Assembly: GCA_963703445.1 (NCBI GenBank)
Contig: CAVPEK010000002.1
Span: 185,154 to 249,153, forward strand
DNA length: 64,000 nucleotides
Direction: 5' to 3'
Origin: an uncultured Thermoleophilia bacterium
GTDB taxonomy: Bacteria > Actinomycetota > Thermoleophilia > Gaiellales > Gaiellaceae
Part shown: piece by piece, positions 1-64,000 of the stretch
Layout of the letters: each line of letters starts with the position of its first letter
How positions within the stretch are numbered: position 1 is the stretch's first letter
Translations under genes and position numbers: made by a program
The notes under the pieces: model-generated
The model's database searches: none
What the model saw: only the letters and a program-made list of their open reading frames with translations
Told to the model about the DNA's origin: nothing

Positions 1-590
1 ACCACGCCGGCTCCCGTCGCCTCGTGCCGGAAGAGAGAGCCGCCGATCGATACCGGCTTGCCGGTGACGATCTCCGGCACCGCGTAGCCCTTCTGCATCG
101 AGTACGTGTCCATCATCCACGCCATCGTCTGCTCACTCGTCGCCATGTCGGGCGCCGGGATGTCGAGCTCGGGCCCGATGAACGGCGCGAGCTCGGCGGT
201 GAAGCGGCGCGTGATGCGCGAGAGCTCGCCCTGAGAGAGGTTCCGCGCGTCGCAGCGCACGCCGCCCTTCGCCCCGCCGTACGGCAGGCGTAGCAGCGCG
301 CACTTCCACGTCATCCACATGGCGAGCGCCGCGCACTCGCCGAGATCGACGGCCAGGTCGTAGCGGATGCCGCCTTTCGTCGGTCCGAGCACCGACGAGT
401 GCTGGACGCGGTACGCAGGGAACATCTCGTACGTCCCGTCGTCCAACCGCACCGGCAGCGTGAGGATCACCGCGCGCTCGGGGCCGCGCAGCCGTTTGGC
501 GACGAAGTCCGGGATGTCCGCGAGCTCGAGCGCGTGGTTGAGCTGGGTCAGCGCCTGCTGGTAGAGCGGCGTGTCCCACTCGAGCTTCAT
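1..590 (-). CDS. gdhA: Glutamate dehydrogenase (Glu/Leu/Phe/Val dehydrogenase family), N-terminal ~196 aa. The rest lies outside the window.
   Basis: Own minus-strand translation from ATG at 590-588 gives MKLEWDTPLYQQALTQLNHALELADIPDFVAKRLRGPERAVILTLPVRLDDGTYEMFPAYRVQHSSVLGPTKGGIRYD...LRLPYGGAKGGVRCD. PTKGGIR and GGAKGG are family hallmarks. It is absent from the ORF track because it runs off the window edge. Confidence 0.85.
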   Translation of the reverse strand, partial: MKLEWDTPLYQQALTQLNHALELADIPDFVAKRLRGPERAVILTLPVRLDDGTYEMFPAYRVQHSSVLGPTKGGIRYDLAVDLGECAALAMWMTWKCALLRLPYGGAKGGVRCDARNLSQGELSRITRRFTAELAPFIGPELDIPAPDMATSEQTMAWMMDTYSMQKGYAVPEIVTGKPVSIGGSLFRHEATGAGV

Positions 591-631
591 CGCCGGATGA
601 ACGGCCTCGGCCACGGCCCGGAGGGTACGTG

Positions 632-652
632 AAAACGCAGTGAGGCCCTGCG
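632..652 (-). terminator. Weak candidate intrinsic terminator after the APH-like gene
   Basis: The minus strand reads CGCAG-ggcctca-CTGCG followed by TTTT. The stem is only 5 bp, and it lies directly after the stop at 658. Confidence 0.25.
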
Positions 653-657
653 GCGGC

Positions 658-1410
658 CTAGTCGAGGAGCGACGCCAGCAGCGCGAGCTCCTCCGGATCG
701 TCGGTCAGGATCGCCCCGCGGATGATCGCCCAGATGCGAATCCGCCGGTCGTCGAGCCCTGCGGCGACGAAGGCTGCGATCCGGCGCTCGGTCCGCTCGC
801 GGTCGATCATCCGGTAGAAGAGCGGGTTGCGCAGCCACGAGAACAGGTCGTACTCACGGTCGGAGAGGTAGGGCTTCGGGTCGATGGCGACGTACCGGCT
901 GCCGTGACGAAGGATGTTGTGATGGTGGAAGTCGCCGTGCACGAGCCACTCGTGCCCTGGCTCGAACGTCTCCCATAGTTCACGCGCGTACGGCGTCAGC
1001 GAGCTGACGTTCCCGTCGAGCCAGCGCGGGACCTCGTCGGCCACAGGCCGAAACGGCGGCCCCGCGCGGCGCCAGAGGCGCGTTGCGATGTCGACGGCAA
1101 CCGCGGTCGCCTCCTCCTCGGGCAGATCCGAGATGTCGCCGCCGGGGACTGCGCGCTCTTCCAGCAGAGCACGTCGTGCCCGATCCGCGCGATGCAACCG
1201 CACGGCGCCGTCGCCCGCCCAGAGCTCGAGCGCGTCGGCCTCGTCCAACGATTCGTCGTCACCCGCCCAGGCAACCTTCAGCACGCTGTTGTCGCCGGTG
1301 GGCGCGACGTACGAGAACCGTGACAGCTCGAACGGCTCACCGAGCTCGAGCCCCCAGTCTGCCGCGACCTCGTGCGCGACGCGCTTCGAGTCCGTCAAGT
1401 CGACCGCCAC
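658..1410 (-). CDS. Aminoglycoside/streptomycin-6-kinase-like phosphotransferase (APH fold)
   Basis: 250-aa ORF with the kinase catalytic-loop segment VHGDFHHHNIL and the downstream IDPKPY segment typical of APH(6)/StrA-like kinases. It has the same orientation as glgX and sits 96 nt downstream of it. Confidence 0.7.
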   Translation of the reverse strand: MAVDLTDSKRVAHEVAADWGLELGEPFELSRFSYVAPTGDNSVLKVAWAGDDESLDEADALELWAGDGAVRLHRADRARRALLEERAVPGGDISDLPEEEATAVAVDIATRLWRRAGPPFRPVADEVPRWLDGNVSSLTPYARELWETFEPGHEWLVHGDFHHHNILRHGSRYVAIDPKPYLSDREYDLFSWLRNPLFYRMIDRERTERRIAAFVAAGLDDRRIRIWAIIRGAILTDDPEELALLASLLD

Positions 1411-1506
1411 GCAGAGAGCTTAGGCGGGGCGTAACCAAGTGGGGCCGGGGCTGCGGCACCCCGACCCCAACAGCGAGGGTAACCGGAGCCGGGCCTCGGT
1501 GGGCTC

Positions 1507-3612
1507 TCAGGCGCGGCGGAAGAGAGCGAGCGACCGCGACTCGACCACCACGTCGCTCCCGGGAACGAGGCGCTCGTAGGCGCAGCTCCCGGTCGAGAGG
1601 ACGAGCTCCCAGTGGGTTCCGAAACGGCGAGCCGGGAGCCTGAAGGTGATCTCTTCGAAGAACGCGTTGAAAAGCACGAGGAACGAGTCGTCACGTACCT
1701 CTTCACCGGCGCGCGTCTCGGCTCCGAGCTCGTCACCGTTCAGGAAGATCCCGATCGCGCGCGACTCCGTGTTGTCCCAGTCGCGTCGGGTCATACGGCG
1801 ACCGTCGGGCCGCATCCACCACACGTCGGGCAGCTGCTCGCCGGTGCCGTCGAAGAACCTCGTGCGGCGGAAGACGGGATGCGCTCGGCGCAACTCGATC
1901 AGCCGGCGCGTGAATCCGAGCAGCCCCTCGTCACAGGCGTCCCAGTCGATCCACGAGATCTCGTTGTCCTGGCACCACGCGTTGTTGTTGCCGCGCTGCG
2001 TGCGTCCGATCTCGTCGCCACCGAGCACCATCGGGACGCCCTGCGACAGGAGCAGAGTTGCGAGAAAGTTCCGCTGCTGCCGCGCGCGCAGCGCGTTCAC
2101 CGACGGGTCGTCGGTCTCGCCCTCCGCCCCGCAGTTCCACGTGCGATTGTCGTCGGTTCCGTCTCGATTGTCCTCGCCGTTCGCCTCGTTGTGCTTCTCG
2201 TTGTACGAGACGAGATCCCGCAGCGTGAAGCCGTCGTGGGCGGTGATGAAGTTGACCGACGCGAATGGGCGCCGGCCGTCGGTCTGGTAGAGGTCGGCCG
2301 ACCCCCCGAAACGAGAGGCGAAATCTCGCAAGGGCGCCCGACCGCGCCAGAAGTCGCGCATGGTGTCGCGGTAGATGCCGTTCCACTCGGACCAGAGAAT
2401 CGGGAAGTTCCCGACCTGGTAGCCGCCCGGCCCGACGTCCCACGGCTCGGCGATCAGCTTCACCTGGGAGAGGATCGGATCCTGATGGATGATGTCGAAG
2501 AACGCCGAAAGCCTGTCGACCTCGTAGAGCTCCCGCGCGAGCGCCGATGCAAGGTCGAAGCGGAACCCGTCGACGTGACACTCGGTCACGAAGTACCGCA
2601 GCGAGTCCATGATCAGGCGCAGGACCGTCGGGTGGACCGGGTTGAGCGTGTTCCCCGTGCCGGTGTAGTCCATGTAGAACCGCGGGTCGTCCGGTACGAG
2701 CCGGTAATAGCTCTGGTTGTCGACACCGCGAAAACTCAGCATCGGGCCAAGGTGGTTTCCCTCGGCTGTGTGGTTGTAGACCACGTCGAGGATCACCTCG
2801 ATCCCGGCACGATGAAGTGCCTTCACGACCCCCTTGAACTCGCGCACCTGATCGGAAGTAGCCGCATACAGGGAGTGCGGAGCGAGATAGCCGATCGTCG
2901 AGTAGCCCCAGTAGTTGGTCAGCCCCCGGTCGTGCAGGAAGCCTTCGTCGACGATGTGGTGGATCGGCAGCAGCTCGACGGCGGTCACGCCGAGTGACTT
3001 GAGGTAGTCGATCGCGCCGCTGCTCGCCAGTCCGCCGTAGGTGCCGCGCAGGTCCTCACGGACCTGTTCGCGCAGCTTGGTGAAGCCCTTGACGTGCAGC
3101 TCGTAGATGACCGTCTCGTGCCAGGGCGTGCGCGGCCGCGTCCAGTCGTCGTCCTCCCAGTCGAACGCGGGATCGACCACGACGGAGCGAGGGATCGCGG
3201 GCGCGGAGTCGGTTTCGTCGATCGTCAAATCGGCGTCGTCACCGCCGCCCGGCACGTACGGCAGGGTGTTGGCGGCACGCCAGTCGACCGCTCCGTCGAT
3301 CGCCTTTGCATACGGATCGATGAGAAGCTTCGCTCCGTTGAACCGCCTTCCGGTCTTCGGGTCGTACGGGCCGTGGACGCGATAGCCGTAGTGCTGGCCC
3401 GGTCCGACACCCGGGAGGTAGCAATGCCAGTTGAACGCCGTGCGCTCCTGCAGCTCGATGCGCTCCTCCCTCCCATGCTCGTCGAAGAGGCAGAGCTCGA
3501 CGCGGTCGGCGTTCTCGGAGAAGAGAGAGAAGTTCGTCCCGTCCCCGTCCCATTCCGGGCCGAGCGGGAACGCCTGGCCGGGCCAGACCCGGCGATCGGG
3601 GGAGATCGCCAC
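1507..3612 (-). CDS. glgX: Glycogen debranching enzyme GlgX (GH13)
   Basis: Family-typical N-terminus VWPGQAFPLGPEWDGDGTNFSLFSE plus GH13 blocks (DVVYNHT, GFRFDLA, EPWD, FITAHDGFT). The ORF is open to 3693, but a GTG at 3612 lies 3 nt after the glgB stop and avoids a 79-nt overlap, so the start is uncertain. Confidence 0.9.
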   Translation of the reverse strand: MAISPDRRVWPGQAFPLGPEWDGDGTNFSLFSENADRVELCLFDEHGREERIELQERTAFNWHCYLPGVGPGQHYGYRVHGPYDPKTGRRFNGAKLLIDPYAKAIDGAVDWRAANTLPYVPGGGDDADLTIDETDSAPAIPRSVVVDPAFDWEDDDWTRPRTPWHETVIYELHVKGFTKLREQVREDLRGTYGGLASSGAIDYLKSLGVTAVELLPIHHIVDEGFLHDRGLTNYWGYSTIGYLAPHSLYAATSDQVREFKGVVKALHRAGIEVILDVVYNHTAEGNHLGPMLSFRGVDNQSYYRLVPDDPRFYMDYTGTGNTLNPVHPTVLRLIMDSLRYFVTECHVDGFRFDLASALARELYEVDRLSAFFDIIHQDPILSQVKLIAEPWDVGPGGYQVGNFPILWSEWNGIYRDTMRDFWRGRAPLRDFASRFGGSADLYQTDGRRPFASVNFITAHDGFTLRDLVSYNEKHNEANGEDNRDGTDDNRTWNCGAEGETDDPSVNALRARQQRNFLATLLLSQGVPMVLGGDEIGRTQRGNNNAWCQDNEISWIDWDACDEGLLGFTRRLIELRRAHPVFRRTRFFDGTGEQLPDVWWMRPDGRRMTRRDWDNTESRAIGIFLNGDELGAETRAGEEVRDDSFLVLFNAFFEEITFRLPARRFGTHWELVLSTGSCAYERLVPGSDVVVESRSLALFRRA

Positions 3613-3614
3613 GA

Positions 3615-5477
3615 TCAGGCGGTGGCGGGCCGGAGCCAGATGACCGACAGCGGCGGCAGCGTCAACGAGACCGAGCACGGCTGCCCGTGCCACGGCTGCG
3701 CCTCCGCGGTCACCTCACCGAGGTTCCCGACACCGGTGCCGCCGTAGTAGGAGGAGTCCGTGTTCAGCAGCTCCGACCACGTGCCCTCGACCGGCAAGCC
3801 GACGCGGTAGCTCTCACGCGGGACCGGCGAGAGGTTGGCGATGCAGACGATCTGGCGCTTCCCGTCCCTCGACAGCCGCGCGAACACGAGCACGTTGTTG
3901 AGGGCGTCGTTCGGCTCGATCCAGCGAAAGCCCTCCGGTGCGAAGTCGACCTCCCAGAGCGCCGGCTCCTCGAGATACACGCGGTTCAGGTCGCGCAACA
4001 GATCGCGTATGCCGGCGTGCTCGCCGTGCTCGAGCAGCCACCACGGCAGCTCGTCGTCATGCGACCACTCCCACGGGCTCCCGAGCTCGCCGCCCATGAA
4101 CAAGAGCTTCTTGCCGGGATGAGCCCACATGTAGGCGTACAGCGCCCGTAGGTTGGCGAGCTGCTGCCAGCGGTCGCCCGGCATCTTCGAGAGCAACGAG
4201 CCCTTGCCGTGCACGACCTCGTCGTGCGAGAGCGGCAGCATGAAGTTCTCGTTCCACGCGTAGACGAGCGAGAACGTCAGCTCGTGGTGATGGAAGCGGC
4301 GATGGATCGGATCGTGCTGGAAGTACCCGAGTGTGTCGTGCATCCAGCCGAGGTTCCACTTGAGCCCGAACCCGAGCCCGCCGAGGTACGTGGGCCGCGA
4401 GACGCCTGGCCACGCCGTCGACTCTTCCGCAGCGGAGATGACGCCGGGCTCGCGCGCGTGCACGAGCTCGTTCAGCTCTTTCAGGAACGCGACGGCGTCG
4501 AGATCCTCCCGGCCACCGAACTGATTCGGGACCCACTCGTCCGGCTTCCTGGAGTAGTCCAGGTAGAGCATCGACGCGACCGCGTCGACCCTGAGGCCGT
4601 CGGCGTGGTACTCGCGCAGCCAGAAGAGCGCATTCGCGAGCAAGAAGTTCTGCACCTCGGTCCGACCGAGGTTGAAGACGAGCGTTCCCCAGTCGGGATG
4701 CGCACCGCGACGCGGGTCCGCGTGCTCGTACAGCGCGGTGCCGTCGAACCGCGCCAGCGCCCATTCGTCGCGCGGGAAATGGGCAGGCACCCAGTCGAGC
4801 AGGACACCGATCCCGTTCGCGTGCAGGTGGTCGACGAAGTAGCGGAAGTCGTCGGGAGAGCCGAGCGTCGAGAGCGTCGCGTAGTAGCCCGTCACCTGAT
4901 AGCCCCACGAGCCCGAGTAGGGGTGGTGCATGACCGGCAGGAGCTCGACGTGCGTGAAACCGAGGTCGCGAACGTACGGCGCCAGCTGATCCGCGAGCTC
5001 ACGCCACCCAAGGCCCTTCCGCCAGGACGGCGCGTGCACCTCGTACACCGTCATCGGCCGCTCGAGCGGCTCCTGCTCGCGCCGGTCGTCGATCCACTTC
5101 CCGTCCTGCCACGTGTGCTCCGACCGGAAGACGACCGACGCGGTCTTCGGCGGGACCTCGGCCTCGAAGGCGAGCGGGTCGGCCTTCTCGTGCCCGTCCA
5201 GGTGGAACTTGTAGCGCTGGCCGATCACCGCGCCCGGCGCGATGCCCTCCCAGATCCCGGTCTCCTCGACGGGGCTCAGCCGGTCGGCGACGGGATCCCA
5301 GTCGTTGAAGTCGCCGACCACGCTGACGTAGGCGGCGTTGGGCGCCCAGACTGCAAAACGCACACCACCGTCGACCGCATGCGCTCCGAGCTTCGCGTAG
5401 AGCTCCTCGTGGCGTCCGGCCCGCGCCAGCCAGATGTCGAGCTCACCGAACGCCGACCCGGCCTTGGGCCGCGTCAC
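3615..5477 (-). CDS. glgB: 1,4-alpha-glucan branching enzyme GlgB
   Basis: GH13 branching-enzyme blocks are present (VLLDWVPAHF, GLRVDAVASMLY, EESTAWP, LSHDEVVHGK). The ORF track extends to 6458 through an Arg-rich stretch that overlaps mak. The in-frame GTG at 5477 overlaps the mak stop (GTGA) and is the likely start. Confidence 0.9.
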   Translation of the reverse strand: MTRPKAGSAFGELDIWLARAGRHEELYAKLGAHAVDGGVRFAVWAPNAAYVSVVGDFNDWDPVADRLSPVEETGIWEGIAPGAVIGQRYKFHLDGHEKADPLAFEAEVPPKTASVVFRSEHTWQDGKWIDDRREQEPLERPMTVYEVHAPSWRKGLGWRELADQLAPYVRDLGFTHVELLPVMHHPYSGSWGYQVTGYYATLSTLGSPDDFRYFVDHLHANGIGVLLDWVPAHFPRDEWALARFDGTALYEHADPRRGAHPDWGTLVFNLGRTEVQNFLLANALFWLREYHADGLRVDAVASMLYLDYSRKPDEWVPNQFGGREDLDAVAFLKELNELVHAREPGVISAAEESTAWPGVSRPTYLGGLGFGLKWNLGWMHDTLGYFQHDPIHRRFHHHELTFSLVYAWNENFMLPLSHDEVVHGKGSLLSKMPGDRWQQLANLRALYAYMWAHPGKKLLFMGGELGSPWEWSHDDELPWWLLEHGEHAGIRDLLRDLNRVYLEEPALWEVDFAPEGFRWIEPNDALNNVLVFARLSRDGKRQIVCIANLSPVPRESYRVGLPVEGTWSELLNTDSSYYGGTGVGNLGEVTAEAQPWHGQPCSVSLTLPPLSVIWLRPATA

Positions 5478-6778
5478 ACCGGCACGTCCTCTGCCAACAT
5501 GCGCTCGATCCCGGCAACGGGGATCCCCACCCAGTCGGGTCGGTTGTTGAGCTCGTAGCGCAGCTCGTACACCGCCTTCTCCAACTCGAACACACTCAGC
5601 AGCCTGTCCATTCCGCTGCCGGACGGAACAAGCGACTGTTCGACGGCCGCGCGGTAACCGGCAAGAAACTGCGCGCGAGCCTGCTCCTCCCAGCCGGCCG
5701 GCGGCTCGACGCCGTGGAGCAGCGGGCTCGCCGACGCGGCGTAGGCGAACGAACGCAGCATCCCGGCCACGTCGCGCAGAGGGCTCCGCTTGCGACGCCG
5801 CTCCGGCAGTGATCGTGCAGGTTCGCCCTCGAAGTCGAGGATCACCCAGTCGTCGCCGGCCCACAGGGTCTGCCCGAGATGAAAATCGCCGTGGTGGCGA
5901 ATCACGCGGCCGGCGCCTCCGAGGTTCGTGAGCATGCGCAGCCGTTCCCGCACCTCCTCGCCGCGCCCGCGAATCGGGTCGAGCTCCGGCACGTCGTCGG
6001 GCAGGCTGAGGAAGACCGACTCGATCTCCTCGTCGACCGTGGCGGTGAGCAGGCCGAGCGACTCGATCGACGTCTCCTCGGGAGAGAAGCTCGGGTCGCG
6101 CGAGTCGGAGCCGAGAATCGAGTGCATGCGGCCCGTCACCTCGCCGAGGCGGCGCGTGCTGGCGATGAAGTCGTCCGTGCCGCCGCTCATCGTCTCGAGC
6201 GCGTGCGCCCAGCCGTCGTGGCCGCCGACGAACCGCTGCATGATCCCGAGCGTCACGTCCATCTGGCGCCCTGCGTAGGAGTACCAGCCGACGAGCTGCG
6301 CGATGTTCTCGAAACCGTGCTCGGTGAGGAAACGCAGCAGCTCGAGCTCGGGATTGATTCCGGCCTCGAGCCGCCGGAAGACCTTGAGGATCAACTCGTC
6401 GTCGAACACGATCGACGTGTTCGACTGCTCGGCCCCGACCGGACGCGCTTCGCGCCATTCATCGGCGAACCCCGACACCGCGGCGAACTCGACGGTGCCG
6501 TCCGTCCCCGGCAGCTTGACGCCCCGGCGCATCATCGTCACGAGCTCGCGGACGTTCCGGGGATCGACGAGCGCGTCGAGCGTGTCGTCCGCCAGAAGCT
6601 GATACGTCTCGTGCATCCCGGTGTCGAACCGGATCTCGACGAGGAGCAGCTCGAGCCGCGGACCTTCCTCACGCAGGACTACACGGTCGACGATCTGCGA
6701 GTGCGAGACGTCCTTCGTCTTCGAGGCGTACCACCGCTGGCTCGTGACGAAGTCGATGAGCTCTTGTTCTGTCGTCAT
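5474..6778 (-). CDS. mak: Maltokinase (Mak/Pep2), which makes maltose-1-phosphate
   Basis: 434 aa starting [20 protein letters not shown], with the kinase loop [12 protein letters not shown]. Its ATG overlaps the treS stop (ATGA at 6775-6778). The position between treS and glgB is typical of the GlgE pathway. Confidence 0.85.
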
Positions 6779-8460
6779 TCCGCGTCGTCCCTCTTGAGCT
6801 GGAACCAGAAGAACCCTCGCGGCGCCATCGTCAGCAGGTACGGGAGCTCACCGATGCGAGGGAAGCGCGTGCGGCCGAACATCTCTTCGGGGACGAAGCC
6901 TTCCCAGCGCGAGAGATCGAGCTCGACGGCCTGCGCCGACCGGGCCAGGTTGTGGACGCAGAGCACGATGTCGTCCTCGTAGGTGCGCACGTGCGCGAAG
7001 ATGCGCGGATTCTCGGGCCGCAACGCCTCGTAGGTGCCGAGCCCGAACACCGGATGGTCCTTGCGGAGCGCGATCAGGCGATGCAGCCAACGCAGCAGCG
7101 AGTTCGGCTGCCGCAGCTGCGCCTCGATGTTGACCGCCTGGAAGCCGTACACCGGGTCCATGAGCGGCGGCAGATAGAGCTGCTGGAAGTCGGCGCGCGA
7201 AAAGCCGCCGTTCCGGTCGCCGGTCCACTGCATCGGGGTGCGCACTCCGTCGCGGTCGCCGAGGAAGATGTTGTCGCCCATTCCGATCTCGTCTCCGTAG
7301 TAGAGGACGGGCGAGCCCGGGAGCGAGAACAGAATCGCGTGCATCAACTGGATCTCGTCCCGTCCATTGTCCAGCAAGGGTGCGAGGCGGCGCCGAATAC
7401 CGAGGTTCAGCTTCATCCGCGGGTCCTTGGCGTACTCCTCGTAGAGGTAGTCGCGCTCGTCGTCGGTCACCATCTCGAGCGTCAACTCGTCGTGGTTGCG
7501 GAGAAAGAGGCCCCACTGCGCGTTGTCGGGGATCGGCGGCGTCGACTCGAGGATCTCGACCATCGGCAGCGCATCCTCGCGGCGGATCGCCATGAACATG
7601 CGCGGCATGACCGGGAAGTGGAAAGCCATGTGGCACTCGTCACCGTCGCCGAAGTACTGCACGACATCGGCAGGCCACTGATTCGCCTCGGCCAGCAGGA
7701 CGCGATCCGTATAGCGCGCATCGACCTCGCTGCGCACCCGCCGCAGGAACGCGTGCGTCTCCGGCAGGTTCTCGCCGTTCGTGCCGTCGCGTTCGTAGAG
7801 GTAGGGCACGGCGTCGAGCCGGAAGCCGTCCAGCCCCAGGTCGAGCCAGAAGCGGAGCACGTTCAGCATCTGCTCCTGCACCTCGGGGTTGTCGTAGTTC
7901 AGGTCTGGCTGGTGGCTGAAGAACCGATGCCAGTAGTACTGACCGCGCACCGGATCCCACGTCCAGTTCGACGGCTCGGTGTCCAGGAAGATGATGCGGG
8001 CTTCGCTCCAGCGCGTATCGTCGTCGCCCCAGACGTACCAGTCGCCGTACGGCCCGCTCGGATCGGTACGACTCTCCTGGAACCAAGGATGGTCGGCCGA
8101 CGTGTGGTTCATGACGAGATCGGCGATCACCCGCATCCCCCGCTGATGTGCCTGGTCGACGAAGAACGTGAAGTCCTCGATGTTGCCGTAGTCCGGGTGG
8201 ATGCCGAAGAAGTCGGCGATGTCATAGCCGCCGTCACGGAGCGGGCTCGGAAACGCCGGGAGCAGCCACAGGCAGTCGACGCCGAGCCACTGCAGATAGT
8301 CGAGCTTCTCGGCGAGGCCCCGGAAATCCCCGGAGCCGTCGTCGTTGCCGTCGTAGAACCCGCGCAGGTGGATCTCGTAGAAGACGGCCTTCTTGAACCA
8401 GAGCGGATCGCGCTCGAACCAGTTTGCCGGGTCGGTCATACCCGCTCCGGCGCCGGCCAA
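6775..8460 (-). CDS. treS: Trehalose synthase / maltose alpha-D-glucosyltransferase TreS
   Basis: The sequence runs [67 protein letters not shown]...DLVMNHTS...[10 protein letters not shown]...[11 protein letters not shown], closely resembling mycobacterial TreS as I recall it. It is not fused to mak here. Confidence 0.92.
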
Positions 8461-8503
8461 GCCGGCGCCTCCGCTTCCTGGCCGACTCCGCCGAGCCTGC
8501 GCC

Positions 8504-10342
8504 TCATCTCTTGGTGTCCGCTTTGATCAGGTGGGCCTTTCCGGGGCCGAGCTTGACGTAGTTGCGACCGACGCGCCAAGTGAAGTCGCGCTCTTCCAAC
8601 AGATCGTGCGCATCGAACGCCGGCGGTACGCCGAGCGCGACCGGGATTACGCACACTCCCTCCTGCTCTGTGAACGGATCGATGTTCACGATGCAGATGA
8701 CGTCGTCCTTGGCGAACGCGATCAGTTGATCGTTCTCCGTCTCGAGCCAGCGGAGGTTGTCGAGCCGTTGCAGCGCAGGCTCGGCGCGCCGAACTTCGTT
8801 CAGGCGCTGGATGAGCGGCAGCAGGGGGCCGTCGAGCGCGCGCTGCTTGACCTCGTACTTCTCGGAGTCGAGGTATTCCTCGGAGCCGTTCGAGACGGCC
8901 CTGTTCTCGAACGACTCGAACCCGGAGTAGATGCCGTACGAGGGCGAGATGGTCGCCGCCAGCACGAGACGCGCCTCGAAGGCGGCCGGCCCACCTACCT
9001 GCAGGTACTCGTGCAGGATGTCCGGCGTGTTGACGAACGCGTTCGGCCGGTAGAACTCCGACCACGCGCGCAACTGCTCGGCGTACTCGACGAGCTCCGG
9101 CTTCGTGTTCTTCCACGTGAAGTAGGTGTAGCTCTGGGCAAACCCCAGCTTCGCGAGCGTCGTCATCATCGACGGACGCGTGAATGCCTCCGCGAGAAAG
9201 ATCACCTCGGGATGCTCGCGGCGAACCTCGGCGATCAGCCACTCCCAGAACGCCGCCGGCTTGGTGTGCGGGTTGTCGACGCGGAACACGGTGATCCCCC
9301 GCTCGACCCAGTGGAGAACGACGTCGCACAACGCCTGCCAGAGCGCGCGCCAGTCGTCGGACTCGAAGTTGACGTTGTAGATGTCCTGGTAGCGCTTCGG
9401 CGGGTTCTCCGCGTACTTGAGCGTCCCGTCGGGCCGCCGGTAGAACCACTCCGGGTGCTCCTGCAGCCACGGATGATCGGGTGAGCACTGGATCGCGAAA
9501 TCGAGCGCGAGCTCGAGACCGGCGGCCCGCGCGGCAACGACCATGGCGTCGAAGTCGTCCCACGTGCCGAGCTCAGGACTGATCGCATCGTGGCCGCCCT
9601 CGGCCGAGCCGATCGCCCACGGAGAACCGACGTCACCCGGCTCGGCGCTGACGGCGTTGTTGCGACCCTTGCGGTTCACGACCCCGATCGGGTGGACGGG
9701 CGGCAGGTAGACGACGTCGAAGCCGAGACCGGCGAGGTCCGGGAGCGCTGCGGCGACCCCGCGGAAGCCGCCCCACGAACGCGGGAACAGCTCGTACCAG
9801 GCGCCGAAACGCGCGAGCTCACGATCGACGTCGACCGACAGCGCGGCCGACACGATCTCGCCGTCACGGTCGCCCGCTTCCGCCGCCAGCCCCTCGGCGA
9901 GCGTCGGCACGCGGCCTCCGAGCAGCTCTGCACCCTCGGACAGCTCCGCGGCAAAGTCCTCCTGCCCGGCGTCCGCCTTCCGCCTCAGCTCGTCCTGCCA
10001 GGTGGCGATGCGATCGGTCCAGGCGGCGATGCGGAACTCCCAGCGCCCGGGCCGGTCGACGGTGAACGTCCCGGCCCAGCGGTCGTTGCCGAGCTGCGAA
10101 AGCGGTTCTTCACGCCAGCGCGCTTCACCGGGCCGGCGCACGCGAACGGCGCCGCCGAGCGTGTCGTGCCCGTCCTTGAAGACGGTCGCATAGACCTCGA
10201 CGACGTCGCCAACCGTGCGCTTTACCGCATAGCGGCCGCAGTCGAGCACCGGCTCGACCGCCTGGATCAGGATGCGTGGCTGGGGGCTCTTGGGAATGGG
10301 CACCGTGTGAGATTGTCCGTCGTCGGGTCGTCCTGAACACAT
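8504..10342 (-). CDS. glgE: Alpha-1,4-glucan:maltose-1-phosphate maltosyltransferase GlgE
   Basis: The segments [42 protein letters not shown] and EYLDSEKYE match the GlgE family. The start could instead be the GTG at 10303. Confidence 0.9.
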
Positions 10343-11550
10343 GCTGCTCGAACGCGCTTCCGGAATCCTGCTCCATCCGACCTCGTTGCCGAACGGGGTA
10401 CTCGACGAACACGCATTCGCATTCGTGGATTGGCTTGCCGCCGCGGGCCAGTCATGGTGGCAGGTCCTGCCGCTCGGGCCGCCCGAGGGCCTGACCGGCT
10501 CGCCTTACATGTCGCCGTCCGCGTTCGCGGGCTCGCCGGGCATCCTCGCCGATCCCGGTGCGCGCGTGTCGGAGGACGAGGCCGATGCCTTCCGCGCCCG
10601 ACACGCCTACTGGCTCGAGGACTGGGTCGCCTACGGCGGGAGCGTCGCAGATCAGGTCCGGTTCGAGCGCGAGTGGCAGACGCTGCGGGCGTACGCCCGC
10701 GAGCGTGGCGTGCGCCTCTTCGGAGACATGCCGATCTACGTCGCGCTGGACGGCGCCGACCACCGCGCCCACCCGGGCCTGTTCCAGACGGGCGCGGTCG
10801 CGGGCGTGCCTCCGGACCTCTTCGCGGAGACGGGCCAGCTGTGGGGCAACCCGCTCTACGACTGGGCGGCCATGCACGCCGAGGGTTATCGGTGGTGGAT
10901 CGAGCGGTTCCGCCGCACGTTCGAGCTCGTCGATCTGACGCGCGTCGACCACTTTCGCGGCTTCGTCTCCTACTGGGCTGTCCCCGAGCAGGAGCCGACA
11001 GCGGAGCACGGGCGGTGGGTGCGCGGCCCCGGGGCGGCCATGTTCCGGGCTGCCGAACGGGAGCTCGGGGAGCTCGCAGTCGTGGCCGAGGACCTCGGTG
11101 TGATCACCGAGCCCGTCGTTCGTCTGCGGCGCGAGCTCGGCTTCCCCGGTATGGCGGTCCTGCAGTTCGCTCTCGGCCGTGGCCCGTCGAATCCGCACCT
11201 GCCGGAGAACCACCACGAGCAGTCGGTCGTCTACACCGGCACCCACGACAACGACACCACGCGCGGCTGGTGGGACTCGCTCTCCGCCGCCGACCGCAAG
11301 TCGTCCCGTCTCGACCCCGACGACCCGGTGTGGGCGCTGATCGAGATCGCCTGGCGCTCACGCGCAGCACTCTCGATCGCACCGCTCCAGGACGTGCTCG
11401 ACCTGGGGAACGACGCGCGCATGAATCTGCCGGGCACGCGAGGAGGGCAACTGGGAGTGGCGCTACTCCGCGGAGCAGTTGACCGCCGGGCTCGCGAAGC
11501 GGCTGCGCGAGCTCACGTACTCCGCGAACCGCAGGCGAGATCCGAACTGA
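10341..11550 (+). CDS. malQ: 4-alpha-glucanotransferase MalQ, with an apparent +1 frameshift near the 3' end
   Basis: The N-terminus [19 protein letters not shown] and the body are typical MalQ. After MNLPGTRGG the track frame turns Arg-rich and runs into the tRNA gene (to 11606). Shifting one base at GGAGGG (11442-11447) restores the canonical C-terminus NWEWRYSAEQLTAGLAKRLRELTYSANRRRDPN with a stop at 11548-11550. Confidence 0.88.
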
Positions 11551-11639
11551 GGTGCCGGGGGAGGGTCTCGAACCCCCAAGTCCCACAACGGGACGGCCGG
11601 TTTTAAGCCGGCTGCGTCTACCAGTTCCGCCACCCCGGC
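11551..11639 (-). tRNA. tRNA-Leu, anticodon UAA (type II, long variable arm)
   Basis: The minus strand reads GCCGGGGTGGCGGAACTGGTAGACGCAGCCGGCTTAAAACCGGCCGTCCCGTTGTGGGACTTGGGGGTTCGAGACCCTCCCCCGGCACC. It has a 7-bp acceptor stem, anticodon stem GCCGG/CCGGC with loop CTTAAAA (anticodon TAA), a GTTCGAG T-loop and a long extra arm. Only CC of the CCA tail is encoded. Confidence 0.93.
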
Positions 11640-11661
11640 GGGCGTCAGGGTAAGAGCAGCC

Positions 11662-12417
11662 TCATTGCGTGGCCGGGCCCATGCCGGGCTTGTCCGCAGA
11701 GAGCGGGATCCCCTCCGGCCCGTGCCCGCGGTACAGGTTGCGGAAGTCCTCGAACGCCTTCTTCGTCGCCGCGGTGTAGTTCGGGCAGATCGCGATGTGA
11801 CCCTGACCGTAGTAGCCGTTCTGCTGGTAGTGCGACGTATCGCCGGTCCAGGCCGTGATCGCGATCTTGCTCCCGAGGCTGGGATACGGCGTGCCGAACG
11901 AGCCGTCCGGCTGCTCCTGGTAGAACGCGAGCAGCTTGGCGACGGTCGGCGACGGGACCTTCGAGCCCCACCACGTGACGACTCCCCCATGCTCTTCGTT
12001 GTGGACGACCATCCGCGGGTTGACCGGCTGGGTGTAGAAGCCCCAGACCGCCCACTGGGGATAGTGCTGGCCGTTCGACGGCGGGGTGGTGTTCCAGGGG
12101 AACTTCGCGGTCAAGCTGTTGACATGCGTGCCCTCACCCTTCGGCACGTACGCGGTCACGGTCTTGAAGGTGCAGCCCGCGGTCGCCATGTCTCGGCCGA
12201 GCTGCTTCGGGAGCCCGGACTTGCCGCCGCCGAGCGCGAGCACGAGCACGACGATGAGCAGGCCGACGAACCCGGCGCCGGCAAGCGCGTAGAGGGCGGT
12301 GCGATGGCCCATCCCGACGTCGTCGGCGGGCGCGTCGCCCTTCCGGTTCGTGCCGGTCCGCCGCTGGGGGGCCTGGACGCGGGGCGGCGGCGGGGTGCGG
12401 GGCTTCTTCTTCGCCAT
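11662..12417 (-). CDS. DUF3105-type membrane-anchored protein
   Basis: The likely start is MAKKKPRTPPPPR at 12417, because the upstream part of the 303-aa ORF is Arg/Ser-rich. The protein has a basic tail, one TM segment (LYALAGAGFVGLLIVVLVLAL) and a globular domain with HNEEHGGVVTWW, as in DUF3105 proteins. Confidence 0.7.
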   Translation of the reverse strand: MAKKKPRTPPPPRVQAPQRRTGTNRKGDAPADDVGMGHRTALYALAGAGFVGLLIVVLVLALGGGKSGLPKQLGRDMATAGCTFKTVTAYVPKGEGTHVNSLTAKFPWNTTPPSNGQHYPQWAVWGFYTQPVNPRMVVHNEEHGGVVTWWGSKVPSPTVAKLLAFYQEQPDGSFGTPYPSLGSKIAITAWTGDTSHYQQNGYYGQGHIAICPNYTAATKKAFEDFRNLYRGHGPEGIPLSADKPGMGPATQ

Positions 12418-12430
12418 CGGGCGCGGGTAT

Positions 12431-14287
12431 TCAAGCGGAAACCACCAAAGAGCCGCCGAAGAATGCGGCGACCGCAGCCGAGTCCTCGGCGATGGGACAG
12501 CGCGGCAGCGCCTGGAGGAATGCGCGGCCGTACGGCCGCGTCCGCAGCCGCGGGTCGAGGATGGCGACGACACCGCGATCGGAGTGGCCGCGAATCAGCC
12601 TGCCGAAGCCCTGGCGCAGCTGGAGCATCGCCGTCGGCAATGCATAGTCTCGAAACCAGTCGCCGCCGAGACGCTCGACTGCCTCGCAGCGTGCTTCGTG
12701 GAGCGGATCGCCCGGAGCCGAGAACGGGAGCTTGTCGATCACGAGCAGCGACAGCGACTCGCCCGGCACGTCCACGCCCTGCCAGAACGTCGACGTCGCG
12801 AGCAGGACCGAACCGACCTCGTCGCGGAAGCGCTCGAGCAGGCGCTCCCGTGGGGCGTCACCCTGCACCAGCACCTCGTACGGCACGCGGCCGCGGACCT
12901 GCTCGCGGTAGACCTCGAGCGCGCGGTAGCTGGACGTGAGCACGAGCGCCCGCCCCTCGGAGAGCGCGAGCAGCGACACGATCTCCTCGGCAGCGCGTTC
13001 GGTGAAGCCGGCGGTGCGCGGATCGGGCATCGTGCGCGGCAGGTAGAGCAAGGCTTGCTCGGGGAAGTCGTACGGCGAGCCGACGACGGCCTCGCGCGCC
13101 TCCTCGAGCCCGAGGCGACGGCGCACGAAGCCTGCGTCCTCGCCGGTCGTGAGCGTCGCGGAGACGAGAATGGCTGTCGGCCCGTCGCCCCAGAGCCGGT
13201 CGCGCAACTCGGTCGAGACGTCGACCGGCGCCCAGACGAGCGCGTCGGGCTCGGCCCAGACGACGCGGTCGAGCTCGCCCGGCTCGAGGCAGCGCTCGAC
13301 CTCTCCCGAGACGGCGAGCGTGCGGCGGGCGAGCGCGTCGAGGTCCTCGCCCTGGCCCTGCAACGAGTGCGAGAGGTCGCCGAGCGCGTCGATCAACACG
13401 AGCGCCGCCTCGGCCGGGACCTCACGCAGGCGCTTCCGCCCGGCGGCCGGTGCGACCGCGCGCAGGAGCTTCTCGCCGGTGCGCTCGACGCGGTCGATCT
13501 GCCGGGCCGGGAACGGGCGCTGCGCCTCGCGGCAAGCCCGCTCGACATCGGCCGCAAGGCGGCGAAGACCTGCCCTCGAGACCCTGCCCCCGAGCCACGA
13601 GGCCGCCGACTCCTCGAGCCTGTGCGCTTCGTCGAAGATCACGGCGTCGTGCTCGGGCAGCACGCCTCCCCCGGAGGCGATGTGCGCGAAGTAGAGCGCG
13701 TGGTTGACGATCACGAGGTCGGCGGACGCGGCCCGCTCGCGCGCGTGCTCGGCGAAGCAGGCGGAGACGAAGGGACAGCGCCGCCCGGAGCAACGGTCGG
13801 GGCCAACGGCGAGCTCGGCCCAGAATGCTTCGGTCGGCTCGAGCGTGAGCTCGGCCCGGTCACCGGTGTCGGTCGAGTCGAGCCAGCCCTGCATCGCCTC
13901 CCAGGCGCGTGCGTCGCGCCCGTCGGCGAGCAGGAACGGCTGGAACCCCTGCAGCTGGCGGCGGCAGAGGTAGTTCGCACGGCCTTTCAGCACCTCCACC
14001 CGGACGTCCCGCCCGATCGCCGCCGCCGCGATCGGGACGTCCTTCGAGAGGAGCTGCTCCTGGAGCGCCTTGGTCGCCGTGGCGACGACCACGCGCCGGC
14101 CGGACTCGAGTGCCGGCACGAGGTAGGCGAGGCTCTTGCCGACGCCGGTGCCCGCCTCGGCGACGAGATGTTCGCCGGTCGCGAGGGCCTGCTCGACGCA
14201 GGTTGCGAGCGCCGCCTGCTCGCGCCTCGGCTCGTACCCGGGAAGGGCATGCGCGAGCGCCCCGCCGGGGCCGAAGACGTCGTCCAT
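12431..14287 (-). CDS. dinG: ATP-dependent DNA helicase, DinG/XPD (Rad3) family with an Fe-S cluster
   Basis: It starts MDDVFGPGG at 14287, with Walker A AEAGTGVGKS and DEAH box IFDEAHRLEE. Four Cys residues (C-x23-C-x4-C-x5-C in ...YLCRRQ...DRCSGRRCPFVSACF) sit between them, as in XPD-like helicases. Confidence 0.85.
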   Translation of the reverse strand: MDDVFGPGGALAHALPGYEPRREQAALATCVEQALATGEHLVAEAGTGVGKSLAYLVPALESGRRVVVATATKALQEQLLSKDVPIAAAAIGRDVRVEVLKGRANYLCRRQLQGFQPFLLADGRDARAWEAMQGWLDSTDTGDRAELTLEPTEAFWAELAVGPDRCSGRRCPFVSACFAEHARERAASADLVIVNHALYFAHIASGGGVLPEHDAVIFDEAHRLEESAASWLGGRVSRAGLRRLAADVERACREAQRPFPARQIDRVERTGEKLLRAVAPAAGRKRLREVPAEAALVLIDALGDLSHSLQGQGEDLDALARRTLAVSGEVERCLEPGELDRVVWAEPDALVWAPVDVSTELRDRLWGDGPTAILVSATLTTGEDAGFVRRRLGLEEAREAVVGSPYDFPEQALLYLPRTMPDPRTAGFTERAAEEIVSLLALSEGRALVLTSSYRALEVYREQVRGRVPYEVLVQGDAPRERLLERFRDEVGSVLLATSTFWQGVDVPGESLSLLVIDKLPFSAPGDPLHEARCEAVERLGGDWFRDYALPTAMLQLRQGFGRLIRGHSDRGVVAILDPRLRTRPYGRAFLQALPRCPIAEDSAAVAAFFGGSLVVSA

Positions 14288-14306
14288 CGACGTCAGACTA
14301 CGGGAG

Positions 14307-14320
14307 CGAACGGACGTTCC
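14307..14320. promoter_or_regulatory. Candidate LexA (SOS/Cheo) box upstream of the dinG-like gene
   Basis: CGAACGGACGTTCC fits the Gram-positive Cheo consensus CGAACRNRYGTTYC at every position. It lies 20 nt upstream of the dinG-like ATG. Confidence 0.5.
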
Positions 14321-14421
14321 CACGCGCGTAGGAACCGCCAGAAAATGCGCAATTTGCGCCTTTCGGCGGGCGGCCCTGCTTGACGGTCTCCGAGGGTGCG
14401 GGATAGGTTCCACCCGTCGGA

Positions 14422-14482
14422 TCCGGTAGGTCTTCGGACTCGCTGGATCCGGCACTCAGCTCCGGTAGGTCTTCGGACTCGC
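14422..14482. repeat. Perfect 22-bp direct repeat (two copies, 39-bp period) in the dinG/rmuC divergent intergenic region
   Basis: TCCGGTAGGTCTTCGGACTCGC occurs at 14422-14443 and again at 14461-14482. GGATCCGG also occurs twice in the same region. Confidence 0.9.
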
Positions 14483-14539
14483 CGGGGCTGATTTTTTGGT
14501 CCGGCGCCGTCCGACGGCATCTCTATCGTCCGTCGGCCC

Positions 14540-15694
14540 ATGACAGCGATCATCACCCTCCTGCTCGGACTGGCGCTCGGCGGCGGCGCCGTTCTCCTGT
14601 GGGCGCGCGAACGGCTCGCCCGGGCTCGCCACGAGCTTGCGACGGCCGACAGCCACGGCCAGTGGGAAGACCGCCTGAAAGCCGCGACCGGCGATGCCCT
14701 GCTGAAGAGCCAGGCGTCCCTGCTCGAGCTCGCCGAGGCGAAGCTCGCCCCGATCAAGGAGACGTTGACGAAGTTCGAGGTGCAGTCGCGTCAGCTCGAG
14801 GACAAGCGCGCCCGCGAGGTGACCGCGATCGGCGAGCGGCTGCGCGAGGTGGCGGCCGGGCAGGAGAAGCTGCGCTCGGAGACCGGCAGCCTGGTCACCG
14901 CGCTGCGCGCGCCGCACGTGCGCGGCCGCTGGGGCGAGGTGCAGCTGAAGCGAGTGGTCGAGCTCGCCGGGATGCTCGACTACTGCGACTTCCGCACCCA
15001 GGCGAGCGAACGGGACGACGAGGGCCGCCTGCTCCGCCCCGACATGGTCGTGCAGCTCCCGGGTGGCAAATGCATCGTCGTCGACTCGAAGGTGCCGATC
15101 GAGGGCTATCTCGACGCGGTCGAAACCGACGATGCCGATCTGAAGCGCGTGCATCTCGCGCGCCATGCGCAGCAGGTGCGCGAGCACATCAGAAAGCTCG
15201 GCCAGAAGCGGTACTGGGATCAGTTCGAGTCGACGCCCGAGTTCGTCGTGATGTTCGTCGACGAGGGCCTCTACCGCGCTGCGCTCGACGAGGACGGCTC
15301 GCTCTTCGAAGCGGGCGCAGCAGCGGGCGTGATCGTCGCCTCACCCGCGACGCTGATCGGCCTTCTGCGCACGATCGCGTACGGCTGGCAGCAGGAGACG
15401 CTCGCAGAGAGCGCCCGCGAGATCTCGAGCCTCGGCCGCGAGCTCTACGACCGTCTCGGTGTGTTCGCCGGTCATTTCGCGAAGGTCGGGCGCAGTCTCG
15501 ACAGTGCCGTCGGTGCGTTCAACCAGGCGGTCAGCTCGTTCGAGACGCGACTGCTCGTCACTGCGCGCAAGTTCCCCGAGCACGGCGTCACGAACGACGA
15601 ACTGCCCGAGACGAAGCAGATCGAACGCAAGCCCGTCGTCGTCAGCGCGCCGGAGCTCGTCGCTCTGCCGCACCGCGACGCGGACGCCGCCTAG
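14540..15694 (+). CDS. rmuC: DNA recombination protein RmuC
   Basis: 384 aa with an N-terminal TM segment, a long coiled-coil region, and then RGRWGEVQLKRVVELAGM...DSKVP, which is typical of RmuC. Confidence 0.85.
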   Translation: MTAIITLLLGLALGGGAVLLWARERLARARHELATADSHGQWEDRLKAATGDALLKSQASLLELAEAKLAPIKETLTKFEVQSRQLEDKRAREVTAIGERLREVAAGQEKLRSETGSLVTALRAPHVRGRWGEVQLKRVVELAGMLDYCDFRTQASERDDEGRLLRPDMVVQLPGGKCIVVDSKVPIEGYLDAVETDDADLKRVHLARHAQQVREHIRKLGQKRYWDQFESTPEFVVMFVDEGLYRAALDEDGSLFEAGAAAGVIVASPATLIGLLRTIAYGWQQETLAESAREISSLGRELYDRLGVFAGHFAKVGRSLDSAVGAFNQAVSSFETRLLVTARKFPEHGVTNDELPETKQIERKPVVVSAPELVALPHRDADAA

Positions 15695-16143
15695 CCCGTC
15701 ACGTCGCCGCGCCTTCGGGCTCGCCTGCCGGAGCCGAGGGCGTCCTCGATCTTGGCGATCGCCGCAGCCTCGGCTTCGTCGCCGCCGTGGGCGGCGGCCG
15801 CGACCGACCGGGCCAGGTCGAGCACGAACGCCCGATAGGCCTCGAGCTCGTCGGGCGCCTTCGCCTGCAGCAACTGCACGGACGAGCGCAGCGCCTCGAG
15901 CGTGCGCGACTCGACCTCTTCGATCGGCGTCGTGACGCCGAAGCCCGTGCTGTGGCCCTGCGCGACGCGCCGCACGAGCTCGCTGTCCGACTTCTCATGG
16001 GCGGTGGCGACGTGCTTCGCGAGCGCTCCGGCCTCCTTGAACGTGTCGAAGAAGCTCCGGTCGCTGGCCGTGACCAGAAGGCCCGACCCCATCGCGCCGA
16101 CGCGCAGGGTCTCGATCTCGCTGTCGCTCAACGTCTCGGGCAT
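15691..16143 (-). CDS. Hypothetical protein
   Basis: The ATG at 16143 (MPETLSDSEIETL) is preceded by GAGAGGA. The protein is acidic and helical, and I recognised no motif. It is convergent with rmuC, and the two overlap by 4 nt. Confidence 0.55.
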   Translation of the reverse strand: MPETLSDSEIETLRVGAMGSGLLVTASDRSFFDTFKEAGALAKHVATAHEKSDSELVRRVAQGHSTGFGVTTPIEEVESRTLEALRSSVQLLQAKAPDELEAYRAFVLDLARSVAAAAHGGDEAEAAAIAKIEDALGSGRRARRRGDVTG

Positions 16144-16246
16144 CTCAATCCTCTCTCGAGTGGCATCGGTCGTTCCCAGTCTGGCAAAAGCGGTCCGCCT
16201 GCACGCCCGGAGCACGTGGCGGCGGCTCGTCTACGCTCCGAGGCGG

Positions 16247-17296
16247 ATGGAGTCGGCGGGGGGAGGCGTGGTCGAGACGCGCCCACGTGGACCGTGGAGG
16301 TCCACCTGGCTGCGGTTACAGCGCGACCGGTGGTCGGTCGCGGCAATGGGCGCCCTCGCGGCGGTCGTCTTCGTCGCGCTCTTCGGGGGTGCCATCGCGA
16401 CCCGCCTCGTCGGCCACGACGGCTCGAGACCGTTTCCCTACGCAACGAGCTCGGCGCTTCGGCCCGTCGGGCCCTGGACGCGCGTGCCGGAGACCGACGA
16501 GATCAACATCGACATCTACGGCAACATCCTCCCGCCGGACCACCCCGCGAAACGAGCGCTGCTCGTGCTCGGCGCCGATGGGCCACTCGGCCGGGACGAG
16601 TTCATCCGCGTGCTGGACGGTGCCCGGACTTCGCTCGAGATCGCACTCGGCGCCGTGCTGGTCGCTCTGCTGATCGCCGTCCCGGTCGGAGCCGTCGCCG
16701 GGTATTACGGCGGCGCGACCGACACGGTCGTCGCCCGCTTCACGGAGACGGTGATGGCCTTTCCCCTGCTTCTCTTCCTGGTCTTCGCAACCGCCAAGCT
16801 CAGCCCGTCGCTGCGAGGCGTCTCCTACGGCTGGCTCTTGCCCTCGGGTGTGTTCGCCGAGGCGCTGCTGATCGGGATCTTCACGTCGTTCTACCCGACG
16901 AGGCTCGTCCGCGCGCAGCTCCTGACGCTGCGCAACGCAGAGTTCGTCGAGGCGAGCCACATGATCGGAGCTCCGGACTCGCGCATCCTGCGGCGCCACC
17001 TGCTCCCGCACCTCGTCCCGACGCTGCTCGTCTGGGCGCCGATCGCGGTTGCCACGAACATCCTGCTCGAGGTCGGCCTCAGCTTCATCGGCGTCGGTGT
17101 GCAGCCCTCGACGCCGACGTGGGGATCGCTGCTGGCGACGGCGTGGGGAACGGTCTACTCGCCACAGGCGTTCGGCCACGCCCAGACCGCGTGGCAGACC
17201 ATCGTCCCGACGACGGCGATCCTCATCACGGTGCTCTCGCTGAATCAGGTCTCCGAGGGCATCCGTCGTGCGATCGAACCATGGGGCCGACACTGA
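16247..17296 (+). CDS. ABC transporter permease, OppC/DppC type
   Basis: It starts at the ATG at 16247 (MESAGGG). It has an OppC-like N-terminal periplasmic loop and the permease core ...GGATDTVVARFTETVMAFPLLLF...EASHMIGAPDSRILRRHLLPHL (EAA-like loop). Confidence 0.85.
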   Translation: MESAGGGVVETRPRGPWRSTWLRLQRDRWSVAAMGALAAVVFVALFGGAIATRLVGHDGSRPFPYATSSALRPVGPWTRVPETDEINIDIYGNILPPDHPAKRALLVLGADGPLGRDEFIRVLDGARTSLEIALGAVLVALLIAVPVGAVAGYYGGATDTVVARFTETVMAFPLLLFLVFATAKLSPSLRGVSYGWLLPSGVFAEALLIGIFTSFYPTRLVRAQLLTLRNAEFVEASHMIGAPDSRILRRHLLPHLVPTLLVWAPIAVATNILLEVGLSFIGVGVQPSTPTWGSLLATAWGTVYSPQAFGHAQTAWQTIVPTTAILITVLSLNQVSEGIRRAIEPWGRH

Positions 17297-18357
17297 TGCG
17301 GATCATCGGCTTCGTCGCGCGCCGGCTGGCCGCCGCGATGTTCACGCTCCTGATGCTGGTCGCGCTCGCGTTCGTCGTGTACTGGGCGTTGCCGTCCACC
17401 CCGGCGTCGTTCGTCTATCCCGCGGCGCAGCATCTGACCCCGTACCAGCTGCAGAATGCGAATCACCTGCTGGGCCTCGACCGGCCGAAGATCGTGCAGT
17501 ACGGCGACTACATCGCCCACCTGGCACGCGGCGACCTCGGCCGTCAATGGGCCGGCGCGGAACTGCTCCCCGGCAACAAGCTCGTCCAGAAGCCGGTCGG
17601 GGGGCTGCTCTTCCCCGCGGCCGGCGCGACGATCTCGATCATCCTCGGGGGAGCGTTCCTCGTGCTTCTGCTCGCCGTCCCGCTGGGGGCGCTGGCGGGC
17701 AGCCGGGTCGGCTCGTGGAGCGACCGAACGATCTCGATCGTCGCCCTGATCGCGGTCTGCACCCACCCCATGGTGCTCGGCAGCGTCCTGCAGAAGGGCT
17801 TCGCCGACCTGCACCTCCCGTGGCCGCCACTCGGCGGCTACTGCCCGCTCTTCTCGCACGCGAGCGGGTGCGGCGGCCCGACGGACTGGGCGGGGCACCT
17901 GGCGCTGCCCTGGTTCACCTTCGCGCTGCTCTTCCTCGCTCTCTACACGCGCATGATCCGGGTCAGCGTCGCCGAGACGCTGCACGAGGACTTCGTGCGC
18001 ACCGCCCGGGCGAAGGGCGCCGGCGAGACCCGCGTGCTGCGGGTGCACGTTCTGCCGAGCGCGACGCTGCGGGTCCTGACGATGGTCGGGATGGAGATCG
18101 GCACCGCGATCGGGGTCTGCGTCTACATCGAGACCGTCTACGGCATCGGCGGGCTCGGCCGGCTCTCGGTCCTCGCGATGGGCGGTGCGACCACGTCGAT
18201 CGACCTGCCGCTGACGGTGGGGATCGTCGCCCTGATCACGCTGATCGTGGTCGTCGGGAACCTGATCGTGGACGTCCTCTACGCGGTGCTCGACCCGAGG
18301 GCCGGCCGGGAGCCGACCCTCAACCGGGACAAGAGCCTCGCCGGGGGCGTGATCTAG
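17296..18357 (+). CDS. ABC transporter permease, OppB/DppB type
   Basis: MRIIGFVARRLAAAMFTLL is the classic DppB N-terminus. The start overlaps the upstream stop (TGATG). The signature ETLHEDFVRTARAKGAGETRVLRVHVLPSA is present. This gene is the only real part of the 1252-aa track ORF 14599..18357. Confidence 0.85.
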   Translation: MRIIGFVARRLAAAMFTLLMLVALAFVVYWALPSTPASFVYPAAQHLTPYQLQNANHLLGLDRPKIVQYGDYIAHLARGDLGRQWAGAELLPGNKLVQKPVGGLLFPAAGATISIILGGAFLVLLLAVPLGALAGSRVGSWSDRTISIVALIAVCTHPMVLGSVLQKGFADLHLPWPPLGGYCPLFSHASGCGGPTDWAGHLALPWFTFALLFLALYTRMIRVSVAETLHEDFVRTARAKGAGETRVLRVHVLPSATLRVLTMVGMEIGTAIGVCVYIETVYGIGGLGRLSVLAMGGATTSIDLPLTVGIVALITLIVVVGNLIVDVLYAVLDPRAGREPTLNRDKSLAGGVI

Positions 18358-18427
18358 CCGTCCGGGAACGTCCAGCCGCCCTTTGACGTTTACTACTAGT
18401 AGAAGATTTGCTCGGAGAGGAGCCCTT

Positions 18428-19393
18428 TTGAACGACCGGAACGTTCGTGAATTGATCATCGTCGGCGGCGGGCCTGCCGGCTATACGGCCGCGCTCTATG
18501 CGGCGCGTGCCGACCTGGAACCGCTCGTGATCGAAGGGTTCCAGTGGGGCGGCCAGCTGATGATCACGAGCGACGTCGAGAACTACCCCGGGTACGCCGA
18601 CGGCGTGATGGGGCCGGAGATGATGGCCGACTTTCGCCGCCAGGCCGAGCGCTTCGGCGCGGAGTTCATCACCGACGACGTCACGAAGGTCGACTTCTCG
18701 GAACAGCCGCTGCGCGTCTGGGTCGGGGGCGACGAGTACCAGGCACGGGCGGTGATCGTTGCGACTGGAGCGAGCGCACGCTGGCTTGGGATCGAGTCGG
18801 AGGAGCAGCACAAGGGCCGTGGCGTCTCGGCTTGTGCCACCTGTGATGCTGCGTTCTTCCGCGACAAGGACGTCTACGTCGTCGGAGGCGGCGACTCCGC
18901 CTTCGAGGAGGCGTTGTTCCTGTCGAAGTTCGCCTCGCGGGTGCACCTGGTTCATCGCCGCGACGAGTTCCGCGCGTCGAAGATCATGATCGACCGTGCA
19001 GAACAGAACGAGAAGCTCGACTTCGTGCTGAACGCGGTCGTCGAGGAGATCGTCGGCGACGTGAGGGTCGAGGCGCTCCGCCTGCGCAGCACCGCGACCG
19101 ATGCGACGTGGGAGGTGCCGGCCGACGGGCTGTTCGTCGCGATCGGGCACGATCCCAACACGTCACTGTTCGTCGACCAGCTCGACCACGATGAGAACGG
19201 CTACCTGGTCACCAAGCCGGGCTCGACGGAGACGAACATCCCCGGCGTGTTCGCCGTCGGAGACGTGCAGGATCACACCTACCGGCAGGCGATCACGGCC
19301 GCTGGGTCCGGATGCATGGGCGCACTCGACGCGGAGCGGTTCCTCGCCGCGTTATCCGGCCATCCGGGCACGGCTCTGACCGCACAGCGTTAG
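18428..19393 (+). CDS. trxB: Thioredoxin-disulfide reductase
   Basis: IIVGGGPAGYTAALYAAR, the redox-active site ACATCDA and the second dinucleotide motif VVGGGDSAFEEA are all present. A TTG at 18428 preceded by GGAGAGGAG is preferred over the track start at 18383. Confidence 0.9.
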   Translation: MNDRNVRELIIVGGGPAGYTAALYAARADLEPLVIEGFQWGGQLMITSDVENYPGYADGVMGPEMMADFRRQAERFGAEFITDDVTKVDFSEQPLRVWVGGDEYQARAVIVATGASARWLGIESEEQHKGRGVSACATCDAAFFRDKDVYVVGGGDSAFEEALFLSKFASRVHLVHRRDEFRASKIMIDRAEQNEKLDFVLNAVVEEIVGDVRVEALRLRSTATDATWEVPADGLFVAIGHDPNTSLFVDQLDHDENGYLVTKPGSTETNIPGVFAVGDVQDHTYRQAITAAGSGCMGALDAERFLAALSGHPGTALTAQR

Positions 19394-19430
19394 GGGCTGG
19401 GCCAGCCGACGCCCGGGCTAGCCTCGGGGC

Positions 19431-20342
19431 GTGCCAGAGCGTCCCGAGTGGATCGACCTGATCGACCCGTCACGGGACGACCTGCAGGACAAGCTGCCGG
19501 AGAACGTCCACGAGACGGCGTTGCGAGCGCTGCTCGCCCCGCACATCCACGACGACGAGCCGCGGCCCAGGATCGAGTCGCAGGGCGACTACGTCCTGGG
19601 GATCTTCCTCATCCCGATCGCCGTTCCGGACGAGAATCGCGTGTACTACCAGGAGATCGATTTCGTCGCGACGCTCGAGACCTTCGTGACGGTCTCCAAG
19701 ACGCCCCCGGGTGAGGAGGCCTTCGACCCGAAGCCTGCGAAGGAGGCCTGCCGTTCGAACGAGGACGTCGGCATGAACGCGTACCACCTCGTCGATCTGA
19801 TCGCCGAGCGGTTTCTCGACCTCGTCGATGACCTCGACGACGAGATCGAGGAGCTCGAGGACATGGTCGGCCCCGAGCCGGTACGGGTGGTGGGCCAAAG
19901 ACTGCGCAGTCTCCGCCAGGACGTGCGGGGGATCCGGCGCACGCTCACCCCGACACGCGACGCGGTGCGCCGGATCGTCGACGATCGAGTGGAGCTCGAC
20001 GAGGGCGAGCTGTTCCCGCGGCCCGTTGAGATCGCGTTCGGCGACGCCTACGACAAGCTCCTCCGGGCGACCGAAGCTCTCGAATCGTCCCGCGACGCGC
20101 TCGGAGGTGTCCGCGACTATCTCCAGGGCAAGATCGCGAACGACCAGAACGAGGTGATGAAGCGGCTGACGGTGATCGCGTCGCTCCTGCTCGTCCCCAC
20201 GTTCATCGTAGGCCTGTACGGCCAGAACTTCCGCCACATCCCGGAGCTCGCGTGGGGCTACGGCTACTGGTGGTCGTGGGGCTGGATCCTCCTGACGACG
20301 GTCGCCCAGCTTGCGTTCTTCCGCTGGAAGAGGTGGATCTGA
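19431..20342 (+). CDS. CorA-family divalent cation transporter
   Basis: The C-terminus has two TM helices with YGQNF (a variant of the CorA YGMNF motif), after a long soluble N-terminal domain. Confidence 0.75.
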   Translation: MPERPEWIDLIDPSRDDLQDKLPENVHETALRALLAPHIHDDEPRPRIESQGDYVLGIFLIPIAVPDENRVYYQEIDFVATLETFVTVSKTPPGEEAFDPKPAKEACRSNEDVGMNAYHLVDLIAERFLDLVDDLDDEIEELEDMVGPEPVRVVGQRLRSLRQDVRGIRRTLTPTRDAVRRIVDDRVELDEGELFPRPVEIAFGDAYDKLLRATEALESSRDALGGVRDYLQGKIANDQNEVMKRLTVIASLLLVPTFIVGLYGQNFRHIPELAWGYGYWWSWGWILLTTVAQLAFFRWKRWI

Positions 20343-20417
20343 TCCACACCAAGCGTTAAGAGGCCCTCGCAGCCGTCAAATCCGCCTGCGCACGTCCCGC
20401 GTACTCCGACACATCAC

Positions 20418-21440
20418 GTGATGAGAGAGGTGCGCAAACACGACGGCCACCTGATCCGCGAAGGTAGAGCGGCCCGGGCGTTCTGGCTGCGAGAGCCCGG
20501 GTGCGGCGAGATCCGGGCCGTCGCCCTCCCCGAGCCGGGCCCTGGCGACGTCGTCGTCCGGACGCTGCGGTCGGGGATCAGCCGCGGCACCGAAACGCTC
20601 GTGTTTCGCGGCTCTGTGCCACTCGACCAGCGGGCAAGGATGCGTGCGCCGTTCCAGGAAGGCGACTTTCCGGGGCCGGTCAAGTACGGCTACCTGAACG
20701 TCGGCGCGGTGGAGGAGGGGCCCGCAGAGCTGCGCGGCCGCACCGTGTTCTGTCTCTACCCGCACCAGACTGCGTACGTCGTGCCTGCGCGCGCCGTCTC
20801 GGTCGTGCCCGACGGCGTCTCGGAAGCCCGTGCAGTGCTCGCCGGCACCGTCGAGACGGCAATCAACGCGCTGTGGGACGCGGCGCCTTCCGTGGGCGAC
20901 CGGGTAGCCGTCGTGGGTGCCGGCATGGTGGGCTGCTGCGTCGCCCGGCTGCTGCAGCTGTATCCGGCCGTGCAAGTGACGCTCGTCGACGTCGATCCCG
21001 GCCGCGCCGACATCGCGGCCGCTCTCGACGTCGACTTCGCGCAGCCGGAGGGCGCTCCACGGGACCTCGACCTGGTCGTGCATACGAGTGCGTCGTCGGC
21101 GGGGCTTCAGCTCTCGTTGGACCTGCTCGCCGACGAGGGCACCGTCCTCGACCTCAGCTGGTACGGCGACAGCGAGGTTCGTCTCTCGCTGGGAGGGGCG
21201 TTCCACGCCGGCCGCCTCGCCATCCGCTCGAGCCAGGTCGGAACTCTCTCCCCCACCCGGGCCTCGCGCCGGACGTTCGCCGAACGGCGCGCGCTGGCGC
21301 TCGAGTTGCTGCGCGACCGTGCCTTCGACGCCTTGCTCACGGGCGAGTCGCGCTTCGACGAGCTGCCCGAGGTGATGGCGCGTCTGGCCGCCGGAACACT
21401 GCCGGCTCTCTGTCACACGCTCACCTATGGCGAGGCGTAG
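20418..21440 (+). CDS. MDR-superfamily (zinc-type alcohol dehydrogenase-like) oxidoreductase
   Basis: It has a GroES-like N-terminal region and the Rossmann motif VAVVGAGMVGCCVARL. SGISRGTE replaces the usual Cys-containing zinc-ligand segment. It is the first gene of the coupled cluster. Confidence 0.75.
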   Translation: MMREVRKHDGHLIREGRAARAFWLREPGCGEIRAVALPEPGPGDVVVRTLRSGISRGTETLVFRGSVPLDQRARMRAPFQEGDFPGPVKYGYLNVGAVEEGPAELRGRTVFCLYPHQTAYVVPARAVSVVPDGVSEARAVLAGTVETAINALWDAAPSVGDRVAVVGAGMVGCCVARLLQLYPAVQVTLVDVDPGRADIAAALDVDFAQPEGAPRDLDLVVHTSASSAGLQLSLDLLADEGTVLDLSWYGDSEVRLSLGGAFHAGRLAIRSSQVGTLSPTRASRRTFAERRALALELLRDRAFDALLTGESRFDELPEVMARLAAGTLPALCHTLTYGEA

Positions 21441-21446
21441 AACGGC

Positions 21447-21845
21447 GTGTTCAGCCTGACCGTCCGCGATCACTTCATGATCGCCCACAGCCTCCGGGGC
21501 GAGACCTTCGGGCCGGCACAGAGGCTCCACGGTGCGACGTATGTCGTCGAAGCGACGTTTCGACGCACGGAACTCGATGCCGACGGCGTCGTCGTCGACA
21601 TCGGGCGTGCGGCCGAGGCGCTGCGCGCCGTGCTGGCAGAGCTCGACTACCGCAACCTCGACGACGAGCCGAGTCTCGCCGGCGAGAACTCGACGACGGA
21701 AGCCCTCGCTCGCGTGATCGCGAACCGGCTCGCGGAGCGCACCCAGGCCGGCGTGCTCGGAGAGGGCGCCCGGGAGCTGCGCAGCCTCGTGGTCACACTG
21801 CACGAGTCGCCCGTCGCCTCTGCGTCGTACGAGCGGTCGCTGTGA
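21447..21845 (+). CDS. 6-pyruvoyl-tetrahydropterin synthase / QueD-like T-fold protein
   Basis: 132 aa. FMIAHSL...[12 protein letters not shown]...DYRNLDD is the typical PTPS-family pattern. Confidence 0.75.
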
Positions 21846-22894
21846 ACGGCGTCCATTTCATCGTCCCGGCAGGCATCGACGATCCGGACGAGCCGAGTGG
21901 AGGCAACGCCTACGACCGCCGAATTGCACGCGATCTCGCCGCCGCGGGTTGGACGGTGCACGTCCAGGAGGTTTCGGGATCGTGGCCGCGGCCCGACGCT
22001 CGGTCGCTCGACCGCCTCGCGAGTACCGTCAATCGAATCCCCGACGGGGCGCTCGTCCTGCTCGACGGGCTCGTCGCTTCGCCCGCGCCGGAAGTAGTGG
22101 CCTCGGAGGCGGGGCGCCTGCGGCTCGTCGTCCTCGTGCACATGCCGCTCGGTGAGGGCACGGCCAATGGCGACCGGGAGCGAGAAGCGACCGTCCTCCT
22201 GGCCGCCGCGTCCGTCCTCACCACCAGCGCCTGGACCCGGCGGACCCTGCTGGAGCTCTACGGCCTTCCGAGCGACCGCGTCCACGTGGCCGAGCCCGGG
22301 GTCGATCCGGCCGAGCTCGCGCCCGGAACCGCCGCCGCAGGAGCGCTGCTCTCTGTTTCTGCAGTGATCCCGGGCAAAGGTCACGACGTCCTCCTCGAGG
22401 CGCTCGCGCCCCTGAGGGGCTGTCGTTGGGGGTGCAGGTGCATCGGCAGCCTCGAGCGCGACCCGGCCTTCGTGGAACGCCTGCACCGACAGGCCGTCGA
22501 CGCCCGGATCGACGACCGAGTGCGCTTCTCAGGCGCGCAGGGCGAGGCCGAGCTTGCCCGCAGCTACGCCGCATCGGACCTGCTCGTCCTCCCGTCGCGC
22601 GCCGAGAGCTACGGGATGGTCGTTGTGGAGGCGCTCGCGCGCGGGCTTCCTGTCGTCGCCGCCGAGGTCGGCGGCGTGCCGGAGGCTCTGGGCCACGGCG
22701 CCGACGGAACTCGGCCGGGCCTGCTCGTTCCCCCAGGAGACTCCGTCGCGCTCTGCGGCGCGCTCCGGAGCTGGCTCGAGGATGCCGAGCTCCGCCGGCG
22801 GTTGCGCCGTGCGGCCCGGGAGCGGCGCGAGTCGCTCGCGGCTTGGTCGACGACCACGTCCTCCGTCGCGGCGGTGCTCGGGAGGGCGGCGTGA
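21842..22894 (+). CDS. Glycosyltransferase, GT4-like (GT-B fold)
   Basis: The GTG at 21842 overlaps the upstream stop (GTGA). The C-terminal domain carries [31 protein letters not shown], the E-x7-E region of GT4 enzymes. Confidence 0.8.
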
Positions 22895-23715
22895 CAGCAG
22901 CCGCGGCGACCGGTGTCAGCCCCGCCTGGCTCGACCTGCGCGAGCGAGCAGACGGCGCGGCCCGCTCGCGAGACCTCGTCCGGCGACTCCGCCCGCGGCT
23001 TCCCGACGACCGTCCCCTGGTCGTCCACGACCTTGCGTGCGGCAGCGGGTCGATGGGCCGCTGGCTCGCCCCGCTGCTGGCCGGGCCGCAGCGCTGGGTC
23101 CTCCACGACCGCGACCCGGATCTGCTGGCCCTTGCCGAGTCCGCCGTCCCAGACTCCTCCGCCGACGGGGCCGTCGTCACCGTCGAGACCAGGCTGTCCG
23201 ACGTCACCCGGCTCGACCCCGAGGAGCTAGCCGGATCGAATCTCATCACTGCGTCCGCCTTGCTCGATCTGCTCACCGAGGACGAGTTGGCTGCCCTCGT
23301 CGAGGTCTGCGCAGACGCCGGATGCCCGGTGCTCTTCGCGCTCTCCGTCACGGGACGCGTCCAACTGCTCCCGGCTGATCCCTTCGACTCGCGCGTCGCG
23401 GCTTCCTTCGACGCACACCAGCGTCGCGTGACCCCCCGCGGCCGCCTCTACGGCCCTGACGCCGGCGAGGCCGCCGTCAGGGCCTTCCGCCGGCTCGGGG
23501 CCGAGACCGTCGTCAGGCCCAGCCCGTGGCGACTCGGCCCCGAAGACGCCGGACTCACCGCCGAGTGGCTCGCGGGTTGGATCGAAGCCGCGTGCGAGCA
23601 GGACGCGGACCTGGCTACGGACGTCGATCCGTATCGGCGGCGACGACTGCGGGAGGCGGAAGCGGGCCGCCTCGCCGTCACCGTTGGCCACGCCGACCTC
23701 CTGGTGCTGCCGTGA
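22891..23715 (+). CDS. Class I SAM-dependent methyltransferase
   Basis: The GTG at 22891 overlaps the upstream stop (GTGA). It has the motif I-like segment VVHDLACGSGSMGRWL and the acidic motif II HDRD. Confidence 0.7.
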   Translation: MTAAAATGVSPAWLDLRERADGAARSRDLVRRLRPRLPDDRPLVVHDLACGSGSMGRWLAPLLAGPQRWVLHDRDPDLLALAESAVPDSSADGAVVTVETRLSDVTRLDPEELAGSNLITASALLDLLTEDELAALVEVCADAGCPVLFALSVTGRVQLLPADPFDSRVAASFDAHQRRVTPRGRLYGPDAGEAAVRAFRRLGAETVVRPSPWRLGPEDAGLTAEWLAGWIEAACEQDADLATDVDPYRRRRLREAEAGRLAVTVGHADLLVLP

Positions 23716-24680
23716 GAGGCGCCCGTCGGTGGGCCGGGCCGGCGATCGCAGCCGCAGCGCTCACGGTCGTGATCTGGCGCCTCGGCACCGGCCCGTTCCT
23801 GGCCGGGCTGGACGCGCTCGACGGCCGCGCTCTACTGGGCGTGGCGGTCATCTTCTTCGTCACCACCCTCTGCTCTGCCTGGCGCTGGACGATCGTCTCC
23901 CGCGGTCTCGGCGTCCGCCTCTCCTTGCCGGCCGCTGTGGCGGCCTACTACCGGGCGGTTTTCCTCAATCTCGTGCTCCCTGCCGGTGTCGCCGGAGACG
24001 TCCATCGTGGCGTCAGTCACGGCCGCGAGGTCAATGACGTCGGCCGTGGCATGAGAGCCGTCGTGTGGGAGCGGGCCGCCGGGCAGTTCGTCCAGGTCGC
24101 ACTGGCGATCGCCGTCCTGCTGGTGTTGCCGTCACCTGTGCGCTCATCCATGCCCTTCGTCGCGATTGCAGCGGTCATGGTCGTGCTGGGAGTTGTCGGC
24201 GCGAGTCGGATGAGAGCGAAAGGCCGGCATTCTCGGTTGACGCGGATCTGGAACACGGTGGTAACCGACATCCGTGACGGAGTGCTGCGGCGGAACGCGC
24301 TTCCGGCGGTCGTCGTCGCATCGACCGTTGTGTTCATCGGCCACGCGGCCACGTTCCTGGTCGCGGCGCGGACGGTCGGCGTCGACGCGCCGCTCTCGAA
24401 GCTCCTACCTCTGGCTTTGCTCGCGCTGCTCGCCATGGTGCTTCCGAGCATCGGCGGCTGGGGGCCGCGCGAGGGGGCAACCGCATGGGTGTTCGCGGCC
24501 GCGGGCCTCGGGGCGGACCGCGGCGCCGCGACCGCCGTCGCGTACGGCGTCCTGGTGCTCGTCGCCAGCCTTCCCGGAGCGGCGGTGCTCGTTGTGGGAT
24601 GGCTCCCGCGCCATCATTTCTCGAGGGCTCGGTCGCGTAGGCGGGTCGTCTTCGGACCGGAAGGAGCAGCGGATGCGTGA
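23712..24680 (+). CDS. Polytopic membrane protein, lysyl-PG-synthase-TM / flippase-like (UPF0104-type)
   Basis: The GTG at 23712 overlaps the upstream stop (GTGA). It has about 8 predicted TM helices, and segments such as AYYRAVFLNLVLPAGVAGDVHR and PSIGGWGPREGA resemble the flippase-like domain family. Confidence 0.65.
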   Translation: MRGARRWAGPAIAAAALTVVIWRLGTGPFLAGLDALDGRALLGVAVIFFVTTLCSAWRWTIVSRGLGVRLSLPAAVAAYYRAVFLNLVLPAGVAGDVHRGVSHGREVNDVGRGMRAVVWERAAGQFVQVALAIAVLLVLPSPVRSSMPFVAIAAVMVVLGVVGASRMRAKGRHSRLTRIWNTVVTDIRDGVLRRNALPAVVVASTVVFIGHAATFLVAARTVGVDAPLSKLLPLALLALLAMVLPSIGGWGPREGATAWVFAAAGLGADRGAATAVAYGVLVLVASLPGAAVLVVGWLPRHHFSRARSRRRVVFGPEGAADA

Positions 24681-25381
24681 GCGCCCGTACACACTGCTCT
24701 CCTGCTGCACGTCGCTCGACGGCTACATCGCCAGTGCGGCGTCGCGACTGCTCCTATCGAACGACGCCGACCTCGATCGCGTCGACGCGGTGCGCGCTTC
24801 CTGCGACGCGATTCTGGTCGGGGCGGAGACCGTGCGGATCGACAATCCCCGGCTCGTCGTGCGATCCGGACGCTCGTCGTGACGAGCGGGCCGCGCGCGG
24901 CCTGCCGGAGTCGCCGATGAAGGTGACCGTGACGCGACGTGCCGCGCTGGATGCCCGCGCCGACTTCTTCAACGTGGGAGACGCCGAGAAGATCGTCTAT
25001 TGCGCGAGCCCGCGGGTGGCAGACGCGCGCGATCGTCTCGGCCCGGTCGCGACCGTCGTCGACGCCGGCGACGATGTCGAGATGCGCACGCTGAGCACCG
25101 ACCTGGCGGCGCGAGGCGTCGACCGGTTGATGGTGGAGGGCGGCGGCACCGTCCACACGCAGTTCCTCACGGACGACATCGTCGATGAGCTGCAGTTGAC
25201 CGTCGCCCCGATTTTCGTCGGCGACTCGGAGGCGCCCAGGTTCGTGCGTGACGGCATCTTCCCCTGGAGCCCCGCCCGTCGGGCAGAGCTCGTCGAGGTA
25301 CAGAAGCTCGGCGACGTGGTTCTTCTGCGCTACGCCCTCTCGTCACGGTTCGAGGAAGCTGCGCGAGGGAACGGATGTTGA
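24673..25381 (+). CDS. RibD C-terminal-domain (pyrimidine/dihydrofolate-type) reductase, split by an apparent 1-nt frameshift
   Basis: The ATG at 24673 follows AAGGAG. The N-terminal part MRERPYTLLSCCTSLDGYIA...DAILVGAETVRIDNPRLVVRS stops at 24880-24882. The rest (DARRDERAARGLPESPMKVTVT...LMVEGGGTVHTQFL...VAPIFVG) continues in the frame of ORF 24677..25381. The junction is at TCCGGAC, about 24865-24871. Confidence 0.75.
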
Positions 25382-26076
25382 TGCGACTCCCAACGGCGAC
25401 GCTCCGCACGCAGGTCGAGCTACCGCTGCGGTTTGCAGACGGATACACGACCGACGCCCAGGTGTTCAGCTTCGACGGGCTCGTCGACGGTCTGGAGCAT
25501 CTCGCGTTCGCGCTCGGCGATCCTCGGGCCCTTCATTCCGCCGACGAGCGGCACGTGCCGCTCGTCCGCCCCCACAGCGAGTGCCTCACCGGAGACGTGT
25601 TCGGTAGCCGCCGGTGTGACTGCGGGCCGCAGCTCCGCGAGGCCGTCGAGCGCATCGCCGAAGTCGGGGGCTACCTCCTCTACCTCCGTCAGGAGGGCCG
25701 GGGCATCGGGCTCTACTCCAAGCTCGAGGCATATGCGCTGCAGGATGCCGGGATTGACACCTACGACGCGAACCTCGCGCTCGGCCACGACGAGGACGAG
25801 CGCAGCTACGTCGCCGCGGCTCAGATGCTGCACGCGCTCGGCGTGTATCGCATCGCACTCCTCAGCAACAACCCCGACAAGGCGCGGCAGCTGCGGTCCT
25901 GCGGCGTCACCCTGGTCGAGCAGGTGCCGACGGGGGTATACGTTTCTGCCGCAAACCACCGCTACCTGGAGACGAAGGCGCGGCGCGGCCGGCACACACT
26001 CGAGCTCCCGAGCGTCCTGAGGTCGCTCTCAGGTGACGCCCGGTCCGCGGAATCTGATGCGGCGGCTGCGAGGTAG
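25375..26076 (+). CDS. ribA: GTP cyclohydrolase II
   Basis: VRPHSECLTGDVFGSRRCDCGPQL contains the three zinc-ligand Cys residues. YLRQEGRGIGLYSKLEAYALQD and LLSNNPDK are also present. There is no DHBP-synthase domain. Confidence 0.88.
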   Translation: MLMRLPTATLRTQVELPLRFADGYTTDAQVFSFDGLVDGLEHLAFALGDPRALHSADERHVPLVRPHSECLTGDVFGSRRCDCGPQLREAVERIAEVGGYLLYLRQEGRGIGLYSKLEAYALQDAGIDTYDANLALGHDEDERSYVAAAQMLHALGVYRIALLSNNPDKARQLRSCGVTLVEQVPTGVYVSAANHRYLETKARRGRHTLELPSVLRSLSGDARSAESDAAAAR

Positions 26077-26085
26077 GTACGCACG

Positions 26086-26550
26086 ATGCCACTCAGGTCC
26101 GAGAGCCGCCTGACAATCGCCGGCACCGTCCCCGAAGTGTGGGCGTATGTCTGCGACGTGGAGCGCTGGCCGGAGTGGGCGCCGACCGTCCGGCAAAGCT
26201 GGGTTCGCGGAGGGGCTCCGCTCCAGCCCGGCTCGCAGGTGGAGCAGCGGGCGAAGTTGCCCTTCGGGGCCACACGCCACCGGGCGCAGAACGTGACCCT
26301 GGTCGAGGCGCCACGCCGCGTGGCGTTCGCCGGGCCGATGGGCACCTCCACAGCGCGCTGGGGAATGGAGCTCGAGCCGGCCGGCGACGCGCAGACCGAG
26401 GCCGTCATGTGGGTTGAGGTCGACCTCAAGAATGTGATGCGCGCGATACCCGGCCGCGTCCTCAACGACAGGATCCGGCGCGTGATGGATGTCGAGATGG
26501 CGGCGATCAAGGCTGCGGTCGAGTCCGCCGTGCCAGGCGGCTCGCATTGA
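26086..26550 (+). CDS. SRPBCC (polyketide cyclase/START-like) ligand-binding protein
   Basis: 154 aa. The VWAYVCDVERWPEWAP pattern is typical of the SRPBCC family. It lies 9 nt after ribA. Confidence 0.65.
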   Translation: MPLRSESRLTIAGTVPEVWAYVCDVERWPEWAPTVRQSWVRGGAPLQPGSQVEQRAKLPFGATRHRAQNVTLVEAPRRVAFAGPMGTSTARWGMELEPAGDAQTEAVMWVEVDLKNVMRAIPGRVLNDRIRRVMDVEMAAIKAAVESAVPGGSH

Positions 26551-27218
26551 GCGAGATCGACACCACGCGAGAGCGCCTGATCAAGACGTACCGCAAGAAG
26601 GCGAAGCACTACGACCTCACCTCGCGGCTCTACCCCGTTCCCGGGTACCCACAGCAGGCCCAGCGTGTTCGCGCCGTACAAGCACTCGGGCTTCGCCCGG
26701 GAGGCACCGTGGTCGACATCGCCTGCGGCACCGGTCTGAACTTCTCGCTCATCGAGCAGGTGATCGGCCCCAAGGGCAGGATCGTCGGGGTCGATCTGAC
26801 CGACGCGATGCTCACACAGGCCCAGCATCGAATCCGGTCCAACGGGTGGGGCAACATCAGCCTGGTGCAAGCGGACGCGGCGGCATTCGACTTCCCAACC
26901 GAGGTCGACGCGATCCTCTCGACCTACGCTCTGACGCAGGTTCCCGAATGCGGAGACGTGATCGCTCGCGGCGCTGCGGCCCTGTCCTACGGTGGACGCT
27001 GGGCCGTGTTGGATCTCAAGGCTCCGGACAATGCGCCTCGGTGGTTGGCCCAGCTCGGGATCGCTCTCGCGCGGCCCTTCGGGTCGATCGACGACTGGAT
27101 CATGCGCCGTCCGTGGGAGAGGATCGGCGCCGCTATGCACGATACGCTGGCTGATCTCTCCTGGACCGAGTTGTTCTTCGGAACCGCGTTCCTCGCTGCG
27201 GGATCCCGCGGCTCCTAG
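26547..27218 (+). CDS. Class I SAM-dependent methyltransferase
   Basis: The TTG at 26547 overlaps the upstream stop (TTGA). Motif I is VVDIACGTGLN and the post-I segment is VGVDLTDAML. Confidence 0.75.
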   Translation: MSEIDTTRERLIKTYRKKAKHYDLTSRLYPVPGYPQQAQRVRAVQALGLRPGGTVVDIACGTGLNFSLIEQVIGPKGRIVGVDLTDAMLTQAQHRIRSNGWGNISLVQADAAAFDFPTEVDAILSTYALTQVPECGDVIARGAAALSYGGRWAVLDLKAPDNAPRWLAQLGIALARPFGSIDDWIMRRPWERIGAAMHDTLADLSWTELFFGTAFLAAGSRGS

Positions 27219-29599
27219 TGGTCGAATGCGCTGAGGAAGTTGTCCCGGAAGGCGCTCATCAACCAAACCGGCGCTGTCGAGCTGGGCAGCATCCCGTCGG
27301 TCCAGCCCCAACCGGAGAGGCGATTGATCACATTCGGATCGTGGGCGATGATCGTGATCGGCACCTCGTGCCCCGGCTGCCCGTCGATCACCCTTGACGG
27401 TTGGTGATCACCGAGCACGATGAGCACGCTGTTGCTGTTGCCGTAGCGCTCGATGAACGAATAGAGAGCGCGCAGGGCGTACTGAATCGACTGGGCGTAC
27501 CCCTGCTGGGTGTCCGTCAGGCCCGCCCGGTCGATCGGTAGGCGATTGAAGATCGCTCCGTTGCCGAGCCGGTCCCAGGAGATGAGCGGCGGAATGCGCG
27601 TCCAGGGCTCGTGGCTGGATGTGAGATCGATCTCGGAGTAGACGGGGCCCCGGTTTCGCTTCGCCAGCTCGAGCTTCTGCAGAGCCTGGAGCGCGTACTG
27701 GTCCGGCATCGGAGAGAAGCCGAACTTCGGACCGTGATACACGAGGTTGTCCCGGTCCAGGATCTTCTCGTAACGGTAGAAGGAGCTCCCCTCCGGCCAG
27801 GAGCCATGGGTCGCCGGCACGTCGGCGACCGTGCTCCACCCGGCGCGCTGGAAAGCGCTGGCAAGCGTGAGACGTTGACTCGCGATCAGCGCCGAGTAAC
27901 GGCTCGGGCTGTCGACCCAGACTCCCGACTGCAGCGTGGCGTGTGCGAGCCAACTGCCGCCGCCGAACGTCGACGAGACGAGCCAGCCGCTGCGTGCTGA
28001 GAACCCTTTCGCCTGGAGCTGTTGCGTGCCGGCGTTGACGACCTCGTCGATGCCCGGCGAGAAGGACGTTCCCTGAACCGCCATCTGCCCGTAGCTCTCC
28101 ACGAACACGAGCAGCACATCCTTGCCGCGCAGTCCCTTCAGTAGCTCGCCGGTGGGCGTGTCGAGGAGCGGATCTCTGCGACCGATCAGCGTCCGGAAGC
28201 GCGCCTGGTCACGGAGGTCGACGCGCACGAGATTGACCTCGCTGACGGCGAGACGCGCCGCGCTGAACGACGCGACTCCGGCGCCGGAGACCTCTGCGCC
28301 GGCCGCCCGACAGAGCACCCAGACGCCGGCGAACGCGACGGCCATCCACAGCGAGAGCCTCCGGTGACCTGACCCGACCCGGATCAGCTGGCCGACAGCC
28401 AGCGAGGGGACGACGAGCGCTGTGAGGCCGAGCATGAGACCTGCGCCGACCGCGAGATCCGCGTCCCGGCTGCCAAACGTCTCGCGCACGGTCCCGACGC
28501 CGATCGAGAGATAGCTCCAATCCTCGACCGGGTTGAACGGCCGGTCGAAGGCGATGAAGAAGCCCAGGTCGAAGAGCTTCAGCAACACGAGGACGCCGAG
28601 CAGCGGCCCGATCACCCAGGGCACGAAGCGGCGGGCTCGGGTTGGCAGGGCAACCGCCAGGCCGACGATGGCAAGTCCTTCGAGCGGCAGTCGAACGAAG
28701 GAGCCGGGCGTGAGGAGCCACGGCCGGACCGGCGACACGAGAGCGGCCCAGACGACCAGCAGGGCGACGAGCGTGAGCGCGGCTGTTACCGCGGGATTGC
28801 GGTTCCGGACTGCGACAGCCCGCGTGGGCGCATCGCCTCGGTGCCGCCACAGCCACCAGACATCACGACCGAACGACTCGATGAGCAGCGCGAGGGCTAC
28901 GGCCAGCAGCATTCGGCTCGCCACCGACGACACAACGCCGGACGCCGCGATCACCAGTGCGATCCCCTGCGAAGCCGTCACCGTCTTGCGCCAGTCGCGC
29001 CGCGGCAGTGGCGCGCGCATCCACGGGAGCACCCATCCCGCCGCGAAAAACGCGTAGCGCGCAAGACCGATCAGGAGCACCCAGGCGCCCGCGGAGGGGG
29101 CGACCTCGATACTGAGCACGAGGATGAGGAACGCGTCGACCTCGCCGTCGAGCTTTGCCCCGAGCGCAGACTCCGTCCCCGTCCGCCGCGCGAGCCGGCC
29201 GTCGACGAAGTCCAGCGCAAGCGCGACTGACGCGAGCGCCACCAGAGTCGCCACCGCCACGTCGCGTTCGAACGAGGCCGCTGTCAGCGCCGCGACGCCC
29301 ACGGCGAGCGTGGCGCGGATCAGCGTCACCCAGCCCGCCGGGCCGAGCCTCGCTGACGGATCGCGCCAAAGTGCACGCGCGAGCGCCAGGTTCACCGTCA
29401 ACCCACTGGCAAGACCAACCAGCCAGCCCGCGCTGCCAAGGCCGACCGTCCGCGCAAGCACATCCAGGAGCAAGAGCGTGCCGAGGAAGCCGGCCACCGG
29501 ACCGAGCTGATTGCCGAGATCGGCCACCGGGCCCCGGCGCGCCCGCAGCGTTGCTCCACGCCCGAGCATCCCGAGGTCACTACGGTGCCTGGCATGCAT
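27215..29599 (-). CDS. Fusion protein: CDP-alcohol phosphatidyltransferase domain, a multi-TM linker, and a sulfatase/alkaline-phosphatase (LtaS-like) domain
   Basis: The likely start is MHARHRS at 29599, or MLGRG at 29569. The upstream 150 aa of the 945-aa ORF are Arg-rich noise that overlaps the divergent gene. The CDP-OH motif is DFVDGRLARRTGTESALGAKLDGEVDAF. The C-terminal domain has DVLLVFVESYG, SSTFGGGSW and LIVLGDHQP (a GDH-type metal site). Confidence 0.75.
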   Translation of the reverse strand: MHARHRSDLGMLGRGATLRARRGPVADLGNQLGPVAGFLGTLLLLDVLARTVGLGSAGWLVGLASGLTVNLALARALWRDPSARLGPAGWVTLIRATLAVGVAALTAASFERDVAVATLVALASVALALDFVDGRLARRTGTESALGAKLDGEVDAFLILVLSIEVAPSAGAWVLLIGLARYAFFAAGWVLPWMRAPLPRRDWRKTVTASQGIALVIAASGVVSSVASRMLLAVALALLIESFGRDVWWLWRHRGDAPTRAVAVRNRNPAVTAALTLVALLVVWAALVSPVRPWLLTPGSFVRLPLEGLAIVGLAVALPTRARRFVPWVIGPLLGVLVLLKLFDLGFFIAFDRPFNPVEDWSYLSIGVGTVRETFGSRDADLAVGAGLMLGLTALVVPSLAVGQLIRVGSGHRRLSLWMAVAFAGVWVLCRAAGAEVSGAGVASFSAARLAVSEVNLVRVDLRDQARFRTLIGRRDPLLDTPTGELLKGLRGKDVLLVFVESYGQMAVQGTSFSPGIDEVVNAGTQQLQAKGFSARSGWLVSSTFGGGSWLAHATLQSGVWVDSPSRYSALIASQRLTLASAFQRAGWSTVADVPATHGSWPEGSSFYRYEKILDRDNLVYHGPKFGFSPMPDQYALQALQKLELAKRNRGPVYSEIDLTSSHEPWTRIPPLISWDRLGNGAIFNRLPIDRAGLTDTQQGYAQSIQYALRALYSFIERYGNSNSVLIVLGDHQPSRVIDGQPGHEVPITIIAHDPNVINRLSGWGWTDGMLPSSTAPVWLMSAFRDNFLSAFDH

Positions 29600-29616
29600 C
29601 GGTTTCTCGAGGAGCC

Positions 29617-30390
29617 ATGAGCGTGGACGAGCGCCGTTCGCTCGTCGAGGCCCTGCGACGAGGCCAGGAGGCGGCTTTCGGACCGGGCGAATATGTCGAG
29701 CAGGAGAGCTTCGTGCGCGCGTCGGAGATCCGGCTGCTCGCGGAGCAGGCCGCCGTCGGTCCCGGTGTCTCCGTCCTCGACGTGTGCTGCGGAGTCGCCG
29801 GACCGGGCCGCTTCCTGACCCGCGAGCTCGGCTGCGAGTACGTCGGCGTCGACTCGAGCGAGGGCGCCATCTCCATTGCGGCGGAGCGCTCACGGGGCCT
29901 GCACTGCCGTTTCGAGGTGGCCCAGGTACCACCGCTTCCGGCGGGCGCGTTCGAGGTGGTGCTCCAGCTCGAGACGATGCTCGCCTTCCGCGACAAGAGG
30001 TCGCTGCTCGAGGGCGTCGGCTGCGTTCTCTCCGCGGGAGGGCGGTTTGCATTCACGCTGGAAGAGGGTGTGCCGCTGACGGAGTCGGAGCGGGCGCGCA
30101 TGCCTGCCGCCGACACCGTCTGGCTCACGACGCTCGACGAGATGCACGCCTTGCTCGCAGACGCCGGCTTCAGGGTTCGCTGGCAAGAGGATTGGAGCGC
30201 GTCGCACGGCGAAGCGGCCGCTGCGCTGGCCGAGGCCTACGCCGCCGACTCGAACGAGATCGCTTCGCTGATCGGACGTCGAGCGCTGGACGATCTCCTG
30301 GCCTCCCACCGACTCTGGACCGAGTGGCTGACGACGGGCCGCGCTCGCAAGTTCGCGCTGGTGGCAGAACGGCGGTCGGCTGACGGGTAA
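29617..30390 (+). CDS. Class I SAM-dependent methyltransferase
   Basis: The ATG at 29617 follows GAGGAG. Motif I is VLDVCCGVAGPG and the post-I segment is YVGVDSSE. The upstream part of track ORF 29155..30390 is Arg/Pro-rich antisense noise. Confidence 0.75.
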   Translation: MSVDERRSLVEALRRGQEAAFGPGEYVEQESFVRASEIRLLAEQAAVGPGVSVLDVCCGVAGPGRFLTRELGCEYVGVDSSEGAISIAAERSRGLHCRFEVAQVPPLPAGAFEVVLQLETMLAFRDKRSLLEGVGCVLSAGGRFAFTLEEGVPLTESERARMPAADTVWLTTLDEMHALLADAGFRVRWQEDWSASHGEAAAALAEAYAADSNEIASLIGRRALDDLLASHRLWTEWLTTGRARKFALVAERRSADG

Positions 30391-30441
30391 CGCTTCGAGG
30401 CTCGCTCCATCCGACCGCCCCGCGATACTCCCGGACATCGG

Positions 30442-30648
30442 ATGCGGCTCCGATACACCCTGCGGCGGTGGGACGGATCTGACGTGGGCACGGTTGAGGT
30501 CTCTCGACCGGCCTGCGCAGGCGACGAAGTACGCACGAGCAAAGGCGACCGGATGCGGGTTCAAGCTGTCGTCCCCCTCGACCAGGCCGAGGAATCCGAC
30601 GACGAGGCGCGGGCCGGCTTCCTCGTCGTCGAACCGCTCGACGATTAG
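30442..30648 (+). CDS. Small hypothetical protein (68 aa)
   Basis: The ORF has a plausible acidic C-terminus, but I recognised no motif and saw no clear RBS. Confidence 0.3.
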   Translation: MRLRYTLRRWDGSDVGTVEVSRPACAGDEVRTSKGDRMRVQAVVPLDQAEESDDEARAGFLVVEPLDD

Positions 30649-30752
30649 TCCGCTTTTTGCGCAAACCTGCGCCCGCGACCCGAGGATCCGAGTAGAAACC
30701 TGGTCTTTCGCCGCCCGAGCGGGGCGATAGGTTCGCAACATCGGCGGAGCGA

Positions 30753-30907
30753 CAGCGGCGGCCAAGGGGAGAGGTTCGGGCCGCCGCTGCCGCCTTCGCC
30801 TGGTCCGCAGACTCTCACATGAGAGCCGGCACAACAAACTCGCCGCCACCCGGCCGGTCCAGGGCAGGCGAGATCCGCTCCTCTCCCCTATGCGAAAGCA
30901 GCGGATC
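30753..30907. ncRNA. Candidate structured RNA with two hairpins whose loops are mutually complementary
   Basis: Hairpin 1 has a perfect 11-bp stem (CAGCGGCGGCC 30753-63 pairing with GGCCGCCGCTG 30779-89). Hairpin 2 has a perfect 8-bp stem (GATCCGCT 30872-79 pairing with AGCGGATC 30900-07). Loop 1 contains AGGGGAGAGG (30765-74), which is perfectly complementary to CCTCTCCCCT (30880-89) in loop 2. The region is about 370 bp of non-coding spacer between convergent genes. Confidence 0.3.
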
Positions 30908-31018
30908 AGTCGCCGCAGACGAGCCGGGCCTCCCCCGCCCACATGCCGCTCGGCCGCAAGGCACTCTCACCCGCGAAGCGGCGATCCGGTATCCCTCGAA
31001 GGGGTGAGTGAGCTGGAC

Positions 31019-32051
31019 CTAGAACGCGGCGGCGGACAGCTCTCCTCCGCCACGCTCCGCAGCCTCGGCCGCTTCGAGCACGTGCAGCGCCAGCGCGCCG
31101 CTCGCGCGGTGCGGGCGACCCGCGCGAAGCGACTCGACGAGCTCGTCGATCCCCAGCCCACGCGTCTCTCGCGCCCCGTGCGACTCGTAGGTGACCTGCT
31201 CGCCGCCGTGCGCGGCCGCTCGCGCAGGATCACGTCGCCCCCGAACGCGTTCGCGTCCGGCAGCACCAGCGACCCGGTCGTGCCGTACACCACGAGCCCG
31301 CTCAGATACTGATCTCGCGCCTCGAAGCTGACGGTCAGCGTCACCAGCCCGCCGCGTTCGAGCTGCAGGACGACGGCCGCGTGGGTCGGAACATCGACGC
31401 GCGATGACCTCGCCCGACCGCGGGCCTGCGCCGAGCATGCGCTCCGGCGTCGGTGTCTCGCGCGAAGCCGGCGACCTTCGTGATCGGGCCGAGCAGCGAA
31501 ACGATCGCCGTCAGGTAGTACGGCGCGATGTCGAGGAGCGGGCCTCCCCCGGCCCGGTAGAACATCTCGGCGTTCGGATGCCAGGTGTCAGGGCCGCCGA
31601 CGAGCATCGTGGCGGCGCCGCCGAGCGGCCGTGCCGATCGCGTCCGCGTCGATCAGGCGCCGGCCCGTCTCGTAGGCGCTGCCGAGGAACGTGTCCGGGG
31701 CGCAGCCGAGGCGAAGGCCGCGACGCTCGGCATCGGCGACGAGCTCCCGGCCCTCGGCACTGGTCGCAGCGAGCGGCTTCTCGGTGTAGACGTGCTTGCC
31801 CGCCTCGAGCGCGGCGCGCACCAGAGGAGCGTGCGCCTTCGGGCGGCGTGAGATTGAGGACGAGCTCGACCTCGGGATCGGCGATCAGCGCGTCGACGGG
31901 CAACGCGCCGCAGGCCGTGCTCCGCCGCGAACGACTCCGGCAGCTCCGTGTCGAGATCGGCGCACGCGACCGGCTGCCACCGTTCGAACGCAACCGAGTC
32001 CTTGACGTAACGCGCTGCGATGATTCCGCAGCCGACGACGCCGACCCGCAT
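31019..32051 (-). pseudogene. Gfo/Idh/MocA-family oxidoreductase, broken by about 6 frameshifts
   Basis: Family-like segments lie in alternating minus frames. In order they are MRVGVVGCGIIAARYVKD..., [43 protein letters not shown]...[98 protein letters not shown] and GEQVTYESHGARETRGLGIDELVESLRAGRPHRASGALALHVLE. Confidence 0.8.
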
Positions 32052-32059
32052 CGGCGCGG

Positions 32060-32808
32060 TCACGCGCTGGTCATTCGACGCACTGCGCGGAGCGAGCGCT
32101 CGACGGCCGTCGAACGGGTCGTCGCCGACCTCGTCCTCCTCGACGACGAGCCATTCCGCGCCGGCGCGCAGGGCGGCGGGCAGCACCCGCTCGTAGCCGA
32201 CGACCCCGTCGCCGACCGGCACATCGTCGCGGCCCTCACGGCTCGCGTAGTCCTTGACGTGGACGAGCGGGCAGCGACCGGCGCGTCCGCTCGAGCTCCG
32301 CGACCGGATCGACGCCGGCCTGCCAGATCCAGCCGAGGTCGAGCTCCAGCCAGAGCAGGTCGGCCGGGCAGCTCGCGCAGGAGATCGAGGAACGTCGCGC
32401 CTCCGTCGAGCGGCCGGAGCTCGCTCCAGTGGTTGTGGAAACCGAGCTTGAGGCCCGCATCGCGGGCCGCGCGCGCCGCCGCGTCGATTCGCTCGCACGA
32501 CGGCTCCGGCTCGTCGAGCGAATCGGGATCGATCCAGCTGACTGGCCAGGCGGTCGGTGCCGAGCGCCGCGAGCTCGGCGGCGAGCGACGTGCAGCTCGT
32601 CCTCGATCGCCTCGAGCCGCGCGTGGCGGCCGACCGCGACGAGACCGGACTCGTCGAGCCACGCGCGCACCGTGCCGGGCTCGTGACCGTGCAGGTCGTA
32701 GAGCTCGACACCGTCGTAGCCCTGCGCGCCGAGGCTGCGCAGAGTCCCTTCGAGGTCGCGATCGCACTCGTCGCGGATCGTGTAGAGCTGCAGGGCGACG
32801 TGAGCCAC
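32060..32808 (-). pseudogene. Sugar phosphate isomerase/epimerase (xylose-isomerase-like TIM barrel), broken by about 5 frameshifts
   Basis: The segments are spread over three minus frames. In order they are MAHVALQLYTIRDECDRDLEGTLRSLGAQGYDGVELYDLHGHEP..., LAAELAALGTDRLAS, WIDPDSLDEPEPSCERIDAAARAARDAGLKLGFHNHWSELRPLDGGATFLDLLRELP, ADLLWLELDLGWIWQAGVDPVAELER, CPLVHVKDYASREGRDDVPVGDGVVGYERVLPAALRAGAEWLVVEEDE and AVERSLRAVRRMTSA-stop. Confidence 0.8.
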
Positions 32809-32851
32809 ACGACGACCCTACAGCGCAACGCCTCCGGCTACTCTGCCCGCC

Positions 32852-33292
32852 GTGCCGTACTACATCTGCCCGCATTGCAAGGAGCGCTCGCTCGACATCG
32901 ACGCACGTGAGGGCTTCTCGGCGCAGGCACCGTCGTGCCGGCATTGCGGCTTCGGTTTTCTCTTCGAGCTCCTCGACGACTACTACCCGGCGCCCGACAC
33001 GGGTCTACTCGTCACCGACCAGGAGCGGCGGGTGCTCGCGATCGGTCGCGGGGTGTTCGAGCTGACAGGGTTCCCCGAGGCCGACCTGATGGGTCGAGAC
33101 GTCGTGGACGCATTGCAGTTCTCCGACCCGAAGCCGATCGAACTGGCACGCGAATGGGGCGTCCGCCGGCTCGGCGAACAGCTCTCGATCCGTACGCGCG
33201 GGGGCAGCGAGAAGCGGATCGTCGCCGACGTCTTCCCGGCCTATGACGACGACGGCGGCCTGCTCGTCGCCTTGACGCCGAAGCGCGGGTAA
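32852..33292 (+). CDS. Zinc-ribbon (CxxC...CxxC) plus PAS-like domain protein
   Basis: The N-terminus is MPYYICPHCKERS...PSCRHCGF. It is followed by a PAS-like segment, VTDQERRVLAIGRGVFELTGFPEADLMGRDVVDAL...GGSEKRIVADVFPAYDDDGGLL. Confidence 0.6.
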   Translation: MPYYICPHCKERSLDIDAREGFSAQAPSCRHCGFGFLFELLDDYYPAPDTGLLVTDQERRVLAIGRGVFELTGFPEADLMGRDVVDALQFSDPKPIELAREWGVRRLGEQLSIRTRGGSEKRIVADVFPAYDDDGGLLVALTPKRG

Positions 33293-33308
33293 TAGCGCGA
33301 TCGAACCC

Positions 33309-33380
33309 GGGAATCTGGTTCGGCTGCGCCGAATCAGGTTCCTCCAACCGAATCTGATTCGCGAACCGAGCCAGGTTCGC
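33309..33380. repeat. Array of GAATCnGnTTC-type palindromic repeats plus a GCGAACC/GGTTCGC hairpin in a convergent spacer
   Basis: GAATCTGGTTC is at 33311-21, GAATCAGGTTC at 33331-41, and GAATCTGATTC (a perfect palindrome) at 33350-60. GCGAACC-gagcca-GGTTCGC follows at 33361-80. The spacing is 19-20 bp. Confidence 0.8.
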
Positions 33381-33385
33381 GAGGT

Positions 33386-34066
33386 TCACGTTCCCAGGCG
33401 GCTCGACGGGCAGAGATCGGGCGCGAGCGGGCAGTCCTCACAGCGCGGCTTGCGCGCGTCGCAGATGCGGCGGCCGTGCCAGATCAGGAGGTGCGGGAAA
33501 CGCGCCCAATCGGCCCTGGGCACGAGCCTGACCAGATCGCGTTCGATCTTCACCGGGTCTTGCTGCCTCGTCAGACCGAGCCGTTGCGACAGGCGGCGGA
33601 CGTGCGTATCGACGACGATGCCCTGCGCCGCGCCCCGTTCTGCCGAGACGACGTTCGCCGTCTTGCGTGCGACCCCGGGCAGCCGGAGCAGCGCGTCGAA
33701 ATCCTCAGGCACCTCGCCGTCGTGCTCCTCCAGCAGCCGCTGCATCGTGCCGCGCAGCGCCTTCGTCTTCTGCCGGTAGAACCCGGTGGCGAAGATGTCG
33801 CGTTCCAGCTCGGCGACCGGCACGGCAAGGTAGTCCTCGGGACGTTTGTACTTCTGGAACAGCTTCTCGGTGACGCGGTTCACGTTCACGTCGGTCGTCT
33901 GCGCGCTCAACATCACCGACACCAGCAGCTCGAGCGGGCTCGAGAACGTCAGGGCGATCTTGGCGTCCGGGTGTTCGACGGCGAGCCGCTCGATGATCGG
34001 CGCGATCCGCTCCTTCTTGGGCGCAACCTTCCTGCGCCTCGCCTCTGCGAGATAGCTCCGCGCCAT
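33386..34066 (-). CDS. nth: Endonuclease III
   Basis: It has an HhH-GPD core (LLRLPGVARKTANVV, VDTHVRR) and a C-terminal 4Fe-4S cluster loop (CDARKPRCEDCPLAPDLC). Confidence 0.92.
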   Translation of the reverse strand: MARSYLAEARRRKVAPKKERIAPIIERLAVEHPDAKIALTFSSPLELLVSVMLSAQTTDVNVNRVTEKLFQKYKRPEDYLAVPVAELERDIFATGFYRQKTKALRGTMQRLLEEHDGEVPEDFDALLRLPGVARKTANVVSAERGAAQGIVVDTHVRRLSQRLGLTRQQDPVKIERDLVRLVPRADWARFPHLLIWHGRRICDARKPRCEDCPLAPDLCPSSRLGT

Positions 34067-34216
34067 CAGCGGAGGACGTTGCCCTGGGCGGTTACAACGA
34101 GTTGCATTTCACCGCATCTAAGCCGAAAGCCGGCGTGTGACCAGCTCTTCCGAGGCGAACCGTAGTCACTGAGTTGAGACTCAAGCGACCGTGGCGTAGT
34201 GCCGATCTCACCAGGC

Positions 34217-34390
34217 ATGACCGAATCGACCACGACCTATCGGCAGTTCAGCGTTGGGCGCGACGAGCTTGGCACTGTCAGGATCGTCAACGACGCAACC
34301 AACCACATCATGGCGGCACTCAGCCGGCGAGAGGCAAAGCAGCTGTCGCGGGAACTGCGGCGAGTGCTCAAGAACCCGTCGAAGTCCTAG
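34217..34390 (+). CDS. Small hypothetical protein (57 aa)
   Basis: The ATG at 34217 starts MTESTTTYRQFSVGRDELGTVRIVNDATNHIMAALSRREAKQLSRELRRVLKNPSKS. The track ORF starts at a GTG at 34199. It lies upstream of the pentapeptide-repeat gene. Confidence 0.4.
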   Translation: MTESTTTYRQFSVGRDELGTVRIVNDATNHIMAALSRREAKQLSRELRRVLKNPSKS

Positions 34391-34457
34391 GGCGATACCC
34401 GCACTTCGCCCCGTTCACCGGGCGCGTCACGAGGTTCTGTTCGACCGGTGTTCTGGA

Positions 34458-35438
34458 ATGACGCCTGATCCTTCCGCGATCATGTGCGAGGTGTCGGATT
34501 TCGAGCTGCAACGTCGTTGGTGGACGCCGGAGGGTCAGGCGCTGGCCGCAGCGTTTGTCTCGAACCTGCAGCGCGGGCGGAAGATGAAAGAGCCGGTCGG
34601 GTTCGGCTTGCACGAGGGGTTCATCGACGCGCGAGGCCTTTCCCTTCGCGGCGCGACCCCGCGTGCCGGAGACGGGCGTCAGGAGGACTTGGTGGTCGAG
34701 GCCCGGGGCGCACGGTTGCAGCATGTCGATCTTTCCGGGGCGGATCTGTCGGGGCTGCGGCTGTTCGATTGCAGCCTCGTCGACCTGCGGCTCGAACGCG
34801 TGCGTCTGCCTGATTTTCGCGTCTGGCGGACACTGTTCGAACGGATCAACTTCGAGGGCGCCGACCTGAGCGGGGCCATCCTCGGCCCTTGGCTGAACGG
34901 AAAGGGCAACAGCTACCGACACGTCGACTTCTCGGGAGCCGATCTGCGCGGCATTCTCTGCCCGGCGGCGACCTTCACCGACTCCGTCTTCGAGGGGACG
35001 CGGCTCGATGGTGTGGACTTCCAGTCGTCCTCGTTCACGCGCTGCCGGTTCGCCGGGGAACTTCGTGACGTGATCTTCTGGGACCGTGGGTTCGAGACGG
35101 GGAAACCCGATCCGAACCCGATGGACGACGTCGACTTCCGCGACGCGACGCTGCCCTGGGTCGAGTTTCGGCATCTCAACCTTGATCGCGTGTGGCTACC
35201 GGACGGCCCTGAACACGTTGTGCTCAAGCCCTACCGTGAAGTCCTCACGTGCGCCGCGAACAAACTCCCCGCCGAAGACCGAGCGGGACACGCGTTGATC
35301 TCGCACCGCCGAAGATGGTGGGGCCCAAAGCAACGAGTCGGGGTCATCCATGAAGAACAACTTGCCGAGTCGGCAGACCCGGCGCGGCTTCGAGAGATTC
35401 TCGAAGACTGCTCGCGGCAGGCTCTCGACCACGACTGA
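34458..35438 (+). CDS. Pentapeptide-repeat protein
   Basis: The ATG at 34458 starts MTPDPSAIM. The protein has repeated A(D/N)LxG-type pentapeptides (HVDLSGADLSGLRLFDCSLVDLRLERVRL, INFEGADLSGA, VDFSGADLRG, VFEGTRLDGVDFQSSSF). Confidence 0.8.
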   Translation: MTPDPSAIMCEVSDFELQRRWWTPEGQALAAAFVSNLQRGRKMKEPVGFGLHEGFIDARGLSLRGATPRAGDGRQEDLVVEARGARLQHVDLSGADLSGLRLFDCSLVDLRLERVRLPDFRVWRTLFERINFEGADLSGAILGPWLNGKGNSYRHVDFSGADLRGILCPAATFTDSVFEGTRLDGVDFQSSSFTRCRFAGELRDVIFWDRGFETGKPDPNPMDDVDFRDATLPWVEFRHLNLDRVWLPDGPEHVVLKPYREVLTCAANKLPAEDRAGHALISHRRRWWGPKQRVGVIHEEQLAESADPARLREILEDCSRQALDHD

Positions 35439-35476
35439 CGTTCAGTTGAGTCGGCGTTCGGCGGTGCCGCTGTTAC

Positions 35477-36229
35477 TCAGACCGCTCGAACTTCGGCGAG
35501 CCGCCTGACTGCGAAATTGTCGGCGCCGCTAGGGTCCCAGCAGGCAGCGGCTTCCCATGCGGCCCATGCCTGCGCGGCAGCGTCGTGCGTGTCGTCGTCG
35601 AGTCCCGCGGCGTTGTGTGGCAAGACCAGGTCGAGGTCGGGGACGTCGACGTGCGTCTCGTCCCAGTCGATCAGCGCGACCCGATCCGCGGTCATGCGGA
35701 TGTTGCCAGGGTTGGGGTCGCCGTGAACGACGCACCGCTCTCGTCCGGCGAGCCGCGCCCACGCTGCTCGGCATCGAACGACGGCCTCAGACGGCATTGC
35801 GCCGAGGTCGATCCTCGTCCCGGTTTCCGCGTGCAGAAGGTCGCTCGACGATCGCCAGCCTGGACGTTGGGGCCAGCTACGCGTCAGTCGGTGCAGCTCG
35901 CGGAATGTGTCGGCAACGCGACGCCAGTCAGCCTCCGTTTCGGGCGGTCCGCCTTCCACGTGGCTCATCACGACCAAGCCGCCGGCGAAGTACCGGCCGT
36001 CGGTGGTCGGGATCGGCGTCGGCACCGTCATCCCTTCACGGTCGAGGTGTCGCAACAGCTCGGTCTCCCACGTGAGGTCGGCGTCGCTGCGGTTGCCGAG
36101 CCGACCGACGGCGAGTTGACCGTCGACGCGCACGCTCCAAACCTCGTTGACGCCAACTCCGCCTGTCAGCGGTTCGATACGGGCGGCGTCGTCACCCCAC
36201 TGATCGAGTGCCTCCCATCCCACGCCCAT
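35477..36229 (-). CDS. Phosphotransferase (APH/choline-kinase fold)
   Basis: It has the catalytic loop VVHGDPNPGNIRM and the metal-binding segment LIDWDETHV. Confidence 0.75.
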   Translation of the reverse strand: MGVGWEALDQWGDDAARIEPLTGGVGVNEVWSVRVDGQLAVGRLGNRSDADLTWETELLRHLDREGMTVPTPIPTTDGRYFAGGLVVMSHVEGGPPETEADWRRVADTFRELHRLTRSWPQRPGWRSSSDLLHAETGTRIDLGAMPSEAVVRCRAAWARLAGRERCVVHGDPNPGNIRMTADRVALIDWDETHVDVPDLDLVLPHNAAGLDDDTHDAAAQAWAAWEAAACWDPSGADNFAVRRLAEVRAV

Positions 36230-36345
36230 ATCTTCGCGGAGGTCATGAACCGTTGGGGGGCTGCTCCAGCGACTGCTGCCGATTCCCGAACCGGCTGTAG
36301 AGGTTCGGCCACCGTTACATCAGGAACAGCGGCCTGCGCAAGAGT

Positions 36346-36609
36346 TCAGGGACGCCTGAGCCCACCGTCCAGGACGAGACGGCGAACAACAGCGACGACT
36401 CCCCGGCCGACAGCATCAAGCGTGACCACGCCGATCAACAAGAGTGCGAGCACCACGAGGGGCGCGCCACCCTCCCGGGCGCCGTGAGCGCGTGCGAACG
36501 CAATTCCCGCAACGCCGACCAGAAGCGCAACGGTGAAGAACACTCGGCCGGGCTGGGAAAGCCGAAGCCGGTGACCAAGCCAGCTCCAATAACTTCGGAG
36601 TCTCGCCAC
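36346..36609 (-). CDS. Small membrane protein (87 aa, two TM segments)
   Basis: The hydrophobic segments are VFFTVALLVGVAGIAF and PLVVLALLLIGVVTL. It lies immediately downstream of the ECF sigma gene. Confidence 0.45.
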   Translation of the reverse strand: MARLRSYWSWLGHRLRLSQPGRVFFTVALLVGVAGIAFARAHGAREGGAPLVVLALLLIGVVTLDAVGRGVVAVVRRLVLDGGLRRP

Positions 36610-36655
36610 GCGTGAAGTCTAGGTCAGAGGAACGCGCGGCACCTGCGCGTGTCGG

Positions 36656-37615
36656 CTAGATGTGGTCGGGAAGACCGAAGCGCGCGGGCAACGCGGGGTC
36701 GGCGAAGAAGGTGATCTCGTCGACTTTGCTGCCGCTCAAGGTGAGCACCATCATGCCCCAGGGCTGCGAGCGCAGGTAGCAGCCGAAGGCCGGCTGGCCG
36801 TTGGCGCGGGTCGGGCGCACCTGTAGCGGGGCGCCGCGGACCTCGGCGCCGTGGTCGAGGTACACGGCGATCGCTTCGTGTCCGATCAGCTCGCCCGGTT
36901 GCGGCGGCATGGTCACACGAGCGTCGGAGCTCAGCAGAGTGAGGAGGCGCGCCGTGTCGCCGGCTTCGACGGCGTCGCTGAAGGTGGCGAGAAGGTTCCG
37001 TTCGGTCGGCGAGTCGGGAAGTGGCGCCTGCTCGCGTTCGAGGGTGTACGAGTCGAGCGTTGCGCGTGCGCGTTGGAGCGAAGCCTTGACCGACTGCGGG
37101 GTCGTCTCGAGGATCGAGGCGGCTTCGCCGGTGTGGAAGCCGAGCACGTCGCGCAGCACGAGCGCTGAGCGCTGCTTCGCAGGCAGCTGCTGCAACGCGA
37201 CGATGAACGAGAGCTGGATCGCTTCGCGCTGCTCGTAGCATGCTTCAGGTCCGGGAGCGGGGTCCGGAAGCACGCTGTCCGGGTAAGGCTCGAGCCAGCT
37301 GGGCTCGACCGCGCGGCGGGTTCTGGACGGTCTCATGGTGTTCTCCCTGGCGGGGCGGCGCCCGCGTTCGCGAATTGCGTTGAGACTCCGGTTGGTTGCG
37401 ATCCGGTAGAGCCAGGAGCGCAGCGACGCCCGCTCCTCGAAGCCGTTGAGCCCGCGCCAGGCAGCGAGCAGTGTTTCCTGGACGAGATCCTCAGCGTCCT
37501 GCACGGAGCCGAGTAACCGGTAGCAATGCAGCTGAAGCTCGAGCCGGAACGGCTCGACCAGCGACGCGAACGCGCGCTCGTCGCCTTCCTTGGCCCGCTC
37601 GAGATCGACGGTCAT
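36656..37615 (-). CDS. ECF RNA polymerase sigma factor with a C-terminal SnoaL/NTF2-like extension
   Basis: The ATG at 37615 starts MTVDLERAKEGD. Sigma region 2 is DAEDLVQETLLAAWRGL...WLYRIATNRSLN and region 4 is LPAKQRSALVLRDVLGFHTGEAASILETTPQSVKASLQRAR. A C-terminal domain of about 120 aa follows. Confidence 0.85.
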   Translation of the reverse strand: MTVDLERAKEGDERAFASLVEPFRLELQLHCYRLLGSVQDAEDLVQETLLAAWRGLNGFEERASLRSWLYRIATNRSLNAIRERGRRPARENTMRPSRTRRAVEPSWLEPYPDSVLPDPAPGPEACYEQREAIQLSFIVALQQLPAKQRSALVLRDVLGFHTGEAASILETTPQSVKASLQRARATLDSYTLEREQAPLPDSPTERNLLATFSDAVEAGDTARLLTLLSSDARVTMPPQPGELIGHEAIAVYLDHGAEVRGAPLQVRPTRANGQPAFGCYLRSQPWGMMVLTLSGSKVDEITFFADPALPARFGLPDHI

Positions 37616-37727
37616 CGCATCAATGACACCAGGTCCGTCGGAAACGGACCGGCGGTCCGTTTCGGGCCATCGCGGTGTCTTCGTCCGCACAACCGCGAAT
37701 CGGAGCTGAGCTGATGCAGAAGCAACG

Positions 37728-39032
37728 TTGGGTGGCCGCAAAGTGAGCAGCGCGCTCGCACGGGTGTTCGCCGTTTGGCGTACGGGCCTACCGAGGCCTG
37801 TCCTCGTTCTTCAGGGCGGGAACGCGCTCAACTACTTCGGCACCGGACTGATCCTTCCCTTCGAGATCATCTACCTCCACGCGGTCCGCGGCTTCTCGAC
37901 GGCGACCGCGGGGCTGGTGCTGGCGACGGTCATGGGCACGGCCGCAGTGGTGACGCTCCCTTCGGGCGCGCTCCTCGATCGTTTCAGTGCGAAACGGATC
38001 CTGATCGCGGGCAATGTGTTGAACGCACTCGGCTTCGGGGGCTTGGCGTTTGTCGACCGTCCTTGGCAAGGCTTCGCGTGCTCGGCCGTCGGCGGAGCCG
38101 GCTTCGGATTGGTGGGAACCGCCGGCCAAGTCCTGACCTTGACCCTGGTCCCGGCGGAGCAGCGCGCCGCATCGACCGCGCTCCGACGAGTCGCCGGCAA
38201 CTTCGGTCTCGGCCTCGGCGCGACGGTTGCGGGCTTCATCGTCGCGGCCACCCATCATCACCTCCAGGCGTTCCAGAGCCTCTACCTCTTCGACGCAGTC
38301 ACGTTCGTCGTCTTCGCGCTGGTTGTGCTCGTCTGGATCCCGGATCCTGGCCTCGCGGATGCCCCGTCGGCGAGCGAGGGCGCACGGGGTTTCCGTGCTG
38401 TTGCTCGGGATCGGCTCTTGCTCGCCCTGATCGCGGGCAACCTCGTGCTTGTGATGATCGGCGGCGCGTTCTTCTCGTACATCCTCCCGCCGTTTGCGGC
38501 GGCGCATACACCTGTCGGGCCCGTTGGGATCGGTGTCGTCGTCTTCATCAACACCTTCTTCATCGTCGTAGCGCAGGTACCGGCGACGCGGGTGGTAGCG
38601 CGGATGCGCCGCACTCACGCTTTGTTCGCCACCAGCGCGATATTCGCAGTCGGCCTGCTCGCGGTCCTGCTCGCAACGCACACGCACTCGACGCTCGCCG
38701 CTACCACCGTCTTGGCCGGGGTGGCGATCGTGATCGCGGTCGCTGAGTGTGGCCAGTTCATCGTGCTCGGCCCGCTCGTCGCGGAAATCGCGCCGCCGCA
38801 TCTGCTCGGCCGCTACATGTCGCTCTACCAGCTCAGCTTCATGGTCGGCGTGGCTCTCGGCCCAGCGGTCGGCGGCGTGCTGCTCGGAACGTCACCCGAC
38901 GCCATTTGGTGGGGTGGCGCCTTCGCGCTGGCACTGACCGGAGCCGGCTTCCTTCGACTCGGAAACCGGGTACCCGACCCCCTCTTGCCGACGAAATCCC
39001 CGCCGCTGCAGGCCGCGTCAGAGGCGACCTGA
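37728..39032 (+). CDS. MFS transporter
   Basis: It has about 12 predicted TM helices, and the MFS loop motif-like segment LLDRFSAKRILIAG lies between TM2 and TM3. Confidence 0.8.
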   Translation: MGGRKVSSALARVFAVWRTGLPRPVLVLQGGNALNYFGTGLILPFEIIYLHAVRGFSTATAGLVLATVMGTAAVVTLPSGALLDRFSAKRILIAGNVLNALGFGGLAFVDRPWQGFACSAVGGAGFGLVGTAGQVLTLTLVPAEQRAASTALRRVAGNFGLGLGATVAGFIVAATHHHLQAFQSLYLFDAVTFVVFALVVLVWIPDPGLADAPSASEGARGFRAVARDRLLLALIAGNLVLVMIGGAFFSYILPPFAAAHTPVGPVGIGVVVFINTFFIVVAQVPATRVVARMRRTHALFATSAIFAVGLLAVLLATHTHSTLAATTVLAGVAIVIAVAECGQFIVLGPLVAEIAPPHLLGRYMSLYQLSFMVGVALGPAVGGVLLGTSPDAIWWGGAFALALTGAGFLRLGNRVPDPLLPTKSPPLQAASEAT

Positions 39033-39103
39033 TGCGTCGAGGGATGGCGGGGGCGGGGACGCGTGGGTTGAGCCAGTGTTCCGGAATGCCCCCGAGACGA
39101 GAC

Positions 39104-39400
39104 CTACGAGAGACTTCCCAACGCCGCAGCGATAGACAGAAGAACGAAGATCGAAAGGAGACCGCCGATACCCGCGATGACGAGCATCAGCGCGGCGGCC
39201 CCGAGGCTCAGTCGCGCAAGCGTGCTCGTGACGGCCGCCAGGACCGGCGGTATCCCGACACAGAAGAGGACAAGCGGCCACGCGGTGTTGCTTTCGTGAG
39301 AGAGCTGGGCCTGGTTGACGAGGAGCAGAGCACGCCAACCACCGGGTAGATCGTCAAAGCGCAGCCGTATAGGGCGATTCGTCCCACGTCGTTCGAAGCC
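39104..39400 (-). pseudogene. Possible small 3-TM membrane protein, apparently frame-disrupted
   Basis: One frame gives GRIALYGCALTIYPVVGV. A second frame continues LLLVNQAQLSHESNTAWPLVLFCVGIPPVLAAVTSTLARLSLGAAALMLVIAGIGGLLSIFVLLSIAAALGSLS-stop (39104). The second frame has no in-frame start codon. Confidence 0.25.
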
Positions 39401-39643
39401 TGAGTCTCGATCGGGAGCTTGTCCAGATCAGTCGTCGATGAGCGGTCGTGTTCAATCGGTCGGCGGTACGGTGGCCTGGGCCAGTGCTCGGGAATGACCC
39501 CTGAGGAAGCAGGCGTGCGGTTCGAAGCATCGGTGCCTGGTACCTGACTTGCGACGCTCCCGAACGCCGGCCTGCGCCGGTTTCCGTCACATGAGGCGCT
39601 GCGGGTGGTTGATTGGCTGTTTCTGCGGTGACAGAGTCTCGGT

Positions 39644-40441
39644 GTGGTTGGACGTGGAGGCCTGTGGCTGTGCCTGGTTGCGGTCGTGGGGATGCTGGCG
39701 GCCTCGGCTTTCAGCGCGGACTCGACCAACGCCGGCGTAGCCGCCGGCCGGACGTGGCATGTGGTGGTGTTGGGGGACTCCGGAGCCAGTGGCAGTGGTG
39801 ACCCCACGCGCCTTGCTTGGGGCGGCCGCTACGGAAAACTGCTTCGCCGCAAGCTTGGCGTCAGGGTCGTCGTAACGAACCTCGCACGAGAGGGGAAATC
39901 GAGTAGCGACCAACTCGAGGAGGTGCATTCGGACTCGGCAACGCGCGCGGCCCTGGAGAACGCCGACGTCATCCTGTTCGGCAGCACAGCCGGAGCCGCA
40001 TTGAACGCTGCCGATGAGAGACTCCAGGCGAAGCAGTGTCAGGGCGAGACCTGTTACGCGGCGGCGTTACGTGGCTGGAGCCGCGACTATGAGCGGATCG
40101 TCGTTGCCGCCGCCGCGCTGCGGGGCACCAAGAAGACCGTACTCCGCGGCGTGACCGAGCCGAACGTTGTGCCCGGAGCACGCGACGTGGTGCCTCCGTT
40201 CGCGACGGTCAAGCTAGGCCTTTACCAAGCCAAGCTGATCAAGCAGGCGGTGTGCGCAACGATGACGGCGCACCGTGGGCGCTGCATCGACGTGCTAACC
40301 GCGTTCAACGGCACTGGCGGAACGAACGATGCTTACAAGAGCGGCCTGATGAACAAGATCGAGTGCTGCTACCCGAGCGGCAAGGGACAACAACTCATCG
40401 CGCAACTTCTGTTGAAGACAGGCCTCTCACCGCTGCGATAA
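39644..40441 (+). CDS. Secreted SGNH/GDSL-family hydrolase
   Basis: It has a signal peptide (LWLCLVAVVGMLAASAFSA) and block I VVVLGDSGASG (GDS motif). The GC content is locally lower. Confidence 0.75.
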   Translation: MVGRGGLWLCLVAVVGMLAASAFSADSTNAGVAAGRTWHVVVLGDSGASGSGDPTRLAWGGRYGKLLRRKLGVRVVVTNLAREGKSSSDQLEEVHSDSATRAALENADVILFGSTAGAALNAADERLQAKQCQGETCYAAALRGWSRDYERIVVAAAALRGTKKTVLRGVTEPNVVPGARDVVPPFATVKLGLYQAKLIKQAVCATMTAHRGRCIDVLTAFNGTGGTNDAYKSGLMNKIECCYPSGKGQQLIAQLLLKTGLSPLR

Positions 40442-40551
40442 ACCGGACGTCTGGCTTGGGCCAGCGCCTCTCATCTGACCTGCAGCCGCAAGGGGATGTT
40501 CCTTTTGTGGCTCTCTCGACGTTCGGGAATCGTCTCCGCGCTTTGCCGCGA

Positions 40552-41205
40552 TCAACGGAGGATGTTGACAGCACGAGCGGCGACGAGCAGCAGGGTCAGG
40601 ATCGAGATCACCGACTCCAGCATCATCAACATCTTCGCCCAGCGGGTGAGCGGCATCGTGTCGGTCGGGCTGAACGCGCTCGAGTTCGTGAACGACAGGT
40701 ACAGGTAGTCGGCGAAGCGCGGATGCCACCCGGCCGCGGACACTTCGGGATCCGTCATCTGCACGAAGGCGAAATCGCGGGGCTGCTTTGGATTTGCGAG
40801 GCGTCGTGGTGGGCCGCCGCCGTCGAGCTCCCAGAACCACAGCGCGAACACGATGACGTTGGTGACCCAGATCGCGAACGCCCCGTACAGGAGCGTCCGG
40901 CCGTGTACCCCCGAGCCGTAGAGCAGCTCGTGAACGAGAAACACGAGTGCGAGCGCGTTGGCGATGCTGATCATCGCGGTGAGAGCCATCGCTGCCTTCC
41001 GGCGCGCACCGGACTCGTTGACGTGGCGATGCGGCGCTGTGACGGCGAGCGGGATGAGGACCGCGAGCTCGAGCGCCGGGATGACGAACCGAACCCAGGG
41101 TGGCCCGGGCACGAGAGCGTCCGGCAGCGTGACGAAGAGCACGGCCGCCGCGACGACGGCGACCGCGGCGGGCCAGCGCGGCTCGAACGGAGGGGTCTCC
41201 GTCAT
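40552..41205 (-). CDS. DUF1345-type integral membrane protein
   Basis: The ATG at 41205 (MTETPPFEPRWP) overlaps the addA stop (ATGA). It has several TM helices and the C-terminal segment YLSFTNSSAFSPTD, as in DUF1345 proteins. Confidence 0.65.
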   Translation of the reverse strand: MTETPPFEPRWPAAVAVVAAAVLFVTLPDALVPGPPWVRFVIPALELAVLIPLAVTAPHRHVNESGARRKAAMALTAMISIANALALVFLVHELLYGSGVHGRTLLYGAFAIWVTNVIVFALWFWELDGGGPPRRLANPKQPRDFAFVQMTDPEVSAAGWHPRFADYLYLSFTNSSAFSPTDTMPLTRWAKMLMMLESVISILTLLLVAARAVNILR

Positions 41206-44200
41206 GCGGCCGCGACCAGCCGCCCCGGCGGCTGGCGCAGATTCGGCCCGGCACACACGAGGTCGAGAGCCGGGCACCCGGCGCATGTGAAGTCGCTCGG
41301 AGTCGGGACGAACTCGCCGGCATCGATCCGGCGGATCGCGGCCGAGAGCTCTGCTTCGAGAGCGGGCAACTCGATCCGGTCGAAGGTGGTGGAGACGACT
41401 GCGTCGGGGCGTTCGAGGAAGTGGTAGACGACCTCGACCTCGTCGGCGCCCGCCCGGAAGCACGCGAGCGCATAGACCAGGCGCTGCAGCCGGTAGTCGG
41501 CCTCGACGATCTCCTCGGGCGTTCCTTCGGCCAGGGTGTTCGTCTTGTAGTCGAGGACGAGCGCCTTCGGCCCAGAGCGCCAGAGCACGTCGAGCCGCCC
41601 GTGGAGCAGCACGCCGTCGTGCTCGAACGCGAACGGCCGCTCGGGCGCCGCGCCCTCGAGCGTCGCGATCCGCGCTGCGAGGTCCGATTCGCAATAGGCC
41701 GCGACGAAGCGGTCGATGCGGGCCAGCTCGTCGTCCGTGACGCCGGGGTACCACGCCCGGACGATCTCGCTGTCGGGGACCGCCGGAGCCCGAAGATCGA
41801 CCACCTCCAGCAGGCGATGTACCGCGTCGCCCGTCTCGGTTGCCTTCAGGCCATGCGAGCCCGCCATCGTCCCGCGCTCTTCGCGCAAGCCTGCAATCCG
41901 CTCGGTGTAATAGCGATAGGAACAGCGCTCGAAGAGCGCGAGCGCCGAGTACGACAGTCTCCGGACCCGGTGGAGCGGCGGTGCCGGAAGCGGCGGGAGG
42001 TCCGGCAGCCTGTACCCGCGAGGGGCGGGAGCAGTCGGCAGTTCGGCAAACAGCGCCAGCTGGCCCTCGCTCTCCACGGCGAGTTCCTCCGGCTCGACGG
42101 CGGGCCGAGGTGCCCACCGGTCGACGGCGAGCACGAACCGTGCCTCACCTCGCTGCAGCTCGCCGCTCTCGAGCTCGCCGTCGAGCCCGAGTCGCGCAAG
42201 CACCCAGCCGATCGGCGTGTCCCGGTCCTGCTGGCGGTCGGGATCGATCGCGCCGGAGACGATCAGCCGGTCGATCGCACGCGTCATTGCGACGTAGTAG
42301 AGACGCAGCCGCTCGGCCGTGTCCTCCCGCTTCTCCGCCTCGCGCACCTCCTCGTAGCTGAAGACCCCGCGCTTCTTGCCTGACTTGGGATCGATCACGC
42401 GGAAGCCGAACGTCCCGTCCGGACGGACGAGGATCTCGTCGGACGACTGGACTCCGCCGGTGTCGCGGCCTGCATCGGCGACGATCACGACCTTGAACTC
42501 GAGCCCCTTCGCCGCGTGGATCGTCAGCAGGCGCACAGCGTCTGCGCCTTCTTCTTCGGAGACGGCCTCGAGCTGTGAGGCTCCGACGGCCTGCTGGTCG
42601 CGGATGAAGCCGACGAAGCCTTCGATGTCCGGGCCGCGCAGGTCCTCGTAGGAGCGCGCGAGCCGCATCAGCTTGCGCAGGTTCGCGTAGCGGCGTCGCC
42701 CGTCCCACTGGGCGAGCACCGCCAGGTCGTAGTCGTGCGCAGAGACGATCTCCTCGCACAGACGCTCGAGCGACAACCGCATGGAGGCTGCGGCCAGCCG
42801 GTCGTAGCGCTGCTTGAAGGCGCGGACCAGGCGCTGGTCGTTCTCCGACAGCGGCTCGGGCAGTCCGCGCTCGACCCCGGTGAAGAGGGGACGTTTGCCG
42901 GCGTGCCTGCGAATGTGCACCAGGCCGTCGTTCGAGACGCCGACGAACGGCGATGCGAGCACCGTGACGAGCGCCTCGTCGTCGTAGCGGTTGTGCAGGA
43001 GGCGAAGATACGAGAGCAGATCGACGACCTGTTGCTGGCCGAAGTACCCGCGGCCGGTGGCCCGGTACGTCGGCAGGTCGCGCGCACGCAGCGCCGCCTC
43101 GTACCGCTCGGCGTCGGTGCCTGCAGCGAACAGCAGGACGATCTCGCCCGGCGACGCGACGCCGTTGTCGACGAGCTCGCGCACACGGCGCGCGATCGCC
43201 CGCGCCTCGCCGTCGCGCCAGCCCTCCCCCGCGTCCCGGTAGCTGCGCTTCTCGGTCACGAGCAGCTCCACCGGATGGCCGAACACCGGATCGGAGAACT
43301 CGCCCGACGCGGCGAGCGGCTGGTAGCCGTCACCGAACTCCTCGCTGAAGAGATGGTTGACGGCGGCGAGCACCTCGGGTCGCGACCGGTAGTTCCGTGA
43401 GAGCGGCAGGCGCAGGGCCGCTCGTTCCCGGCGCTCCCTGAAGACCGCGACGTCTGCGTGGCGGAAGCCGTAGATCGACTGGAACTCGTCGCCGACGAAG
43501 AAGACGTCGGGAGCACCTGGGCCTTCCCGGAGCAGGTCGACGATGTCGCACTGAAGGCGGTTCGTGTCCTGGAACTCGTCGACCATGATCGCGCGGAAGC
43601 GCAGTTGCTCCGCCTCGCGGACCTCCCCATGGTCTCGCAGCAGATCGCGGGCGTACAGCTGCAGGTCCTCGAAGTCCAGCGACGACTCTCTCGCCTTTGC
43701 CGCGGCGTACTCGGCCGCGAAGAGGTCGAGCAGCTCCTGCAGGAGCTCACTGTCGCGCGCGGCCAGCTCGTCGAAGGCCGCCTGGTTCAGCCGGTCGCGC
43801 GCTTGACGGAACTCGGCCGTGCGATCGCCGGTCGCCGCAAGATGGGAAAGGTCGAGCAGCTGCTCGGGGCTCGACCTGAGCACCAGAGCAGCGTTTGCCG
43901 CCGCAAGCTGCTTGTCGGTCACATCGGGGTCGGCTGCCAGCGCCTGTGCGGCGGCGTGCAGGTCGGCCAGGCGCTCGGGGATGTCCGCCTGCTCGCCGAG
44001 CTCGAGCTGCAGGTCGCGCCCCGCCGAGCGGAGCGTCTCGTAGACGCCGGTCAGCATGCGACGAAGCCCCTGGGCCCCGTAGGTCGCGAGCAGCCGCAGG
44101 CGCTCCGAGTCCCGGGTAGAGCAGAAGCCCGCGAGCGCTCGCTCGAACGCCTCGCCGCGGATCACGGCGCCGTGCTCGTCGTCGAGCTCGCGGAACCGCG

Positions 44201-44519
44201 GGTCGATCCCGACCGCAAACGGGTGCGCCCGCAGGAGCCGCGAGCAGAACCCGTGAATCGTCGAGATCCACGCCCCGTCGAGCTTTCGGGCCAGGTCGTG
44301 GCGGCCGCGCGCATGCAGTGCTGCCCTGATGCGCGCGCGCAGCTCGCCGGCCGCCTTGCGGGTGTACGTGATCACGAGCACCGATTCGACGTCGAGCCCC
44401 TGCTCGCACACGGCGCCGACGAAGCGCTCCACGAGAACCGAGGTCTTCCCCGTCCCGGCGCCGGCCGAGACGAAGACCTCACCCGTCGCGTCGACTGCTG
44501 CTCTCTGCTCCGGGTTCAT
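41202..44519 (-). CDS. addA: UvrD/PcrA-type helicase with a C-terminal PD-(D/E)XK nuclease (AddA/RecB-like subunit)
   Basis: The ATG at 44519 starts MNPEQRAAVDA. Walker A is GAGTGKT. The helicase motifs VDEFQDTN, NYRS and TIHAAKGLEF are present. The C-terminal nuclease segment is GRLDVLW...VLDYKT. Confidence 0.88.
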   Translation of the reverse strand: MNPEQRAAVDATGEVFVSAGAGTGKTSVLVERFVGAVCEQGLDVESVLVITYTRKAAGELRARIRAALHARGRHDLARKLDGAWISTIHGFCSRLLRAHPFAVGIDPRFRELDDEHGAVIRGEAFERALAGFCSTRDSERLRLLATYGAQGLRRMLTGVYETLRSAGRDLQLELGEQADIPERLADLHAAAQALAADPDVTDKQLAAANAALVLRSSPEQLLDLSHLAATGDRTAEFRQARDRLNQAAFDELAARDSELLQELLDLFAAEYAAAKARESSLDFEDLQLYARDLLRDHGEVREAEQLRFRAIMVDEFQDTNRLQCDIVDLLREGPGAPDVFFVGDEFQSIYGFRHADVAVFRERRERAALRLPLSRNYRSRPEVLAAVNHLFSEEFGDGYQPLAASGEFSDPVFGHPVELLVTEKRSYRDAGEGWRDGEARAIARRVRELVDNGVASPGEIVLLFAAGTDAERYEAALRARDLPTYRATGRGYFGQQQVVDLLSYLRLLHNRYDDEALVTVLASPFVGVSNDGLVHIRRHAGKRPLFTGVERGLPEPLSENDQRLVRAFKQRYDRLAAASMRLSLERLCEEIVSAHDYDLAVLAQWDGRRRYANLRKLMRLARSYEDLRGPDIEGFVGFIRDQQAVGASQLEAVSEEEGADAVRLLTIHAAKGLEFKVVIVADAGRDTGGVQSSDEILVRPDGTFGFRVIDPKSGKKRGVFSYEEVREAEKREDTAERLRLYYVAMTRAIDRLIVSGAIDPDRQQDRDTPIGWVLARLGLDGELESGELQRGEARFVLAVDRWAPRPAVEPEELAVESEGQLALFAELPTAPAPRGYRLPDLPPLPAPPLHRVRRLSYSALALFERCSYRYYTERIAGLREERGTMAGSHGLKATETGDAVHRLLEVVDLRAPAVPDSEIVRAWYPGVTDDELARIDRFVAAYCESDLAARIATLEGAAPERPFAFEHDGVLLHGRLDVLWRSGPKALVLDYKTNTLAEGTPEEIVEADYRLQRLVYALACFRAGADEVEVVYHFLERPDAVVSTTFDRIELPALEAELSAAIRRIDAGEFVPTPSDFTCAGCPALDLVCAGPNLRQPPGRLVAAA

Positions 44520-44520
44520 G

Positions 44521-47440
44521 TCAGGGACGCTCCACGCGGCACATCGTCCAGAGATCGCACCAGGCCGGGCAGGTCCCACCCTTCGGGTCGTGGCGTATGT
44601 CACCGGCCTGGATGCGCTGCGCGTAGGCGAGCCCGCGGTCGCGCGCGGTCTCGACGAGCGACCAGAACTCGCCTTCTTCCAGGTAGTCGTTCCGCTGGTA
44701 TCCCGGCAGGTCGTCGATCGCTCCCGCATGCAGCAACCCGCGGGTGACGCGAGCGCCGGCCAGCGCGCGGTAGACGCCCCCGAGCGGCTCGATGCCGACG
44801 AGGTCGCGCAGCACGAGCATGTAGAGCGGGATCTGCAGCTTCAGCTCCTCGTCGATCTGCTTCGCCGAATGCGCGCTGCGGCCCGACTTGTAGTCCTGCA
44901 CGATCCCGCGCGCGCTGTAGGGATCGACATCGATGCGGTCGATCTTGCCGCTGAGGTGGAGATCTCCGCCGAGGTGCAGCCCGCGCTGCAGCTCGGGGGC
45001 GGAGCGATCGGAGCCGAACGACACTTCGAACCGCCGCGGGACGAACTCCAGCGGCGACGCGGCCTCGTCGCGGACGAAGCCCTCGAGGTCCCGGAAGAGG
45101 CTCATGGTCCAGCTCGGCCTCCTGCAGATCGGTGAGGTCGAGCCGAACGCCGCCCCGCAGTGCATCGTCGAGGCACCGGCGCAGGAAGCCCACCGCCTGC
45201 TCGACGTTCTCCGGCGTGACTCGATCGTGGCCGAGCTCCTTCGGGAGCCCGGCGTAGAACTTGTGCAGCGCGCTGTGCGCGACCGAGCCTCGCAGCATCG
45301 GGTCGACCTGTGCGTCGATCGTCCGGGGCGAGATGATGCGCTCGAACAGCCAGGCCGACGAGCAGTCGGCGAAGCGCTCCAGCTCCGTGACGCTGTAGGT
45401 CGTCTTGGCGCCGTAGACGGCGAGCAGCACCTCGCTCGTCAGCCGCGTCTCGCGCCGCAGCGCGGAGCGCGCACGCGCGAGCCGCCGGCCCCAATCGTTC
45501 GCGTCTGCGACTGCGCGGGCGCCGTCGGGGTCGCCGACCGAGAGCTGCGCCAGCGAGCGCAGCCGCTCGCGGTCGGACGGTGCGGCCTCGAGGTTCCACG
45601 TGAGCGCCGAGAGCGGTCGCCGAACAGTCGCCCGCGCCACGTCGTCCTCGTCGAAGACCGCCGCGACCTCCTCCCAGAACGGGCTCGGCTCGCGCGGAGC
45701 GCCGTCGTCGGTGGCCGCCTCGCGGACCAGGTAGAGGCGGCGCGTCGCGCGCGTGCAGGCGGTGTAGAAGAGATAGCGGTCGCGGCTGACCTGATCCGGC
45801 CGCTCGAGACGGCCGCCGAGCTCGCGGCGGGCATCGTCGTCGAGAAACGGCGACGTTCGAGAGCGTCGCGGCAGCGACCCTTCCTCGAGGCCGAGCACGA
45901 ACACGGCCTCGTAGCGCCGAGTCCGTGCGCGCAGCAGATCGACCACGGCGACCCGTCCTGCCTCGTTCGCCGACGCGAGCCTGACCTCCGCGCGCTCGAG
46001 CGCGGCGACCACGTCCTCGGCCTGCACCGGCTCGCCGAGCGCAGCGAACGCCTCGAGCTCGTCGAGCAGCCGCAGCGCGGCGTCGTAGGCCCGCAGGTCG
46101 AGCCGCGAGGTCTCGCCCGCCGGCGGCGCGTCGGTGCCGTAAGCGGCGCGCAGCATCGACCGGATCAGCGCGCGCACCCCCGCCGCCGGCGTTTCGGCAC
46201 TGCGCAGCTCCGCGAGTGCGGGCACGGGTGCCTCGCGCAGCCTCTCCGCCTCCTCTTCGACCCGCGCCGGAGTGTGGATCGCGCGCCCTCGCAACCGGCC
46301 TTCGACGAAGTCGACCGCCGAACGGGCGAGACCCGAATAAGGAGAGCGCAGAAACGCGAACAGCTCGCGGCGTCCCCCGTCGAGCCACGTGTACCGGAGC
46401 AGCTGCAGCAGCGCATGGCCGAGCGGCGTGGCGCCGAGGCGAACCCGCGACTCGATCGCGTACGGGACCCCGAGCCCGCCGAGAACGGTCTCGAGCGGTG
46501 CCCGCCACTGCTCGACCGACGGCGCGACGAGCGCGATCTGCTCGGGCGCGGTGCCTCCGCGGATCAACGAGATCAGTTCCTCGCCGACGAGCTCGAGCGT
46601 GCCACGGGCACCGGCACCCTCGAAGAACCGGATCCCGGCATCGAGCTCGGGCGGCGGCGGAGGAGACTCCTGGAAGAGAGCCCGCTCGAGGTGCGCGAGA
46701 GCGGGATGTGCATATTCGGCCGACCGGGGCGGCAGCTCCTCGATTCGCCCGTCCGCGAGTGACGACAGATCGTCCGCCGTGCGTTGGAGCGATGCAAAAG
46801 CGACGCGGCCGGGCTCATACGGCAGCGACACGTGCACCTCGGTGCGGCCCGCAAGCGCCTCGAGCAGTGACCACTCGGCGCCGGTCAGGTCCTCGAAGCC
46901 GTACGCGAACACGGGCTCGCCGTGCCACGCATCGAGGTCCGACTGGAGCCGCTCGGCCGCCCGGCGGCGGAGCAGGTCGCGATCCCACAGCCCGAGCCGG
47001 TCGAGCTCCGTTCGGTAGGCGGTGTACAGCTGCGCGAGGTCGCCGTCGAGCACCCCTGGATCCACCATCCCCTGCTCGAGCTCACCGAGTGTCTGCAGCA
47101 GGGTGTCGGCGAACCCACCGGTTCGGGCCGAACGCGCCAGGCCGTTCAGCCGCGTCGCCGCGAGCGCGCGACGCACCACGAGCGCCCGCTGGGCGTCGGT
47201 GGCGACCGGACGCTGCTCGGGGTCGAAGCGGATCAAGCGCCGGAACAGGTCGTCGAATGTGCCGATCGAGCCGCTGAACAGGCAGCCGCAGCGCGCGAGC
47301 AGATCGCGCTCGACGCGATCGACGTCCGACGCGTTCGGCACGATCAGGGTCGGTTCGTCGTCGAGGCGCGCCAGATAGCGCTCCAGAAGGAGCGCGACTT
47401 TGCCCGCATGCGCAGGCCCCGCGAGGAGGTGCAGCCCCAC
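44521..47440 (-). CDS. addB: AddB-like helicase-nuclease subunit with a Fe-S/nuclease C-terminus, carrying one apparent frameshift
   Basis: The N-terminus has LLAGPAHAGK (a GTG start at 47440 is plausible). The body lies in ORF 44600..47614 up to ...DLTDLQEAEL. The C-terminus (SLFRDLEGFVRDE...GKIDRIDV...VQDYKSG...CPAWCDLWTMC) lies in ORF 44521..45165. The upstream Cys (FADCSS) plus C-x3-C-x5-C resembles the AddB iron staple. Confidence 0.8.
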
Positions 47441-47501
47441 CTTCCCATCGTAGAGCGGCCGCAGGACGGGTCCCGGGGCCGCTCCCGACGGAAACGACGC
47501 T

Positions 47502-47702
47502 CTAAGCGGCCGCGGCGCCCTTCGGCCGGCGGCCACGCCGCGCGGCGGCGCGGCCCGGCATCTTCCCTGCGCAGTCGTCGCAGAGGTCGGCCACTTTCGA
47601 GCCCCGGCGGGCATCGCCGTAAGTCACGCGAAGCGTCGCCCCGTGCGCCTCATCGACCTCCTTCCCGCAGCTGTCGCAAACCAGAATGGTTTTCCGTGCC
47701 AA
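47502..47702 (-). CDS. Small zinc-ribbon protein with a basic AT-hook-like tail
   Basis: The TTG at 47702 is preceded by AGGAGG with a 5-nt spacing. The protein reads MARKTILVCDSCGKEVDEAHGATLRVTYGDARRGSKVADLCDDCAGKMPGRAAARRGRRPKGAAAA. The track ORF starts at a GTG at 47729. Confidence 0.6.
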   Translation of the reverse strand: MARKTILVCDSCGKEVDEAHGATLRVTYGDARRGSKVADLCDDCAGKMPGRAAARRGRRPKGAAAA

Positions 47703-47821
47703 TTTCGCCTCCTGAGCTTGTTTTCTCACCGCAGTTTACGCAGCGCTGCGCCCAATGCGAATTCAACTGGAAAATCTCCGCGCCATGCACCTGGCGATCC
47801 GATTCGAGAGCATCGCTAATC

Positions 47822-48901
47822 TTGGCCGCCGTGGAACCAAAAACGATCGTGATCCTCGAAGGCGACCAGACCGGGCAGGAACTCCTGGAAGAGTCGCTGC
47901 GCGTCCTCGCCCCCGACGTGATCGGCCTCGAGATCGAACTGCCGCGCTTCGACCTCTCGCTCGAACGGCGCCGCGCCACGTCGAACGGCGTCGTGCACGA
48001 GGCTGCAGCGGCGATCCGCACTCACGGGCTGGGCCTGAAGGCGGCCACGGTCACGCCGGAGACCCGCGACGACGTCGGCTCCCCGAACCGCATCCTGCGC
48101 GAGGAGATCGGAGGCAAGGTGATCGTGCGCACCGGGCGCAGGATCCCCGGGGTCGTGCCGTTCGGCGGCGTCCATGCGCCCATCGCGGTTGTGCGAATGG
48201 CGGTTGGAGACGCCTACGGCGCGAAGGAATGGCGAGAAGGTGAAGGCGACGATGAGGTCGCGTTCCGCACGGAGCGGATCGAGCGTCACGTGTGCCGTGC
48301 CGTCGCCGAGTTCGCATTTCGTGAGGCGGAACGCACGGGTGCGAAGGTGTTCGGCGGCCCGAAGTTCACCGTCTCGCCGACCTACGAGGGGATGCTCAAG
48401 GAGGAGATGGACGCGGCGGCTGCGAGGCATCCCGCAGTCCCGTACGAGCCGCAGCTGATCGATGCCACCTTCGCCCTGCTGGTCGCCTCGACCGGCGACC
48501 CGCTCGTGATCCCGGCGCTGAACCGCGATGGAGACATCCTCTCCGACCTCGTACTGCCGCTGTTCGGGTCGATCGCCGGCTCGGAGTCGATGCTGGTGGC
48601 ATTCGAGGGCGACAACCTCGAACCGACGGCGCTGATGGCCGAGGCCGCGCATGGGACTGCACCGTCGCTCCAGGGAAAGAACATGGCGAATCCGATGGCC
48701 ATGATCCTCGCCGCGGCCGCATTGCTCTCCCAATCCGAGGTCGGTCGACCGGCCGGACGCGCGATTCGCGAGTCCGCTCTCGAGGCGGTCGCGCAGGGAA
48801 CGAAGACCGCCGACCTGGGCGGTGGCGCTTCGACGACGGAGTACACCGACGAGGTGATCCGCCTGACTCGAACGAAGCTCGAGGTCTGGGCCTCTCTCTA
48901 G
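47822..48901 (+). CDS. Isocitrate/isopropylmalate dehydrogenase-family protein
   Basis: The N-terminus is KTIVILEGDQTGQELLEE. The segments NRDGDILSDL and AHGTAPSLQGKNMANPMAMILAAA are typical of the beta-decarboxylating dehydrogenase family. The start is ambiguous (TTG 47822 or GTG 47831), and the upstream 300 aa of the track ORF are antisense noise. Confidence 0.8.
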   Translation: MAAVEPKTIVILEGDQTGQELLEESLRVLAPDVIGLEIELPRFDLSLERRRATSNGVVHEAAAAIRTHGLGLKAATVTPETRDDVGSPNRILREEIGGKVIVRTGRRIPGVVPFGGVHAPIAVVRMAVGDAYGAKEWREGEGDDEVAFRTERIERHVCRAVAEFAFREAERTGAKVFGGPKFTVSPTYEGMLKEEMDAAAARHPAVPYEPQLIDATFALLVASTGDPLVIPALNRDGDILSDLVLPLFGSIAGSESMLVAFEGDNLEPTALMAEAAHGTAPSLQGKNMANPMAMILAAAALLSQSEVGRPAGRAIRESALEAVAQGTKTADLGGGASTTEYTDEVIRLTRTKLEVWASL

Positions 48902-48904
48902 TCT

Positions 48905-49493
48905 CTAGTCGAGCATGCGTTTCCGCCACGCCCGCACGCCGAAGAATCCGGCAGTGCCGAGCACGAGCAGGACGATCACCGCGTAGAGCCCGTACTTGCC
49001 GACCGCCTCGGCGACCTTCTTGCCGGCCCAGTAGGCGAGCAGCGAGACGCTGGTTGCCCAGAGGATGCCCGCCGGCCGCATTCCAGAGAAAGAACTTCCA
49101 CCACTTCATGTGGCTGAGGCCGGCGAGCCAGGCGGCGGTGACCCGGAGGACGGCGACGAAGCGGCCGAAGAAGACGGCCTTCGAGCCGTGCTTCTCGAAG
49201 AACCGCTCGCTCGGAGGCAGCGCTTTGTCGGCGTAGCGGCGAACGAAGCCCCACCGGTTGATCAGCGCACGGCCGCCGTAGCGTCCGAGCGCATAGCCGA
49301 TGTTGTCGCCGATGATCGCTGCGAGCGACGCGACCACGATCACCCAGAGAAGCGAGTACTGGTGATGTTGCGGGTTCGCGAGCACCGCCGCGGTGATCAG
49401 AACGGTCTCGCCGGGTATCGGCACACCCGCCGACTCCACGGCTACGAACACGAAGAGGAGGACGAGCCCGTAGTCGTGGAGGAGCTGCGTCAC
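48905..49493 (-). CDS. dedA: DedA-family membrane protein, with one apparent frameshift
   Basis: The protein runs MTQLLHDYGLVLLFVFVAVESAGVPIPGETVLI...FFGRFVAVLRVTAAWLAGLSHMKWWKFFLWNAAGG. The track frame then turns Arg-rich. Removing one base at GGCGGGC (about 49067-49073) gives ILWATSVSLLAYWAGKKVAEAVGKYGLYAVIVLLVLGTAGFFGVRAWRKRMLD-stop at 48905. Confidence 0.8.
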
Positions 49494-49572
49494 GCGTGAA
49501 GCAGTCTAGGCGGGTCGATCCGTGCCGACTACGTACGGCGGTTGCTGCGGGATGCGATAGCGTCGCCGTCGG

Positions 49573-50649
49573 ATGAAACTCGGTGTCCCGAAGGAGCTGG
49601 TTCCCGGCGAACGTCGTGTCGCGCTGATTCCCGAGACCGTTGGGCGGCTCGGGGACGGCGTGGAGGTGGTGGTCGAGCCGGGTGCCGGTGAGGCAGCAGG
49701 GTTCTCGGACGAGGCGTATCGCGAGGCAGGTGCGGCGACGGGGATCCGTGGGGTGCCGATGTCGTCGCGAAGGTCGCGGCGCCGACGGCCGAGGAGGCTG
49801 CGCGGCTCGCACAGCGGGCAGGTGTTGATCGCGTTTCTTGCGCCGCTGACCGACCTCGCCGGTGTCGAGAGGCTTGCGGCGGCCGGGGTGCAGGCATTTG
49901 CGTTGGAGTCGGTGCCACGGATCACTCGTGCGCAGCCGATGGATGCGCTCTCGTCGCAGGCGACTGTGGGCGGCTACAAGGCGGCGTTGATCGCCGCCGA
50001 CCGGTTGCCGCGCTTCTTCCCGATGCTGATGACGGCGGCAGGGACGATCCCGCCGGCCAAGGTGCTTGTGCTGGGGGCCGGTGTGGCAGGGCTGCAGGCA
50101 ATCGCGACGGCGCGGCGACTCGGCGCCGTCGTCTCGGCGTTCGACGTGCGCCCGGCGGTCCGGGAGCAGGTCGAGTCGCTCGGCGCGACCTTCCTCGATC
50201 TCGGCATTCATGGCGAGGAGACGGAGGGTGGTTACGCGAGCGAGCTGACCGCCGAGCAGCAGGTTGCACAGCAGGCAGAACTGCAGGCGCGCATCCCCCA
50301 GTTCGACGGCGTGATCACGACGGCCGCGATTCCGGGGCGCCCCGCTCCGAAACTGATCACCGCCGAGGCCGTGCGGGCGATGCACGCCGGTTCGGTGATC
50401 GTCGACCTCGCCGCGGAGTCGGGCGGAAACTGCGAGCTGACCCGGCCGGGCGAGGAGATCGTCGAGAGCGGCGTCACGATCGTCGGCACGACGAATCTGC
50501 CGTCGACGATGGCGACGCACGCGAGCCAGCTCCTGTCGCGGAACGTGGCGGCGCTCGTGGGATTGATGGTCGTCGACGGAGCGGTCGTGCTGGACTGGGA
50601 CGACGAGGTCCTCGCGGGCACCTGCGTGACCCGGAAAGGAGACACATGA
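49573..50649 (+). CDS. pntAA: NAD(P) transhydrogenase subunit alpha, part 1 (dI)
   Basis: MKLGVPKELVPGERRVALIPE, RITRAQPMDALSSQ and LVLGAGVAGLQAIATARRLGA are present. An internal stretch of about 21 aa (IRGVPMSSRRSRRRRPRRLRG) is out of frame relative to the conserved sequence; see findings. Confidence 0.9.
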   Translation: MKLGVPKELVPGERRVALIPETVGRLGDGVEVVVEPGAGEAAGFSDEAYREAGAATGIRGVPMSSRRSRRRRPRRLRGSHSGQVLIAFLAPLTDLAGVERLAAAGVQAFALESVPRITRAQPMDALSSQATVGGYKAALIAADRLPRFFPMLMTAAGTIPPAKVLVLGAGVAGLQAIATARRLGAVVSAFDVRPAVREQVESLGATFLDLGIHGEETEGGYASELTAEQQVAQQAELQARIPQFDGVITTAAIPGRPAPKLITAEAVRAMHAGSVIVDLAAESGGNCELTRPGEEIVESGVTIVGTTNLPSTMATHASQLLSRNVAALVGLMVVDGAVVLDWDDEVLAGTCVTRKGDT

Positions 50650-50981
50650 GCCATAACACGCTGCTCGTCTTCGAGGTGACGATCCTCGTGCTGGCGATCT
50701 TCCTCGGCTTCGAGGTGATCTCGAAGGTGCCGACGATGCTGCACACGCCGCTCATGTCGGGGACGAACGCGATCCACGGGATCGTGATCGTCGGCGCGAT
50801 GATCGTGCTCGGCCAGCCCGACAAGGGCGCATTCACGTGGGTGGTCGGCTTCGCGGCGGTCGTCCTCGCCTCCGCGAACGTGGTCGGCGGGTTCGTGGTG
50901 ACCGACCGGATGCTCGAGATGTTCAAGAAACGCGAGCCGCCGAAGCCGGCTGATGCACCGGAGGGCAGTAAGAAGACGTGA
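50646..50981 (+). CDS. pntAB: NAD(P) transhydrogenase subunit alpha, part 2 (membrane)
   Basis: 111 aa with 3 TM helices and HTPLMSGTNAIHGIVIVGA. Its start overlaps the pntAA stop. Confidence 0.9.
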   Translation: MSHNTLLVFEVTILVLAIFLGFEVISKVPTMLHTPLMSGTNAIHGIVIVGAMIVLGQPDKGAFTWVVGFAAVVLASANVVGGFVVTDRMLEMFKKREPPKPADAPEGSKKT

Positions 50982-52369
50982 GCACGGACGTCACCAACCT
51001 GCTCTACCTGGTCACGATCGTGACCTTCATTCTCGCGTTGCGGTTCCTCTCCAGCCCGGCGCACGCGCGTCGCGGCAATCAGATCGGGGCGGCGGGAATG
51101 CTGCTCGCGATCGTCGTCACGTGGATCAACGTCGGCACGACGAGCTGGTGGGCGATCGCCGTCGGGATGCTGATCGGCGGCGGGTTCGGAGCGGTCGCGG
51201 CGCGCAAGGTGAAGATGACCGCGATGCCGCAGATGGTGGCGCTGTTCAACGGCGTCGGCGGCGGGGCGGCGGCGCTGATCGCGCTCGCGGAACTGCACCG
51301 GATCCTCCCCGAGCCGGGCGCCCCGACGGTGGACATCTCCGTGGCGATCGTCCTCTCCGCTCTGATCGGCTCGATCTCGTTCGCGGGCTCGATGATCGCC
51401 TTCGCGAAGCTGCAGGAGCTGATCGGCGGACGGCCGATCACCTATCCCGGCCAGCAGATCGTCAACGCGCTCGTGTTCCTCGCGGCCGTCGTGTCGGGGC
51501 TCGCGCTGATCGCGGGCGTGCAGGACCAGTGGCTGCTCTGGGTGGCGATCGCCGCCGCGTTGCTGTTCGGCGTCCTGTTCGTGCTCCCGATCGGCGGCGC
51601 CGACATGCCGGTCGTCATCTCGCTGCTGAACGCGTTCACCGGCCTCGCGGTCGCCGCAGGCGGCTTCGAGCTCGACAACAACGTGCTGATCGTCGCCGGC
51701 ATGCTCGTCGGTGCCTCGGGCACCTTGCTGACGATGAAGATGGGCCAGGCGATGAACCGCTCGATCGCCAACGTGCTCTTCGGCGCCTTCGGTCAGGTGA
51801 GCGCCGGAGCCGCGGCCACCGCGGCGAGTGGCAGCGGTGCAGTTCGCCCGACCACCGCTGACGATGTCGGCGTGATGCTCGCCTACGCACAGAAGGTCGC
51901 AATCGTCCCCGGCTACGGGATGGCGGTCGCGCAGGCCCAGCACGACGTGCGCGCGCTCGCCGATCTGCTCGAATCGCGCGGCGTCGAGGTCACCTATGCG
52001 ATCCATCCCGTCGCCGGGCGAATGCCGGGGCACATGAACGTGCTGCTCGCCGAAGCCAACGTCCCCTATCCTGCGTTGAAGGAGATGGACGAGGCGAACG
52101 CGGAGTTCCCACGCACGGACGTCTCACTCGTGATCGGGGCAAACGACGTCGTCAACCCGGATGCGCGCAACAATTCGGGAAGCCCCATCTACGGCATGCC
52201 GATCCTCAACGTCGACGAGTCGAAGGCGGTGATCGTGCTCAAGCGCTCCATGAACCCCGGGTTCGCCGGCATCGACAATCCGCTGTTCCTCGAGCCGAAC
52301 ACGATGATGTTGTTCGGCGACGCGAAGGAGTCGGTCGCCAAGCTGACCGCGGCCGTCAAAGCGCTGTGA
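50978..52369 (+). CDS. pntB: NAD(P) transhydrogenase subunit beta
   Basis: It has an N-terminal polytopic membrane domain and the C-terminal dIII segments VPGYGMAVAQAQH, AIHPVAGRMPGHMNVLLAEA and VIGANDVVNP. Confidence 0.92.
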   Translation: MSTDVTNLLYLVTIVTFILALRFLSSPAHARRGNQIGAAGMLLAIVVTWINVGTTSWWAIAVGMLIGGGFGAVAARKVKMTAMPQMVALFNGVGGGAAALIALAELHRILPEPGAPTVDISVAIVLSALIGSISFAGSMIAFAKLQELIGGRPITYPGQQIVNALVFLAAVVSGLALIAGVQDQWLLWVAIAAALLFGVLFVLPIGGADMPVVISLLNAFTGLAVAAGGFELDNNVLIVAGMLVGASGTLLTMKMGQAMNRSIANVLFGAFGQVSAGAAATAASGSGAVRPTTADDVGVMLAYAQKVAIVPGYGMAVAQAQHDVRALADLLESRGVEVTYAIHPVAGRMPGHMNVLLAEANVPYPALKEMDEANAEFPRTDVSLVIGANDVVNPDARNNSGSPIYGMPILNVDESKAVIVLKRSMNPGFAGIDNPLFLEPNTMMLFGDAKESVAKLTAAVKAL

Positions 52370-53307
52370 CGAGCGCTCGGGTCTTCGACGGCCGCCACGT
52401 CGAAGAGGCGGTCTCACCGGAGCGTGCAGTCGAGGCGGTGCGCGCGGCGTTCATCGCGTATGCGCGCGGCGAATGGACGATGCCGCCGAAGGTCTACGTC
52501 ACGAACTATCCCGCCGGAGACTTCCGCGCGATGCCCGCGCTCGGCGCCGGGCACGCGCTGCTCAAGTGGGTGACATCGTTCCCCGGCAATCCGCAACGAG
52601 GACTGCCGACGGTGACCGGCGTCGTGCTGTTGTCCGACGCGGAAAATGGTCAACTGCGAGCCGTCCTCGACGCGGCGACGGTGACAGCGCTCCGCACCGG
52701 AGCCGCTGCGGTGCTCGCGGCCGAGACGCTCGGCCGTCCGGACGCGGAGACCGCGGCGGTGGTCGGCGCCGGCGTGAACGGACAGGCGGCGGCGAGGACG
52801 TTCCTCGCGCGAGGCCGACAGGTGCTGCTCTGGGACGTGAACGAAGAGCGTGCCCGGGAGGTTGCCGACAAGCTCGGCGCCGAGGTCGCGCCGTCGCTGG
52901 AGGCTGCGCTGGCCGCAGAGTTGCTCGTAACCGTCACGCCGGGGCACGAGGTGCTGCTTGCCGAGGGCACGCTTCGTCCGGGACAGCACGTGTCGCTGAT
53001 GGGCGCCGACGGCCCGGGCAAGGCGGAGGCCGCGGTTTCCGAGCTCAGCCGCGCTCGGCTCTTCTGTGACGACTGGGACCAGGCATCCCACGGGGGTGAG
53101 TTTGCGCACGCCGTCGAGGCGGGCCTGCTGACGCGCGACGACGTGACCGACCTCGGACGCGTCCTGACCGGCGAGGCTGAGGGCCGTCAGACCGACGGTG
53201 ACATCACGCTGTTCGACAGCACCGGCCTCGCAATTCAGGACCTCGCGATCGCGCTGGCTGCGCTCGAGCGAGCGGACGAGCTCGACCTGGGGACGCTCTC
53301 GCTCTAG
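52366..53307 (+). CDS. Ornithine cyclodeaminase / mu-crystallin-family protein
   Basis: The GTG at 52366 overlaps the pntB stop (GTGA). The segments TALRTGAAAVLAAETL, VVGAGVNGQAAARTF and LFDSTGLAIQDLA are typical of the family. Confidence 0.8.
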   Translation: MTSARVFDGRHVEEAVSPERAVEAVRAAFIAYARGEWTMPPKVYVTNYPAGDFRAMPALGAGHALLKWVTSFPGNPQRGLPTVTGVVLLSDAENGQLRAVLDAATVTALRTGAAAVLAAETLGRPDAETAAVVGAGVNGQAAARTFLARGRQVLLWDVNEERAREVADKLGAEVAPSLEAALAAELLVTVTPGHEVLLAEGTLRPGQHVSLMGADGPGKAEAAVSELSRARLFCDDWDQASHGGEFAHAVEAGLLTRDDVTDLGRVLTGEAEGRQTDGDITLFDSTGLAIQDLAIALAALERADELDLGTLSL

Positions 53308-53350
53308 AACACACCGACGCGGATGCTTGCTCCCGCGTTAGGGTCGTCAC

Positions 53351-54130
53351 GTGGAGGTCCCGGAGCCCGTCCGTCGGCTGGCGCTGTGTCCGTTTCACGA
53401 GCTCCCGGCCCCGCCTGATGTCGAGCGGGTGGAGCTCGACGGCGCGTTCATCAGCATCAACCGGTGGCCGACCGCGCAGATGGTGGGGATACTCGGCGAC
53501 GGCCCCTCGGATATCGAAGCGACCGTCGCGGCCGCCCGCGCCGTCGCGCGTCAGCGTGGCAAGACGATCGTCGCGTGGTGGGTGCCGCCTGATCAGGACG
53601 AGGTCATCCCGGCGCTCGAGTCGGTGGGCCTCGTGAACCAGGACACCCCCGGGTTCGAGGCGATCGAGAACGCCCTCGCGCTCGTCACGCCACCTGCCGC
53701 CGACGCCGGAGAGGGCATCGAGGTGCGGATGACCGAGACCTGGGCCGACTTCTACGCCGCGTCGAACGTCATCGGGCAGGTGTTCGGTATGCCGCCGGTG
53801 ACCGACGACGAGCTACGCGCGCGCTACGACGACTATCGGAACCCGGAGAACCCGGGACGTGGGTTCATCGCGCTGATCGACGGGCGCGTGGTCGGAACGT
53901 CGTACGCCGCGTTCGGCGATGCCGGTGTGAACCTCTTCGGCGGCTCGGTGCTGCCGGAGGCCCGTGGGCGCGGCGTCTACCGAGCACTCGTCGGGGCGCG
54001 TTGGGACGCCGCTGTGGACCGAGGCACGCCGGCGCTCACGGTGCAGGCGAGCCGCATGTCGCGGCCGATCTGCGAACGACTCGGCTTTGTCTTCCTGGCG
54101 CCCGTCCGCGTCTTCGTCGACCAGCTCTAG
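53351..54130 (+). CDS. GNAT-family N-acetyltransferase
   Basis: The acetyl-CoA-binding region is VLPEARGRGVYRALVGARWDAAVDRG (Q/RxxGxG/A-like). Confidence 0.7.
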   Translation: MEVPEPVRRLALCPFHELPAPPDVERVELDGAFISINRWPTAQMVGILGDGPSDIEATVAAARAVARQRGKTIVAWWVPPDQDEVIPALESVGLVNQDTPGFEAIENALALVTPPAADAGEGIEVRMTETWADFYAASNVIGQVFGMPPVTDDELRARYDDYRNPENPGRGFIALIDGRVVGTSYAAFGDAGVNLFGGSVLPEARGRGVYRALVGARWDAAVDRGTPALTVQASRMSRPICERLGFVFLAPVRVFVDQL

Positions 54131-55266
54131 CTGCGCGCGAGCCGAGCGGGGTCGAAGATCGCGAGCTCAGGCGGCCGCTCGCCGAGGATCCCCCGCGCGA
54201 CCAGGTCCCCGCACGCAAGCCCGAGCACGTTGCCGTGGCCCGAGTAGCCGCCGGCCACCCAGACGTTCTCCCGGCCGGGAACGGGCCCGGCCAGCGGCTC
54301 CAGGTCGGGGGTCGTGCCCCAGATGCCCGCCCAGCGGTGGGTGACGCGCGGCCGGTGGCCGACGAGCTGCTCGACGAGCGTCTCGAGCCGGCCCTGCACG
54401 AGCTCGGTCGTCGCCTCGACGTCGGTCTCCTCCGTGGCCGGTGACACATCCCGGCTGCCGCCGACCACGAGTCGTCCATCAGGCAGCTGATGCCAGTAGT
54501 CGAAGCCGCCGCGGGCGTAGTGGGGACGCTCGTACCGGCGTTCCGGGAGCGGCTCGGTGGCGACCACCTGACCGCGGGTCGCGCGGACCACACCCGCGAG
54601 CTCGGGCAGAAGCCCTGCTGTGAACCCGTCTCCGGCCACGACCACGACGTCGGCGTCGAGCTCGTCGATGCGCACCGCGTCGCCCTCGCGCACGTCGGCG
54701 CCGGCCGCGGCCGCATGTGCGGCCAGGCGCCGCACCCAGCGCGCAGGCTGGAGTGCTCCGTCGGTCGGGTGGTGGATCGCACCGAGGTAGAGACCGTCGA
54801 GCGGCGGAGTGAGCTGGTCGACCCACTCCACGATGAACCCGTCGTCGCGTAACGCATCGTGCTCGCCTCGCAGCGCCTCGCACTCCGCATCGTCGAAGGC
54901 GAGGCGCAGACTGCCGACACGCCGAAACGCGTCACCGGCGAGCTGCTCGAGACGATCGAGTGAACGCTCGGTGAGCTCCAGCACGAGCCGGGCCTGCTCA
55001 GCGCCCAGTAGCCGGCGGGCTTCGTCGTAGGGTGGCGTGGCACCCCGCAAAGCGAAGCCGCCGTTCCGGCCGCTGGCTCCGCCCGCGATCTCACGTGCCT
55101 CGTGCAGGCGCACGCGCACCCCGCGCTGCGCAAGAGTGAGGGCACACGAGCATCCCGTGACGCCCCCGCCGATCACCGCCACCTCGGCACGTCCTTCGAA
55201 GCGGCGGCGCGGGAGCTCGTCGCGCTGCTCCTCGAGCCAGAATGGCGTCCTCGAATAGCCGGTCAT
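54127..55266 (-). CDS. FAD-dependent oxidoreductase (DAO family)
   Basis: It has the N-terminal dinucleotide motif VAVIGGGVTGCSCAL followed by ASGRNGG. Its stop shares the CTAG at 54127-54130 with the convergent GNAT gene. Confidence 0.8.
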   Translation of the reverse strand: MTGYSRTPFWLEEQRDELPRRRFEGRAEVAVIGGGVTGCSCALTLAQRGVRVRLHEAREIAGGASGRNGGFALRGATPPYDEARRLLGAEQARLVLELTERSLDRLEQLAGDAFRRVGSLRLAFDDAECEALRGEHDALRDDGFIVEWVDQLTPPLDGLYLGAIHHPTDGALQPARWVRRLAAHAAAAGADVREGDAVRIDELDADVVVVAGDGFTAGLLPELAGVVRATRGQVVATEPLPERRYERPHYARGGFDYWHQLPDGRLVVGGSRDVSPATEETDVEATTELVQGRLETLVEQLVGHRPRVTHRWAGIWGTTPDLEPLAGPVPGRENVWVAGGYSGHGNVLGLACGDLVARGILGERPPELAIFDPARLARS

Positions 55267-55400
55267 GATCGGTCCGCGGCCGCTTGTCTACCCACTTGTG
55301 GGTCTCTGAGATTCGCTGAGATCATCGGGCTCGGTACAAAGTTGTACCGGCGTCGCGGGCCGCCTCCGCTGCTCTCGCTCGCCCTTGTTAGCATCTCGGC

Positions 55401-55826
55401 ATGGCGAGAATGATGCTCGCCGGGGTGGTGGTTGCGGTCGCGTTGGGAGGCGTCGCTCCTGCGACGGGCAAGGAATTGCCGATTCTCCGCTCCGCAACGG
55501 TTCACGCACGTCACGTTGTGCTCCTGGTCACGGTCGGCGACGTCCGGCCGGTGCAGTTGACGGTTGCGACGCGCGGTGCCGTCGACAACAGCGGCGCCTT
55601 GGTTGCAAAGAACGTGCGCCTGCGCGAGACGATCCAACTCACTCCACCAGCGTCGACAGGGGTCGCGCGCTGGCAGAGCCGAACGACACTCGCGCCCGGA
55701 ACCTACTTCGTGCAGGTGATGGCGGTCGAGAGCGGCGGCGGCCTCACCAACTGTCCCAAGTTCCTGCGCAACTGCCTCGACCGCTGGTCGAACGTCCGGC
55801 GAATCGTCGTTCCGGCGTCAGGCTGA
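55401..55826 (+). CDS. Secreted hypothetical protein (141 aa)
   Basis: It has a signal peptide (MARMMLAGVVVAVALGGVAPATG) and a beta-rich body with two Cys residues near the C-terminus. Confidence 0.55.
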   Translation: MARMMLAGVVVAVALGGVAPATGKELPILRSATVHARHVVLLVTVGDVRPVQLTVATRGAVDNSGALVAKNVRLRETIQLTPPASTGVARWQSRTTLAPGTYFVQVMAVESGGGLTNCPKFLRNCLDRWSNVRRIVVPASG

Positions 55827-55904
55827 CGCCACGCAGCTACCTCCCCGGCCTTAAAGCGCAGCGGGGCCGCCGGCGTGGCGGCCCCGCTGCGAGGGAAAGC
55901 GGGC

Positions 55905-57626
55905 CTACTTGCCCTTGCCGCCAGGGGCGGGACAAGGGTTCCCGAACACGTTGTTCTGGAAGTTGTTGTACCGCTGCGTGATGGTGAATCCCGGTGCCGG
56001 ATAGTCCGACAGCAGGAGGCGGCCATACTCAGTGGTCGAGGTTCCTCCGAACGTGTCGGACGTGCCGGGGATATTGGCGCCGCCCTGCTGCCAGAGGCAC
56101 GACCCACCCGCGAGGGTGGTGGTGTACAGCGGGTAGAAGGCCGGGCCATTGGGGCCGAGCGGCGGATTCACACAGCCGGCGCCCGGACTCGGGTCGGCTG
56201 GGTTGCTCACATGACGCTGGCAGTCGTTGGTGGTCGAGAAGTCCGAGCCCTCGATACGCGGGAGGTCAGCCTCGAACGCCACCTGTCTGTAGTTGGTCGG
56301 CCCACTGGCTCCCGGCCCCGTGAAGAGCGGGCTCGTGAACCGCACGGGCGTCGAGACGTTGGCCGCGACAGCCCCCGGCCCTCCTGGCCAGGCACTGCCC
56401 TGATACGAGGGACCGTCGAAGTCGTCGTCGGCCTGAACGCATCCCGTCAAGCTTTCGAGCATCGCTCCCGCCGGACCGACGAGCGGATAGGGGAAGCAGA
56501 ATGTGTCGTCGTCGTCCAGGGTCGAATCGGAGCCCGCTGCCGACGTGCAGTTCCCTCCGAACGAGTCGACAGCGTTGCAGTACTCGAAGTGGCCGATCTC
56601 ATCCGAGAAGGCGACGTTGTACGTGTGCGCAGCCCACACGTTGCGCGTGCTCGCGTTCGAGGTGCTGAACTGCGGGTGATACGCATAGGGGACAACGGTG
56701 CACGTCGATGCGTTCGGCTGGAACAGCGCATGCCCGAAGCCGTTCGCGACGCTGGCGGTCATCGAGCCGCTCTCGCCCGTCGTCAGGTCGTGGATGACGA
56801 TCTGGAAGCCGTCGGGTGTGTCGTGCATGTCGACGACGAGCTGGTCGCCGTTCGAGTACTCGAGCGTGTCCGAGGTCACAACGGCCTGGTTGCCGAATCC
56901 CTCGTCGGGCCGAGCAGGCGCGACGGGGTGGCCGCTCTTCGTCACGACGGCGTAGTTGACCGGCTCCGGGCCGACGAGGTCATTGCACGCGGCGTTGTTC
57001 TGCTCGCCGGTGTTCATGTTCTCCTGGTCACTGTCGATCGTCAGCGCCGAGCACCACTTGCCGTCCTGAACGCCGTTGCGATCCGTACAGCTGACCGGGC
57101 CCCAGCCCGGCGGATAGAACTGCATCTCCATGTACGCCTGGCCCGGGGTCAGGCCGAGGTACTTCGCCGACTTCGGGTTTGTGCTCGTGAAGATGTTCTG
57201 GTCGCTGTTCGGCGTGCAGGTCGCACCCGGATTGGGGGCGTCCTGGTCGTCGCACATGATCATGCCGAACCAGAAGGTCGGACGAAGCTGGAAGTTCCAG
57301 GTGCTCCCGGTCCCGTTTTGCTTGGGCGGAGCGACCGGGTCGGTGGGCAGTGTCACGTGGTACTGATCCGAGTTTCCCGAGCCCGGAGTCGTGGAATAGA
57401 AGAGCACCGAGGGCTCGTCGTGACCCGAGACGTACTTGTAGCCGTGATACGTCCACGGATCGACCTGCTCCGTGCACAGCGCGGGACGCTGCACGCACAG
57501 GGGCCGATTCGAAACGGCCGGCTTGACCGCCGCGTCTCCAGACGCAAGCGGGCCGACGAGCGAGGCGATCGCGAAGACGATCGCTCCGACAAATCCGAGA
57601 CGGCGTGGTCCAGAAAGCCAACGCAT
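55905..57626 (-). CDS. Large secreted Cys-rich protein of unknown function (573 aa)
   Basis: It has a signal peptide (GFVGAIVFAIASLVGPLASG) and 16 Cys residues. The composition is rich in Thr, Ser, Asn and Gly and poor in Arg, which is atypical for this window. I recognised no family motif. Confidence 0.7.
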   Translation of the reverse strand: MRWLSGPRRLGFVGAIVFAIASLVGPLASGDAAVKPAVSNRPLCVQRPALCTEQVDPWTYHGYKYVSGHDEPSVLFYSTTPGSGNSDQYHVTLPTDPVAPPKQNGTGSTWNFQLRPTFWFGMIMCDDQDAPNPGATCTPNSDQNIFTSTNPKSAKYLGLTPGQAYMEMQFYPPGWGPVSCTDRNGVQDGKWCSALTIDSDQENMNTGEQNNAACNDLVGPEPVNYAVVTKSGHPVAPARPDEGFGNQAVVTSDTLEYSNGDQLVVDMHDTPDGFQIVIHDLTTGESGSMTASVANGFGHALFQPNASTCTVVPYAYHPQFSTSNASTRNVWAAHTYNVAFSDEIGHFEYCNAVDSFGGNCTSAAGSDSTLDDDDTFCFPYPLVGPAGAMLESLTGCVQADDDFDGPSYQGSAWPGGPGAVAANVSTPVRFTSPLFTGPGASGPTNYRQVAFEADLPRIEGSDFSTTNDCQRHVSNPADPSPGAGCVNPPLGPNGPAFYPLYTTTLAGGSCLWQQGGANIPGTSDTFGGTSTTEYGRLLLSDYPAPGFTITQRYNNFQNNVFGNPCPAPGGKGK

Positions 57627-57739
57627 AGTCTCCCCTCCTCACATGGGTTGGGCACAACCTGTGCCGCGTCAATGCGGAAGACCAGATTCTTGCCGGACAA
57701 GCCGATTGCCAAACCGCGCCGTCCTCGATGGAGTTGTGC

Positions 57740-58747
57740 TCACAACGGCAGAGACTCTGTGCGCGTCACCACCTCCCGATACAGCCCGTTGGCCTGGGCA
57801 ACGAGGCCGAGCAACTCCAGCTCGACGAGCGCCGCCGCGAGCTCACCGGCAGTCAGGCCCGTGCGGCGAATCAACTCGTCCGCCGCGGTAGGCGCGTCGG
57901 CAACGACCGCGCGCACCCGCGCGGCCGCCCCGGCCAGCACCGGCGGCTCGGGCGCCGGAGGCGGATCGACCCCGATCGCACTCAACACGTCGGCCGCGCC
58001 GGTGACCGGCGTCGCGCCCAGACGGAGCAGCGCATTCGTCCCTCTCGAGAGCTGAGACGTGATCTCGCCCGGGACCGTGAGCACCTCACGACCCTCGTCG
58101 AGCGCGAAGTCGGCGGTGATGAGCGCGCCGCTCCGCTCGCGAGCCTCGACGACGACCGTCGCGAGCGCGAGCCCGGCAACGAGCCTGTTTCGCGCAGGGA
58201 AACGCCATGGCGCGGGCTCGACGCCCGGCGGATACTCCGAGACGATCAAGCCGGCCTCAGCGATCTGCGCGCCGAGTGCCGCATGCGCGCGCGGGTAGTC
58301 GCGGTCGATACCGCACCCGAGCACGGCAACCGTCAGACCGGTCTCCAGCGCACCTCGGTGAACCGCCGCGTCGATCCCGCGCGCGAGGCCCGAGACGACC
58401 ACGACCCCGGCCGCAGCGAGCTCACGGCCGAGCGACATCGCGACCGCGGAGCCGTACGCCGAGCAGGCCCGCGCACCGACGACGGCCACCGACGGCTGTG
58501 CCAACAGGCCGAGTGACGAACCACCGCGGACGAAGAGGCCCGGTGGAGGATCGTGGATCGCGCCAAGCCGCGCCGGAAACGCCGGATCTCCGCGTGCCGC
58601 CCAGCGAAAGCCGCGACGCGCGAGCTCGAGGCGGTACGACTCCTCGTCGAACCCGCGAAGGAACTCGGCGAACCGGGCGCTGCGCGGCACGTCGACCAGG
58701 TGCGAGCCCGAACGAGCTGCGAACACCGCGGTGGCGAGCTCGCTCAT
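57740..58747 (-). CDS. dprA: DNA-processing protein DprA
   Basis: The Rossmann-like DprA core is VVSGLARGIDAAVHRGAL...VLGCGIDRDYP...SEYPPG..P..WRFPARNRL. Confidence 0.9.
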   Translation of the reverse strand: MSELATAVFAARSGSHLVDVPRSARFAEFLRGFDEESYRLELARRGFRWAARGDPAFPARLGAIHDPPPGLFVRGGSSLGLLAQPSVAVVGARACSAYGSAVAMSLGRELAAAGVVVVSGLARGIDAAVHRGALETGLTVAVLGCGIDRDYPRAHAALGAQIAEAGLIVSEYPPGVEPAPWRFPARNRLVAGLALATVVVEARERSGALITADFALDEGREVLTVPGEITSQLSRGTNALLRLGATPVTGAADVLSAIGVDPPPAPEPPVLAGAAARVRAVVADAPTAADELIRRTGLTAGELAAALVELELLGLVAQANGLYREVVTRTESLPL

Positions 58748-60210
58748 GCGGTCAGCTCCGTGGAGGGGCGATACGACAGCGCCTCCGCGAGATGCTCAGG
58801 CTGGACCGCTGCGGCGGAGGCGAGAGCAGCGATCGTCGCTGCGACACGCGCGACGCGCGCCCGGCCACGGCCCGAAAGCGGCAACCGCTCCACTGCCCGC
58901 GTCAGCAGGTCGTCGGCCGCCGGTGTCCGCTCCGGTGGGTCGTCGCGCAGCCGCCGGCACGCGGCGAGCACGCGATCGCGAACGACCGCCGACCGTTCGC
59001 CGGGTGCTCCCGCAAGATCACCGCCGCGGGGCCGCGGCACGGCGAGGAGCAGGTCGAAGCGGTCGAGGAGCGCGCGCGAGAGCTTGTCGCGGTAACGCTG
59101 CACCCGCTCGGGCGTGCATGAGCACTGCGCCGCACCGTCGCCGCGTGCACCACAGGGACACAGGTTCATCGCGGCGACGAGCTGGAAGCGCGCCGGGAAG
59201 ACGACCCGCCCGGCCACGCGGACGACCGAGACGTATCCGTCCTCGAGCGGTTGCCGCAACGCTTCGAGCGCCGGACGCTGGAACTCGGGGAGCTCGTCGA
59301 GGAAGAGGACGCCGTGGTGCGCGAGGCTCACCTCTCCGGGGCGTGGCATCCCGCCCCCGCCGCCGATGAGAGCCGCGACCGAGGCCGAGTGGTGAGGCGC
59401 GCGAAAGGGCGGGACACGGACGAGCCCGCCTCCCGGCGGAAGAACGCCGCTCACGGAGTGGATGCGCGTCGCCTCGAGCGAGGCGTCGTCGGGCAGAAGC
59501 GGCAGGATCCCGGGGAGGCGGCGCGCGAGCATCGTCTTTCCCGAACCGGGCGGGCCGGCGAACAGGAGGTTGTGCCCACCCGCAGCGGCGACCTCGAGCG
59601 CCCGCCGTGCCCGCTCCTGGCCGCGAACGTCGGCGAGGTCGGGAACGTCGGCAAGCGACTCGAAGTCGTCGGCCGGTACCGGCGGCTCGGGCGGGTCACG
59701 CTCTCCGCGGAGATAGGCAACGGCCTCGGCGAGGTGACGCACGCCGACCGGCTCGATGCCGGCGAGAGCGACCTCGGCGCCCGACTCGGCGGCACAGACG
59801 AGATGCGTGAGGCCGGAGCGGCGGGCTCCTTCGGCGGCGACGAGTGCGCCGGGAACGGGTCGCAGACGGCCGTCGAGTGCGAGCTCACCGACCGCGGCGT
59901 GCCCCTCGAGCGCCTCGGGCGGCAGCTGATACGACGCTGCGAGCACGGCCAGAGCAATTGGGAGATCGAACCCCGACCCTTCCTTGCGGAGCGCCGCAGG
60001 CGCGAGATTGACGGTGATGCGGCGCTTGGTCGGCCACTCGAGCTCGGCGGAGGAGATGCCGCTCCGCACCCGTTCCTTCGCTTCCTGGCACGCGCGGTCG
60101 GCAAGGCCGACGATCGCGAAGGACGGCACACCCTGCTGCAGATGTGCTTCGACCTCGACCCGGCGCGGATCGATGCCGACGAGCGCGTGGGTGACGGTGC
60201 GTGCGAGCAC
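58744..60210 (-). CDS. comM: Mg-chelatase-like AAA+ ATPase YifB/ComM
   Basis: It has an N-terminal Lon-protease-like domain, then Walker A GPPGSGKTMLA, Walker B VLFLDELPEF and a C-terminal ChlI-like region. Its stop overlaps the dprA start. Confidence 0.9.
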   Translation of the reverse strand: MLARTVTHALVGIDPRRVEVEAHLQQGVPSFAIVGLADRACQEAKERVRSGISSAELEWPTKRRITVNLAPAALRKEGSGFDLPIALAVLAASYQLPPEALEGHAAVGELALDGRLRPVPGALVAAEGARRSGLTHLVCAAESGAEVALAGIEPVGVRHLAEAVAYLRGERDPPEPPVPADDFESLADVPDLADVRGQERARRALEVAAAGGHNLLFAGPPGSGKTMLARRLPGILPLLPDDASLEATRIHSVSGVLPPGGGLVRVPPFRAPHHSASVAALIGGGGGMPRPGEVSLAHHGVLFLDELPEFQRPALEALRQPLEDGYVSVVRVAGRVVFPARFQLVAAMNLCPCGARGDGAAQCSCTPERVQRYRDKLSRALLDRFDLLLAVPRPRGGDLAGAPGERSAVVRDRVLAACRRLRDDPPERTPAADDLLTRAVERLPLSGRGRARVARVAATIAALASAAAVQPEHLAEALSYRPSTELTA

Positions 60211-60270
60211 ACGGTCACGCTAGGCGGCAAACCGTGACGTGTCTGTCACGGCTTCGCGCCGAAAGCGTGA

Positions 60271-60417
60271 ATCAGTGCTTGCGAATGAGGTCCGCGTACG
60301 ACGGCGGCACGAAGCCGTCGCGTGGCAGCAATCTCCACAAGAAGATGCTGCCGACGATCCACGGGCTGGCGAAGAGGAGCGGCAGCACCCAGACCCAGAG
60401 CGGTGTGTGAACGATCA
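60271..60417 (-). CDS. Possible 48-aa membrane peptide
   Basis: My own translation gives MIVHTPLWVWVLPLLFASPWIVGSIFLWRLLPRDGFVPPSYADLIRKH. It is below the ORF-track size cutoff and lies between the methyltransferase and comM. Confidence 0.3.
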
Positions 60418-60482
60418 TGCGACCACTATGCGGACCCGACGGCCCAATCGGGTCGATCGAGGCCCGGATCGTTACGAAACGC

Positions 60483-61596
60483 TTACCGGTGGGCTACCAG
60501 CACGTCTTCGAAGTACTCGCCCGACCGCCGGCCGGTACGACGGTTCACGTGCCGCTGGTAGCGCTGCTCGAGCTCGAGCCCCGAACGCGACAGGATCTCC
60601 GGATACAGGCCGCGACGGTCGTTGACGACGATCACCACGCGACCACGCGGCTTCAACACCTCCGCGCACGCTCCGAGAACCGCGGCGATCCCGTCGGTGT
60701 ACGCCGCGAGTGCGGCCTTCGACGTACCGCGCTCGGCGGCGCCGATCTCACGTTCGCGCAGGTCGCCGAGGCCCAGCAACTCGTACGCGTACCGGTGCTG
60801 CTCGTGGTAGTCGATCAGCCCCGGATAGGGCGGCGAGGTCACGACGGCGTCGAACGGGCCGGGCAGAGCGAGCTCGCGTGCATCGCCGTGCAACACGATC
60901 GCAGACTTCCGAGAACGGACGCGCGCGAACTCCTTCAGACGAGTCAGCGTGTCGAGCGTGTAGCGGCGCAGGAAGTGATCCGCACGTTCGACCGGCCGAC
61001 ATTCACGACGATGCTTGTGACACCAGTACGGCTCGAGCTGCGGGATCTTCGGGAAGTCGAGATCGAAATGCGTCGTGCGTCGCGCCGACCGTGCCGCGCG
61101 AGCGAGCACGACGCGCAGCACGTCGGCATGCTCGTACTCACCGGCAATCGAGCGAAAGCGCAGCAGCTGATCGCGCGCGGCCGGAGCGAACCAGCGGCGC
61201 ACGTACGGGGTCGCGCCGGTTGCGTCGCCCTCCCCCCGCTCGAATCGCGCGAGCGCCTCGCGCAGGTCGTGCTCGAGCCCGAACGGATTGTGCGCTTCGG
61301 TCTTCACACCCATCAGCAGGCAGTTGAACGCCGCGATGTCGACACCGGCCGAGTCCAGGCCGCTCTCGAGCGCCTGGACGAGCGTCGTTCCCGAACCGGC
61401 AAACGGATCGAGCACCCGCCCGCGCACCGGCACGTGCCGGCGGAAGAGCTCCTCGACGAGCTGCGGCACGTATTTCCCCAGGTAGGGATGGAGGCGGTGG
61501 ACGTGCTTCGTGCGGAGCGCGCTCGGGAAGAGCGCTCTCGGACCACGACAGGTCGAGATCGAGTCCCTGGTAGATCTGCTCCTGAGTGCTCGCCAC
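60483..61596 (-). CDS. DNA methyltransferase (N4-C/N6-A type, SPPY catalytic motif), with one apparent frameshift
   Basis: The SAM-binding segment is VLDPFAGSGTT and the catalytic motif is VVTSPPYPG. The N-terminal 27 aa (MASTQEQIYQGLDLDLSWSESALPER) lie in ORF 61138..61596. The conserved TKHVHRLHPYLGKYVPQLVEE lies in the frame of ORF 60483..61469. The junction is at about 61512-61522. Confidence 0.75.
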
Positions 61597-61627
61597 GACG
61601 CAGAGTTCGCCGTGGCGGCGGCGCTTC

Positions 61628-61978
61628 CTAGAACGCGTCCGCCAGGTGCTCGATCCGCCCGGCCCGCTCGGCGATCACATCGAAGCGAACGTCGAGCCCT
61701 CCGAGCTCCTGGTGGCGGGTGAGCCAGGCCGCAGCAGCACGGCGCACACGGGCCACTTTCCGTGCATCGACCATCTCCAACGGGTCGCCGAACCCGTCGC
61801 CGCTCTTGGACTTCACCTCGCAGAACACGAGGACACGGCCCCGGCGCGCGATCACGTCGAGCTCGGCGCCCGCGAGCCAGCAGTTCGTGTCGAGGATGCG
61901 GTAGCCGCGCAGCCGGTACCAGCGAGCGGCACGGCGCTCGGATTCGTGCCTAGGCCGCGGGGAGGTAGGCGCGGGCAC
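61628..61978 (-). CDS. yraN: YraN-family (UPF0102) endonuclease-like protein
   Basis: ERRAARWYRLRGYRILDTNCW...ELDVIARRGRVLVFCEVKS is the YraN signature. A GTG at 61978 gives a protein of about 116 aa, while the track ORF extends to 62089. Confidence 0.8.
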   Translation of the reverse strand: MPAPTSPRPRHESERRAARWYRLRGYRILDTNCWLAGAELDVIARRGRVLVFCEVKSKSGDGFGDPLEMVDARKVARVRRAAAAWLTRHQELGGLDVRFDVIAERAGRIEHLADAF

Positions 61979-62595
61979 GCCACGACCTGCGGTGAATCTC
62001 GCAAGGCCCTCGCTCACGCACGATCTCGGTGTGCGACTGCGTGATGTACCCGACGTGGGAGGCGAACCCATAGCCGGGATAGAGCGCATCGGCGGTGCGC
62101 ATGTAGCGGTCGCGAGTCACCTTCGCGATGATCGACGCGGCGGCGATCGCGGCGCTTTTCGTGTCGCCGTCGACGATCGCTCGATGCGGCGGCGCTGTCG
62201 GGCCGAGCTTGAACCCGTCGACCAGGCAGACGTCGGCCGGCTGGCACGCCCAGAGCGCCTCGCGCAGCCCGCGCAGGTTGCACCGGTGCAGGCCGTCGCG
62301 ATCGATCACGGCCGCTGGAAAGACGCGCACGGCGACGACCTCGGCGCAGGCGATCACGGCACGGTAGAGCTCGTCGCGCGTCGCCGAATCGACCTGCTTC
62401 GAGTCGTTCAGGAGCGCCAGCGGCCGAACGCGGTGGTCGCGCAGGCACTCGTAGTCGAGCAGCACCCCGGCGACGACGAGCGGCCCGGCGAGCGGGCCCG
62501 CGCCCTGCCTCGTCCGCCCCGGCCACGTAGCGGGCGTCGAGCCCGCGGTCGAACCGGAGCAGCTTCTGGCCGGTCTGGCGGCGCTTGGACGGCAC
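61950..62595 (-). CDS. rnhB: Ribonuclease HII, with one apparent frameshift
   Basis: The N-terminus MPSKRRQTGQKLLRFDRGLDARYVAGADEAGRGP lies in ORF 62014..62595. The continuation LAGPLVVAGVLLDYE...LNDSKQV...DGDTKSAAIAAASIIAKVTRD lies in the frame of ORF 61950..62906. The junction is at GGGCCCGC, about 62491-62500. Confidence 0.85.
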
Positions 62596-62658
62596 GTGCC
62601 GAGAATAGCCCGGGTCGCGGGCGGCATCGTGCTCGGTGGGTCGGAGTTTGCGAAGAAG

Positions 62659-63006
62659 TTACGACTGGCGGAGCTCGCGGACGCGAGCCTTCTTCCCGAC
62701 CTTGCCGCGCAGGTAGTAGAGCTTCGCGCGGTGGACGTCGCCGATCTGCATGACCTCGATCTTGTCGATCTTCGGCGAATGCAGCGGGAACGTGCGCTCG
62801 ACACCGACGCCGAACGAGTTCTTGCGGACGGTGAACGTCTCGCGGGCGCCGGCACCCTGGCGCTTGATCGTGATCCCCTCGAAGACCTGGATGCGCTGGC
62901 GCGCACCCTCGATCACGCGGAAGTGGACGCGCACCGTGTCGCCCGCCTTGAACCGCGGCACTTCGCGCAGCTGACGGCGCTCGATGTCCTGGATGATCGT
63001 GCTCAT
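62659..63006 (-). CDS. rplS: 50S ribosomal protein L19
   Basis: 115 aa. [46 protein letters not shown] is canonical L19. Confidence 0.95.
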
Positions 63007-63049
63007 GTCGAAAGGGGCCGGAGGCCGGGCGGAATCGTAGCAGCCATGG

Positions 63050-63601
63050 TCAGCGGATCGAGATTCGACTCGGCGGCCAGTAGGTGGCGATCACCTTGCC
63101 GATCAGGTTCTTCCGCGGAACGGTGCCCCACGACCGCGAGTCGCAGGACGACGCACGGTTGTCGCCCATGAAGAAGTACTGCCCCTTCGGGATCCGCTCG
63201 GGCGCGATGGTGCGGTCGTCCCGTCGATCGGGCTGGATGTACGGCTCCTTCAGGCGTTTCCCGTTCACGTAGACGTAGCCTTCCCTCTCCTCCCACAGGT
63301 CACCCGGCAGCGCGATCAGCCGCTTGACGAACGTGCCGCCCGCGCCGCAGCGGATCGCCGCGAGCGGAGGCGTCTTGAAGACGACGATGTCGCCGCGCTT
63401 CGGCGACCAGAAGCGGTAACAGAAGCGGCAGGCGAGCACCCGGTCGGAGAAGCGCGCCTCGCACTCGGATCCGGGCCGGGCGCAGTGCAGCGTCGGCTCC
63501 ATCGAGCTGGACGGGATCCGGTACGGGTTGACGACCCAGTGCTTGATCGCGAGCACGATCGCGATCGCGCCCAGGATCGTGACCAGCCAGTCGATCGTCA
63601 C
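63050..63601 (-). CDS. lepB: Signal peptidase I
   Basis: It has one TM helix, the catalytic Ser box [10 protein letters not shown], the Lys box GDIVVFK...[10 protein letters not shown] and the C-terminal box [14 protein letters not shown]. Confidence 0.9.
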
Positions 63602-63648
63602 CCGCCAGCCGTGCGGCAGCCCTTCGGTCAGATGGTCGATCGGGTTTC

Positions 63649-64000
63649 TCAGCGGACCTGCTCCCTTCGCCAGCCTTCGATTCGCGCATGGTCACCCGAA
63701 AGCAGCACGTCGGGAACCCGCCAGCCCTGGAATTCCGCAGGCCGCGTGTAGTGAGGGTACTCAAGGCCGCCACCCAGCTCCTCCGAGAACGATTCGAGCT
63801 CGCCCGACCCCTCGCTCAGCGCACCCGGCAGACGGCGGGCGATCGCATCGACCAGCACCATCGCCGGCAGGTCCCCGTTCGACAGCACGTAGGGGCCGAT
63901 CGAGATGGCATCGGTTGCGAGATGCTCGACGATCCGTTCGTCGAACCCCTCGAAGCGGGCGGACAGCAGCGTGATGTGCTCGGCGGCGGCGAGCTCCTCG
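63649..64000 (-). CDS. trmD: tRNA (guanine37-N1)-methyltransferase TrmD, C-terminal part. The 5' end lies outside the window.
   Basis: IGPYVLSNGDLPAMVLVDAIARRLPGAL...LEYPHYTRPAEFQGWRVPDVLLSGDHARIEGWRR is the canonical TrmD C-terminus. Confidence 0.9.
   Translation of the reverse strand, partial: EELAAAEHITLLSARFEGFDERIVEHLATDAISIGPYVLSNGDLPAMVLVDAIARRLPGALSEGSGELESFSEELGGGLEYPHYTRPAEFQGWRVPDVLLSGDHARIEGWRREQVR

Follow-up and report, generated by a model that had tools for sequence, protein, structure and literature searches.

A conserved actinobacterial gene cluster centred on a PTPS-IV protein and GTP cyclohydrolase II, with a possible role in a GTP-derived, envelope-linked metabolite

The window, the whole 64,000-nucleotide stretch of an uncultured Thermoleophilia bacterium that was analysed, contains a functional unit of eleven genes at 20418-30390. 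Nine coupled plus-strand genes are joined by one minus-strand gene and one further plus-strand gene:

20418..21440, +, gene 1, BchC-like medium-chain dehydrogenase/reductase without zinc ligands (Rossmann motif VVGAGMVG; TIGR01202 bchC)
21447..21845, +, gene 2, PTPS-IV T-fold protein, SCO6650 orthologue (PF01242; 70% to PDB 3D7J)
21842..22894, +, gene 3, GT4 retaining glycosyltransferase (PF00534; EX7E motif ESYGMVVVE)
22891..23715, +, gene 4, class I SAM methyltransferase (PF13649; motif I DLACGSG)
23712..24680, +, gene 5, MprF-type flippase-like (PplT / LPG_synthase_TM) membrane protein (PF03706, TIGR00374)
24673..25381, +, gene 6, archaeal-type (Rib7/ArfC-like) pyrimidine nucleotide reductase, interrupted (PF01872)
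25375..26076, +, gene 7, GTP cyclohydrolase II, Tyr type (PF00925, NF001591, motifs)
26086..26550, +, gene 8, SRPBCC/START-like ligand-binding protein, accessory (PF10604, 1.7e-13)
26547..27218, +, gene 9, UbiE/MenG-like SAM methyltransferase, accessory (PF13649, PF01209)
27215..29569, -, convergent gene, CDP-alcohol phosphatidyltransferase with a putative LtaS/EptC-like phosphotransferase domain (PF01066; motif DFVDGRLARRTGTESALGAKLDGEVD)
29617..30390, +, divergent gene, third SAM methyltransferase, weakly lipid-methyltransferase-like (PF13649 and others)

All nine frames of the plus-strand run were backed by the codon-position GC profile. The junctions are as first described, with GTGA overlaps at 21842, 22891, and 23712, an 8 nt overlap at 24673 (ATGCGTGA), a 7 nt overlap at 25375 (ATGTTGA), a TTGA overlap at 26547, and two short gaps, 6 nt at 21441-21446 and 9 nt at 26077-26085. 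These couplings are not due to chance because they recur in homologous loci: the 4-nt PTPS/GT4 overlap occurs in 51 of 70 and the 4-nt overlap between GT4 and gene 4 in 48 of 55, and the flippase-like/RibD_C spacing has a median of -8 nt.

Profile searches confirmed the original calls for the PTPS, GT4, flippase-like, RibD_C, cyclohydrolase II, and SRPBCC proteins and for the second methyltransferase. Gene 1 belongs to a highly conserved family and reached 54 bits (1.7e-14) against TIGR01202. Its naming as an MDR dehydrogenase holds as far as the protein is MDR-like, but the matches stay below curated cutoffs, and GYL stands in place of GHE with the GHE/Cys zinc ligands absent. Gene 4 likewise remains a SAM methyltransferase, although the call is weak, with 27.0 bits against Methyltransf_25 (PF13649) at a cutoff of 27 bits. 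The third methyltransferase matched the DVU_1556 family (4e-17), with weak matches to Mtf2, phthiotriol methyltransferase, and CFA synthase.

Gene 2 was assigned to PF01242 with 99 bits (2e-28) and shares the 70% identity given above with the SCO6650 structure along its entire length. The FGPAQ signature is kept, but other residues stand in place of the catalytic Cys, the triad His, and one of the zinc-binding His, so that the expected action of PTPS proteins on pterins is not simply transferable. With the known catalytic residues absent, PTPS-IV may perhaps be no enzyme at all. Gene 7 scored 177 bits (2e-52) against PF00925 and 246 bits against NF001591 (cutoff 148), and its motifs HSECLTGD..RCDCG (Cys triad) and EAYALQD are intact. 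The Tyr in the latter is retained, as first described, whereas Met or Leu occupies this position in 5 of 5 Streptomyces loci. In both Streptomyces loci scanned for it (L071 and L073), the Met/Leu-type cyclohydrolase adjoins a creatininase-family gene with a weak ArfB match.

The RibD_C gene carries a frameshift that was overlooked at first. Its 709 nt have no continuous translation, since one extra base at 24866-24868 leads to a TGA at 24878-24880 and places the remainder in the +1 frame. The extra base is absent from four homologues. A metagenome contig (L081) that is 98.4% identical encodes an intact orthologue of 235 aa, and over 8.8 kb this base is the sole indel between contig and window. 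Because of the frameshift, the pathway may be crippled here, or the base may be a single-base sequence error. After repair, the closest matches were archaeal 2,5-diamino-6-ribosylamino-pyrimidinone 5'-phosphate reductases (5XV5, 3e-28; 6P8C, 5e-26; 2AZN, 1e-18), while bacterial RibD was much more distant (1e-8). Gene 6 is thus predicted to be a reductase of the archaeal Rib7/ArfC type, and the ribitylamino-pyrimidine step that had been proposed gains support.

The GT4 protein matched PF00534 with 105 bits (4.6e-30). Its closest solved structures were MshA (1e-17), sucrose-phosphate synthase (2e-17), and BshA (3e-14), with far weaker matches to PimA and BGluT (about 1e-7 to 3e-8), which suggests that it resembles glycosyltransferases with lipid acceptors less than those acting on small polyol phosphates or acids. 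Gene 5 was assigned to PF03706 with 100 bits (1.7e-28) and to TIGR00374 above cutoff; PF03706 proteins are proposed phospholipid translocases, often GT-B-fused in Actinobacteria (bioRxiv 10.1101/2022.03.11.483950). By its hydropathy profile, the convergent protein comprises a CDP-OH part with about 8 TM, 5 further TM, and an extracytoplasmic alkaline-phosphatase-superfamily domain. The CDP-OH motif is intact, and profile comparison returned no match to a characterised equivalog for this domain. PF00884 is present on homologues, and a weak profile match to LtaP (4UOP, 2e-4) conserves E, T, SSH, and GDH, a pattern of metal ligands plus nucleophile. The top Foldseek matches of a low-confidence model (pLDDT 49.6) were EptC, LtaS, LtaP, BcsG, and MCR-1; together with the profile match, this points to a possible LtaS-like fold of the C-terminal domain.

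The PTPS-IV gene occurs in at least 582 species genomes, which fits a physiological function rather than a sporadic secondary metabolite. Among 57 full-flank loci, the dehydrogenase was found in 56, in each directly adjoining PTPS, GT4 in 56, the flippase-like gene in 55, RibD_C in 52, gene 4 in 51, the membrane transferase (CDP-OH and/or LtaS-like genes) in 48, cyclohydrolase II in 35, and the third methyltransferase in 33. Cyclohydrolase II was not seen in the other 22, the membrane transferase was not within 10 kb in 9, and RibD_C was not found nearby in 4 of 5 Streptomyces loci. When genes were called and clustered independently in 80 loci, the top-ranking co-located families were precisely those found in the window. 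Rearrangements leave the genes close to one another: in Gaiellales-like loci the membrane transferase lies downstream and convergent, in some Solirubrobacterales it is co-directional, and in Micromonospora it lies upstream, is divergent, and is divided into two genes.

The cluster genes are therefore one co-inherited, translationally coupled unit, conserved as such in Thermoleophilia, Micromonospora, Streptomyces, Pseudonocardiales, and others. The nine-gene observation stands in its genes, overlaps, and domain assignments but not in the reductase frame or in its boundary, as the conserved unit also takes in 27215-29569 (-) and 29617-30390 (+), and genes 8 (11/57) and 9 (13/57) are an accessory pair that moves together. 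A domain scan of the cluster genes detected neither a deaminase nor DHBP, lumazine, or riboflavin synthase, nor any Fol or Que domain, in agreement with the first description, and the cluster is no canonical rib, fol, or que operon. It combines a GTP-opening branch with phospholipid-headgroup machinery. That a CDP-alcohol phosphatidyltransferase/LtaS-like protein belongs to the conserved set strengthens the suggestion that the product may be exported or attached to the envelope.

The best explanation, favoured tentatively and at slightly less than an even chance, is that the cluster represents an actinobacterial pathway of wide conservation, in which a tailored GTP-derived headgroup is joined to CDP-diacylglycerol, flipped, and handed on to an acceptor outside. 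The product appears to be a sugar-decorated, methylated pyrimidine or pterin linked to a membrane lipid or the cell envelope. GTP cyclohydrolase II would open GTP to 2,5-diamino-6-ribosylamino-4(3H)-pyrimidinone 5'-phosphate, an intermediate that Streptomyces would reach with the Met-type enzyme and a creatininase-family deformylase. From here on, we infer substrates from family resemblance. The archaeal-type reductase would yield the ribitylamino form, its 2-amino group presumably retained because the cluster is without a deaminase. The side chain would be remodelled by the BchC-like secondary-alcohol dehydrogenase and PTPS-IV, possibly with pteridine ring closure; PTPS-IV has lost the zinc/Cys chemistry and keeps an HES motif, whose Glu is taken as the residue binding the 2-amino-4-oxopyrimidine. 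The polyol phosphate would then be glycosylated by the MshA-like GT4, decorated by the methyltransferases, and coupled to CDP-diacylglycerol by the CDP-alcohol phosphatidyltransferase. The flippase-like protein would bring the lipid to the outer leaflet, where the fused LtaS/EptC-like domain may pass the phospho-headgroup to an extracytoplasmic acceptor.

An unlikely reading, though one of some weight, is a soluble product, i.e., a glycosylated and methylated cofactor, pigment, or signal that derives from GTP, stays in the cytoplasm or is secreted, and resembles cyanobacterial pterin glycosides, with the membrane proteins serving export only or a neighbouring function. Cyclohydrolase II, the reductase, the T-fold protein, GT4, and the methyltransferases are all soluble-enzyme types, GT4 has some likeness to tetrahydrobiopterin glucosyltransferase (5ZE7, 3e-8), and the nine loci lacking a nearby membrane transferase fit as well. 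However, the flippase-like gene is conserved like the soluble core and stop/start-overlapped between soluble-enzyme genes, the CDP-OH/LtaS-like genes remain adjacent despite several rearrangements, and PF03706 and LtaS/EptC-type domains act on lipids, not soluble exports.

It is improbable that two unrelated modules merely neighbour each other, one for a lipid/teichoic-acid-like headgroup (GT4, flippase-like, CDP-OH/LtaS-like, methyltransferase) and one small and GTP-derived. The incomplete presence of cyclohydrolase II would agree with this, as would single-ORF combinations that stay within the halves (cyclohydrolase II with RibD_C in one locus; methyltransferase with CDP-OH), which are possible indel artefacts of long-read metagenome bins. 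Yet PTPS-IV and the dehydrogenase always lie directly upstream of GT4 and are coupled to it, the 8-nt RibD_C/flippase-like overlap occurs in most loci, and the gene combination persists across otherwise rearranged classes.

Quite improbable is an auxiliary archaeal-style supply of 5-amino-6-ribitylaminouracil for flavin or deazaflavin synthesis by cyclohydrolase II, the reductase, and PTPS-IV, the last standing in for the absent 2-amino deaminase or serving a related step. The archaeal-type reductase, the creatininase/ArfB-like partner in Streptomyces loci, and a review that, citing unpublished work, has PTPS-IV take part in F420 synthesis (PMC5041015) speak for it. It leaves the equally conserved GT4, three methyltransferases, and the flippase-like and CDP-OH/LtaS-like proteins unexplained, and lumazine, riboflavin, and FO synthase were not found in the cluster. 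In S. coelicolor, moreover, a canonical rib operon exists apart from this cluster. A specialised antibiotic or toxin cluster of the toxoflavin/fervenulin kind is scarcely credible. Cyclohydrolase II with methyltransferases is reminiscent of tox clusters, but RibD deaminase, ToxC-like, and ToxD-like genes were not found in the cluster, and the sequences are very well conserved across classes, PTPS and the dehydrogenase reaching a median identity of 74-77%.

Turning to known systems, curated NCBIfam equivalogs name no cluster member beyond generic families, and neither a characterised pathway matching the cluster nor a product assignment was found in the literature within the searchable library. 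The cluster is not wholly new to the literature: the association of PTPS-IV, PF00925, and PF01872 was reported in 2017 (PMC5445326). The topology of the convergent protein resembles LtaS. In S. coelicolor, a PTPS homologue does adjoin a paralogue of cyclohydrolase II, as first described, and the cluster is the orthologue of the SCO6650 cluster of that species, centred on its PTPS-IV protein.

The conserved cluster extends beyond the nine genes within which the original prediction had drawn its boundary. Two PTPS-IV-specific peptide motifs were scanned against one genome per species and occurred in at least 582 genomes. Eighty homologous loci were retrieved from Thermoleophilia (Gaiellales, Solirubrobacterales), Micromonospora, Streptomyces, Pseudonocardiales, Jiangellaceae, Aeromicrobium, Saccharopolyspora, and Jatrophihabitantaceae. 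Genes were called in all 80 loci and the 1,408 proteins were clustered independently of the window. The largest co-located families in this neighbourhood comparison were exactly the cluster genes of the window. Family counts cover the 57 loci that are flanked by 8 kb or more on each side.

Features of the cluster, and occurrence of their families in the 57 loci with full flanks
20418-27218 (+), genes 1 to 9:
gene 1, dehydrogenase, 56/57
gene 2, PTPS-IV protein, 57/57
gene 3, GT4 glycosyltransferase, 56/57
gene 4, methyltransferase, 51/57
gene 5, flippase-like protein, 55/57
gene 6 (24673-25381), RibD_C reductase, 52/57
gene 7, GTP cyclohydrolase II, 35/57
gene 8, SRPBCC protein, 11/57
gene 9, UbiE-like methyltransferase, 13/57
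27215-29569 (-), convergent membrane transferase (CDP-OH and/or LtaS-like), 48/57
29617-30390 (+), divergent third methyltransferase, 33/57

The same-strand genes upstream (RmuC, two ABC permeases, a TrxB-like reductase, and CorA) were considered as part of the unit and excluded, as they are missing from the homologous loci. Since they are not conserved with the cluster, and given the family counts, the true unit is 20418-30390. Stop/start overlaps were kept across classes, and the unit is coupled and conserved as one, with genes 8 and 9 as an accessory pair moving as a block. It represents a strongly conserved, real, orphan pathway; a secondary-metabolite cluster would be far less widespread and less strictly conserved. 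Subsets of the loci carry further families. One is an ECF sigma factor, another an acyltransferase-3 next to the membrane transferase, and a third a CDP-OH transferase that stands alone; the last, found in Micromonospora and Streptomyces, is a split form of the CDP-OH/LtaS-like fusion. The acyltransferase-3 (PF01757, OpgC-like) directly adjoins the CDP-OH/LtaS-like gene at 11881-13026 of locus L016 and in eight other Solirubrobacterales-type loci, which hints at O-acylation of the exported product. The ECF sigma family adjoins the cluster at 11/57 loci; in the window an ECF-type sigma factor, possibly of that family, is encoded some 6 kb past the downstream end of the cluster (36656-37615 (-)).

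Some of the retrieved loci carried unusual gene structures. Apparent GT4-methyltransferase and methyltransferase-flippase fusions in some long-read metagenome bins contained internal out-of-frame stretches and were discarded as indel artefacts. The bin MFD04463.bin.2.227 holds two PTPS-IV loci. In one, L026 (7011-8399 (-), 8397-9011 (+)), cyclohydrolase II and RibD_C share a single ORF and a HAD-type hydrolase overlaps the start of the dehydrogenase gene, and in the other, L024, the third methyltransferase and the CDP-OH/LtaS-like protein form a single ORF (15014-18349 (+)). Each of these single ORFs could be a genuine fusion or a product of indel errors in long reads, and they therefore count as weak hints. 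A contig titled "uncultured Acidobacteriaceae bacterium" (L003) bears a typical Thermoleophilia-type cluster with a PTPS of 80% identity, and is probably mislabelled or misbinned rather than a case outside Actinomycetota.

The GC content of the window ranges from 66 to 74%, and by its codon-position GC profile the forward strand is coding without a break between about 14.5 kb and 27.2 kb, in the frames originally predicted. Translation and junction sequences bore out every overlap and gap claimed for the nine genes, with overlaps of GTGA at 21842, 22891, and 23712, ATGCGTGA at 24673, ATGTTGA at 25375, and TTGA at 26547, and gaps of 6 nt and 9 nt. Pfam and NCBIfam searches upheld the domain calls for PTPS, GT4, the MprF-type flippase-like protein, RibD_C, GTP cyclohydrolase II, SRPBCC, and the UbiE-like methyltransferase. 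The dehydrogenase assigned to gene 1 is only BchC/MDR-like, with scores below the cutoffs and its zinc ligands missing, and gene 4 matches a methyltransferase model, but with a score exactly at the cutoff. Beyond the cluster, coding signal is weak at 30400-32800, Pfam gave no match for a 553-aa ORF (31404-33065), and after this ORF comes a PAS-like fragment (32852-33292). A large UvrD-helicase/PD-(D/E)XK nuclease gene pair resembling AddAB/AdnAB occupies 41202-44519 (-) and 44600-47536 (-), and other DNA-repair genes in the vicinity encode an HhH-GPD glycosylase (33386-34066), a DinG-like helicase (12431-14287), and RmuC (14540-15694).

Gene 6 had been read as a whole ORF, which overlooked a broken frame. 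Its interval of 24673-25381 measures 709 nt; translation started at its ATG (24673) yields a good N-terminal portion of RibD_C (…LLSCCTSLDGYIA…DAILVGAETVRIDNPRL…) and then meets a stop at 24878-24880, and the remainder of the domain sits in the +1 frame. Alignment with four homologues placed one extra base at 24866-24868. The possibility that the ATG is a wrong start was ruled out, as the homologues start alike and share the 8-nt overlap. A metagenome contig (L081) that is 98.4% identical over 8.8 kb has an intact gene 6 of 235 aa; between this contig and the window there are 141 substitutions and a sole indel, the extra base in gene 6, which indicates that the window assembly is not riddled with indels. 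The extra base is thus either an isolated assembly error of a rare kind or a true inactivation specific to this strain. With the boundary and gene 6 corrected and the hypothesis sharpened, the finding of a GTP-linked cluster stands.

Among solved structures, the repaired gene 6 was closest to archaeal 2,5-diamino-6-ribosylamino-pyrimidinone 5'-phosphate (DARPP) reductases (3e-28 to 1e-18), with values of 3e-18 for Rv2671 and 1e-8 for bacterial RibD. Its best NCBIfam family was TIGR01508 (Rib7/ArfC), at 141 bits and below the cutoff of 186, and in the window the frame is broken. A DHFR-like pterin reductase of the Rv2671 type is less likely, given 1e-26 to 1e-28 for the archaeal DARPP reductases versus 3e-18. 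Domains for a deaminase, DHBP synthase, lumazine synthase, and riboflavin synthase were absent from the genes between 14540 and 30390, as originally claimed for the nine genes, and without a deaminase in the cluster the product of the reductase likely retains the 2-amino group. Judged by its motifs, gene 7 is a standard RibA-type cyclohydrolase II, with HSECLTGD...RCDCG and EAYALQD intact, 246 bits against a cutoff of 148 for NF001591, and alignments to 2BZ0 and 4I14 at 1e-42 to 1e-44. The product-determining Tyr of EAYALQD is retained, as had been noted, and was kept at all loci save those of Streptomyces, which carry Met or Leu.

In two Streptomyces loci a creatininase-family gene (PF02633, with a weak ArfB match; L071 14200-14931, L073 14125-14874) adjoins the Met-type cyclohydrolase II, and RibD_C was not found within 10 kb at four of the five Streptomyces loci. 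The archaeal deformylase ArfB belongs to the creatininase family, and the sequences suggest that creatininase and Met-type cyclohydrolase form an archaeal-style pair of cyclohydrolase and deformylase. SCO6655, the cyclohydrolase II paralogue of the S. coelicolor PTPS-IV cluster, is a Met variant reported to stop at the formamidopyrimidine, and the deformylase would then restore the intermediate that Tyr-type cyclohydrolases form directly.

Gene 2 is identical to SCO6650 (PDB 3D7J) at 70% of positions over its full length, contains FGPAQ, which is nearly invariant among the 80 homologues, and has PF00925 and PF01872 neighbours. FGPAQ defines PTPS-IV, and the PF00925/PF01872 neighbourhood was noted in 2017, in a paper that mislabelled PF00925 as FolE2 (PMC5445326). 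Catalytic PTPS/QueD proteins (COG0720 types I-III) carry CxxxHGH, CxxxxxHGH, or ExxHGH, three zinc His, and an Asp-His relay. Gene 2, a non-canonical T-fold protein, has AQRLHGAT and LDYRNL in their place, with Cys to Ala, third His to Ala, and relay His to Tyr, and fell below the cutoffs of both the QueD and 6PTHBS models; the C-terminal Glu-containing motif HES is kept. The window cluster is an orthologue of the S. coelicolor SCO6650 cluster. The SCO6650 crystal structure and the work on Streptomyces GTP cyclohydrolase II paralogues reportedly date from about 2008. Literature searches on the SCO locus tags, on PTPS-IV and COG0720, on 3D7J, and on the enzyme combinations returned no functional study, and no paper that assigned the cluster product or a role to PTPS-IV or the cluster-linked cyclohydrolase, or that mentioned the membrane half.

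The membrane half centres on the convergent gene, whose polytopic domain holds the CDP-alcohol phosphatidyltransferase motif D(x)2DG(x)2AR(x)8G(x)3D(x)3D intact (DFVDGRLARRTGTESALGAKLDGEVD), with PF01066 above cutoff; no specific equivalog was assigned, as PgsA, PssA, and PIPS all scored below 27 bits. About eight hydrophobic segments come first, then a loop rich in Arg and Lys, another five hydrophobic segments, and finally a soluble domain of 360 residues. PF00884 (Sulfatase) was matched by many homologues and not by the window protein, and a 31-sequence profile of the soluble domain matched the lipoteichoic acid primase LtaP remotely (E = 2e-4), with the conserved E187, T230, SSH347-349, and GDH416-418 aligned to its metal-ligand and nucleophile positions. 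Foldseek with a low-confidence model (pLDDT 49.6) returned EptC, LtaS, LtaP, YejM, BcsG, and MCR-1 on top at TM-scores of about 0.37; the model is poor owing to a shallow alignment, so that the fold search serves as corroboration. LtaS/EptC-type enzymes take the phospho-headgroup off a phospholipid and attach it to an acceptor beyond the membrane, and the CDP-OH domain is, by its sequence, linked to a domain that resembles headgroup transferases. Over its full length, gene 5 matches the MprF flippase-like models (PF03706, 100 versus 33 bits; TIGR00374, 48.5 versus 43.2), and the third methyltransferase weakly resembles lipid methyltransferases. No NCBIfam equivalog scored above cutoff for any tailoring or membrane gene. 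Among solved structures the GT4 protein is nearest to MshA, sucrose-phosphate synthase, and BshA, whose acceptors are small phosphorylated or acidic polyols, and lipid-acceptor enzymes are more distant.

The phospholipid-headgroup machinery is as much part of the cluster as the GTP branch. The flippase-like gene lies among the soluble-enzyme genes with overlapping codons, and the adjacency of the membrane transferase survives several rearrangements; mainly on these two grounds the soluble and membrane halves are taken as one pathway. Under the model we favour, to which we give somewhat less than even confidence as a whole, GTP would be diverted to a diamino-ribitylaminopyrimidinone phosphate, which the BchC-like dehydrogenase and PTPS-IV would remodel. 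Speculatively, a secondary alcohol of the ribityl chain might be oxidised to a keto form that closes onto the 5-amino group; GTP cyclohydrolase I carries out such a closure in the second half of its reaction. The remodelled compound would be glycosylated and methylated, joined to CDP-diacylglycerol, and flipped, and its phospho-headgroup would be transferred outside. A new lipid or envelope decoration of Actinomycetota is tentatively proposed, in which the headgroup would be a glycosylated, methylated 2,5-diamino-6-ribitylaminopyrimidinone or derived pteridine, assembled by CDP-alcohol phosphatidyltransferase, MprF-type flipping, and LtaS/EptC-like transfer, with PTPS-IV as enzyme or carrier for the pyrimidine intermediate.

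A soluble metabolite, as in the original prediction, is a rather doubtful alternative. Two unrelated neighbouring modules are improbable. Precursor supply for flavin or F420 would be quite improbable. PTPS-IV was mentioned as having an unpublished role in archaeal F420 synthesis in a 2016 review (PMC5041015). The domains of a canonical bacterial riboflavin operon were not found in the genes at 14540-30390, and Rfam gave no riboswitch or RNA match at E <= 1 over 14000-32000 except a chance miRNA. S. coelicolor has a separate canonical rib operon; that one may lie elsewhere in the genome here is drawn from Streptomyces and not from the source organism. An antibiotic cluster is very improbable: a toxoflavin-type set (the cyclohydrolase II ToxB with the full RibD ToxE, ToxC, ToxD, and ToxA) has counterparts here only for cyclohydrolase II and the methyltransferases, with neither a deaminase domain nor any additional conserved family across the 80 loci.

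The link to headgroup machinery makes a vague "unknown pterin" problem experimentally concrete, and genera amenable to genetics, Streptomyces and Micromonospora among them, carry the cluster. If the lipid or envelope link holds, it would mean a new use of a riboflavin-pathway intermediate and new cell-envelope chemistry, with potential relevance to the Thermoleophilia that abound in soil and perhaps to ribityl-pyrimidine ligands with immune activity.

As sequence, the cluster is a new member of a family already noticed, and as a GTP-plus-headgroup system it matches nothing characterised. Streptomyces loci share its order, with divergent CDP-OH transferase, dehydrogenase, PTPS, GT4, methyltransferase, flippase-like gene, and a nearby cyclohydrolase II. 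They differ in carrying Met or Leu instead of the cyclohydrolase Tyr, whereas the window operon includes a RibD_C reductase and no creatininase gene; compared with the S. coelicolor cluster, its CDP-OH domain continues into a putatively LtaS-like domain within one protein, and the SRPBCC and methyltransferase pair is added. The convergent protein resembles LtaS/LtaP and EptC/MCR-1/BcsG in its five predicted TM helices ahead of a putative extracytoplasmic domain of the alkaline-phosphatase superfamily with conserved Glu, Thr, SSH, and GDH, but the similarity is remote and it is fused to a CDP-alcohol phosphatidyltransferase, an architecture for which no characterised enzyme was found. The GT4 fold and EX7E motif are common to MshA, BshA, and BGluT, the first two being the best solved-structure matches, although the window protein reaches 96 bits against the MshA cutoff of 462 and its genomic context differs. 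With the archaeal and fungal riboflavin-F420 pathway (ArfA, ArfB, ArfC/Rib7) the cluster shares the logic of reduction before or without deamination, a reductase nearest to Rib7/ArfC structures, and, in the Streptomyces variants, an ArfB parallel in the pairing of Met/Leu-type cyclohydrolase with a creatininase-family gene. It differs in having no deaminase and no DHBP, lumazine, riboflavin, or FO synthase, and in setting its reductase among glycosyl-, methyl-, and phosphatidyl-transferases. Unlike MprF, gene 5 has no aminoacyl-PG synthase domain and stands alone, like the "PplT" proteins (bioRxiv 10.1101/2022.03.11.483950).
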